Shown: positions 1-64,000, counted from the stretch's first letter. The stretch: 64,000 bases of DNA from an uncultured Pseudomonadota bacterium (GCA_963749075.1 CAVVLJ010000017.1:1142062-1206061); one strand, 5' to 3'. The notes: a model not told the origin generated them from the letters alone. Program-made: numbers and translations.

Positions 1-2
1 CA

Positions 3-587
3 TTTTTTGCAGCCATCACTACCTTGGCAACCGTCGCTATCGCCGTATTCACTTACACGCTCTACAGTGCCACCACTGAACAAGCTCGCCTGACTAGGAA
101 GGCACTCAAGGTTGCTCGCGACGAATTCACTTCCAGCCATCGCCCTCGCATCATTTTGAGAGACGTTCACTTGCTTCCGACTGAACAGGGACACGAGATT
201 ATTTTCATGCTCGTAAATACTGGGGGGACGCCCGCAACTATTGTAGAAAGCTGGATCATTATTGAGTTTATACAACCAGGTAACCCCATAAGAAATCCAC
301 GATCCTACGGGCACAATGATCTCGGGCGGATCGTTTTCGCCGCCGGAGAAATGAAAGATTTGACCTATCAGGCCCCTCCCGATGTTGGCCTTCATATAGC
401 TTTTCGTTCCGCTGCTGGCGCGGCGAGCATCGATCAATCGAAAGCTTGGCACCTCGATTTTGCGGGAGCCATTCTCTATTCTGACGACGCTGGGAATTGT
501 CGGCGAAGCGTCTTCCGACGCCGGTGGGATTTTAATAGACAAGCCTTTTGCCGAGTCGATGACCCCGATCAAGAGTATGCCGATTAA
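3..587 (+). CDS. Hypothetical protein with N-terminal TM segment, 5'-truncated by the window edge
   Basis: Frame is open from the window start; hydrophobic ATVAIAVFTYTLY segment; lower GC than the core genes. Confidence 0.6.
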   Translation, partial: FFAAITTLATVAIAVFTYTLYSATTEQARLTRKALKVARDEFTSSHRPRIILRDVHLLPTEQGHEIIFMLVNTGGTPATIVESWIIIEFIQPGNPIRNPRSYGHNDLGRIVFAAGEMKDLTYQAPPDVGLHIAFRSAAGAASIDQSKAWHLDFAGAILYSDDAGNCRRSVFRRRWDFNRQAFCRVDDPDQEYAD

Positions 588-698
588 GACAAGCCCGGCG
601 GATGCCCGTCGCAACCCTCCAAGAGGGCGCCCTAGCGCTGTCAAGCGGGGGATAATCGCCCTCAGGATGAGGCCCCAGCTCGGTGCCGGGGGCAATGG

Positions 699-827
699 CT
701 AAACGCGCCCGTGGCAGTGCTTGTGCTTCTTGCCGGAGCCGCAGGGGCAGGGGCAGGGGGCGTTGCGCGGCACCTTGCCCCAGCCGGCGCTGTCGTTGGC
801 GTTGACCCAGCGGCCGGTCGCCTCGTC
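699..827 (-). repeat. Diverged duplicate of the secA 3' end (SEC-C motif)
   Basis: Encodes [42 protein letters not shown], versus sec[41 protein letters not shown] at 1410-1532; no start codon. Confidence 0.9.
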
Positions 828-1190
828 CTACTTAACCCTTTGAAGCTTCATCCAGGCCTTGCCGCAATTGGCCGTGTTCCAAGGTTCACTTTGAAACGTA
901 TCGCCGGTAAATTGGCCAGTCATGACAACATTAGCCGCGAACGAACCTCGAAAGCTTCCGTTATCAGAAATTGATCCCGCGACATTATATTTTCTCGTGC
1001 CGCCACCCTCTGCGTAACCCGTCATTTGATTGTCTGCGATGTGGACCCTGACCTTGTCCATGTTGCCGCACCGCTCGGTGTATGACATTACTCCCTCCCA
1101 ATCTCCGTCAAAGGGGCCAGCGGAGTAAGCCGTGCCGCCCGTCAAGCACCCAATAGCGACGATCAGCGCAACGTTTAATGAGTACCTCAT
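828..1190 (-). CDS. Small secreted hypothetical protein
   Basis: Signal-peptide-like N-terminus (MRYSLNVALIVAIG...AYSA); beta-rich body with a Cys pair; GGTGG RBS-like sequence. Confidence 0.65.
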   Translation of the reverse strand: MRYSLNVALIVAIGCLTGGTAYSAGPFDGDWEGVMSYTERCGNMDKVRVHIADNQMTGYAEGGGTRKYNVAGSISDNGSFRGSFAANVVMTGQFTGDTFQSEPWNTANCGKAWMKLQRVK

Positions 1191-1373
1191 CGGACCACCC
1201 CCCGGGAACGATGCCTATGAGGCCGATAATTTACACTATTGCGAGTACCACGGCTATGCGTCCTTAGCTATCTGTTTGTCGAATAAAACCCAATAGGCGC
1301 TCCTCCCGCTTCTCAACGGCCGCGCGCATCTCCGGCGGGAACGAGTACCGTGTACACGGAGTCAATGGCGCTT

Positions 1374-1404
1374 CTGTCGTCCGTCGTCCGTCGTCTGTCG
1401 TCCG
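1374..1404. repeat. Heptamer tandem repeat arm (CTGTCGT/CCGTCGT)x4
   Basis: Directly visible; same unit as the rrn spacer repeats. Confidence 0.85.
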
Positions 1405-1409
1405 GGTCG

Positions 1410-4196
<2,787 letters not shown>

Positions 4197-4543
4197 GGAG
4201 CGGTCCTCGAAGGCGAACGGACGGAGCCGGCACCGCTGCGGTGCCGGCCCGCAGCACAGATAGGGGGTGCTGCCGGAGCTGTCAATGTCCTGGGCGGCGC
4301 CCATGGCGAAGACGAGGCGGGCTCGCGGCAACGCAAGCGACGCGCCGCTGCGGCGTACTTCATGGGCGGCCGCAGCGCTCGGCGCGGGACGCCGGCCCCG
4401 GCTTCTCCAAGTCAAGCTTCTCTTGTGCCTGGGAGCGCTTTGTGCATTATCGAGCCGCCTTTTCCGGCATCCCGGGCACCGCGGCGGACGGCGGGGTGCC
4501 CAGGCGAGCAGCCTCTCTCCCGCCGTCCGTCGAGAGGTACTTC

Positions 4544-5458
4544 ATGTCATCCCATCCCGCCGCTGCGATCCTCGCGGCCGCCGTCCTCGGGGCGATTTCA
4601 CTCGCGTTGCCGGCTTCGGCGGCCGAGACGCCGAGCGCCCCGGCAGCCGCGGGCCAGCCGGCGGCTGGCGACCCGGTCGTGGCGACCGTGAACGGCGTTG
4701 CGATCCACCGCTCGGATGTCGAGACGGCGCGCAAGGACCTGCCGCAGCAGTATCAATCCTTCCCCTTCGAGGTGGTCTATCCCGCCCTCCTCGAGCGCCT
4801 CATCGACGGCAAGCTCCTGGTGTCGGCGGGCCGCGCCGAGGGGCTGGCGAACGACGCGGAGGTCAAGGAGCGCCTGGCGCGGCTCGAGGACCAGGTCATC
4901 CAGAGCGTCTATCTCACCCGCGCCATCAAGGCCAAGCTCAGCGACGACGTGCTCAAGAAGCGCTACGAGGAGTACGTCAAGCAGAACCCGCCCGAACCCG
5001 AGGTGCACGCCCGCCACATCCTCGTGAAGAGCGAGGACGAGGCCAAGGAGATCATCAAGGAGCTCAAGGGCGGTGCGGACTTCGCCGAGCTCGCGAAGAA
5101 GAAGTCGACCGGCCCCTCCGCCGCACAGGGCGGCGACCTCGGCTTCATCAAGCGCGGCGACGTGGTGCCCGAGTTCGCCGACGCGGCCTTGGCGCTCAAG
5201 CCCGGCCAGTTCACAGAGGTGCCGGTCAAGACCCAGTTCGGCTGGCACGTCATCAAGGTCGAGGAGGTGCGCCAGTCGAGCCCGCCCGCCTTCGCGGAGG
5301 CCAAGGAGGACATCGAGCGCGAGGCGAGCCGCGACATGATCACCGAGGTGGTGAACGGCCTGCGCGAGAAGGCCAAGATCGAGCGCTTCAACGCCGACGG
5401 CTCGGCCAAGAGCGAGGGCAGTGCCGCACCCGCGGGCGGCGAGCAGAAGAAGCCCTGA
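4544..5458 (+). CDS. Parvulin-type peptidylprolyl isomerase (PrsA/PpiC-like)
   Basis: Signal peptide; HARHILV, GGDLG and KTQFGWHVIKV motifs; divergent from secA as usual in Alphaproteobacteria. Confidence 0.9.
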   Translation: MSSHPAAAILAAAVLGAISLALPASAAETPSAPAAAGQPAAGDPVVATVNGVAIHRSDVETARKDLPQQYQSFPFEVVYPALLERLIDGKLLVSAGRAEGLANDAEVKERLARLEDQVIQSVYLTRAIKAKLSDDVLKKRYEEYVKQNPPEPEVHARHILVKSEDEAKEIIKELKGGADFAELAKKKSTGPSAAQGGDLGFIKRGDVVPEFADAALALKPGQFTEVPVKTQFGWHVIKVEEVRQSSPPAFAEAKEDIEREASRDMITEVVNGLREKAKIERFNADGSAKSEGSAAPAGGEQKKP

Positions 5459-5533
5459 TTGGCACCCCCGGCAGCCGCGGGCGCCGCTGGCGCCGGGCGG
5501 GCAATAGGCTTCTGACGCACTCTTGAGGACAGC

Positions 5534-6763
5534 ATGGCCGAGCGCTCTCCCCTGGCTCCCGCACGCTTCCCCGAGCTGCCGCCGCTCGCCGGTATCACGC
5601 TTGCCGCCGCGGCCGCGGGCGTGCGCTACAGCGGGCGCAACGACGTGCTCATGGCCGAGCTCGAGCCGGGCAGCACGGTCGCCGCGGTCTTCACGCGCTC
5701 GGCAACGGCGTCCGCCCCCGTCGATTGGTGCCGGCGCGCGGTCAAGGGCGGGCGCATCCGCGCCATCGTCGCCAATTCGGGCAACGCCAATGCCTTCACC
5801 GGCCGGAGCGGCAGTGCCGCGGTCGAGCGCACCGTCGAGGCGGCGGCCGGCCTCATCGGCTGCGCCCGCGAGGAGGTCCTGGTGGCCTCCACGGGGGTCA
5901 TCGGCGAGCCGCTGCCGGACGAGCGCATCCGCGCGGTGCTTGCCGCGTGCCGCGCCGCGGGCTCGCCGGCCGCCTGGCTCGACGGCGCCCAGGCGATCAT
6001 GACCACCGACACCTTCCCCAAGGGGTCAACGCGCAGCGCCGCGATCAACGGCACCGCCGTCACCATCAACGGCATCGCCAAGGGCTCCGGCATGATCGCG
6101 CCGGACATGGCGACCCTGCTCGCCTTCGTCTTCACCGACGCGGCCATCCCGGCGGGAGTCCTGCAGGCGCTCCTCGCCCGGGCCAACGAGCGCTCCTTCA
6201 ACTGCATCACCGTCGACGGCGACACCTCGACGAGCGACACGCTCATCCTGGCGGCGAGCGGCAAGGCCGGGAACGCGCCGCCCGCGGGAGCCGGCGACCC
6301 GGCGCTCAGGTCCTTCGGCCGCGCCCTCGAGAGCCTTCTCGTCGATCTCGCCCAGCAGGTCGTGCGCGACGGCGAGGGGGCGCGGAAGCTCATCACCGTC
6401 AAGGTCTCAGGTGCGGCCTCCGCGCGCGCGGCGCGGCGCATCGGCCTCGCCATCGCCAACTCGCCGCTCGTCAAGACCGCGGTCGCCGGGGAGGACGCCA
6501 ATTGGGGCCGCATCGTCATGGCGGTCGGCAAGGCCGGCGAGAAGGCCGACCGCGACCGCCTGGCGATCGCCATCGGCGGCATCGCGGTCGCCGCGGGCGG
6601 CGTGCGCGTCGAGAACTACGACGAGGCGCCCGTGGCCGCCCACATGAAGGGCCAGGACATCCTCTTCGAGGTCGACGTGGGCGTCGGCCGCGGCCGCGCC
6701 ACGGTGTGGAGCTGCGACCTCACCGAGGGCTACATCCGCATCAACGCGAGCTATCGCAGCTAG
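5534..6763 (+). CDS. argJ: Bifunctional ornithine acetyltransferase/N-acetylglutamate synthase
   Basis: NSGNANAFTG, KGSGMIAPDMAT, DGDTSTSD, DGEGA and DANWGRI motifs. Confidence 0.96.
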   Translation: MAERSPLAPARFPELPPLAGITLAAAAAGVRYSGRNDVLMAELEPGSTVAAVFTRSATASAPVDWCRRAVKGGRIRAIVANSGNANAFTGRSGSAAVERTVEAAAGLIGCAREEVLVASTGVIGEPLPDERIRAVLAACRAAGSPAAWLDGAQAIMTTDTFPKGSTRSAAINGTAVTINGIAKGSGMIAPDMATLLAFVFTDAAIPAGVLQALLARANERSFNCITVDGDTSTSDTLILAASGKAGNAPPAGAGDPALRSFGRALESLLVDLAQQVVRDGEGARKLITVKVSGAASARAARRIGLAIANSPLVKTAVAGEDANWGRIVMAVGKAGEKADRDRLAIAIGGIAVAAGGVRVENYDEAPVAAHMKGQDILFEVDVGVGRGRATVWSCDLTEGYIRINASYRS

Positions 6764-6790
6764 CGGACGGTACTTCCGAGCACGGCCCCA

Positions 6791-7234
6791 ATGACCAGCG
6801 GCTGCGCCGACCTCCCCAAGCCCCCTTCCGACCCGCTGCCGCTCGTGCTCGTGGTGGCGGCGGCACTCGTCGACAGGGACGGCCGCGTGCTCCTCGCCGA
6901 GCGGCCGGCGGGGAAGGCGATGGCGGGGCTCTGGGAGTTTCCCGGCGGCAAGGTCCGCGACGGCGAGGCGCCGGAGGCCGCCCTCGTGCGCGAGCTCATG
7001 GAGGAGCTCGGCATCGACACGGCGGAGAGCTGCCTCTCGCCGCTCGCCTTCGCCTCCCACCGCTACGAGCGCTTCCACCTCCTCATGCCGCTCTACGTCT
7101 GCCGGGTGTGGAAGGGCATCGCGCGCGCGCGCGAGGGCCAGCGCCTCAAATGGGTGCGCCCCGCAGCACTCCGCGACTACCCCATGCCGCCCGCCGACGC
7201 GCCGCTCATCCCGGTGCTGCAGGATCTGCTGTAG
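6791..7234 (+). CDS. mutT: 8-oxo-dGTP diphosphatase (NUDIX)
   Basis: Nudix box WEFPGGKVRDGEAPEAALVRELMEELG; argJ-mutT synteny. Confidence 0.9.
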   Translation: MTSGCADLPKPPSDPLPLVLVVAAALVDRDGRVLLAERPAGKAMAGLWEFPGGKVRDGEAPEAALVRELMEELGIDTAESCLSPLAFASHRYERFHLLMPLYVCRVWKGIARAREGQRLKWVRPAALRDYPMPPADAPLIPVLQDLL

Positions 7235-7291
7235 GGCACGTGGAGGTTCGCTCCATGGCGCTTGCGCGGCAACCTCGGCGGCAGGGCCTCC

Positions 7292-7615
7292 TCAGCGCGC
7301 CTTGAGGGTCTCGATATAGGCGAGGATGTCCTCGATCTGGCGGCGGTCGAGCTCGAGCGGCGGCATCGGCTCGTGCGGCCTGGCAAGGAAGGCGCGCAGA
7401 TAGTCCGGCGTCTTGTCCGGGTCGCGGGCGAGCTCCCGGAAGGTGGGAATGCCTTGCACGGCCTGCTTCTCGCCCTTGAGGAGATGACAGTCCGAGCACC
7501 AGCGCTGGGCGAGCGCCAAGCCCTTTGCGGCTTCGCCGTGGTAGGCGGCCTGCTGGCCGAGGGCCGGCAGCGGCGCGAGCAGGCCCGCTATGAGGAGGAG
7601 TGCGATCTTTTTCAT
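7292..7615 (-). CDS. Monoheme c-type cytochrome
   Basis: Signal peptide; CSDCH heme motif; distal PHEPMP methionine. Confidence 0.85.
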   Translation of the reverse strand: MKKIALLLIAGLLAPLPALGQQAAYHGEAAKGLALAQRWCSDCHLLKGEKQAVQGIPTFRELARDPDKTPDYLRAFLARPHEPMPPLELDRRQIEDILAYIETLKAR

Positions 7616-7701
7616 GCGCGCCTCGCCGATCATGCGCCGCGACGGTGCGTCCGGGCGGAACCCAAGCTATCGGCGGCGGCCGCGGCGGGCAATGAGCTAT
7701 G

Positions 7702-8625
7702 TCAAGAACCGGCTCGGCGCGGCGAGGCCTTGTCGCCGGCCGGGTGCTCCTCGCTGTCGAGCGCCGCGGCGAGGCGCGCCGCGGCACTTCCCGGCTTGAG
7801 CGGTTGCTGTTGCGACCCGTGGGGCGCCCAACCGGTGAGATAGAGCACCTCGAAGCTCGCAGGGACGCGGCCGTCGGCCTGGGCGAAGCGCTCGGCGTAG
7901 ATCGCCGCGGCGCGCAGGAGCGTGGTGCGCCGGCTGAAGCCGCGCCTCAAGCCCGCCACCGCATTCGTCTCGCCCATGCCGCGCAGATCGCGCATCAGCG
8001 CCAGCGCCGTCCCGTAGGTCACCGTGATGAGGTCGCGGTCGACGACGGGGAGGGCGAAGCCGGCGCGCTGCAGGAGCGAGCCGGCGTCGCGCACGTCGGC
8101 AAAGGGCGAGACGCGCGGGCCGGCGCCGCCCTCGATCTCGGCCTCGGCCTCGAGGAGTGCCACGCGCAGCTCGCGGAGCGTCTCGCCGCCGAGGAGGGCG
8201 GCCAGGAAGAGCCCGTCGGGCCTGAGCGCGCGGCGGATCTGGATGAGCGCCCCGGGCAGGTCGTTGACCCAATGGAGGGAGAGGTTGCTGATGACGAGAT
8301 CGAGACTGCCTTGGGCGAAGGGCAGCGCCTCTTCGTCGGCGGCGACGGCGGGCCCGCTCGCGCCGCGCAGCAAGGCCGGCGAGAGGTCGCTCGCCACGAG
8401 ACGCTCGATGCCGCCGCGGCCCCGGAGCAGCCGCGCGAGGGTGCCGCCGCGGCAGCCGAGGTCGAGCGCCAGCGGGAAGCGGTGCTGCGTGTCGTCGAGG
8501 CGGTCGACGAGCCGCTCCGCCACCTCGCGCAAGAGGAAGTCGTGCTCCCCGAGCCTCCCCACCGCGCGCTCGCGGTGGAGGCGCACGAGCCGGCGGTCGA
8601 AGACCTCTATGGCCCCGTCGCTCAT
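7702..8625 (-). CDS. SAM-dependent methyltransferase (BioC/NDUFAF5-like)
   Basis: LDLGCRGG, LSLHWVNDLPG and PRVSPF motifs; divergent from comF. Confidence 0.88.
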   Translation of the reverse strand: MSDGAIEVFDRRLVRLHRERAVGRLGEHDFLLREVAERLVDRLDDTQHRFPLALDLGCRGGTLARLLRGRGGIERLVASDLSPALLRGASGPAVAADEEALPFAQGSLDLVISNLSLHWVNDLPGALIQIRRALRPDGLFLAALLGGETLRELRVALLEAEAEIEGGAGPRVSPFADVRDAGSLLQRAGFALPVVDRDLITVTYGTALALMRDLRGMGETNAVAGLRRGFSRRTTLLRAAAIYAERFAQADGRVPASFEVLYLTGWAPHGSQQQPLKPGSAAARLAAALDSEEHPAGDKASPRRAGS

Positions 8626-8707
8626 GGCCCCTATATGGCACGGGACACGGCGGCGGACCATGGCCGCGCATTGACAGCGCGCTCCAGCACCGCTTTGATG
8701 GCCGGCG

Positions 8708-9478
8708 ATGCTCGAGAGCTTCGAGAGCCTCGCGGGAGCAAGGTTGCGGCGCTGGGGTGCGCTAGCGCTCAATGCCGTGCTGCCGGCGCGCTGCCTCTCC
8801 TGCGGCGTCGTGGTGGATGCGCCGGGGACGCTCTGCCCGCCGTGCTGGCGCGCCATCGACTTCCTCGCCCCGCCCTTCTGCGCCTGCTGCGGCATGCCCT
8901 TCGAGGTCGATCCGGGGGAGGCAGCGCTCTGCACCGGCTGCCTCGACCGGCCGCCCGACTTCGCGCGGGCGCGCGCGGTCTTCCGCTACGGCGAGGAGAG
9001 CCGCCGGCTCATCCTCGGCTTCAAGCACGGCGACCGGCTGCACGGCACAAAAGCCTATGCCGCCTGGATGGCCCGCGCCGGCGCCGAGCTCGTCGCGGAC
9101 GCGGCCGTCATCGCCCCGGTGCCGCTCCATTGGACGCGGCTCTTCGCGCGGCGCTACAACCAGGCGGCCCTTCTCGCCAATGCGCTGGCGCGCTCGGCAG
9201 GGATCGAGGCGGTGCCCGACCTCCTGGTGCGGAAGCGCCGCACCCCCTCGCAAGGCCGCCTCAATGCCGCCGAGCGGCGGCGCAACGTGCGCGGCGCCTT
9301 CGCGGTCCGGGCGAGTGCCGCACCGCGCATAGCAGGCAGACGCGTGCTCCTCATAGACGACGTCTATACGACCGGCGCCACCGCGGGCGCCTGCGCGCGG
9401 TCGCTTCTCGCGGCGGGAGCCTCGGCGGTCGACGTGCTGACGCTCGCCCGCGTGGTGCGGCCGCAAGCTCGGGCATGA
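8708..9478 (+). CDS. comF: ComF family amidophosphoribosyltransferase-like protein
   Basis: CxxC zinc ribbons; RRYNQA; PRT motif LLIDDVYTTGAT. Confidence 0.92.
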   Translation: MLESFESLAGARLRRWGALALNAVLPARCLSCGVVVDAPGTLCPPCWRAIDFLAPPFCACCGMPFEVDPGEAALCTGCLDRPPDFARARAVFRYGEESRRLILGFKHGDRLHGTKAYAAWMARAGAELVADAAVIAPVPLHWTRLFARRYNQAALLANALARSAGIEAVPDLLVRKRRTPSQGRLNAAERRRNVRGAFAVRASAAPRIAGRRVLLIDDVYTTGATAGACARSLLAAGASAVDVLTLARVVRPQARA

Positions 9479-9514
9479 GGCACGGGCAATGAGGCAAGGG
9501 CCGGCTGACGCGGC

Positions 9515-9536
9515 GGTAGTGGGTAAGTTTGAATTT
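9515..9536. mobile_element. Putative terminal repeat of an IS1-like element
   Basis: GGTAGTGGGTAAGTTTGAATTT marks the GC drop right after comF; resembles GGTAGTG...AGTTTGAA ends of alphaproteobacterial IS1-like elements (from memory). Confidence 0.5.
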
Positions 9537-9602
9537 AGGCAGCTTTCATCGGGCCGCCGCCCCCAGTGGGAGAGGGAAAATCAACCCTGGGGCATGGAGG
9601 TA

Positions 9603-10226
9603 CTAGAGCACAATGTCGGCGTGCTGCCTTAGCTCGGCGCGGACATTATGGCCAAGAGGCTCCAAAATCACTTTAATGCCCTCGCGACGAACGAATTTGA
9701 ATGCAGGCACAAAATCGGAATCACCTGTTACCACGATGACAGCGCGAACAAGTGCTCTCAGCGCAAGACGGGCCATATCCATCCCAACACGCATATCGAC
9801 GCCCTTTTGTGATAGGTCGAGTTCAAAATCTGAATCCGTCAGCGGTCTGTGCGCATGGACGAGTTCTTTCGCAATTCTCGGCTTAATGCGCCATTTGTTC
9901 GGGGATAGCCGAACGTCGCCCATTCTCAGTGCAAAATTCGGTTTCAATATGAGCTGATCGTAAAGGCTTTGTGACATACGAAAGCGCGGCGACGCGCCCA
10001 AATTCAGATCGGCACGGCTAACTGGCTGCATAACCTTTTGTGCGGAAGGAAAGGCATCATAATAGTAGATTCTGAGGAGTTCATAATCTGCGATGTGAGG
10101 AATCGACTTTAGCCGCTCACACTCGGCCACAATATCGTCCGCGGTTGGGTGGCGATTGTGCTTCTGGTAAAGCTTTTTTGTCAAAAAGCCGCCATCCAGC
10201 AGAATGGCATAAAGCGGCTGGAACAC
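9603..10226 (-). CDS. NYN/LabA-like PIN-fold ribonuclease
   Basis: Acidic motifs LLDGGF, RIYYYD, QKGVDMRVGMD and GDSDFVPA. Confidence 0.88.
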   Translation of the reverse strand: MFQPLYAILLDGGFLTKKLYQKHNRHPTADDIVAECERLKSIPHIADYELLRIYYYDAFPSAQKVMQPVSRADLNLGASPRFRMSQSLYDQLILKPNFALRMGDVRLSPNKWRIKPRIAKELVHAHRPLTDSDFELDLSQKGVDMRVGMDMARLALRALVRAVIVVTGDSDFVPAFKFVRREGIKVILEPLGHNVRAELRQHADIVL

Positions 10227-10243
10227 TGCTATTGGTGCCCCCT

Positions 10244-10320
10244 AAAAAGACGGAGCCGGCGCACCCCAAGCGCCGAAGCGCACCGCTTCGCGGTCTGTCG
10301 GATGGGCCGGCTCACTCGTC
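10244..10320 (-). ncRNA. Structured leader/putative ncRNA upstream of NYN
   Basis: Outer stem GACG-GAGCCGGC/GCCGGCTC-CGTC; inner hairpin CGAAGCG-cac-CGCTTCG; followed by U5 on the minus strand. Confidence 0.5.
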
Positions 10321-10407
10321 TATCTTAGTGCCCGAAATACGGCTCAACACCGCTGGGCTTACACACACATATAGCGGCAAACCGTCGATTCTTCAACACA
10401 AATAAAT

Positions 10408-10423
10408 AGTTTCACGTGAAACA
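10408..10423. promoter_or_regulatory. parS-like centromere site
   Basis: AGTTTCACGTGAAACA is a 15/16 match to the parS consensus TGTTTCACGTGAAACA. Confidence 0.7.
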
Positions 10424-10470
10424 TTTGAACGATGAGCAAAACAAAACGTTCGTCGCCATGTTTCTCTCGG

Positions 10471-10499
10471 TTGACAAACAAACACGGACTCGCTATATG
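10471..10499 (+). promoter_or_regulatory. Sigma70-like promoter for the 10537 ORF
   Basis: TTGACA-N17-TATATG. Confidence 0.55.
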
Positions 10500-10536
10500 A
10501 AACCTTTCGGGCGGCGGACGCCCAAAGAGGTGTACT

Positions 10537-11133
10537 ATGACGAACATGGTGAATGCGCTCCAACCCGCGATTGATGCGTTGGAAAAGGACTTGGCAGACC
10601 TGGAACGCCAGGGGAACGCACTTCTGACCAGCATCAACCTTCTACGAGCGAAGGCTGGCTTGCCACCTCGCCCCGGTGCGTGGACAGGCCCATCCTCGGA
10701 GACGGCTGGCTCTTCGGACGGTGGCCGCCTCACTCTCAGTAGCATCCACTCCGACACCTTCCTCGGTAAGCGTATGGGATCGGCCGCGCGCGAATATCTA
10801 GCGATGCGAAAGGCGAGCGGCGGCAATGCCCCAGCCACGACGCGAGAGGTATTCAATGCGCTCAAGGACGGCGGTTTCGTCTTCGGAGCCAAGGATGACG
10901 CCACCGCCATCGTTGTACTGCGCGCCATGCTTCGGAAGAACACTCAGATGTTCTACAAGCTCCCGAACGGCACGTATGGTTTGCGGTCGTGGTATCCCGA
11001 TCTAAAACGTTCCAAGGCACCCGCTGACAGCGACGACGACAAGGCGCCCAAGGTGCCAGCCGGCAAGGCAGGGGAAGGTGAACTCGAAGACGATTGGCCC
11101 TTGGATGAGACGGATAAGCCTGCGGTCGCCTAA
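10537..11133 (+). CDS. Coiled-coil plus winged-HTH (HARE-HTH-like) protein
   Basis: N-terminal heptads; F-x-K-x4-YGLRSWY resembles the HARE-HTH wing; acidic tail; GAGG RBS. Confidence 0.6.
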   Translation: MTNMVNALQPAIDALEKDLADLERQGNALLTSINLLRAKAGLPPRPGAWTGPSSETAGSSDGGRLTLSSIHSDTFLGKRMGSAAREYLAMRKASGGNAPATTREVFNALKDGGFVFGAKDDATAIVVLRAMLRKNTQMFYKLPNGTYGLRSWYPDLKRSKAPADSDDDKAPKVPAGKAGEGELEDDWPLDETDKPAVA

Positions 11134-11385
11134 AGCGTTCGGGCCACGAATGGATAACCATTCGTGGCCCTATGATCTTGGCGGGTGGCTCCCGTCCTCT
11201 AAACCGGCATGCAGGGCCGGAGAAGGGAAGGTGTTCAGTGCGTAGTCGCACGTTAGAAGCGTCGCGGTGGTTTAGCGTCATCGGGCCTAGCCCGCCCGGT
11301 GGCGCGACCACCGCCATTACATAGCATCAAACCACCGCTTCGTCCATCCCATCGGGCCTCGGCCCGAAATTATGAGGTACGTTTT

Positions 11386-11551
11386 ATGGTTACAAAGACG
11401 CCTGAGAAGCCGCCGAGCAAGCGAGAGCCTTAGCATCGCCGGCGAGAAGCTGAGCACTAGCAAGAGCGCGGCTACCAGAACCCTGGCGGGTCGCGTTCTG
11501 TCCGAAGCGGCAGCGATTGCTCGCGCGAAGCCTACACGAAAGGGTCGCTAA
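11386..11551 (+). pseudogene. Small basic protein (54 aa if one extra C is removed)
   Basis: GAGG RBS; MVTKTPEKPPSKRE/LSIAGEKL...TLAGRVLSEAA; length is 166 = 3n+1. Confidence 0.35.
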
Positions 11552-11859
11552 CCCTTAGTCCTTGTGAACCGGCGGCGCCATATCCAGCGCAACGTGTCTG
11601 TTTAGGGCGTCGCCGGCCAAGGTAGGAATGACGCCAGCTTTGAGTGGCCCCTGTCCCGGGTCGTAGGCCGACCGTACCTCGCCGTCCTTCCCCCATATCA
11701 CCAATGCATAGCCCGAAATATCGTCGCCCAGATCTTTGACCATATGGCGGCAAGCTTCAAAGAGTGAGCGCCTAGCGTTTTTGCCTCGTCTTGTCGGCGT
11801 TCTGCTATGATCTCGCTCAAGCGATGGACGCGGATAACTGAGGTCGAGCAAAAAATAGA

Positions 11860-12203
11860 GGAAGTCGATCAGATAGAGGCTATCGTGCGATGTCGCGGCC
11901 AGCGCGTCGAAAATCCGCTTCCAGATGCCGCGGCGAGACCAGCGGTTGAAGCGATTGTAGACCGTCGTGTAAGGCCCATAGCGCTCCGGCAAATCTCGCC
12001 ACGGCATGCCGGTGCGCAGCACGTAGAAGATGCCATTCATGATCCGGCGATCATCCTCTCGCGCCTTCTTGCGAAGGCCCGGCATCAACGGCTCCAGCAC
12101 AGCCCATTCCTCGTCGCTCAAATCAAACCGCATGATCCACCTCCAACCACGGTGAATCACATTCGGACAACTTTTTCAAGACATTATGCGGGTACAGACC
12201 CTA
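11860..12203 (-). mobile_element. Truncated IS5-family (IS427-group-like) element: transposase N-terminus plus left end
   Basis: MRFDLSDEEW...GIFYVLRTGMPWRDLPERYGPYTTVYNRFNRW from ATG 12133; breaks off at the first catalytic Asp; end TAGGGTCTGTACC near 12203. Confidence 0.8.
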
Positions 12204-12302
12204 ACCAGCGAACGGCAGGCCTTGCAGCGCCTCATAATGACAGTGCGCCGCGAGAAGTTGAATCGATGAGACGTAACTCGCAAAAATAGCTTTGACCGGA
12301 TA

Positions 12303-12509
12303 TTGGTCGAGAACAAAATCTTAGAGACTCTGAGGGGAGAGCCTACACCCGTCCAAATAAGGGACTTATTCGTTGCGGTCCGACGTATAAATTATGATCT
12401 GAAAGAGAACACGTTTCGCTCCTACCTCCACAGAATGAAGGTGCGCGGCCTTATTGGGTCAGATCCAACGCGCGGGGGTTGGACCGTGGCCCAGAGAGAG
12501 CCTTCGTAG
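12303..12509 (+). CDS. Small winged-helix protein or fragment
   Basis: ENTFRSYLHRMKVRGLI...GGW wHTH-like pattern; TTG start. Confidence 0.35.
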   Translation: MVENKILETLRGEPTPVQIRDLFVAVRRINYDLKENTFRSYLHRMKVRGLIGSDPTRGGWTVAQREPS

Positions 12510-12531
12510 CCAAATTTCCCGTTTTGTTATT

Positions 12532-12636
12532 TTGCTCCCAAGCAGCCACCACGCGCGCAATATCGGTAATCTCCCAGAGCCTGTCTGTGATGCCAGCCGC
12601 CATAGCTGGCGTCATGCTCAGAGTTCCATAGATGCG
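12532..12636 (-). mobile_element. C-terminal remnant of an IS1-like transposase
   Basis: RIYGTLSMTPAMAAGITDRLWEITDI matches the TPAMAAG-x-TD-x-LW tail of this transposase group. Confidence 0.65.
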
Positions 12637-12803
12637 GGGGTCATCATCATTACTCGGACAGGCTCCTAGTTCGGCTGTGTTTTGGATCGGGATTGCCCTC
12701 GGTGCGCTTGCGCTCACACCCAATGCTGACGCGGCGCCGCGTTTGCCTTAATATGGAGGCGGACGTAATTGGCGAGCCGTCGCCTGGCGAAGAGGAGACC
12801 GCC

Positions 12804-13067
12804 TTGTCCGAGGTCGAGATTTACACCACTATGTGGTGCCCTTACTGCCAGCGTGCGAAGTCGCTGCTCGCCGAGAAGGGCGTGGCGTTCCGCGAGGTGG
12901 ACGTGACCTACGATGCGGAGAAGCGCGCGGAGATGAGCTCACGCGCCGAGGGGCGCTCGACGGTGCCGCAGATCTTCATCGCCGGAAAGCCGGTCGGCGG
13001 CTCCGACGAGCTCGCCGCCCTCGAGGCCGAGGGCAAGCTCGACCAGCTCCTGGGGAGGGCCGCATGA
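12804..13067 (+). CDS. grxC: Glutaredoxin 3
   Basis: CPYC, TVPQIFI and GGSD motifs; TTG start after GAGGAG. Confidence 0.93.
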   Translation: MSEVEIYTTMWCPYCQRAKSLLAEKGVAFREVDVTYDAEKRAEMSSRAEGRSTVPQIFIAGKPVGGSDELAALEAEGKLDQLLGRAA

Positions 13068-13921
13068 GCGAGCGCTTCAAGGTCGCCTGCATCCAAAGCA
13101 ACGCGGGGCCCGACATCCTGCCCAATATCGCGGACGTCGACCGCCTCGTGCGCTCGGCGCACGCCGCGGGTGCCGAGCTCATCATGACGAGCGAGAACTT
13201 CACCTGCATCGAGTTCGGCGCCGAGCGCTCGCTCGCCAAGGCGCTCTCCGAGGCGGAGCATCCGGCAATCCCGCATTTCACCAAGCTCGCGAGGGAGCTC
13301 GGCAGCTGGCTCCTCTTGGGCTCGCTCACCATCAAGCTCTCGCCCAGCAAGGCCAACAACCGCTCCTACCTGGTCGACCCGGAAGGCCGCATTACCGCAC
13401 GCTACAACAAGCTGCATCTCTTCGACGTGCAGCTCAAGGCGGGCGAGACCTACCGCGAATCGGCGACCGTCGAGCCGGGCGACCGCGCCGTGCTCGCCGA
13501 GACCCCTTGGGGGCCGCTCGGCATGAGCGTGTGCTACGATCTGCGCTTCGCCTATCTCTATCGCGCGCTCGCCCAGGCCGGCGCCAACTATCTTTCCATC
13601 CCCGCCGCCTTCACCAAGACGACGGGCCAGGCGCACTGGCACGCGCTGATGCGCGCCCGCGCCATCGAGACGGGCTCTTACGTCTTGGCCCCGGCCCAGT
13701 GCGGCCAGCACGCGGGCGGGCGCAAGACCTACGGCCACTCGCTCATCGTCGATCCCTGGGGCGAGGTCCTGGCCGACGGCGGCGAAGCGCCGGGCTTCAT
13801 CGTGGCCGAGATCGACCCGGAGAAGGTCCGCGACGCGCGCCGCATGATCCCGGCCCTTGAGCACGACCGCCCCTTCACCGGTCCGGCCAGCGCGAGACCG
13901 CTCGCAGAGGCCGGCGAGTAG
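13064..13921 (+). CDS. Carbon-nitrogen hydrolase (Nit1-like)
   Basis: KLHLFDV, VCYDLRF, RARAIE and [10 protein letters not shown] motifs; ATGA overlap with grxC. Confidence 0.92.
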
Positions 13922-13964
13922 GAGGCCCTCCGCTTCTCGCGATGCGGCCGAGCACGCCTGCAGC

Positions 13965-16298
13965 ATGCCCCTCGTCGAGCCCAACACCGCCGTCCGCGAC
14001 CCGGTCTGCGGCATGCCCGTCGAGCCCGCCGCGGCCAGCTACCGCGCCGGGCACGGCGGCAAGGACTACTTCTTCTGCGGCGCCAAGTGCCGCGAGAAGT
14101 TCGTAGCGGCGCCGGCGAAGTATCTCGGCGGGGGCGACGCAAGCCGGGCGCCGGCTGCGGCCCCGCCTGGTACCCTTGGGGCCGGGCACTGGACCTGTCC
14201 CATGCACCCGGAGGTCGTGCGCCACGCGCCGGGGAGCTGCCCGATCTGCGGCATGACGCTCGAGCCGCTCGTAGCGGGCGGCGCCGGCGAGGCCAATCCC
14301 GAGCTCGCGGCCATGACGCGGCGCTTCTGGGCAAGCCTCGCGCTGGCGCTCCCGCTCTTCCTCCTCGCAATGACGGGCGATTTTGCAGCGGCGCCGCTAG
14401 CCGCCCTCGTTCCGCCGCGCGCGCAGACCTGGCTTCAGCTGGCGCTCGCGACGCCCGTCGTCCTTTGGGGCGGCGCCCCCTTCTTCGCGCGCGGCTGGGC
14501 CTCGCTTCAGAGCCGCCATCTCAACATGTTCACGCTGATCGCCATCGGCATCGGCGTCGCCTATGGCTATAGCCTCATTGCGGCCTTGGCGCCCGGCGTC
14601 TTCCCCGCCTCCTTCCGCGCGCCCGGCGGCGGCGTGGCGCTCTATTTCGAGGCGGCTGCCGTCATCACGACGCTCGTGCTGCTGGGCCAGGTGCTCGAGC
14701 TCCGCGCGCGAGCAGCGACCTCGAGCGCAATTCGGAGCCTCCTCGATCTGGCGCCCAAGACCGCGCGCGCGGTGCGCGCGGACGGCCGCGAGGAGGATCT
14801 CCCCCTCGAGCAAGTCGCGCCCGGCATGGTGCTGCGAGTGCGGCCCGGCGAGAAAGTGCCGGTCGACGGCCGCGTCCTCGAGGGCCGGAGCGCCCTCGAC
14901 GAGTCGATGATCACGGGCGAGCCGCTGCCGGTCGAGAAGGGCGCGGGCGACGCGGTCACGGGTGCCACGCTCAACGGCGCCGGCAGCTTTCTCATGCGCG
15001 CCGAGAAGGTGGGCAGCGACACGCTCCTTGCCCGCATCGTCGCCATGGTGGCCGCAGCTCAGCGCTCCCGGGCACCCATCGAGCGCTTGGCCGACCGCGT
15101 CTCCGCCTGGTTCGTTCCCGCCGTCCTCCTCGCCGCCGCCGTCACCTTCGCCGCCTGGTCGCTCCTCGGGCCGCCACCCGCCATGGCGACGGCGCTCGTC
15201 AATGCCGTTGCCGTGCTGATGATCGCCTGCCCCTGCGCGCTCGGCCTGGCGACGCCGATGTCGATCATGGTGGGCACCGGGCGCGGCGCCAAAGCCGGCG
15301 TCCTCATCAAGGGCGCAGACGCGCTCGAGCTCATGGAGACGGTCGACACGCTCGTCTGCGACAAGACCGGCACGCTCACCGAGGGCAAGCCGCGCCTCGC
15401 GCGCGTCTCGGCCGAGGGCGGCATCGCCGAGGACGAGCTCCTGCGCCTCACAGCTAGCCTCGAGCGCGCGAGCGAGCACCCGCTCGCCGACGCCATCGTC
15501 AAGGGTGCGGAGGAGCGCCACTTGGCACTTTCGCCCGCCGCCGATTTCCACGCCGAGACGGGCAAGGGCGTTAGCGGCACGGTCGATGGCCGCAAGATCG
15601 CCCTCGGCAATGCAGCACTCCTCGCCTCCCTCGCGGTCGAGGCGGGCGGGCTGCCGGATGCTGCCGAGGCGCTGAGGAAGGAGGGCGGCACCGTGATGCT
15701 CGCCGCCGTGGACGGCCGCGCCGCGGGCCTAATCGCGGTCGCAGACCCGATCAAGGCCGGGGCGGCCGACGCCATCAGGGCGCTCGCGGCCAACGGCGTG
15801 CGCACCATCATGCTGACCGGCGACAGCCGCACCACCGCCGAGGCGGTGGCGCGCCGGCTCGGCATCGCCGAGGTGATCGCCGACGTGCTGCCCGAGGGCA
15901 AGGCCGCGACGGTGGCACGGCTCGCGCGCGAGGGGCGCAAGGTCGCGATGGCGGGCGACGGCATCAACGACGCGCCGGCGCTCGCCGCGGCGCGCGTCGG
16001 CATCGCCATGGGCACGGGCGCCGATGTAGCAATTGAGAGCGCCGACATCACCCTCGTGAAGGGCGACCTCGGCGGCATCCTGCGCGCGCGGCGCTTGAGC
16101 CGCGCCGTCATGCGCAACATCCGCCAGAACCTCTTCTTCGCCTTCGTCTTCAACGCGCTCGCGGTGCCGCTCGCGGCGGGCGTGCTCTATCCCTGGACCG
16201 GGCTTCTCCTCAACCCCATGATCGCGAGTGCCGCCATGAGCGCGAGCTCGGTGCTGGTGATCGGCAACGCGCTCAGGCTCAAACGCGCGGCGCTGTGA
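13965..16298 (+). CDS. copA: Cu(I)/Ag-translocating P1B-type ATPase with YHS and CPMHP domains
   Basis: DPVCGM, CPMHP, TGEP, CPC, DKTGT, EHP and GDGINDAP motifs. Confidence 0.93.
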
Positions 16299-16301
16299 GG
16301 G
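16084..16301 (+). repeat. Direct repeat, left copy (copA 3' end)
   Basis: Identical to 28064-28253 over 190 bp, then near-identical through the stop codon. Confidence 0.95.
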
Positions 16302-16338
16302 GCAGCAGCTATTTGCCCGGCTAGGCGTCAAGCGACAA

Positions 16339-16362
16339 ACGGCCGGCATTGCTGCCGGCCGT
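16339..16362. terminator. GC hairpin between convergent genes
   Basis: ACGGCCGGCA-ttgc-TGCCGGCCGT. Confidence 0.5.
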
Positions 16363-16388
16363 CCGTCTCTCAGATCGCAGCCTGGCGT

Positions 16389-16697
16389 TTAGAGAATGCC
16401 GATGCTGACTCCCGGCAGGCTTATGCCGATGGCGGGACCGTACACCACAGGCGGCGGAGCATAGTACGGCCCGCCGTAGACCACTGGGGGCGCGCTATAA
16501 TAGCCGCCATTCCAGTTGCCATGGTCACGTCCACGATCACCGCGGTGGTCACCGCCGTGGTGATCGTTCCGGTGCTGGTCTTCTGCGCTAGCCGACGCGA
16601 CGAACGTCCCCAGCGCGAGAAAGGCGGAGATTGCGAGCGCTGCCGCGAGCATGGCCGGCAGGTGGCGTTTTGCTTTGGTATCGACGATGCAGGTCAT
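16389..16697 (-). CDS. Small secreted His/Pro-rich protein
   Basis: Signal peptide; HHGGDH stretch; YYAPPPVVYGP repeats. Confidence 0.65.
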   Translation of the reverse strand: MTCIVDTKAKRHLPAMLAAALAISAFLALGTFVASASAEDQHRNDHHGGDHRGDRGRDHGNWNGGYYSAPPVVYGGPYYAPPPVVYGPAIGISLPGVSIGIL

Positions 16698-16753
16698 AAC
16701 GACCTCCTTTGATGAGCATGGTGTCACGTCGCGGAACGCGAGCGTTGGCCCTG

Positions 16754-17287
16754 CTAGCTATGCGCCGGAGCGCCCTTGCCACCGAAGCTCTGGAACACCT
16801 GGTCGGCGACCTTCTTCTGCGCATCAGGCATCGAGCTGTAGAGCGTATCGAACGACGAGATCAGGTTCTTCAGCCCATCGACGTGCGCGCGGGCGAACTT
16901 CTCGTAGGTCCGCAGATCGTCCAGCGCGGTCATGCCTTGCGGGGCCTGGGCGGTGTTTTCCGCGACGAGCTTCTCCATGGCGGCGGCGTTGTCGCGCATC
17001 GTCTGCGCGACAGCGGTCCAATTCGTCTCCTCGTCGGGCGTGATCTTTAGCTCGGCGTGGAGGGTGGCGATACGCTGCTCGACGGTCTCCGCCTTCGCCT
17101 CGGCGGCGCTGGCGGTCTTGTTCGGTTGCGCGGCAGCCTGCGCGAGCTGGATCGCCACGCTGGTGGCGCCATCGGCGCGCGCCGCGGTCAGCGGATAGGC
17201 GAGCATCGTCGCGCCCATCAGCGCCGCGATCGCGACCGAGCGCTTGAACGGCACGGACATGACAAGCGGGCGGGAGAAAGTCGACAT
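16754..17287 (-). CDS. Spy/CpxP (LTXXQ) family periplasmic chaperone
   Basis: Signal peptide; LHAELKITPDEE...W; LYSSMPDAQKKVAD. Confidence 0.8.
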   Translation of the reverse strand: MSTFSRPLVMSVPFKRSVAIAALMGATMLAYPLTAARADGATSVAIQLAQAAAQPNKTASAAEAKAETVEQRIATLHAELKITPDEETNWTAVAQTMRDNAAAMEKLVAENTAQAPQGMTALDDLRTYEKFARAHVDGLKNLISSFDTLYSSMPDAQKKVADQVFQSFGGKGAPAHS

Positions 17288-17403
17288 GGTGGTATCCCTT
17301 CTGGATTTGGCAACGGGCGGTGATTTCGCCCACCCGCCGCTTGTGAACTGTTCACTTGGAGATACATCAGAAGTAGTCCCTGGAACTCGCGATCGTCAGC
17401 CCC

Positions 17404-17416
17404 CGGAAACTACTCA
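17404..17416 (-). promoter_or_regulatory. FixJ-box-like motif 1
   Basis: TGAGTAGTTTCCG on the coding strand, ~117 bp upstream of the Spy-like gene. Confidence 0.65.
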
Positions 17417-17451
17417 CAGCGGCGGCGGACGAGCCCGCCGCCTTGGCGGCC

Positions 17452-17817
17452 TCACGACACGGCCGCGGCGCCGAGCGCGCGTTGAATGGCCCGGGCGAGG
17501 TCCGCTTCGCGGAAAGGCTTCTGGATAACCACCGCCGCCGGCCTCAGCGCCTGGACCCTCAAGGCATCGCCGGTCACGAAGACGTGCGGGACGAAGCCGG
17601 AGCAGAGTATCTCCTCGACGGCAGAGACGCCGCTTCCTTCGCCCAAGCGCGCATCGACGACAATCAGGTCCGGTTTGGATCGAATGGCGGCGGCCACCGC
17701 GTCAGCCTCGGTGGCTTCGACCGCGCAAACGTCGTGGCCCATCCCCGCGAGCACTTCGGCCAGGAGCATGGCGACCACGGCCTCGTCTTCCACGACCATG
17801 ATGCGGAGCGCTGTCAT
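17452..17817 (-). CDS. Single-domain response regulator
   Basis: VVEDE, IVVD, VTGD and QKPF receiver motifs. Confidence 0.85.
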   Translation of the reverse strand: MTALRIMVVEDEAVVAMLLAEVLAGMGHDVCAVEATEADAVAAAIRSKPDLIVVDARLGEGSGVSAVEEILCSGFVPHVFVTGDALRVQALRPAAVVIQKPFREADLARAIQRALGAAAVS

Positions 17818-17963
17818 CGGTCTACTTCGCCTCCTGGGCCGCTTTCGTTCACCTAGATTTCGATAGGATCGCGCAGCTCCCGTGCGGCGCACGCGGGGGG
17901 CAGCGGTCCGATCAACGGCCGCCGATGCCGACCATAGTTGATGGAAGATCGCCGAGAGCAGGT

Positions 17964-17978
17964 TCGGAAACTACTCAG
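17964..17978 (-). promoter_or_regulatory. FixJ-box-like motif 2
   Basis: CTGAGTAGTTTCCGA upstream of the REC gene. Confidence 0.65.
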
Positions 17979-18023
17979 GCTCGTTCGCGGGAGATCGCTT
18001 GGTGCCGATGTTCGGCCCTGGCT

Positions 18024-18170
18024 TCAGCTGCGGAAAAGCGGCCGCCGCCCTGGCGTCGCGCGCTGACCGGGCGCGCTCGCTTGGCTCTGCTGCCTTTGCT
18101 GACCCGTCTGCACCGGCTTTGCCTGCTCGGGTCGGCCGCTCTCATTCGGCCGGATATTGTCGTCGGTCAT
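18024..18170 (-). CDS. Small hypothetical protein (48 aa)
   Basis: GGAGG RBS; ends GRRPLFRS. Confidence 0.5.
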   Translation of the reverse strand: MTDDNIRPNESGRPEQAKPVQTGQQRQQSQASAPGQRATPGRRPLFRS

Positions 18171-18202
18171 GGAACCTCCCGTTGTCTCAGCCCACTCGAT
18201 CG

Positions 18203-18712
18203 TCACTGGTTGGCGTTCGGCGGTTGCGTCTGCGGGGAGACCGTGCTGGAGGCCGGCGCGTGCGTATCGTCCATCTGAGCCGGCGTTTGACGGCTTGCGA
18301 CGATCCATTGCGCGCCCAGCATCAAGGCCATGACGATCGCGTTGATAAGGATCACCCGTACGATGTGTCGGGGATTGGCCGCCGCGCCGGCGCCGAGCAA
18401 CGTCTCGCGCGACGGGACATTGGAACGGACCTGGCGCGGCAAGAGCGCGATCAGGCGAGCCGCGATCGTTCCGGGTTCGAGATTCCCCGCCGGCCTGTCG
18501 GGCAGTGCCGCAATCAGCGAGGCCAAGGCCTCGGTCGCCGCTTTTCCCGGCAAGCGAGCTAATTTGGCAGCCTCCTGCCAGGGGTCGACATCCAGTCGCG
18601 CCAGCGCCGACAGGACGCTGAGCGGCATGCCGTTTCCCTCTTCGCGGATCGGCGCGAATAAAAAGTCGTTGAACTCTGAGCCAAGGTAAGAAGCCGCGGC
18701 AGAGCGCGTCAT
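18203..18712 (-). CDS. Hypothetical membrane protein
   Basis: FNDFLFAPI...LSVLSALARLDVDPWQEAA; one C-terminal TM segment. Confidence 0.65.
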   Translation of the reverse strand: MTRSAAASYLGSEFNDFLFAPIREEGNGMPLSVLSALARLDVDPWQEAAKLARLPGKAATEALASLIAALPDRPAGNLEPGTIAARLIALLPRQVRSNVPSRETLLGAGAAANPRHIVRVILINAIVMALMLGAQWIVASRQTPAQMDDTHAPASSTVSPQTQPPNANQ

Positions 18713-18830
18713 TTCAATCACCGAATGTCGCCGGCTCTTGTGGCGCCATGGAGCCGACTATGAGGCAGGGGCACGATTGTCGCAGCCACCCAAAGCAAAC
18801 CGTATTGCACTGCGGTTAATCGCGACAGCC

Positions 18831-18845
18831 TCGGAAACTACTCAG
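18831..18845 (-). promoter_or_regulatory. FixJ-box-like motif 3
   Basis: CTGAGTAGTTTCCGA, identical to motif 2. Confidence 0.65.
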
Positions 18846-19058
18846 AGCTGCGACCATTCCGGCTGACCGGCGAACGCGGCGCGGGTCAGCGCCTGCGGCC
18901 GCACCGATGCCGCGCGGGCAACGCCGCGGCGGAGAAACAGTGATGGGAGTTATCCGCGGCGGCCTTAATGGCTCGCCGTCCGCGCGTTGCTCTAATGGCC
19001 GCCCTTGCGGCGCGCCGTCACCGGCACCTGCGCATACCGTGCGGAGAAGGCATAAATC

Positions 19059-19325
19059 TTAGGCTTCGGTATCCCTTGGATGGTCGATCACACCGGAGCC
19101 CCTTGAGCTCCTGTCCCGGTCACCCGGAACGCCCTCGGCGGCGAGCCCACGCCGAAGCAGCTCTCGCACCGTCGCCGCACGGCTTGGCATGCGCCATTTG
19201 AACCGGAAGTCGTCGATAACCTCGAGTTCCTTCGGCGCCAGCATGATCTGCAGCCTTTCGCCGCGGGCCTTCGTGAATGAAATCCGGCGGCGGCCGAGAT
19301 GGCTAATTTTTAGCTTGTAAATCAA
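19059..19325 (-). CDS. Ribbon-helix-helix-like small regulator
   Basis: ERLQIML...IDDFRF..RMPSRAATVRELLRRGL. Confidence 0.6.
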   Translation of the reverse strand: MIYKLKISHLGRRRISFTKARGERLQIMLAPKELEVIDDFRFKWRMPSRAATVRELLRRGLAAEGVPGDRDRSSRGSGVIDHPRDTEA

Positions 19326-19509
19326 TTAGTTATTTCTTGAGCATCCGGGAAAATAAGGGGATAATTCAGGTTATGGCTTAGTTTCCGCCTGCGAAGCGAT
19401 TGGGAATGCGATGAGCGGAATGCCTTACGGCGGACGCTCGCCATTTTCTGATCCCGGTGGGCGCGCTCCACCTCCCATTGGGGAGTAACCGTTCGGGAAC
19501 GGTTGAGGA

Positions 19510-22500
19510 ATGCCAAAAAGCCGTCCGCATCAGGCCAAGGCGGTTCGGCCGCGTGCGGGCCGGCGCCCACCGGCGGCGCGCGGCTCTCCTCGCGGATCTC
19601 GGGGACTTCCCGGTCGTCGGAATAGGCGCCTCGGCGGGCGGCCTCGATGCCTGCAGGAAGCTGGTGGACGCGCTGCCGGCCGGCAACGGCATGGCCTTCA
19701 TCCTGGTCCAGCATCTCGATCCGACCCACGAAAGCATGATGGTGGACCTGCTGGCCGGCCACACGTCGATGACCGTGCGGCAGGCAACGGACGGAATGCC
19801 GCTCGAGCGCGAGCCACCTCTATGTCATCCCGCCCGGAACCTATCTCTCCGTCGGCAACGGCGCCCTGCACCTCTCGCAGCCGCAGGCGCGTCACGGCGC
19901 GCGCCTGCCGTTCGACTTTCTGCTGCACTCGTTGGCCGAGGAATGCGGCGCGCGCGCCATCTGCGTGATCCTTTCGGGAACAGGGGCCGACGGCAGCCTT
20001 GGGCTGAAGGCCGTGAAGGAAAAGGGCGGGCTCGTCATCGCGCAGGACCCCGACGAGGCCGGCTATGACGGCATGCCGCGCAGCGCGATCATGACGGGTG
20101 CGGTCGACCTTGTGCTTCCGGTGGCGAAGATTCCCGAGGCGCTCGTCAAATACGACCGGCGGATGGGCCTCGCACGCACGCCGAACGGGTCGCGCCCGCA
20201 GGATACGGCACAGGATTGGCTGCCCGAGATCATCGATCTTCTGCGCACGAAGACCGCCCATGATTTCACGCTCTACAAGCCGGGCACGCTGCAGCGCCGG
20301 ATCGAGCGGCGCATGGCGATGGCGGCGATCGAGACCGATGACATGGATCGGTATCTCGAGATCTCTGCGGAGCGACGCGAGCGAGCTCGACCTTCTTGCC
20401 AAGGACCTGCTCATCAACGTCACCAGCTTCTTCCGCGATCCGAAGGTGTTCGATCTCCTGGCGGCGAAGATCGTTCCCGACCTGGTCCGCAAGCACGCGC
20501 CCGATCATCCCCTGCGCATCTGGATTGCCGGGTGCAGCACGGGCGAGGAGACCTATTCCCTTGCCATGCTGTTCCGCGAGGAGATCACGGCGGCGAAGCG
20601 CAACGTCAAGCTGCAGGTCTTCGCCTCCGATGTCGACCCGGATGCGGTCGCGAGCGCCCGCGAGGGCCTCTACCCGGAAACGATCGAGGCGGACGTGTCG
20701 CCGGCACGACTTGCCCGCTTCTTTGCGAAGGAGGATCACGGCTACAGGGTCTTGCCCGAGCTGCGCGCGGCGGTGGTCTTCACGGTGCAGGACGTGCTGG
20801 CCGATCCGCCGTTCTCGCGCCTCGACCTGGTTTCATGCCGGAATCTTCTGATCTATCTGCGCCCCGAGGCGCAGGCGAAGGTCGTCTCGCTGTTCCATTT
20901 CGCGCTGCGCGAGGGCGGCATTCTGCTTCTTGGCAGCTCGGAGACGGTCGGCAACGTCGACGGCCGCTTCGAGGTGATCTCCAAGCCGGAGCGGCTCTAT
21001 CGGCACATCGGTCGCAGCCGGCCGGGAGAACTCGGCTTTTCGAGGGCCGCCGGCGACGGCGTGCGAGTCCTCGCGCGCCCGGGACAAGGCCAAGCGCCCT
21101 CGCGCCAGGCCGCTCTCGCCGAGCTTTGCCGACGGCTGGTGATGGAGACCTATGCGCCGGCGGCGGTGCTGATCAACCGCAAGCATGAGTGCCTCTATTC
21201 CTCGGGACCGACGGACCGCTATCTGCGCGTGGCGCCGGGGCAGCCCGACCCACGATCTGCTCGCCATGGCGCGCGCAGGACCTGCGGACCAAGCTCCGCT
21301 CGGCAATCCAGCAGGCCAGCCAGGAGAACGCGCGCATTGTCGTCGCCGGCGGCCGGACGAACCACGATGGCAATGCCGGGTCGTTCAGCATCGCCGTGCA
21401 GCCGGTTCTGAGCGAGGGCGAGGAGCTGCTGCTGATTTGCTTCGTCGACGAGCCGAAGCACGAGCGCGAGGCGAGGCCGCCAGACGCGCCAAAGGGGACG
21501 TTCCGCGGGTCGCCGAGCTCGAGCAGGAGCTCGAAGCCACGAGAGCGGAGCTCCAGGGCGCCATCCGCAACCTCGAGATTTCGAGCGAAGAGCAGAAGGC
21601 GATCAACGAAGAGGCGTTGTCCGTCAATGAGGAATACCAATCGACCAACGAGGAGCTGCTGACCTCGAAGGAGGAATTGCAGTCGCTCAACGAGGAGCTC
21701 ACCGCCCTCAACAGCCAGCTCCAGGAGACGCTGGAGCGGCAGCGCACGACCTCCAACGATCTGCAGAACATCCTGTACAGCACCGATGTCGCGACGCTCT
21801 TCCTCGACACCAGCCTCAATATCCGCTTCTTCACGCCGGCCACCAAGTCGCTCTTCAGCGTCATTCCCAGCGACGTCGGGCGGCCGCTCGCGGACCTCAA
21901 CTCGCTGGCTGCCGATGGCGCGCTTCTGAGCGATGCCCGGACGGTGCTGCAGACCCTCGCGCCGATCGAGCGCGAGATCGAAGCGCAGAACGGCGCCTGG
22001 TACATCCGCCGCGTATTGCCTTACCGCACCCAGGACAACGGGGTCGAGGGCGTCGTCATCACCTTTGCCGACATCACCGAGCGGCGGCGCGTGGCGGACG
22101 CGCTGGAGGCGGCCAAGCGGCAAGCAGACCTGGCGAATGTCGCGAAATCGCGCTTTCTCGCCGCCGCGAGCCATGACCTCCGCCAGCCGCTTGCAAACGC
22201 TCGCCCTGCTGCAGGGACTGTTGGCGAAAACCGTCGAGGGGGAGAGAGCGCAGAAGCTGGTCGCGCGGCTCGACGAGACGTTGAGCGCCATGTCGGGCAT
22301 GCTGAACACGCTGCTCGACATCAACCAGATCGAGGCCGGCACCGTCCGCGCCGAAATCGTCGATTTCCCGATCAACGATCTCTTCGAGCGGATGCGGGAC
22401 GAGTTCACCTATCACGCGCAGGCGCAGAGGCTTGCCTTGCGCGTGGTCCCGTGCGGCCTTTCGATACGCAGCGATCCGCGCCTGCTCGAGCAGATGATCC

Positions 22501-23900
22501 GCAACCTGCTCTCGAACGCGTTGAAATACACCAAGCGCGGCAAGGTGCTGCTCGGCTGCCGCCGGCACCAAGGGATGCTGAGCATCGAGATCTGGGACAC
22601 CGGAATCGGCATCCCCGACGAGGAGCTTCAAGCGATCTTCGAGGAGTACCATCAGCTCGACAATGCCGCGCGCGAACGGAGCCGCGGCCTTGGCCTCGGT
22701 CTCTCCATCGTGCAGCGCCTGGGCAAGTTGCTGGGCCATCGCATACGCGTCCGCTCGCGGCCGGGCAAGGGCTCGGTCTTCGCCATCGAGGTCGCGCTGC
22801 CGCGGAGCGAGGCGGGAGCTGAGCGCGAGCGCCAGCGGCACGGCCCGGACGAGCGGATCGTCGCGGGCGGACGCCGCACCGGCGCGATCCTGGTCGTCGA
22901 GGACGATCCCGAAGTGCGCGAGCTCCTCGAGCTCTTTCTCAAGGACGAGGGCCATCGCACGGCAGCGGCGCTGGACGGCGTCGCAGCGCTGGAATTGGTG
23001 GCGCGAGGGACGGTCCGACCCGACCTCATGCTCGCCGACTACAATCTGCCGAAGGACATGAACGGGCTCCAGCTCACCGCAAAGCTGCGGGAGACGCTTC
23101 ATCGCCAGATCCCGGCCATCATTCTGACCGGCGACATATCGACCGGCACCTTGCGCGACATCGCGCTTCAGGATTGCGTGCAGCTCAACAAGCCGGTGAA
23201 GCTGAAGGAGCTGACGCAAGTCATCCAGCGGCTCCTTGCCGTACCGCACGCCGTGCCGGCCGCGCGGACTCCGCGCGCCGCCGATGCCCCAACCGGCGCC
23301 GCGTCGCCCATCATCTTTGTCGTCGATGACGACAGCCAGGTACGCGAGGCGATTCGCTCGGTGCTCGAGGAGGATGGCCGGACCGTCGAGGATTATGAGA
23401 GCGGCGAGGCATTCCTCGAAGCCTATCGTCCGGGCCGCGAAGGATGCCTCTTGATCGATGCCTATCTGCCCGGGATGAACGGGCTCGAATTGCTGCAGCG
23501 GCTGCGTGCTGCGGGCCATCGGCTGCCCGCCATCATGATCACCGGCAATAGCGACGTGCCGATGGCGGTCGAAGCCATGAAGGCGGGTGCTTCGGACTTC
23601 ATCGAGAAGCCGGTCGGCCGCGGCGAACTGCTCGCCGGCGTCGAGCGCGCGCTCGAACAGTCGCGGGATGCGGCTAAGCTATCCGCCTGGCGAGAGGAGG
23701 CGGCTAGTCACATCGCGGGTCTCACGCCGCGGCAGCGCCAGATCATGGAGCTGGTCCTCGCCGGCCACCCCAGCAAGAATATCGCCGCGGACCTCGGCAT
23801 CAGCCAACGCACCGTCGAGAACCATCGCGCCGCGATCATGAAGAGAACGGGCGCCAAGTCTCTTCCGGCGCTGGCCCGATTGGCGCTCGCCGCGGCGTGA
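19510..23900 (+). pseudogene. CheB-CheR-PAS-HisKA-HATPase-REC-REC-LuxR fusion, broken by about 6-7 single-base frameshifts (real or sequencing error)
   Basis: CheB GASAGG/QHL/SGTGADG; CheR GCSTGEE/SCRNLLIY; NEELQS coiled coil; SHDLRQPL; GLGLGL; two REC domains; LTPRQ...GISQRTVENHR HTH; spread over successive frames. Confidence 0.88.
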
Positions 23901-23964
23901 AACGGCGCTGCGGAGGCGCTCGTTCAAGGTTGCCCTCCCGTCGCGGCGCGCGGTCAACAGCCGG

Positions 23965-23979
23965 TAGGTAGTTTCCGAG
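23965..23979 (+). promoter_or_regulatory. FixJ-box-like motif 4
   Basis: TAGGTAGTTTCCGAG upstream of the 24054 ORF. Confidence 0.6.
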
Positions 23980-24053
23980 GCTGGCGCGCTCGCATCAGCA
24001 CTCGGTACTCTGCGTCGCAGGCCCGGCCGCCGCAAGGCCGCAAGGCCGCAAGG

Positions 24054-24320
24054 ATGACGGCCAGATCATGGAGAGAACTCATGCAGCTCATTCAAAGCGA
24101 TCATACGGGAGACCGCCGTCTGAGATTTGTCTTTAGCGACAGAGTGCTGTCGTTTCTTCTTGCCTCCGATGCGACCTTCGGGGACGTGGCATGGAAGCTG
24201 GGCGAAGTTTTCAACCGGCATTGTGGCAATCCGGTCGGCATCGACGTCACCTTGGGCTCTGGCGAGGATCATTCGGCTCACGGTATTTCGAGCCGATCGG
24301 GGCTGGAATCTGCGCTTTGA
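24054..24320 (+). CDS. Hypothetical protein
   Basis: Short ORF downstream of motif 4; no recognisable family. Confidence 0.4.
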   Translation: MTARSWRELMQLIQSDHTGDRRLRFVFSDRVLSFLLASDATFGDVAWKLGEVFNRHCGNPVGIDVTLGSGEDHSAHGISSRSGLESAL

Positions 24321-24430
24321 TCCCACCGCCCTGCAAGCCGTACGGTGAACCAGACGCCGTGCTTCTGGCGCGCTATCTCGTTCGCCTTCCGCCGCAATGC
24401 CGGCGGAAGCTGCGCCGTCGCCCGCTGTTC

Positions 24431-24517
24431 CTTATCTTCCTCGTCGACGACGGCGACCACATTTGCGAGACGCAGCGCAGCGTGCTCGAGGCCCACGGCC
24501 GGGCCGTCGAGAATTGT
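24431..24517 (+). pseudogene. Remnant of a FixJ-type receiver domain
   Basis: LIFLVDDGDHICETQRSVLEAHGRAVEN resembles IIFVVDDDSQVREAIRSVLEEDGRTVED at ~23310. Confidence 0.5.
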
Positions 24518-24759
24518 GCGATCGCCGATGCATCGGAAACGGGGCCGACGATTAGCTTGTTCAACGGGGATCTTCAGTCACGGCCGCGCGGCGAACACGC
24601 GTAGTTCTCGATCGCCGCCGTGAGTAGATCCCGGCGGCTGACGATCGGCATTCCCGTACCCATTTGACGTATCACCGATCGAACGGCAAGCGAGCTGTCA
24701 ATCCGCTCGGCAATGGTGCACGAGTAGATAAATCGTTTAACGCCGAAAGGGGTAGAGGC

Positions 24760-24957
24760 ATGCGCCCGATGTTTAAGCTTGCGGCCGCGTTTACTCTTAC
24801 GGTCGGTGCGGCTCTAACCATCACGCCCCGCTCGGCTCCTGGCGATCCCGCCCCGTTGCCTTCGCGGGTCCTGCACAATCCCGATTCGACCTATCGTCCG
24901 GAGATGGTCTTCTTCGCCAGCGCCAAGATGCAGAACGTCGTTAATGGCATATTTTGA
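24760..24957 (+). CDS. Small secreted hypothetical protein
   Basis: GAGG RBS; signal-peptide-like MRPMFKLAAAFTLTVGAAL; degenerate motif TGAGTAGATCCCG at 24621. Confidence 0.35.
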   Translation: MRPMFKLAAAFTLTVGAALTITPRSAPGDPAPLPSRVLHNPDSTYRPEMVFFASAKMQNVVNGIF

Positions 24958-25107
24958 CACATGCACGACCGGTCATCGGGGACTGGGCTCTCCTCGACCT
25001 CAAGTCATATCGGCAAGGCACTCCGCCCCATCAGCTTTTCTCAGTGATGCTCCGGACTGTCCCTTCGAGAGGGGCGCGCCGACAAGCCCGGCGCGTCGGC
25101 GGACTTT

Positions 25108-25122
25108 CTGAGTAGCTTCCGA
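25108..25122 (+). promoter_or_regulatory. FixJ-box-like motif 5 (one mismatch)
   Basis: CTGAGTAGCTTCCGA. Confidence 0.5.
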
Positions 25123-25567
25123 ATCTGTGTCGTCGGCCTGACTTGGACGATAATCGGCGAGCTCGGAGTCTGATTGTCATCCCATCTCCGATCATCGCCG
25201 CGACTCGCATCGGCTGGGTCGGACGCCGCGCAGCCTCGCGCCGCCCCACCCGGTTTAGAGAGAGGACATTCGATGGCATACGGTACGCTTTGAAGGAAAG
25301 ACCCCGTCAGCCACGGAAGGAGCCGACGGGGGCCAAGGAGGTTGGGCTACCCAACAGCCGGAGGGGAGGGGAGGGGGCTGGTTGGGGCTCGAGAGGAGGC
25401 GCGAATTGCACGCGCCAGCATCCTTCTGCCGCGCGCGCGAAGTGCCGCATGTTCAAGAAAGCATACCGGCGGAAATTCATTCTCGCTGCACGATCATCCG
25501 GCCCCGACCGCCCAGAAACAGAAGCGCCGGCGTTCGCACGCCGGCGCTCCGCCGCTATGCGCTGCCG

Positions 25568-26242
25568 TCAGATCCCGCCAAGCGCCTGCCTCAAGTCGGC
25601 AGCACCCGGGTTGCTGACGGTGCGGCGCACGACGATGTCGCGCACCGAGACGTTACGGCCGTAATAGGCCACGTCCCAATCATGGTGCGGACCCATGGCA
25701 CCGCCCTTGACGTCGACGCCGCCGAACAGGCCCTTCGATTCGGCGACGACATAGATGTCGGCGCCGACATTGGTCGTCGTCGACGCTCCGGCGCCGGCGC
25801 CCAAGGTGGCGACCGTCAGCCCGGCCTCGGCGCCGAGATCCACCTTGTTCTCGATCACCGCGTTGAGCGCCTTGCGGCTCATGATGATGACCATGACCTT
25901 GGAGACCTCGACGCCGATCTGGAAGCCGAACGAGGCGGCGCCCAGGTCGTAGAAGGCCGGGTCGCTCCAATTGCCCTTGCCGTCGCGGGCGAGGAGGACG
26001 CCGGTGCCGCCCTCGGCGCCGAAGATGAAGCCGCCCTTGACCAGCTCGGGCACGATCAGCACCGCACGCGAGTGGCGGATCAGCTCGCGCGTCTTGGCGG
26101 CGAGATCGTTGTTGCTGTCGTGGACCTCGCGGACGACGTTGAGGGCCTCGTCGACGGCGTGCTGCTGATCGGGTGCCGCCTGGGCGAACGGGGCCGCGGC
26201 CAGGCTGAAGGCGATGGCAGCGGATATGGCGAGAAGTCTCAT
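25568..26242 (-). CDS. Ysc84/SYLF lipid-binding domain protein
   Basis: Signal peptide; KGGFIFGAEGGTGVL; WSDPAFY; GASFGFQIG; SKGLFGG. Confidence 0.85.
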   Translation of the reverse strand: MRLLAISAAIAFSLAAAPFAQAAPDQQHAVDEALNVVREVHDSNNDLAAKTRELIRHSRAVLIVPELVKGGFIFGAEGGTGVLLARDGKGNWSDPAFYDLGAASFGFQIGVEVSKVMVIIMSRKALNAVIENKVDLGAEAGLTVATLGAGAGASTTTNVGADIYVVAESKGLFGGVDVKGGAMGPHHDWDVAYYGRNVSVRDIVVRRTVSNPGAADLRQALGGI

Positions 26243-26397
26243 TGCGATGCTCCTGTTTCCTCGGGTTGCTCGTGTCGGTCGAAATTCGGTCCCTGCCTGC
26301 GGCTCGAGACCGACGCGTCCTGCTGCACGGGGGGCAAAGACGACTGGCTTGCTCGGGCAGCCCTCAAGCCGCATCCGCGATGCCGCCACCGCTTCGG

Positions 26398-26964
26398 CTA
26401 ACCGGCGTCCTGCCAGTAGAGTGCCCGCGATATCGCACCCGTCGGGGAAACCTCGACCGACCTCGTGAGCGTCCTGCCTTGGCTCTCCGCGACGATCTCG
26501 TACTTGCCGGGCCTTACGTTGGCGAAGAAGTAGGGGCCTTCCGCCACCGTGTCGACGAGCGTATTGCCGCCGTGGTCCACTAGCCGCACATGCACGCCGG
26601 CGAGGTACGCGCCGGAGCCCTCGACCGCAAACAGGAGCCGCAGGTTGTAGCCGCTCTCGACCGCGCGCATGGCGGCTTTGCCTTCGTTGCCTACGCCGCC
26701 GCTCGCGAAGATGACGCCTCCTTGATTGTGGGGCTGCACGGCTTGCCGCGTCTCATTCGCGATGGCGCCGACCGTGCTCTCGGTCTCCGATCTCACGACG
26801 GAGTTTTGCGCCTGCGCCCAGCCCAACAAAGCGCCTGAAAGCGCGACTTCGGCCTGCGACCCCAGAAGAAAGCCTTGTGCCTGCGCCGCATCGGGCGTCG
26901 CCACTCCCGTCCAACCCAACAGGGCGGCTGAAAGTGCGGCCTGTAGCCATATCTTCGCGGTCAT
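26398..26964 (-). CDS. Secreted carboxypeptidase-regulatory-like domain protein
   Basis: Signal peptide; SGGVG; YNLRLLFA; GPYFFANVRPGKY. Confidence 0.7.
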   Translation of the reverse strand: MTAKIWLQAALSAALLGWTGVATPDAAQAQGFLLGSQAEVALSGALLGWAQAQNSVVRSETESTVGAIANETRQAVQPHNQGGVIFASGGVGNEGKAAMRAVESGYNLRLLFAVEGSGAYLAGVHVRLVDHGGNTLVDTVAEGPYFFANVRPGKYEIVAESQGRTLTRSVEVSPTGAISRALYWQDAG

Positions 26965-27119
26965 GGCGCGCCTCCTAAATTGCCTGCGATGCTCATAGGG
27001 CCGGCATCCGCTGCCTGGCCGAGTTGAGCCTCTTAGTTGGGCATCCTTCTATTGCGCGAACGACTGCCCCGAATGTCCACGAGTACTGGAGATAAGAACG
27101 CGATCTGCCCGCCAGTAGG

Positions 27120-27134
27120 CTCGGAAACTACTTA
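27120..27134 (-). promoter_or_regulatory. FixJ-box-like motif 6
   Basis: TAAGTAGTTTCCGAG on the minus strand, facing the 26964 gene. Confidence 0.65.
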
Positions 27135-27277
27135 TGCGGAATTCGCCGGATACCCGCAGAGAACCAACGCCGGCGCTGGTCAGAAAGTTCGGCCAAGGAG
27201 CGGCGTTATTTACAGCTCTCGCCGTTCATCGCGAGACCGCGCGAGGCTGGCTCAGGGAATGTTACGGCGGCCGGACG

Positions 27278-27292
27278 TAAGTAGTTTCCGAG
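27278..27292 (+). promoter_or_regulatory. FixJ-box-like motif 7
   Basis: TAAGTAGTTTCCGAG on the plus strand, facing the MlaC-like gene; perfect inverted copy of motif 6. Confidence 0.65.
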
Positions 27293-27383
27293 TCTATCGT
27301 TGTAAGCGCGCAGCGGCCTATCGTCGGGGTCGACTGCCTTAATAGCGGATGATGTGACCGTCAGGATAAATCGGGAGGCACTC

Positions 27384-28056
27384 ATGGCGCGCTGGCACAT
27401 GCTGAAGGCGTTGCGCTCAAACTCCCTTGCGACTCTCAGCCGCGATGTGCCCGTGGCTGTTGTGGCATGCGCCGCACTGTGCGCACTCTTGCTCTCGACT
27501 CCGGCGCGGTCGGCGGACCTCCCCGCCGAGGCCGCCGCTTTCGTCAACGGGCTCGCCGGCCAGGCGCTCACCATTCTCGAGAATAAATCGATCAGCGATG
27601 ACCAGCGCAAGTCGAGCCTCGCCGAGTGGCTTTTCGCCAATTTCGATGTGCGCGCGATGGGACTCTTTGCCCTTGGCGATTACGCCGGCGGGGCGGCGGA
27701 CCCTCAAAGGGACGCATATCTCCTGATCTTCAAGGACTACATGATCCGCAATTATTTCTCCCGCATGCAGGCTCTCGGCAACGTGTTTTCCGTGGGCGGC
27801 GCCTCCCTCGACGGCGCCGATATCGTGCTCGTGGTCAGCGACATCGGCTCGCGGGGCGAGCAGCCGTCCCGGGTCGAGTGGCGCGTCCGCAAGCAGGACG
27901 GCGCGCTCAAGGTTTTCGAACGTCATTGTCCAGGGCTCCAGCCTGGAGTGGAACCAGCGCGCCGACTTCGCCTCAGTCCTGCAGCGCAATCATGGCGACA
28001 TCGCGCAGCTCATGGACCTCATGCGGGTGCAGAAGGTCGGCCGCGAGACGCCATGA
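27384..28056 (+). pseudogene. MlaC/Ttg2D-family protein with one frameshift near 27918
   Basis: FDVRAMGLFALG and VEWRVR..G..KVF, continuing as NVIVQGSSL..NQRADF in the next frame. Confidence 0.75.
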
Positions 28057-28063
28057 GGCCTCA

Positions 28064-28281
28064 GCGCGCGGCGCTTGAGCCGCGCCGTCATGCGCAACAT
28101 CCGCCAGAACCTCTTCTTCGCCTTCGTCTTCAACGCGCTCGCGGTGCCGCTCGCGGCGGGCGTGCTCTATCCCTGGACCGGGCTTCTCCTCAACCCCATG
28201 ATCGCGAGTGCCGCCATGAGCGCGAGCTCGGTGCTGGTGATCGGCAACGCGCTTCGCTTGAGGCGCGCGGCGCTGTGAGGG
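28064..28281 (+). repeat. Direct repeat, right copy (displaced copA 3' end)
   Basis: Matches 16084-16301; differs only in the codons for LRLK vs LRLR. Confidence 0.95.
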
Positions 28282-28288
28282 ACAGCGC

Positions 28289-28924
28289 CTACTTCCCCGG
28301 CTGGGGCGTTAGCCGCAGATAGGGCTTGAGCGCCTTCCAGCCGAGCGGGAACTTCTTCTTGGCGTCGTCGTCGCTCACCGAGGGCACGATGATCACGTCC
28401 TCGCCCTGCTTCCAATTGACCGGGGTGGCGACCTGGTACTTGTCGGTGAGCTGCAGGGAGTCGACGACGCGCAGGATCTCGTCGAAGTTGCGCCCCGTGG
28501 TCTGCGGATAGGTGATCATCAGGCGGATCTTGCGCTTGGGATCGATGACGAAGACGGTGCGCACGGTGTACACCTCGTCGTGCGAGGGGTGCATCATGCC
28601 GTAGAGGTTGGCCACTTTCCGCTCCGGGTCGGCGATGATCGGGAAGGCCACCTTGGCGTGCTGCGTCTCCTCGATGTCCTTGACCCAGCCCGCGTGCAAG
28701 CTCACGGGATCGACCGAGAGGCCGATCACCTTGACGCCGCGCTTCGTGAACTCGGGCACCAGCTTGCCGACGTAGCCGAGCTCGGTCGTGCACACCGGCG
28801 TGAAGTCCTTGGGATGCGAGAACAGGATGGCCCAGCCCTCGCCGATCCAGTCGTGGAAGCGGATGCGCCCTTGCGTCGTGTCCGCTTCGAAATCCGGGGC
28901 CGTATCGCCGAGACGAAGCGTCAT
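28289..28924 (-). CDS. 1-Cys peroxiredoxin (Prx6 family)
   Basis: FSHPKDFTPVCTTE, YPQTTGRNFDEILR and ATPVNW motifs. Confidence 0.94.
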   Translation of the reverse strand: MTLRLGDTAPDFEADTTQGRIRFHDWIGEGWAILFSHPKDFTPVCTTELGYVGKLVPEFTKRGVKVIGLSVDPVSLHAGWVKDIEETQHAKVAFPIIADPERKVANLYGMMHPSHDEVYTVRTVFVIDPKRKIRLMITYPQTTGRNFDEILRVVDSLQLTDKYQVATPVNWKQGEDVIIVPSVSDDDAKKKFPLGWKALKPYLRLTPQPGK

Positions 28925-29012
28925 GGTCACACCTCCCTTTGCATCGCTTGATGGGGCTGCCGTGAAGGCGCTCCTCAAATAAGCCCCTCGAGGGCAGAGA
29001 GCAAGGTTTAGT

Positions 29013-29060
29013 GTGGAATTTCTGTTATATACATTTCTTAAATGTAATACTGTATTCCAC
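29013..29060. promoter_or_regulatory. AT-rich imperfect palindrome upstream of the peroxiredoxin
   Basis: GTGGAAT...TACATTT-ctt-AAATGTA...ATTCCAC. Confidence 0.4.
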
Positions 29061-29066
29061 CTATGC

Positions 29067-29660
29067 TCAGGAAGCCTCTCGCGGCAATGCCGTCAGCCCG
29101 TCCGGGTCGCGGGGCCCGTTCACGGCGGCGAGGCGCTGGAGGGCGGCCGGCCGCGGCTCTGCGACGATGCCCTGCTCGAAGGCCACCACGTGGAGCCGGC
29201 CGCGCACGAGCTCGAGGAGCTCGTCCGGCGCCAGGAGGAAGTCCGCATTGGCCGGGCGCCCGAAGCGGGCATTGCCGCGCGCGAAGGTCTCGTAGATGAG
29301 GACGCCCGCGGGCTCGAGCGCCGCGAGGAGATGGGGAAAGAGCGGCCGCCAGAGATAGTTGGCGACCACCACTGCGGCGAAGCGGCGGCCTGGAAGCGGC
29401 CACGGCCCGGCCTCGAGGTCTGCGGCGACGAGCTCGATGCCCCCTGCGGCGCCGAGCTCCGCGAGCGCTGCCGGATCGCGGTCGAGTGCCGTCACGGGAT
29501 GGCCGAGCCCATGGAAGAGCCGCGCGTGGCGCCCCCTGCCGCAGGCCACGTCGAGCACGGCACCCTCGGGCCGCACCAGCGGTGCAAAGCGGCGCACCCA
29601 GCCGGACGGCGGCCCGGCACCATGCGGCCTCATCGAGGCATCTTGCTCGCGCTCGGCCAT
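29067..29660 (-). CDS. Class I SAM-dependent methyltransferase
   Basis: VLDVACGRGRH, NYLWRP and LIYETF motifs. Confidence 0.85.
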   Translation of the reverse strand: MAEREQDASMRPHGAGPPSGWVRRFAPLVRPEGAVLDVACGRGRHARLFHGLGHPVTALDRDPAALAELGAAGGIELVAADLEAGPWPLPGRRFAAVVVANYLWRPLFPHLLAALEPAGVLIYETFARGNARFGRPANADFLLAPDELLELVRGRLHVVAFEQGIVAEPRPAALQRLAAVNGPRDPDGLTALPREAS

Positions 29661-29730
29661 GTTTGAAACGCGGGGCCCCGCCCTATATAAATGCTCCCAT
29701 GAGCGTAACCAGGATCGGCATGCCCGCGCC

Positions 29731-30192
29731 ATGATCGTCTACAGCCTCGTCTGCGCCAAGAGCCACCGCTTCGACGCCTGGTTCCGCGACAGCGCCACTT
29801 ACGACTCCCAGGCCGCGCGCCGCGCCGTCGCCTGCCCCGAATGCGGCAGCACCAAGGTCGCCAAGGCGCCCATGGCGCCGCGCCTCTCGCGGGGTGCCGC
29901 GGGCGAGCCCGAGGAGAAGAAGGAGACGCCTCCGCAGCCGCCGGCCGGCGCCGAAGCCCCCGCCAGCGCCGAGGCCACGACGCGCAAAGCGCTCCTCGCC
30001 TTGCGCCAAGAGGTCGAGGCCAATTGCGAGTACGTCGGCGAGCGCTTTCCCGAGGAGGCGCGCAAGATCCATTACGGCGAGGTGGTGCGGCGCGACATCT
30101 ACGGCGAGGCCAAGGACGAGGAGGCCGCGGCACTTGCCGAGGAAGGCGTTGCCTTCCGCCGCATTCCCTGGCTGCGGCGGAGCGACAGCTAG
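29731..30192 (+). CDS. DUF1178 family protein
   Basis: HRFDAWF, CPECGS, KAPMAP and YVGERFPEEARKIHYGE motifs. Confidence 0.9.
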   Translation: MIVYSLVCAKSHRFDAWFRDSATYDSQAARRAVACPECGSTKVAKAPMAPRLSRGAAGEPEEKKETPPQPPAGAEAPASAEATTRKALLALRQEVEANCEYVGERFPEEARKIHYGEVVRRDIYGEAKDEEAAALAEEGVAFRRIPWLRRSDS

Positions 30193-30227
30193 GCGCCTCT
30201 TCCACGCAGCGCGGCGAAGTGGGTGCC

Positions 30228-31130
30228 ATGAGCCAAGCCCCGACCACGAGACGCGTGCTGACCGCGACCCTTGAGATCGCCTATGAGGAGAGCGGGCCCG
30301 CCGACGGGCGCCCGGTCATCCTGCTGCACGGCTTTCCCGACGACCCGCGAACCTGGGACGGGGTTGCGGCCCCGCTCGCCGCGGCCGGTTACCGCACGCT
30401 CGTGCCCTATCTGCGCGGCTACGGCCCGACGCGCTTTCTCGAGACGGCGACGCCGCGCTCGGGCCAGCAGGCCGCACTCGGCCACGACCTCCTTGCCTTC
30501 ATGGATGCGCTCGGCCTCGCGCGCGCGGTTCTCGTGGGCTACGACTGGGGCGGCCGCGCCGCCTGCATCGTGGCGGCGCTGTGGCCGCAGCGCGCAGCCG
30601 CCCTCGTCTCGATCGGCGGCTACAACATCCAGAACATCCCCAGGGCGAATGCGCCAGCCTCGGCGCGGCAGGAGCACCGCTTCTGGTACCAGTGGTACTT
30701 CCACACCGAGCGCGGCAAGGCCGGCCTCGAGGCGAACCGCCACGGCATCTGCCGCCTCCTCTGGGAGCTGTGGTCGCCCAACTGGCGCTTCGACGACGCG
30801 ACCTATGCGCGGACGGCTGCCTCCTTCGACAATGCCGATTTCGTCCCCGTCGTCATCCAGTCCTACCGCCACCGCTACGGTGCGGCACAAGGCGATCCGG
30901 CGCTCGAGCCGATCGAGGTCCGTCTTGCAGCACAACCGCGCATCGCCGTGCCGACGATCGTGCTGCACGGTGGCGCGGACGGCGTGGACCCGGCCGAGGA
31001 CTCCGAGGGTGACGCGCGCTTCTTCACGGGGCCATATGAGCGGCGCGTGGTGCCCGTTGCCGGGCACTTCCTGCCGCGCGAGGCGCCGGACGAGGTGGTG
31101 CGCGCCGTCCTCGAGCTCGCCGCGGCGTGA
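30228..31130 (+). CDS. Alpha/beta hydrolase (epoxide hydrolase-like)
   Basis: HGFPD, GYDWGG and GHFLPRE motifs. Confidence 0.9.
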   Translation: MSQAPTTRRVLTATLEIAYEESGPADGRPVILLHGFPDDPRTWDGVAAPLAAAGYRTLVPYLRGYGPTRFLETATPRSGQQAALGHDLLAFMDALGLARAVLVGYDWGGRAACIVAALWPQRAAALVSIGGYNIQNIPRANAPASARQEHRFWYQWYFHTERGKAGLEANRHGICRLLWELWSPNWRFDDATYARTAASFDNADFVPVVIQSYRHRYGAAQGDPALEPIEVRLAAQPRIAVPTIVLHGGADGVDPAEDSEGDARFFTGPYERRVVPVAGHFLPREAPDEVVRAVLELAAA

Positions 31131-31199
31131 GGTGTGCCGCGTCTCGCGACTGTCACGAAAAAGCGCTAGAACCGGACTCGATCGAGCCGAGGGAATCGC

Positions 31200-32615
31200 A
31201 TGGCCGGGATAGGCCGCCGCCGCTTCATCCAGGGCAGTGCCGCCACAGCAGCACTCGCCGCCCTCGAGGCACCGCTGCCGGCGGAGGCCGCGGCGCCGCA
31301 CCCCGCTGCCAAGCTCGCGGACATCGATCACATCATCGTCCTCATGAAGGAGAACCGCTCCTTCGACCATTATTTCGGCACGCTCGCGGGCGTGCGCGGC
31401 TTCGCGGACCGTGCTGCGCTCACGCTCCCCGACGGGCGCTCGGTCTTCGAGCAGCCGGACGCGCTCAATCCCCAAGGCCACGTGCTGCCCTTCAGGCTCG
31501 ACACCAAGCGCACCCGGGCGCAGCGCCTGCACGCGCTGAGCCACGAATGGGGCGCCCTCCATGCCTCGTGGGACGGCGGCAAGATGGACAGCTGGGTCCC
31601 CGCCCACCGTGCGACGAACGGGCAAGATGGGCCCCTCACGATGGGCTACCTCACGCGGGAGGACCTGCCGTTCTATCACGCGCTGGCCGATGCCTTCACG
31701 ATCTGCGACGGCTATCACGCCTCGGTGATCGGTCCCACCCATCCCAACCGCTACTATCTGTGGACCGCCACCGTCGACCCGGAGGGCCGGCACGGCGGCC
31801 CGGCGATCGACAATAAGATCAGGCCCTACGACTGGGAGACCTATCCGGAGCGCCTCGAGGCGGCCGGCATCTCGTGGCGCATCTACCACGACCTCGACGA
31901 CTACAACTGCAATCTCTGCAAGTATTTCACCCAGTACCGCGGCCTGCCGGCGGGCTCGCCCTTGCGCGAGCAGGCGCTACGCAACCGGCCCTTCTACGAG
32001 CTCCTCGCCGATCTGCGCTCGGGCAACATCCCGCAGGTGAGCTGGATCGTGCCGCCCTCGACGGCGACCGAGCATCCCGACTACCTGCCGGCGGCCGGCG
32101 AGGACCACACGCGACAGGTGCTCGAGGCGCTGTGGTCCAACCGGAGGCTCTGGTCGCGCACGCTCTTCATCCTCAATTACGACGAGAACGACGGCCTCTT
32201 CGATCACGTGGCACCGCCGCTGCCGCCGCCCGGCACGGCGGAGGAATATGTGGGCGCGCTGCCGATCGGGCTCGGCTTCCGCGTGCCATGCCTCCTCATC
32301 TCGCCCTTCACCCGCGGCGGCTACGTGACGAGCGAGACCTTCGACCACACCTCGACGCTCCGCCTGATGGAGGCGCGCTTCGGCGTCGAGGTCGCCAATC
32401 TGAGCCGCTGGCGGCGCGAGACCTGCGGCGATTTCACGCGCGCACTCGGCCTGGGCGAAGCCCCGCGTCTCGAGGTGCCGGCGCTGCCCCGGACCGCCGA
32501 GGCGCTGCGCACGGCCGAGCGCAACGTCATGCGCCTGCCGCCGCCCGAAGTGCCGCAAAAGCAGGCCATGCCGCGCCAGGAGCCCGGCACCCGGCGGCGC
32601 CGGATGGCAAGCTGA
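31200..32615 (+). CDS. Tat-exported phospholipase C/phosphoesterase
   Basis: RRRFI Tat motif; ENRSFDHYFG, GPTHPNR, EHP, YDENDG and DHTS motifs. Confidence 0.9.
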   Translation: MAGIGRRRFIQGSAATAALAALEAPLPAEAAAPHPAAKLADIDHIIVLMKENRSFDHYFGTLAGVRGFADRAALTLPDGRSVFEQPDALNPQGHVLPFRLDTKRTRAQRLHALSHEWGALHASWDGGKMDSWVPAHRATNGQDGPLTMGYLTREDLPFYHALADAFTICDGYHASVIGPTHPNRYYLWTATVDPEGRHGGPAIDNKIRPYDWETYPERLEAAGISWRIYHDLDDYNCNLCKYFTQYRGLPAGSPLREQALRNRPFYELLADLRSGNIPQVSWIVPPSTATEHPDYLPAAGEDHTRQVLEALWSNRRLWSRTLFILNYDENDGLFDHVAPPLPPPGTAEEYVGALPIGLGFRVPCLLISPFTRGGYVTSETFDHTSTLRLMEARFGVEVANLSRWRRETCGDFTRALGLGEAPRLEVPALPRTAEALRTAERNVMRLPPPEVPQKQAMPRQEPGTRRRRMAS

Positions 32616-32623
32616 GCGCAGTC

Positions 32624-33124
32624 TTAACGCGCCGCGAGCGCACGAGAGCGGCCCGCGCGCGGGCGCCCGCGGACGCGCGGACGGTAGAGCGCCCAAAAGG
32701 TCTCCGGATTGCTCCTCATCGTCCGACATGCAATCTGCAAAGCGATCGGCAGCTTGTCGAGCTTCCTGTAGTTTTTTACCGTCCCCACGGTCACCCCGAA
32801 TATATCGGCGGTTTCCCGGAGAGACAGCCCCATGACTCTCTGCCAGCGCTCGAGGTCCCGGCCGCTCATCGGCGTCTGCTCCGCGGCGAGATGGGCGAGC
32901 GAGGCGGCGGAAAAATCGAGGCCGCCCGGCCATTCGATGCCGCTGCCGTGCCCGGTCACTTTGGCTTGGGCGAAAAGCGCCACGTCCTTGAGCGGCGCAA
33001 AGGGCTCGAATCCATTGATCACGCCGGTCATATCGACGATGCTGGCGCCGCCGTCGGCCCAGCTGAGGCGCAGCCGATGCCCCTCGGCGGCCTTGACGCG
33101 CGCCAGCCGCGGCAGCGGGCTCAC
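32624..33124 (-). CDS. DUF2442 plus C-terminal HTH protein (antitoxin-like)
   Basis: LRLSWADG, IEWPGGLDF and LSLRETADIFGVTVGTVKNY; GTGA overlap with the upstream gene. Confidence 0.75.
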   Translation of the reverse strand: MSPLPRLARVKAAEGHRLRLSWADGGASIVDMTGVINGFEPFAPLKDVALFAQAKVTGHGSGIEWPGGLDFSAASLAHLAAEQTPMSGRDLERWQRVMGLSLRETADIFGVTVGTVKNYRKLDKLPIALQIACRTMRSNPETFWALYRPRVRGRPRAGRSRALAAR

Positions 33125-33384
33125 GGCTCTCTCCCGGCGATTGGTTGCTGTGGATTGCAGCGGTTCCATTCTTGCACCAGCAATGTCTTATTGGACGCCG
33201 CCCAGCTCATGACGCGCCGCCGGTCGGCCGCGCCCAGCGAGCCTTCCAAGACGCGGAAATCCACAACCGACACCAAAATTTCCCGCGTCGGGCTGACCGC
33301 ATGGAAATGCGGCTCCTTGTGGCGGTCGGTGTCCCTGAAATACACCCGGACCTCCACGTTGCCGAGCGTTGCCAGCCGAGGCAT
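33121..33384 (-). CDS. DUF4160 family protein (toxin-like)
   Basis: MP...VYFRD..HKEPHFH...WA...L..EW. Confidence 0.75.
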   Translation of the reverse strand: MPRLATLGNVEVRVYFRDTDRHKEPHFHAVSPTREILVSVVDFRVLEGSLGAADRRRVMSWAASNKTLLVQEWNRCNPQQPIAGREP

Positions 33385-33462
33385 GCCATCCCCCGCAAAT
33401 ATGGAGCAACCGCCGGCCGCAATCAATAATCTTGGCTAAAATTTGCCTAGGTTTATCCGGCC

Positions 33463-34242
33463 TCAGCCCTTCTCCACCAGCGCCATGTAGTTGACCGAGA
33501 GGTCGTCCGAGAGCGCGAAGCGGTCGGTGAGCGGGCTGTAGCGCACGCCGGTGAGCTCGGAGAGCCGCGCGCCCGAGGCGCGCAGCTCAGCCGCGAGCTC
33601 CGAGGGGCGCAGGAACTTCCGCCAGTCGTGGGTGCCGCGCGGCAGCCAGCCGAGGAGGTACTCGGCGCCGACGATGGCAAAGGCGAAGCTCTGGGGCGTG
33701 CGGTTGAGCGTGGCGACCACCATGATGCCGCGCGGCTTGAGGAGCTCGAGCGAGGCGGCGAGGAAGCCCTGCACGTCGGCCACGTGCTCGACCACCTCCA
33801 TGTTGAGGACGATGTCGAAGCGCCGCCCGCCGGATGCCAGCTCCTCGGCGGTGGCGGCGCCGTAGTCGATCGCGAGTCCGCTCTCCGCCGCGTGCGCGCG
33901 CGCGGCCGCGATGCTGCCCGGCTCGGCGTCGATGCCGCTCACCTTGGCGCCGAGGCGCGCGAGCGGCTCGCAGAGGAGCCCGCCGCCGCAGCCGATGTCG
34001 AGGACCTCGAGCCCCTCGAGCGGCCGCAACGCCTTGGCATCGCGGCCGAAATGGCTGGCCGCGCGCGCCCGCACGAAGGCCAGGCGCACCGGGTTGAGCT
34101 TGTGGAGCGGGCGGAAGGCGCCGCGCGGGTCCCACCAGGCCTTGGCCAAGCGGGCAAACCGGGCGATCTCGCCCGCGTCCACGCTGGGACTCACCTCCCC
34201 GCCCGGGCGGTGCGCGGGCTCGCCTGAGGGAGTGCGGCTCAT
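33463..34242 (-). CDS. ubiG: Ubiquinone O-methyltransferase
   Basis: [26 protein letters not shown] and PRGTHDW motifs. Confidence 0.95.
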
Positions 34243-34402
34243 CGCGGGCTCCATGACGGCTGCAGCGCCAGCGCGGGCTTGCGCCGGCCGCGGCAAATTC
34301 AGTATGTATTGACGCCCTTCCAGCGGCAACCCGGGCGCATCGGCGAAACTCTCGAAGTTCCTCTCCCGAGCAAAGACGAGAGCGGGCGGAGGGTCAAGGT
34401 GC

Positions 34403-35623
34403 ATGGCGCGAATCGTGCAAAAATACGGCGGCACCTCGGTCGCCGACATGGAGCGAATCAGGCACGTGGCGCGCCGCGTCAAGGCGGAGGTGGACGCCGG
34501 CCACGAGCTCGCCGTCGTGGTCTCGGCCATGGCCGGCGAGACGGACAAGCTGGTGGCGCTCACCCAGGAGGCGGCGGCCCTCCACGACGCCCGCGAGTAC
34601 GACGTCGTGGTCTCCTCGGGCGAGCAGGTCACGGCCGGCCTCCTTGCCATCGCCCTTCAGGACGAGGGCGTGCAGGCGCGCTCGTGGCTCGGCTGGCAGA
34701 TCCCGATCGCGACCGACGGCGTGCACGGCCGGGCGCGCATCGAGGGCATCGAGGGCGCCGAGCTCCTCCGCCGCATGGGCGAGGGCCAGGTCGCGGTGGT
34801 GGCGGGCTTCCAGGGCATCGGCCCCGACGGCCGCATCACGACGCTCGGGCGCGGCGGCTCGGACACCTCGGCGGTGGCGCTCGCGGCCGCCCTCAAGGCG
34901 GACCGCTGCGACATCCTCAAGGACGTGGAGGGCATCTATACCGCCGATCCGCGCATCGTTGCGAAGGCGCGCAAGCTCGCTAGAATCACCTACGAGGAGA
35001 TGCTGGAGATGGCCTCCCTCGGCGCCAAGGTGCTGCAGACCCGCGCCATCGAGATGGCCATGAAGCACCACGTGCGCCTGCAGGTGGTGTCGAGCTTCAA
35101 CAACGAGCCGGGAACGCTCGTCGTAGACGAGGACGAGATCGTGGAAAAAGCAGTCGTCAGCGGCCTCACCTACAACCGGGGCGAGGCCAAGATCACGCTC
35201 GCGGGCGTGGCCGACCGTCCCGGCGTCGCCGCCGGCATCTTCGGCCCGCTCGCCGAGGCCAACATCAACGTCGACATGATCGTGCAAGGCTCCTCGGAGG
35301 ACGGCCATACGACCGACCTCACCTTCACGGTGGCGAAGGGCGACTTGAGCCAGGCGGTCACCGTGCTCGAGGGTGAGCGCGCCAAGCTCGGCTATGCGCG
35401 CCTCGTGTCCGATCCCAACGTGGTCAAGGTCTCGGTCATCGGCGTCGGCATGCGCAGCCACGCGGGCGTCGCCCAGGAGATGTTCAAGGCGCTCTCCCGC
35501 GAAGGCATCAACATCCAGGTGATCTCGACCTCCGAGATCAAGGTGAGCGTGCTCATCGACGAGAAATACACCGAACTGGCGCTCAGGGCGCTCCACTCGG
35601 CCTACGGCCTGGACGCCGTCTGA
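34403..35623 (+). CDS. lysC: Aspartate kinase
   Basis: [22 protein letters not shown] domains and STSEIK. Confidence 0.96.
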
Positions 35624-35627
35624 GGCC

Positions 35628-36668
35628 ATGGACCTCGTGAGCGCCCGCGCGCGTCTCGACGAGCTCTGGCGGCGCGGCACCGAGTTCCTCGGCTGCCGCT
35701 ATGCGCTCATGGGCGGTGCGATGACCTGGGTCAGCGAGCGCCATCTCGTGGCGGCGATCTCGAATGCCGGCGGCTTCGGCGTGATCGCCTGCGGCGCCAT
35801 GACGCCGGAGGCGCTCGCCCAAGAGATCGCCGGCACCGCTCAGCTCACGGAGCGCCCCTTCGGCGTCAACCTCATCGTCATGCACCCGGCTCTCGAGGCG
35901 CTCGTCGAGGCCTCCTTGGCCGGCCGCGTCGGCCACGTGGTCTTCGCAGGCGGCCTGCCGCCGCGCGCGTACCTTCAGAAGGTGAAGGCCGCGGGCGCCA
36001 AGGCGATGGCGTTTGCATCCGGGCTCGCGATCGCGAAAAAGCTCGTGCGCATGGAGATCGACGGCATCGTCATCGAGGGAGCGGAGGCCGGCGGGCACAT
36101 CGGCCCGGTCACCACCTCGGTCCTGGCGCAGGAGATCCTGCCGGCGGTGCTCGAGGTGCCGGTGTTCGTCGCCGGCGGCATCGGGCGCGGCGAGGCGGTG
36201 CTCTCCTATCTCGAGATGGGGGCGTCGGGCTGCCAGCTCGGCACGCGCTTCGTCTGCGCGCGCGAGTCGATCGCCCACCCCAACTTCAAGAAGGCCTTCA
36301 TCCGCGCCGCCGCGCGCGACGCGGTGCCCTCGATCCAGCTCGACCGGCGCTTCCCGGTGATCCCGGTGCGCGCGATCGCCAACCGCGCCACCGAGCGCTT
36401 CCTCGACGCGCAGCGCGACGTCATCGCGCGCTACAATCGCGGCGAGCTCGCCAAGGTGGCGGCCCAGCTCGAGATCGAGCACTTCTGGGCCGGCTCGCTC
36501 AGGCGCGCCGTGGTGGAGGGCGACGTGGAGAGCGGCTCGCTCATGGCCGGGCAGAGCGTGGGCATGGTGACGCGCGAGCAGTCGACGGCCGAGATCATCG
36601 AGGAGCTCGTGGACCAGGCGCTGGCGGCGCTCATGGCAAGGGGGCGGCGCGAGGCCGCAAGCCGATGA
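35628..36668 (+). CDS. Nitronate monooxygenase/FabK-like flavin oxidoreductase
   Basis: EGAEAGGHIG, AGGIG, QLGTRF and MAGQSVG motifs. Confidence 0.88.
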   Translation: MDLVSARARLDELWRRGTEFLGCRYALMGGAMTWVSERHLVAAISNAGGFGVIACGAMTPEALAQEIAGTAQLTERPFGVNLIVMHPALEALVEASLAGRVGHVVFAGGLPPRAYLQKVKAAGAKAMAFASGLAIAKKLVRMEIDGIVIEGAEAGGHIGPVTTSVLAQEILPAVLEVPVFVAGGIGRGEAVLSYLEMGASGCQLGTRFVCARESIAHPNFKKAFIRAAARDAVPSIQLDRRFPVIPVRAIANRATERFLDAQRDVIARYNRGELAKVAAQLEIEHFWAGSLRRAVVEGDVESGSLMAGQSVGMVTREQSTAEIIEELVDQALAALMARGRREAASR

Positions 36669-38935
36669 GCGAGAGCGCCGGCCTCGTCGGCACGCGCAGA
36701 CTGCTGAAGCGCCTGCGCGATGTCATGGCCGCGGGCGGCGCCGCGCAAGCGCGCCTCGACCAGATCGTGCGCCTCATCGCCGGCGAGCTCGTGGCCGAGG
36801 TGTGCTCGATCTACGTGATGCGCGCCGGCGAGGTGCTCGAGCTCTTCGCCACCGAAGGCCTCAAGCGCGAGGCCGTGCACCGCACGCGCCTGCGCGTGGG
36901 CGAGGGCCTCGTCGGCGACATCGCAGCTCAGCGCCAGCCCGGCAGCTTCCCCGACGCCCAGCACCACCCCAAGTTCGCCTACCGCCCCGAGACCGGCGAG
37001 GAGATCTACCGCTCGCTCGTGGGAGCACCCATTCTGCGCGACGGCCGCGTCATCGGCGTGCTCGTGGTGCAGAACCGCACCCAGCGCCTCTATACCGAGG
37101 AGGAAGTCGAGACCCTCGAGACGGTGGCCATGGTGCTCGCCGAGATGCTGGCGACGGGCGAGCTCGTGAGCCCGGCCGAGCTCACGCCGACCGACGGCAT
37201 CGCCCTCCTCCCCGTGCGGCTCGAAGGCATCTCGATCAACGGCGGCGTCGCCATCGGCCGTGCCGTGCTGCACCACCGGCGCATCCTCATCCGCCAGGTG
37301 GTGGCCGAGGACCCCCAGGCCGAGCTGGCGCGCCTCGACGCCGCACTCGCCGGCCTGAGGACGGCGCTCGATGCGCTCGCCGCCTCGCCCGACATGGCGC
37401 CCCACGGCGAGCACCGCGAGGTGCTCGAGACCTACCGCGCCGTGGCCGGCGACCGCGGTTGGCTGAGACGCATGCGCGAGGCGGTGCTCACGGGGCTCTC
37501 GGCCGAGGCCGCGGTGCAGCGCGTGCAGAACGACATGCGCAACCGCATGGCGCAGGTGAGCGATCCCTTCTTCCGCGAGCGCCTGGCCGAGCTCGCCGAC
37601 CTCACCAACCGGCTTTTGCTTCACCTGGGCGCCGTCGACGAGCAGCCGGCGCTCGGCGAGACGCCGGAGGAGATCATCGTGGTCGCGCACGACATGAGCC
37701 CGACCGACCTTCTCGACTACGATCGCCGCAGGCTCAAGGGTCTCGTCCTCGAGGAAGGCGCTCCCACCTCCCACGTGGCGATCATCGCGCGCGCCATCGA
37801 CATCCCGGTCATCGGCCGGGTGCGCGAGGCCTTCAACAAGATCGACATGCTCGATCCGCTCATCCTCGACGGCGAGCGCGGCGTCGTCTACCTGCGTCCC
37901 GGCGAGGACGTGCAGCAGAGCTTCTCGGAGAGCGTGCGCATCAGCGCCGAGCGGGCAGCGGCCTATGCGGCGGCGCGCAACCTGCCCTCCACCTCGCTCG
38001 ACGGCGTACGCGTGGGCCTCCACATCAACGCGGGCCTCCTCATCGACATGCCGCATCTCCACGAGAGCGCCGCCGACGGCATCGGGCTCTACCGCACCGA
38101 GCTTCTCTTCATGGTGCGGCCGAACTTCCCCTCGGTCGCCGAGCAGACCCAGGTCTATGCCCGGGTGCTCGACCTCGCGCGCGGCAAGCCCGTCGTCTTC
38201 CGCACCCTCGACGTGGGCGGCGACAAGGCGCTGCCCTATCTCCCCGACGACCGCGAGGAGAACCCGGCGATGGGCTGGCGTGCCATCCGCATCGGGCTCG
38301 ACCGCCCGGCCATGCTGCGCCAGCAGCTGCGCGCCCTCATCCGGGCCGCGGCCGGACGCGAGCTCCATGTGATGTTTCCCATGATCGCCGAGGTCGCCGA
38401 GTTCGCCCGCGCGCGGGGCATTCTGGCGCTCGAGCTCGCGCACGAGAAGGCGCTCGGCACGCCGTTGCCGAGCGCCTTGCGCGTGGGCGCCATGCTGGAG
38501 GTGCCCTCGCTCGTCTATCAGCTCCCCGCCCTTCTCGCGCGCGTCGATTTCCTCTCGATCGGCAGCAACGACCTCCTGCAGTTCCACTTCGCGGTCGACC
38601 GCACCAACCCGCGCCTGGCCGAGCGCTACGACATGCTGTCGCCCTCGGCGCTCAGCATGCTTCGCCGCATCATCGTCGGCTGCTCGAAGCTCGGGGTGGC
38701 GCTCAGCCTGTGCGGCGAGGCGGGCGCGCGGCCGCTCGAGGCGATGGCGCTCGTGGGCTTGGGCTTGCGCAATCTCTCGGTGCCGCCGCCGGCGGTAGGC
38801 GCGGTCAAGATGATGGTGCGGAGCCTCAAGGTGGCGCCCCTTGCCGCCTATCTCGGGACGCTCCTGGGGCTGCCCGATCGCTCGCTGCGCGACAAGCTCA
38901 AGGATTATGCGCTGGACCACGGCATTGCCATCTAA
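36665..38935 (+). CDS. ptsP: PTS enzyme I-Ntr (GAF-EI)
   Basis: N-terminal GAF; TSHVAI, GLYRTE, ENPAMGWR and SIGSNDL motifs. Confidence 0.95.
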   Translation: MSESAGLVGTRRLLKRLRDVMAAGGAAQARLDQIVRLIAGELVAEVCSIYVMRAGEVLELFATEGLKREAVHRTRLRVGEGLVGDIAAQRQPGSFPDAQHHPKFAYRPETGEEIYRSLVGAPILRDGRVIGVLVVQNRTQRLYTEEEVETLETVAMVLAEMLATGELVSPAELTPTDGIALLPVRLEGISINGGVAIGRAVLHHRRILIRQVVAEDPQAELARLDAALAGLRTALDALAASPDMAPHGEHREVLETYRAVAGDRGWLRRMREAVLTGLSAEAAVQRVQNDMRNRMAQVSDPFFRERLAELADLTNRLLLHLGAVDEQPALGETPEEIIVVAHDMSPTDLLDYDRRRLKGLVLEEGAPTSHVAIIARAIDIPVIGRVREAFNKIDMLDPLILDGERGVVYLRPGEDVQQSFSESVRISAERAAAYAAARNLPSTSLDGVRVGLHINAGLLIDMPHLHESAADGIGLYRTELLFMVRPNFPSVAEQTQVYARVLDLARGKPVVFRTLDVGGDKALPYLPDDREENPAMGWRAIRIGLDRPAMLRQQLRALIRAAAGRELHVMFPMIAEVAEFARARGILALELAHEKALGTPLPSALRVGAMLEVPSLVYQLPALLARVDFLSIGSNDLLQFHFAVDRTNPRLAERYDMLSPSALSMLRRIIVGCSKLGVALSLCGEAGARPLEAMALVGLGLRNLSVPPPAVGAVKMMVRSLKVAPLAAYLGTLLGLPDRSLRDKLKDYALDHGIAI

Positions 38936-39099
38936 TACGTTGATCAGGAGCGCCTTCCTTTGCTAAGAGCTAGTCTCGGGCTGGAAGTGCTTGTCCATCC
39001 GGCCGGTGTTTCGCGTCGTGCGGTGCGTGGGGCAATCCGCGGCGGCTAAGCCCGCGGGTCGGCAGGTGGGTCAGGGCTGTTGAAGGCAGGTCACGCACC

Positions 39100-40344
39100 A
39101 TGGCTGAGCCGAAGCGTCAGCACATCGGCATTGAAGATCGCCTGGCGGCCGCGCGCGATCCCGGCCCGCGTTTCCGCGAGCCCGGCGGCGTCGCGGCGGT
39201 GCTGCACGGGGCGCGGCTGCAGGCCGGCCTCGGCCTCGAGGACGTAGCCGCGACGCTGCGCATCCAGCACCGCTACCTCCAGGCCATCGAGGACGGGCGT
39301 TTTCAGGATCTCCCGGGGCCCACTTACGCGCTCGGCTTCGTTCGCGCCTACGCCGAGTTTCTCCAGCTCGACGTGAAGGAGGTCATACGGCGCTTCAAGG
39401 ACGAGGCGCGCGGGCTGAGCCACCGCCAGGCCCTCGTCTTCCCGGAGCCGCTGCAGGAGGGCCGCTTCCCCGGCGGCGCCGTCCTCATGGTCGCCATCGT
39501 TCTCGCAGCGGCGGTCTATGGCGGCTGGTACTATTGGGAGCACCGGCAGCTCAGCCTGTCGGACGAGGTGCCCACGGTGCCGGAGAGCATCGCCAATCTC
39601 GCGGCCAGCAAGCCGCAGGTACCGGCCGTGAGCGCCGCCGACAGCGCGGCAGCGCCTTCGGAGGCCCAGGCAAGCAGCGGAGAGCCGCCTCTGCGGCCCG
39701 CCGCGCAAGGCGAGCTGCCGCCCGCCGCCGCCGCCGCGCGAGGCGCTGCCGCGACGGCGGCACCCGGCGGCCAGGCTGCCGGGGCCACGAGCGCCCCTCC
39801 CTCCTCCACCGGCCAGCCTGCCGCGGCGGCCAATCCGGCCCCGGCAAGCCCGCCCGCCGCTGCCGGGAAGCTCGTCCTCAAACCGCCGGAGGGGCTGGTC
39901 GGCAGCGATTCGGCGCGGCCACCGGGCGCCCAGGCGAGCGTTGCGGCCCCTGCGGCCCCTGCGGCAACGGCACCGGGCGGCTACCAGGCGGCACCCGCGG
40001 CCCCGCCCGTCCCCGACCAGCTCGCCGCCTTAAAGCCCGGCGAGCCGCGCGTCTACGGCGAGAACAACGCGGATTCGCGCGTCACGCTGACCGCACGCCA
40101 GGACAGCTGGGTCCAGGTGCGCGACAAGGACAGCAACGTGATCTGGACCCGCATCTTGAGGCCGGGCGACAGCTACCGCGTGCCGAACCAGCCGGGCTTG
40201 AGCCTGGTGACCGGCAACGCAGGCGCCCTCGAGGTGACCGTCGACGGCAAGCCGGCGCCGCCCTTGGGTGGCGTCGGCGTCGTGCGGCGCAACATCACCC
40301 TCGATCCCGACAAGCTCGCGGCCGGGACGGCGCCGAGCCAATAG
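39100..40344 (+). CDS. rodZ: Cell shape protein RodZ
   Basis: HTH with YALGFVRAYAEFL; TM; Ala/Pro linker; SWVQVRD...GNAGAL; upstream of ispG. Confidence 0.88.
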   Translation: MAEPKRQHIGIEDRLAAARDPGPRFREPGGVAAVLHGARLQAGLGLEDVAATLRIQHRYLQAIEDGRFQDLPGPTYALGFVRAYAEFLQLDVKEVIRRFKDEARGLSHRQALVFPEPLQEGRFPGGAVLMVAIVLAAAVYGGWYYWEHRQLSLSDEVPTVPESIANLAASKPQVPAVSAADSAAAPSEAQASSGEPPLRPAAQGELPPAAAAARGAAATAAPGGQAAGATSAPPSSTGQPAAAANPAPASPPAAAGKLVLKPPEGLVGSDSARPPGAQASVAAPAAPAATAPGGYQAAPAAPPVPDQLAALKPGEPRVYGENNADSRVTLTARQDSWVQVRDKDSNVIWTRILRPGDSYRVPNQPGLSLVTGNAGALEVTVDGKPAPPLGGVGVVRRNITLDPDKLAAGTAPSQ

Positions 40345-40528
40345 GCGGCATTCCGCGACGGACTTGTGACAGTGCCGACGCGCGCCTGAGGCCCGCCGCT
40401 TGGCGGGGGCGGATGGCCGAACCATATGATAGTCGGCTGCCACGCGCGCCGCCGCGCGCTGGCCTGCCGCCGGCTTTTGCGTTATAACGCGGCTCGGCAC
40501 TGCGAGCGCAATCCCCGAGGGACCGATC

Positions 40529-41671
40529 ATGAGCGTCCGCCCCTATCGCGACATCGTCCGGCGCAAGAGCCGCAAGATCATGGTGGGCGGCGTCCCCGTC
40601 GGCGGCGACGCGCCGATCTCCGTGCAGTCCATGACCAACACGCTCACGGCCGACGCCGAGGCGACGATCGAGCAGATCCGCGGCCTCGAGGCCGCCGGTG
40701 CCGATATCGTGCGGGTCTCCTGCCCGGACGAGGAGTCGACGGCTGCCTTGAAAGAGATCGTGGCTGCCGCCAAAGCGCCGATCGTGGCCGACATCCACTT
40801 CCACTACAAGCGCGCCATCGAGGCGGCCCAAGCGGGTGCCGCGTGCCTGCGCGTCAATCCGGGCAACATCGGCGGCCAGGCGCGCGTGCGCGAGGTGGTC
40901 AAGGCGGCGCGCGACCACGGCTGCTCCATGCGCATCGGGGTCAATGCCGGCAGCCTCGAGAAGGAGCTCCTCGAGCGCTACGGCGAGCCCTGCCCCGAGG
41001 CGATGATCGAGAGCGCCCTCAACCATGCCAAGATGCTCGAGGACGAGGACTTCACCGAGTTCAAGATCAGCGTGAAGGCCTCCGACGTGTTCCTCGCCGT
41101 CGCCGCCTACCAGGGCCTGGCGGACGCCTGCGACTATCCCCTCCATCTCGGCGTCACCGAGGCGGGGGCGCTCAGGTCCGGGACGATCAAATCGTCGATC
41201 GGCATCGGCTCGCTCCTGTGGGCCGGCATCGGCGACACCATCCGCGTCTCGCTCTCGGCCGAGCCGGTCGAGGAGATCAAGGTCGGCTTCGACATCCTGA
41301 AGTCGCTGGGCTTGCGCCACCGCGGCGTCAACATCATCTCCTGCCCCTCCTGCGCGCGCCAGAACTTCAACGTCATCCCGACCGTCGAGAAGCTGGAGAA
41401 GCGCATCGCGCACATCACCACGCCGATGACGCTCTCGGTGATCGGCTGCGTGGTGAACGGGCCGGGCGAGGCGCGCGAGACCATGATCGGCCTCACCGGC
41501 GGGGGCAAGCGCTCGCACCAGGTCTACATCAACGGCGAGCGGCACCACGTGCTGCACGGCTCCGACGACGAGATCGTCGACCATCTGGTGGCGCTCGTGG
41601 AGAAGCGCGCCGCCGAGCTCGAGGCCGAAAAGGCGAAGAAAGAGACGGTACCGCTGAGCGCCGCGGTATAA
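40529..41671 (+). CDS. ispG: HMBPP synthase
   Basis: [26 protein letters not shown] and GCVVNGPGE motifs. Confidence 0.97.
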
Positions 41672-41685
41672 CCACGGAGATCCCC

Positions 41686-59643: not shown

Positions 59644-61428
59644 TTGGATGAGCCAATGTTGGTGCCCGACAGGCTAAAGGCCAATGCATATCGAGTATTG
59701 CGCCTTTCAGCTTCTGCATCCGTATCCGAGATTCACAAGGCTGCAGCCAGCATGAGACGCGCAGCCTTGCTTGGCCTGATAAATGCCATAGAAGCGGACA
59801 TGCCGGTGCTGGGCGAACTCCCTCGTGCTGAAGCCGACATCAGAACAGCAATTGGCCGCCTCGAAAATCCTGCGCAGCGGCTCGGTGATAGGCTCTTCTG
59901 GTTTCACCGGCTTCCTCAGCAGCGAGACACGAATGATCCAGCACCTCCGAGCGAACTCGATCAGGTTGCCTTAAACCATGACGAAGCCCTACATGGCCTA
60001 CTCGCTGCCGTAGCGCGCAATTTGGACGATGCAGGGGTCGCCTTCTGGGTCCAAGTGCTCCGGACTTGGCATCAGGTAATTTCCAATGATGACTACTGGG
60101 CGCTCACCTTGGGCATCGAAGAACGAGGAGCTTTCGAGCCTCCGGTAGTTTTCTCGGAAATCGACGCGCTGCGTGCCGATGCAGTTGCGTTTGCCGCGGA
60201 GCCCATTCTTGTAGCTGCTCGTGATGCCATTGCTCAGGACGACACGCCAACTGTCCGTCGGATCCTGAATGCAATCAATGAATTGCTCGACACCGGCTCA
60301 TGGGCGGCAAAGGCTCAATTGGACATCATCTCGCCAGCTACAGAGCGCGTCCGTGCATTGTGCCATGCCATCCGTGAAGAGCTTGGCTCCAAGATTGCGC
60401 GGGAGGACGCCGCCGCCAAGTCCAACAAGGTCATATGCGACGCGGAGATCAAGCGATTTCGAGACGAAATCGCGCCGGCGCTTGGTAGGGTGCGTCAGCT
60501 CGCGCCTCCGGGTCACGAGGCGTTCAATCGGTCGCGAGAGGAAGCCGCCCTCTGCCTCAACGGAATATCGACAGACTTTACCTGGGCAAATGATTTTATT
60601 GCTTCTGAAGAGTTGCGTGAAGAGGCGCTCAAACTGGCCGAGGGGACACTCGGCACGATGCGGATTAAAGATGGACTTGCGCAAGTTCGCGATGCCGCGC
60701 GGAAGCAGCGCATATTCGGCCCACTCAAGCCAATATTATCCGCTCCATCGCTAAGCACTATTAACGGTTTTGGCTTTACCGTTTACGGCAAGTCAGATTT
60801 CGATGCGGAAACGAACTCGTACGTCACGACACACTACTTCGTCGCACTTTTCATCCCCGTCTTTCCGATTGCTCGCTATCGAGTGATCTGTACAGGACCT
60901 CGAGCGTATCGCTTTCTCGGGAAGCTACCGCTCCGACGAAAAGATCGCTGGCACCTAGGCGTTGCTCTCTTGGCAGTAGCAGCTGCAATCTTGCTGGGGT
61001 CTCTCAATGCCAATCAGAACTCTGGCGCTTATCGTGGTCCATCCACGAGCTTGCCGAGCTCAGGTACGAGCGCCCCCTCAACCAGCTCTCGCAGAGAACA
61101 ATTGTCTGCCATCAAAGCCCGCATTGACGCCGGCCGTGCACGCCTTGATGCGCTTGATACGCAACTGCAGCCGATAATTGATGAACTTAACCAACTACAG
61201 GCGCGCATAGAAGCCATAGCGGTTGAGCTCAAAGATCTTGACGCGCAACAGCAGGCTGGGCGCCGAATTAACGTCAACTCCTACAATTCCAAGGTAGATA
61301 CCCACAACGGGTTGCTCAGCAGATATCGCGCACTGAGGGCTGCCCACGGTAGCGACATCCAACTTCGTGATGATCTGACAAGGCAGGACGCGGCTCTGGT
61401 CGAACAATACAACGGGTTGTTGAAATAG
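59644..61428 (+). CDS. Membrane protein with N-terminal J-like domain (no HPD), helical repeats, TM and C-terminal coiled coil
   Basis: NAYRVLRLSASASVSEIHKA resembles J-domain helices I-II; FVALFIPVFP; TM LGVALLAVAAAILL; heptad tail. Confidence 0.65.
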   Translation: MDEPMLVPDRLKANAYRVLRLSASASVSEIHKAAASMRRAALLGLINAIEADMPVLGELPRAEADIRTAIGRLENPAQRLGDRLFWFHRLPQQRDTNDPAPPSELDQVALNHDEALHGLLAAVARNLDDAGVAFWVQVLRTWHQVISNDDYWALTLGIEERGAFEPPVVFSEIDALRADAVAFAAEPILVAARDAIAQDDTPTVRRILNAINELLDTGSWAAKAQLDIISPATERVRALCHAIREELGSKIAREDAAAKSNKVICDAEIKRFRDEIAPALGRVRQLAPPGHEAFNRSREEAALCLNGISTDFTWANDFIASEELREEALKLAEGTLGTMRIKDGLAQVRDAARKQRIFGPLKPILSAPSLSTINGFGFTVYGKSDFDAETNSYVTTHYFVALFIPVFPIARYRVICTGPRAYRFLGKLPLRRKDRWHLGVALLAVAAAILLGSLNANQNSGAYRGPSTSLPSSGTSAPSTSSRREQLSAIKARIDAGRARLDALDTQLQPIIDELNQLQARIEAIAVELKDLDAQQQAGRRINVNSYNSKVDTHNGLLSRYRALRAAHGSDIQLRDDLTRQDAALVEQYNGLLK

Positions 61429-61435
61429 GTATTCG

Positions 61436-61831
61436 ATGGATCCGAAGACAATTCCCGGAGAATTACCGATAGCCATCGAAGGAGTATGCACTTTCGCGCT
61501 CGAGTGCTGGCGCCTTCGTCGAATTGCCGCTCTGTTGAAGGACCACAGCGAGGGCCCGGGGCTTCGCCATGCCGTTCGGCGAATTAACGAAACCCTAGAT
61601 GCGGTGGGGATACAAATCGTCGATTTCGTCGGGCAAGCCTACGACCCCGGCATGGTTCCCGAGGTCGTGGAAGTTCGAGAAGGACCGGGACTACCTGACG
61701 GTCATGCTGTCGTCGACGAGACCATTGCGCCAACGGTGACTTTACGTGGCCAGGTGATAAAGAATGGACAAGATCATCGTGAAGCGCGCGCATGGAAGAC
61801 TTGCGAGGACTTCACCGAGGCAATCGAATGA
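61436..61831 (+). CDS. GrpE-like protein
   Basis: LDAVGIQIVDFVGQAYDPGM...VDETIAPTVTLRGQVIKNGQ resembles the GrpE head; ATGA overlap with Hsp70. Confidence 0.65.
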   Translation: MDPKTIPGELPIAIEGVCTFALECWRLRRIAALLKDHSEGPGLRHAVRRINETLDAVGIQIVDFVGQAYDPGMVPEVVEVREGPGLPDGHAVVDETIAPTVTLRGQVIKNGQDHREARAWKTCEDFTEAIE

Positions 61832-64000
61832 CAAACACGATCGACTTTGGAATTGATCTCGGAACGACGAATTCCTGCATTGCCCGCTGGGAGAATGGGG
61901 CGATAAAGGTCTTCCAGAACAATGACCAAATGAATGTGACGCCATCAGCGGTCCACATCCTCAAGACGGGACGGGTGATCGTCGGCCGACGTGGATATGC
62001 AGCACTCCTGACGGACCCCGAAAACGTGGCCGTTGAGTTCAAGCGCTGGATGGGGCAGAAGGACCAAAGACATTTCCGGCCGCCCAGCGCGAGATGTCGG
62101 CCGAAGAACTCTCTGCGGAAATTTTGAAATCTCTCAAGGAGGATGTACGGCGGCAGACCGGCACAGATGTCACCGCTACCGTGATAACTGTGCCAGCGGC
62201 GTTCGGGGCGCTGCAGTGTGAAGCGACAGCGCGCGCGGCTGCGCTGGCCGGACTTGCCGAAGCACCGTTGTTGCAGGAGCCAATAGCGGCAGCCATCGGC
62301 TATGGGGCGAAGCCCAAGTCCGCCAACCAGCGTTGGTTGATATTTGATTTAGGCGGCGGAACACTCGATATAGCGGTGGTTTCAACTAGAGAGGGCCGAC
62401 TAAACGTACTTGAGCACAGAGGGAACAATCTGCTAGGCGGTAAGGACATCGACCGCTCTATCGTCGAGCGCCTGCTGCTTCCGGCCCTCGACGCAACCTA
62501 TGATCTACAGGCTTCCGGCCCGACCTCGGCGCGCAGTGCTCTTCTTCCTCGGCTACGGCTCAAAGCGGAAGAGGCCAAGATCGATCTGTCAACAGACACG
62601 CAGATCGTCGTATCGCTGTTCGACCTTGGCAAAGACGACGCTGGGGTGCCAATGAAATGGAGGTTCCATTCACGCGCGCTCAGCTCGAGGTGCTCATGGA
62701 GCCGATGTTGGAGGAATGTTGCGATCTCGCCCGGGCGGCATTGGTCGGAGCGCGCCTGGTCGGAGGAGACTTGGATTGCATTCTACTGGTCGGTGGTCCG
62801 ACGCAATCCCCTATTTTGCGTACCATGTTGAGGCAGCGAATCGGAGCGCCCGTCGATTTCTCCTCGGATCCAATGACCGTCGTTGGGCGCGGCGCGGCGG
62901 TCTACGCGTCTACGCTCGAAAGAACCCAAAAGGTTACGGCCGTCTCGGCCAGCCGGTCTGTTCGACCGCATGCGCTTAGTGCTCGCCTATCAGCCGGTCA
63001 GCGCGGATCTCCAATGCACAGTGGCAGGGCGTTTCGTGGAGCCCATTGCCTGGTTATTGAAATCAAAATCGATGCGGAGGGCGGTCTCTGGACGAGCGGA
63101 TGGATCAAGCCGAGAGACGGTCTTTTCGAGACGCCAGTATCTATTAAAGCAGGTGACGTTACAACCTTCTGGGTTTATGCCCGCGACGGCACAAGGACAA
63201 TTGAGTCGAGACTGATACGCCCATTTTCAAAGTGAGACACGGGCTCGTTCCGTCGGCCCCGCCTCTCCCACACACACTGTCTGTTGAAGTCCGGAATCCC
63301 GGGGGTAATCCCACACTCGAAGCCCAGTGTTCTCCAAAGGAACCCCGCTACCAACGGAGAGGACCGTCAGATTATCGCGCGACACACGCACTGGCCCCTG
63401 ACAAGCCGGGTTCTGATATTGCGATCAAGCTGTGGGAGGGTGAATTTCTGGATGACCCAGACGCCATGAATGGGTGGGCAATCTTCGTGCTCCGGCCACG
63501 ACGGTGTTCGGCGTTCTGTGCCGGAAGGCGCGGAAATCGAGGTCACTCTAGATCAATCCATCGAGACTGATCTCCGCAGAGGCCTTTCGTGCCACACCTG
63601 AACCAGCACTTTAGCAAACAGTTGTATGTGCCTCAGCGCGAGGAACAAGACTTTTCGAACCTCTCCCATGAGGTGGCGTCGGAGGCCCAAAAAATATCGT
63701 CAGCGCCTCGAGGAAGCTCGAGCGATCATTGTCTTCGTACCGATGATGAAGCCACCCAAGACAGAACTGGAAGGCCTGCGCCAAGAAATCGACGCACTCG
63801 AAGCCAAGGCACCCGCTCCCGGGACAGCGCGTCTGTGGGAGCGGATCCCGACAATGCCAGACGCATTGTTAGAGTGGCTAAGACCATCCGAGGTCGGCTC
63901 GGGCGCTTTGAACGGGGTGTCGCCGGGCACCGCAGTTCTGTGGGCGACACGCAGTTCGTGCAGCTACTCGAAGCTGCAGAAACGGTTGTTGAGCAGTTTG
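61828..64000 (+). pseudogene. Hsp70-family protein (not the housekeeping DnaK), multiple frameshifts, runs off the window
   Basis: GIDLGTTNS, TPSAV, VITVPAAF, LQEPIAAA, FDLGGGTLD, LGGKDID, AEEAKIDLS, LVGGPT and KLWEGE across frames. Confidence 0.85.

Follow-up and report, generated by a model that had tools for sequence, protein, structure and literature searches.

A FixJ-box-like motif repeated across an inserted island and a fused sensor kinase as its probable reader

In a 64,000-nucleotide stretch of DNA from an uncultured Pseudomonadota bacterium (GCA_963749075.1, CAVVLJ010000017.1:1142062-1206061; hereafter the window), one short motif recurs across a single island, and the question that this locus raises is which protein reads it. 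The analysis points to the island's giant sensor kinase: its C-terminus carries a FixJ-like receiver-HTH module, and the box is probably the operator for this module; the fused HTH would bind the box and activate transcription, with gating by the CheB/CheR domains.

The island was an 11,980-bp insertion between copA 3'-end repeats. The left border was a 247-nt direct repeat (16079..16325, + strand) with which the intact P-type ATPase gene copA (13857-16298) ends, and the right border was a displaced copy of this copA 3' end (28059..28305, + strand) adjoining a peroxiredoxin gene (28289-28978, - strand); the two repeats were 94% identical, with a spacing of 11,980. In all same-genus genomes searched (5/5) the big gene was not found and the site was empty, without island genes, the distance from the copA end to the peroxiredoxin gene being 80 nt to 3.2 kb. 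Because regulator and operators lie together on the insertion, the circuit would work as a transferable plug-in, the regulator and its target promoters moving between soil bacteria as a single unit.

Exact copies of the core GTAGTTTCCG were present in the window at 17404-17413 (-, box 1), 17965-17974 (-, box 2), 18832-18841 (-, box 3), 23968-23977 (+, box 4), 27122-27131 (-, box 6) and 27281-27290 (+, box 7), and one-mismatch cores at 25112-25121 (+, box 5) and 19378-19387 (+). The positions given in the earlier note were starts of the extended motif and agreed with these cores; the 19378 copy, absent from its list, lacked the flanking consensus and scored below 10 with the matrix described below. 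The full box was 21 nt long, T-R-R-GTAGTTTCCG-A-G-n-C-T. Eight core matches were seen in the window against a mean of 1.53 after shuffling, and eight was reached in 0/100 shuffles. The 5.49-Mb genome contained 9 exact cores in its 5,488,800 bases, 6 of them inside the island, within 10 kb. A 22-nt matrix trained on 129 sites, all from other genomes, gave 6 genomic matches above 18 bits, every one (6/6) in the island, while the seventh island site scored 13.7 bits and the best match outside 12.3 bits; the reversed genome gave no match above 18 bits with the same matrix. By the matrix, the motif is thus restricted to the island and not genome-wide; by eye, the earlier note had not noticed it outside the island.

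Most boxes preceded a small gene. Box 1 (17392..17417, -; 13.7 bits) had its 3' half 1 nt further away than the consensus, a spacing also present in G009 sites (L011, 4094 and 8617). Its target was a 177-aa LTXXQ (Spy/CpxP-like) periplasmic protein (16754..17287, -; Pfam PF07813, 2.1e-10), with homologues behind boxes in 3 other loci. An ORF for a 112-aa secreted His/Gly/Pro-rich protein (16389..16727, -), with no Pfam or NCBIfam match, probably belongs to the Spy-like operon as its second gene, and a homologous stretch lay beside the Spy-like gene in G009. Box 2 (17953..17978, -; 35.3 bits) preceded a stand-alone receiver (17452..17892, -; Pfam Response_reg), whose start is likely the ATG at 17817. 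Its best NCBIfam family was the PhyR-family receiver and its best PDB matches were PhyR receivers, SdrG also being matched; it was the commonest box-driven gene (12 loci in its cluster, window included). Box 3 (18820..18845, -; 35.9 bits) preceded a conserved 172-aa protein with one predicted membrane helix (18203..18721, -), which had no Pfam or NCBIfam family and only 'hypothetical protein' clusters in the Atlas; homologues stood behind boxes in 9 loci, window included.

Box 4 (23964..23989, +; 31.1 bits) lay 68 nt past the big-gene stop, before a small conserved protein of about 80 aa without a family (24081..24320, +); by tblastn, boxes also precede homologues in L038, L046 and L081, at 39-48% identity, and a weaker one in L021. 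A tblastx search of 24300-25110 showed a relic of a FixJ-type receiver N-terminus (24345..24560, +), a fragment and not a gene; the big genes of L011, L022, L024, L025, L038, L040 and L060 matched it in their second receiver. The weaker copy reported at 24621 does exist as a degenerate box, GTGAGTAGATCCCG (24618..24640, +), followed by an ORF at 24664-24957 (97 aa, signal-peptide-like); its region was a 35-nt inverted duplicate, 89% identical, of the box-1 promoter stretch 17390-17424. Box 5 (25108..25133, +; core GTAGCTTCCG, 24.0 bits) had a -10-like GATAAT, with no convincing gene and no Rfam match in the downstream region; none of the fetched loci contained a homologue of 25100-25580.

Box 6 (27110..27135, -; 35.5 bits) preceded a two-gene operon (25568..26964, -) of a 188-aa secreted CarboxypepD_reg-like protein (26398-26964; Pfam PF13620, below cut-off) and then a Ysc84/SYLF-domain protein (25568-26389; Pfam PF04366, 9.9e-29), closed by a terminator hairpin with a 13-bp stem (25550-25521). 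Box 7 (27277..27302, +; 36.1 bits) was its inverted twin; as the earlier note had observed for this divergent 26964/27384 region, the two copies share an identical 15-mer, TAAGTAGTTTCCGAG, in inverted orientation. Its target was a gene for an MlaC-like periplasmic lipid-binding protein (27384..28055, +), where the Pfam MlaC match covered only positions 5-131 of 166 and one extra base, near 27921, was present relative to an 84%-identical paralogue on C20. At six sites the core pointed to a gene start about 82-167 nt downstream, so the proposed orientation and distance hold there, but not for the 25112 copy, with no convincing gene behind it, or for the 19378 copy without flanking consensus. The description of the cargo as envelope proteins likewise fits in part: the island encodes small envelope and stress proteins, whereas the box-driven families in relatives formed a broad stress set (CsbD, BON, PRC barrel, YflT, Dps-like ferritin, entericidin and EcfG-like sigma genes).

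The candidate reader, the sensor-regulator gene (19510..23900, +), was delimited from Pfam domains over several frames, a tblastn frame map and a three-way DNA alignment. The domain order was CheB esterase, CheR methyltransferase, Glu-rich coiled coil, PAS_10, HisKA, HATPase, REC, FixJ-like REC and LuxR/GerE HTH, with no Hpt domain detected. Both receivers retained the acidic pocket, phospho-acceptor Asp, Thr and Lys in all 3 aligned copies, and the conserved CheB/CheR domains together with the coiled coil hint at a kinase tuned by methylation. The proposed FixJ-like REC-LuxR nature of the C-terminus was borne out by its final 204 aa, whose best PDB match was FixJ 5xso (E 7e-45), followed by StyR 1yio (3.9e-42). 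The best NCBIfam family was FixJ at 212 bits, below the cut-off of 255, and the module is therefore called FixJ-like, not FixJ. The recognition-helix string SQRTVENHRA was identical in 76/80 homologues, a near-constant helix that matches the near-invariant box.

The domains of the predicted fusion were thus found, but not as one ORF. The assembled gene consisted of 6 reading-frame segments, with 8 single-base insertions near 19596, 19813, 20363, 21243, 21276, 21468, 21487 and 22191 (DNA alignment with G009 and G035), so that no full-length protein is possible from the given sequence; the final 568 codons (22194-23900) lay in a single frame, and homologues elsewhere were intact at about 1450-1570 aa. 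It is on balance unlikely that the circuit is dead, with all nine insertions genuine mutations, the regulator reduced to a pseudogene and the boxes left behind without a reader on a decaying island, although several observations fit this. The big gene had eight breaks over 2.6 kb and the MlaC-like gene one, while rpoB, rpoC, two dnaE-type genes, mfd and uvrA, about 19 kb of housekeeping sequence, had none; the breaks are therefore a local matter rather than a defect of the assembly as a whole. The island also carries the receiver remnant, the degenerate box and box 5 with no gene behind it.

The substitution pattern argues the other way. After removal of singleton columns the gene in the source genome (G000) had no in-frame stop. 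Over 855 codons it showed 24 lineage-specific amino-acid changes against 46 in the G009 gene, and its lineage-specific base changes were distributed over codon positions as 21/15/53, a third-position bias that is the pattern of purifying selection and not of drift. All nine events were +1 insertions, mostly outside homopolymers. Two public contigs, 99% and 98% identical over 19400-19744, showed one gap each, and related contigs omitted one base at 19813-15, 20364, 21243/47 and 22191. Single frame breaks were present in 9/27 loci from 'MFD ... contig_' metagenome bins, which we take to be long-read assemblies, against 2/53 others, an excess that fits consensus errors. Given the signature of purifying selection, the frame breaks are probably consensus errors and less likely very recent decay, and the regulator gene would be functional in the living organism despite the 8 breaks in its assembly.

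Association of box and gene across genomes bears on which FixJ-type protein reads the box. In the neighbourhoods of 80 fused-protein homologues, 1.36 Mb in all, there were 129 exact cores, with at least one core in 62/80 loci, against 1 core in reversed sequence and 0-7 for 30 permuted words. The matrix gave 238 sites there against 0 in the control, with at least one site in 70/80 loci; of the 10 loci without a site above threshold, 6 were on contigs of at most 6 kb. Among the 44 loci with full flanks, 82/140 sites lay within 2 kb of the gene ends, and 13 had a + box within 400 nt after the gene. A class-wide sample of 401 genomes included 12 with the gene and 17 with the box 14-mer, which occurred in 10/12 gene-carrying genomes against 7/389 others. 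Gene carriers held 30 of the 38 14-mer matches, while the backwards-pattern control gave about 48, spread over the sample (hand count). The two carriers lacking the 14-mer (G220, G394) were the most divergent, at 48-50% identity. The anticipated co-occurrence of motif and fused-protein homologues was therefore observed both beside the gene and in gene-carrying genomes.

A free-standing FixJ of the FixL-FixJ oxygen system, encoded elsewhere, could instead read the boxes, the fused kinase being a mere neighbour. This was judged very improbable, even though the box nearly equals the published FixJ site and G175, with the box but no fused gene, has three FixJ-like genes (40-46% identity). The sites are concentrated in the 2 kb on either side of the fused gene; tblastn with the module showed no second REC-HTH of this type in G000, the next HTH-covering match having 29% identity; and the 389 genomes of the whole-class sample without the fused gene gave 8 matches against about 45 for the backwards control, which puts the box there no higher than chance. 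Six genomes (G002, G214, G254, G343, G388, G397) had the box with no FixJ-like gene at E<=1e-30, a number within chance.

Promoter geometry is consistent with the fused module as an activator. Over 140 sites in 83 loci a TWAnnnT element stood at +38 to +44 relative to the core, the TAnnnT -10 element following the box by about 38 nt; positions conserved outside the selected core were T at -2 (137/140), A at +11 (126), C at +14 (128) and T at +15 (130). About 46 nt separate the box centre from the inferred transcription start downstream of it, a weak -35 region directly abuts the box, and this position is, as read from sequence, the geometry of an activator site. A sigma-70 consensus scan of 16.0-28.4 kb gave a single match, the box-free promoter TTGAGC-17-GATAAT (19337..19365, +) that precedes the big gene, behind which the 19378 core fails the box matrix; a single box-free consensus promoter is expected if box promoters need an activator. 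A reading of the motif as a -35 promoter element for an alternative (ECF-type) sigma factor, and not as an activator site, is scarcely credible, despite EcfG-like sigma genes behind boxes in 5 other loci and targets resembling general-stress genes, since 29 nt separate the end of the conserved core from the -10-like element, too many for a -35, the -10 is TAnnnT of housekeeping type, GGAAC-N16/17-CGTT is absent from the entire window, and no sigma factor was seen among island ORFs of at least 85 aa (Pfam on a chosen subset).

Under the operator reading, the phosphorylated receiver-HTH module would recruit sigma-70 RNA polymerase from the box beside a weak -35, in the same arrangement as FixJ upstream activation at the fixK and nifA promoters. 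It would turn on six or seven small transcription units, namely those for the Spy-like chaperone with the small secreted protein, the PhyR-type lone receiver, the 172-aa membrane protein, the 80-aa protein, the SYLF operon and the MlaC-like protein. The kinase gene lacks a box and has a consensus-like promoter of its own; the regulator is therefore probably produced constitutively and would be controlled through phosphorylation.

Among known systems, the closest is FixL-FixJ of S. meliloti and Bradyrhizobium. The FixJ class I site named in the earlier note agrees with the published sites, which in the portion of PMC4999443 available comprise the SELEX class GTAGTTTCCC, GTAMGTAG and the fixK site TAAGTAATTTCCCTTA; the box equals SELEX class I at 9/10 positions and, counting its TAAG/TGAG prefix, overlaps with both the class II and the fixK site. 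FixJ footprints lie at -69/-44 and -57/-31 (PMC4999443, same portion), and the island box is also upstream of, and abutting, the -35 region. The recognition helix is SQRTVENHRA in the island module and SPRTIEVYRA in FixJ 5xso. Unlike FixJ, the island module is fused to its kinase and not free-standing, and there are no fixK or nif targets, the regulon being local and made up of small stress and envelope proteins. CheB, CheR and PAS_10 stand in place of FixL's sensor, a haem PAS.

CheB/CheR fusion sensor kinases, which we take to be KEGG K13924, share the N-terminal order CheB_methylest, CheR_N, CheR, coiled coil, PAS_10, kinase, but the island subgroup has two receivers and an HTH in addition, which would give it its own transcriptional output. 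In the literature searched, annotation mentions but no functional study of any such kinase were found, nor a paper describing the kinase-plus-box system; the Rhodospirillum centenum genome paper, in the portion available, mentions one 'CheB-CheR hybrid' (PMC2890560). StyS-StyR and TodS-TodT pair FixJ-subfamily regulators with complex kinases, and StyR (1yio) comes next after FixJ among the solved relatives of the island module, but in these systems kinase and regulator are separate and the targets are catabolic operons. Their activator sites lie upstream of sigma-70 promoters and the operator is palindromic, whereas the island box is asymmetric. Bacteroides hybrid two-component systems, in which one polypeptide runs from sensor and kinase through receiver to AraC HTH, likewise hold a full two-component pathway including DNA-binding output in one protein that usually controls adjacent genes. 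They are membrane-anchored periplasmic sugar sensors, whereas the island protein lies in the cytoplasm and has two receivers, methylation enzymes and an output of LuxR type, and the sequences are unrelated. The general stress response of Alphaproteobacteria, built on PhyR-NepR-EcfG and including SdrG-type single receivers, is resembled by the lone receiver, closest to PhyR receivers, and by the relatives' target families, as CsbD, BON, PRC barrel, YflT, Dps-like ferritin and entericidin are typical of EcfG regulons; the island differs in lacking the GGAAC-N16/17-CGTT promoter and in having an activator box in place of a sigma switch.

A scan of the window with the core 10-mer GTAGTTTCCG of the FixJ-box-like site (box; boxes 1 to 7 are numbered from left to right across the island) showed exact copies at 17404(-), 17965(-), 18832(-), 23968(+), 27122(-) and 27281(+), and copies with one mismatch at 25112(+) and 19378(+). 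These 8 core matches compared with a mean of 1.53 in dinucleotide-preserving shuffles (n=100), and 0 of the 100 shuffles reached 8. The whole assembly of the window's genome (G000; 5,488,800 bases) contained 9 exact copies, 6 of which were within the island's 10-kb stretch. The remaining exact cores (C17:1102854, C20:151605 and C23:120711) and a near-match at C2:96799 were within open frames, missed the flanking consensus and were set aside as chance matches. To avoid the circularity of a window-trained matrix, a 22-nt matrix from 129 sites of other genomes was used on G000; it gave 6 matches above 18 bits, all in the island, and 0 in the reversed genome. Box 1, the seventh island site, scored only 13.7 bits owing to one extra base in the spacing of its 3' half, as also found in its counterpart in G009, a genome of another genus. 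The top score outside the island was 12.3 bits. The motif was therefore confined to the island, as the earlier note had judged by eye, and was not a genome-wide element.

The motif also occurred together with homologues of the regulator gene (19510-23900, plus strand) in other genomes. A scan of one genome per species gave 280 relatives of the kinase-receiver-HTH part, and the best 80 of the 280 were kept, including Inquilinus, Rhizomicrobium, Roseiarcus, Acetobacteraceae, Stellaceae, Telmatospirillum, Rhodopila, Bradyrhizobium, Methylovirgula and a Paraburkholderia, among others. The best 80 loci (1,361,277 bases) contained 129 copies of the exact core, with at least one copy in 62 of the 80 loci, against 1 in the reversed sequence and 0-7 for 30 permuted 10-mers. 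With the matrix, 238 sites were found against 0 in the control, and at least one site was present in 70 of the 80 loci; 6 of the 10 site-less loci were contigs of 6 kb or less. Full 10-kb flanks were available for 44 loci; of the 140 sites in these, 82 were no more than 2 kb from the gene ends and 4 were inside the gene span. A further search covered 401 genomes sampled evenly from the class, with gene carriers defined at E<=1e-120 and the box as the 14-mer TRRGTAGTTTCCGA. The gene was present in 12 genomes and the 14-mer in 17, comprising 10 of the 12 carriers and 7 of the 389 non-carriers. By matches, 30 of 38 fell in carriers and 8 in non-carriers; since the backwards-read pattern gave about 48 matches spread over the sample (hand count), the 8 do not exceed chance. 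The 14-mer was missing from the two most divergent carriers (48-50% identity), and only one of the seven non-carriers with a match (G175) had FixJ-like genes at E<=1e-30. The ten positive carriers came from seven families (f1, f26, f42, f44, f70, f90 and f181), the related genomes among them not being independent.

A same-genus genome without the regulator gene (G002) had a perfect 14-mer box at G002:C332:1120-1133. The short contig that bears it is similar to the promoter stretch of box 1, and the box is either an orphan site or the remnant of a lost island.

Alignment of 140 sites, taken from the window, two additional relatives and the 80 homologous loci, showed conservation outside the selected core, with T at -2 in 137 of 140 and R at -1 and 0. 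On the 3' side, A at +11 (126/140), C at +14 (128/140) and T at +15 (130/140) were conserved, followed by a TWAnnnT element at +38 to +44, and the window copies had a matching -10-like element at +34 to +41. The core ends 29 nt before this housekeeping-type -10. The distance is too great for a -35 element, and the geometry is therefore that of a putative activator site, centred near -46 and abutting a weak -35. A sigma-70 consensus scan of 16.0-28.4 kb returned a single promoter, TTGAGC-17-GATAAT (19337-19365), which stands before the regulator gene and has no box, while the EcfG general-stress promoter GGAAC-N16/17-CGTT had 0 matches in the whole window. Autoregulation of the regulator gene was considered and rejected: the 19378 copy upstream of it scored below 10 bits by the matrix, and upstream sites in the 44 loci faced away from the gene (59 vs 8).

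The predicted targets in the window were assigned box by box. Box 1 precedes an LTXXQ/Spy-like gene and a small His/Gly/Pro-rich secreted protein, box 2 a stand-alone receiver, and box 3 a 172-aa membrane protein with one membrane helix (18203-18721) and no known family. The latter matched no Pfam or NCBIfam family and only unnamed clusters in the Atlas; boxes precede it in 9 loci, mostly in the vicinity of the stand-alone (lone) receiver. This receiver bears the closest resemblance to PhyR receivers and SdrG, and might serve as a phosphate sink or form a connection to the general stress response. For box 4, tblastn pointed to a conserved protein of ~80 aa (24081-24320), and a 137-aa ORF at 24191 was rejected as its target. 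Box 6 precedes an operon for a CarboxypepD_reg-like secreted protein and a Ysc84/SYLF protein, and box 7 an MlaC-like protein. Behind box 5 (from 25108, plus strand) there was no convincing gene or known RNA: 24300-25600 had no Rfam match at E<=1, and the stretch had no homologue in any fetched locus. Box 5 has a good -10-like element, and 25108-25580 points to the terminator of the SYLF operon, which is convergent; a small RNA without annotation, or an antisense transcript, might be expressed from the box.

In the other genomes, the first ORF behind each of the 129 sites was taken and clustered, and 120 ORFs, some of which may be spurious, were scanned with Pfam. The families found were lone receiver (10), PRC barrel (7), EcfG-like sigma factor with a PhyR_sigma2 domain (5), CsbD (5), SPFH/Band 7 (4), DUF3309 (4), LTXXQ (3), and BON, glutamate-type decarboxylase, OmpA and YflT (2 each), with one case each of glutaminase, ferritin, KaiC, ClpB, hemerythrin, entericidin, MlaC and Ysc84. 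No Pfam family was assigned to about 47 of the 120 ORFs, and none of the 120 was a Crp/Fnr-type target. The predicted targets appear to form a stress and envelope set with an acid-resistance flavour. The cargo had been described in the earlier note as small envelope proteins; envelope families were indeed present, but the set is wider and takes in stress families in the other genomes. Boxes before glutaminase or glutamate-type decarboxylase genes were seen in three fetched loci, L011 (G009:C11) at 7223-8305, L027 at 1896-3386 and L030 at 3-923, which hints at an acid-resistance role of the regulon in peat and acidic-soil bacteria.

The island is flanked by a direct repeat of 247 nt (16079-16325 and 28059-28305; 94% identical, 11,980 bp apart), both copies of which are the 3' end of the copA ATPase gene, so that the flanking repeats duplicate the target. 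The regulator gene had no match in any of the five same-genus genomes (79-100% complete). These relatives have the empty site: the distance from their copA end to the peroxiredoxin gene, which follows the island in the window, is 80 nt to 3.2 kb, against 12 kb here. Related loci were found in G009 and in G035, a genome of another family, with 86% and 78% nucleotide identity in the regulator gene, respectively, and G009 had the box-plus-gene modules in a different order. The insertion is bounded and foreign. No integrase or transposase was found in the island among the ORFs that were Pfam-scanned or read. The gap between copA and the peroxiredoxin gene was variable across the genus (window and fetched loci L094-L099) and looks like an insertion hot spot. 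Within the island, a receiver relic at 24345-24560, resembling the N-terminus of a FixJ-type receiver, is closely followed by a degenerate duplicated copy of the box-1 promoter (24618-24640), and together they indicate a past rearrangement of the island. Between box 3 and the regulator gene, a minus-strand ORF of 88 aa (19059-19325), without a box or a family, looks by eye like a ribbon-helix-helix protein. Outside the island, the low-GC stretch 9600-12500 (55-59%) to the left of copA, with an NYN-domain-like ORF (9603-10226) and an IS5-like transposase fragment (11555-12160; both by eye from translations), represents a mobile remnant of its own. At 53778-59279, a complete rRNA operon (16S, tRNA, 23S, 5S, tRNA) accounts for the GC-skew and the drop in GC seen at the window's right end.

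Pfam analysis of the coding region at 19.5-23.9 kb showed CheB_methylest, CheR_N, CheR, PAS_10, HisKA, HATPase_c, two Response_reg and GerE domains, spread over different reading frames; the copies in G035 and G009 had CheB_methylest, CheR_N, CheR and PAS_10 at full length. The enzyme domains matched solved CheR and CheB structures. Their motifs GASAGG, QHLDP, GtGaDGS and GCStGEEtYS, which we take to be the CheB/CheR catalytic residues, were at least 90% conserved in 34 intact homologues, as were the H box and the Glu-rich NEEL coiled coil that precedes PAS_10. Both receivers kept the acidic pocket, acceptor Asp, Thr and Lys in three aligned copies, and no Hpt domain was seen. The kinase-receiver core of the Inquilinus homologue scored 365.9 bits against the NahK/ErcS hybrid kinase family NF041832, below the cut-off of 400 bits. 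The gene was a single ORF of at least 1440 aa in 34 of the 44 loci with full flanks.

The C-terminal module (23286-23900), a Response_reg followed by a GerE domain in Pfam, fits the FixJ subfamily of NarL/LuxR response regulators. Its last 204 aa matched FixJ 5xso best in the PDB (7e-45 over 194 residues), followed by StyR 1yio (3.9e-42), and the FixJ C-domain 1x3u was matched at 1.3e-13. NCBIfam NF006900 (FixJ, equivalog) was the best-scoring family for both the module (212.4 bits) and the Inquilinus homologue (231.6 bits). The FixJ-like REC-LuxR module recognised in the earlier note was thus recovered at the C-terminus of the large protein, and it is classed as FixJ-like rather than FixJ because its 212 bits lie below the family cut-off of 255, as does the score of the Inquilinus homologue. 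A tblastn search of G000 with the module found no second REC-HTH of its type, the other matches covering the receiver only, but for one at 29% identity. The recognition-helix string SQRTVENHRA was identical in 76 of 80 homologues, which fits the hardly varying box. Co-variation of helix and box was set aside as evidence; with both nearly invariant, there is no co-evolution signal to draw.

The regulator gene in G000 carried eight single-base insertions relative to both the G009 and G035 copies, mapped by tblastn with these copies and by a three-way DNA alignment to positions near 19596, 19813, 20363, 21243, 21276, 21468, 21487 and 22191 on the plus strand, while the G009 and G035 copies had one insertion of their own each. 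The final 568 codons, which cover both receivers, the HTH, the ATPase and a portion of the dimerisation domain, were in one frame. The MlaC-like gene had one extra base near 27921 compared with an 84%-identical paralogue. All nine events were +1 insertions, most of them outside homopolymers. Dropping the singleton columns restored an open frame without a stop in the regulator gene.

Old decay of the gene is the rather unlikely explanation of the frame breaks, and consensus error or very recent mutation the probable one; the latter is favoured because of the purifying pattern, the +1-only events, the gaps in public contigs and an excess of split genes in one set of bins. Over the 855 codons of the broken part, G000 had 24 private amino-acid changes vs 46 in G009, and its private base changes at codon positions 1/2/3 were 21/15/53, which reads as the signature of purifying selection and not of long drift collecting eight indels. 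Public metagenome contigs over the gene, mostly from relatives, had one base fewer at 19813-15, 20364, 21243/47 and 22191, and two contig pieces over 19400-19744, one 99% identical (3 differences in 264 letters) and the other 98% identical, had one gap each. No public sequencing run contained more than 18% of the sampled words, and the matching contigs were mostly from soil and peat metagenome relatives. The gene was split in 11 of the 80 homologous loci, comprising 9 of 27 loci from 'MFD ... contig_' bins and 2 of 53 others. The assembly as a whole is not noisy, with rpoB, rpoC, mfd, uvrA and two dnaE-type genes (~19 kb) each in one open frame without stops. The island thus had nine +1 insertions in 12 kb vs none in these housekeeping genes, which could stem from consensus mixing between several related populations that share the island.

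In the proposed mechanism, the regulator gene would be transcribed from its own promoter, and PAS_10 would read a cytoplasmic signal that controls autophosphorylation, with possible tuning by methylation. The phosphate would pass to the FixJ-like receiver, and the module would bind the asymmetric box at about -46 and activate the sigma-70 promoters of neighbouring units, with the induced lone receiver feeding back on the system. A joint reading, which we hold only tentatively and consider rather doubtful, is a chemotaxis-style adapting sensor in which CheR/CheB methylate and demethylate the NEEL coiled coil, Glu-rich and strictly conserved, that lies between CheR and PAS, giving the kinase a methylation-based memory of past stimulus, with a FixJ-like output setting a transferable stress regulon and the lone receiver as feedback sink or general-stress bridge. 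Self-methylation of the coiled coil is speculation.

The system is unusual in that a protein of ~1500 aa unites methylation enzymes, a sensor, a kinase, two receivers and a DNA-binding domain, and this fused regulator was present in at least 280 species-level genomes, mostly of soil and peat Alphaproteobacteria. The predicted operator is specified at nearly every base and hardly occurs in genomes without the gene, so the regulon can be read from sequence alone. In the relatives, the predicted targets (CsbD, BON, PRC-barrel, SPFH, Spy-like, EcfG-like sigma, glutamate decarboxylase and glutaminase) point to stress survival in acidic soils. New in the window are the clean island borders, the nine frame breaks, and the presence of all the sites of the genome and the only matching regulator on one 12-kb insertion. 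This last is a natural demonstration of portability; a regulator that moves together with its target promoters avoids rewiring of the host.

Two-component regulators and FixJ boxes are textbook material. Literature searches found no functional description of the kinase-plus-box system, supplementary regulon tables lying outside the search, and returned only unrelated primers and miRNA for the core string. The N-terminus of the large protein belongs with the CheB/CheR fusion sensor kinases, having CheB and CheR domains N-terminal to the PAS and kinase domains; only annotation mentions of these kinases were found in the literature. Bacteroides hybrid two-component systems also have a one-polypeptide layout, and the layout here is alike but the sequence unrelated. 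The box consensus TRRGTAGTTTCCGA agrees by eye with the experimentally defined FixJ sites quoted in PMC4999443 (GTAGTTTCCC, GTAMGTAG and TAAGTAATTTCCCTTA), which also gives FixJ footprints at -69/-44 and -57/-31. The TAAGTAGTTTCCGAG of the window resembles these quoted strings joined together, in line with the likeness to the S. meliloti FixJ site named in the earlier note. The FixL-FixJ pair, which controls fixK, has a free-standing regulator whose partner is the haem-PAS kinase FixL; the module is not such a regulator, being the C-terminus of a CheB-CheR-PAS_10 kinase. The box system would work like FixJ at fixK and nifA, but it differs from FixJ in lying below the family cut-off, in being fused, and in having another sensor and another regulon.
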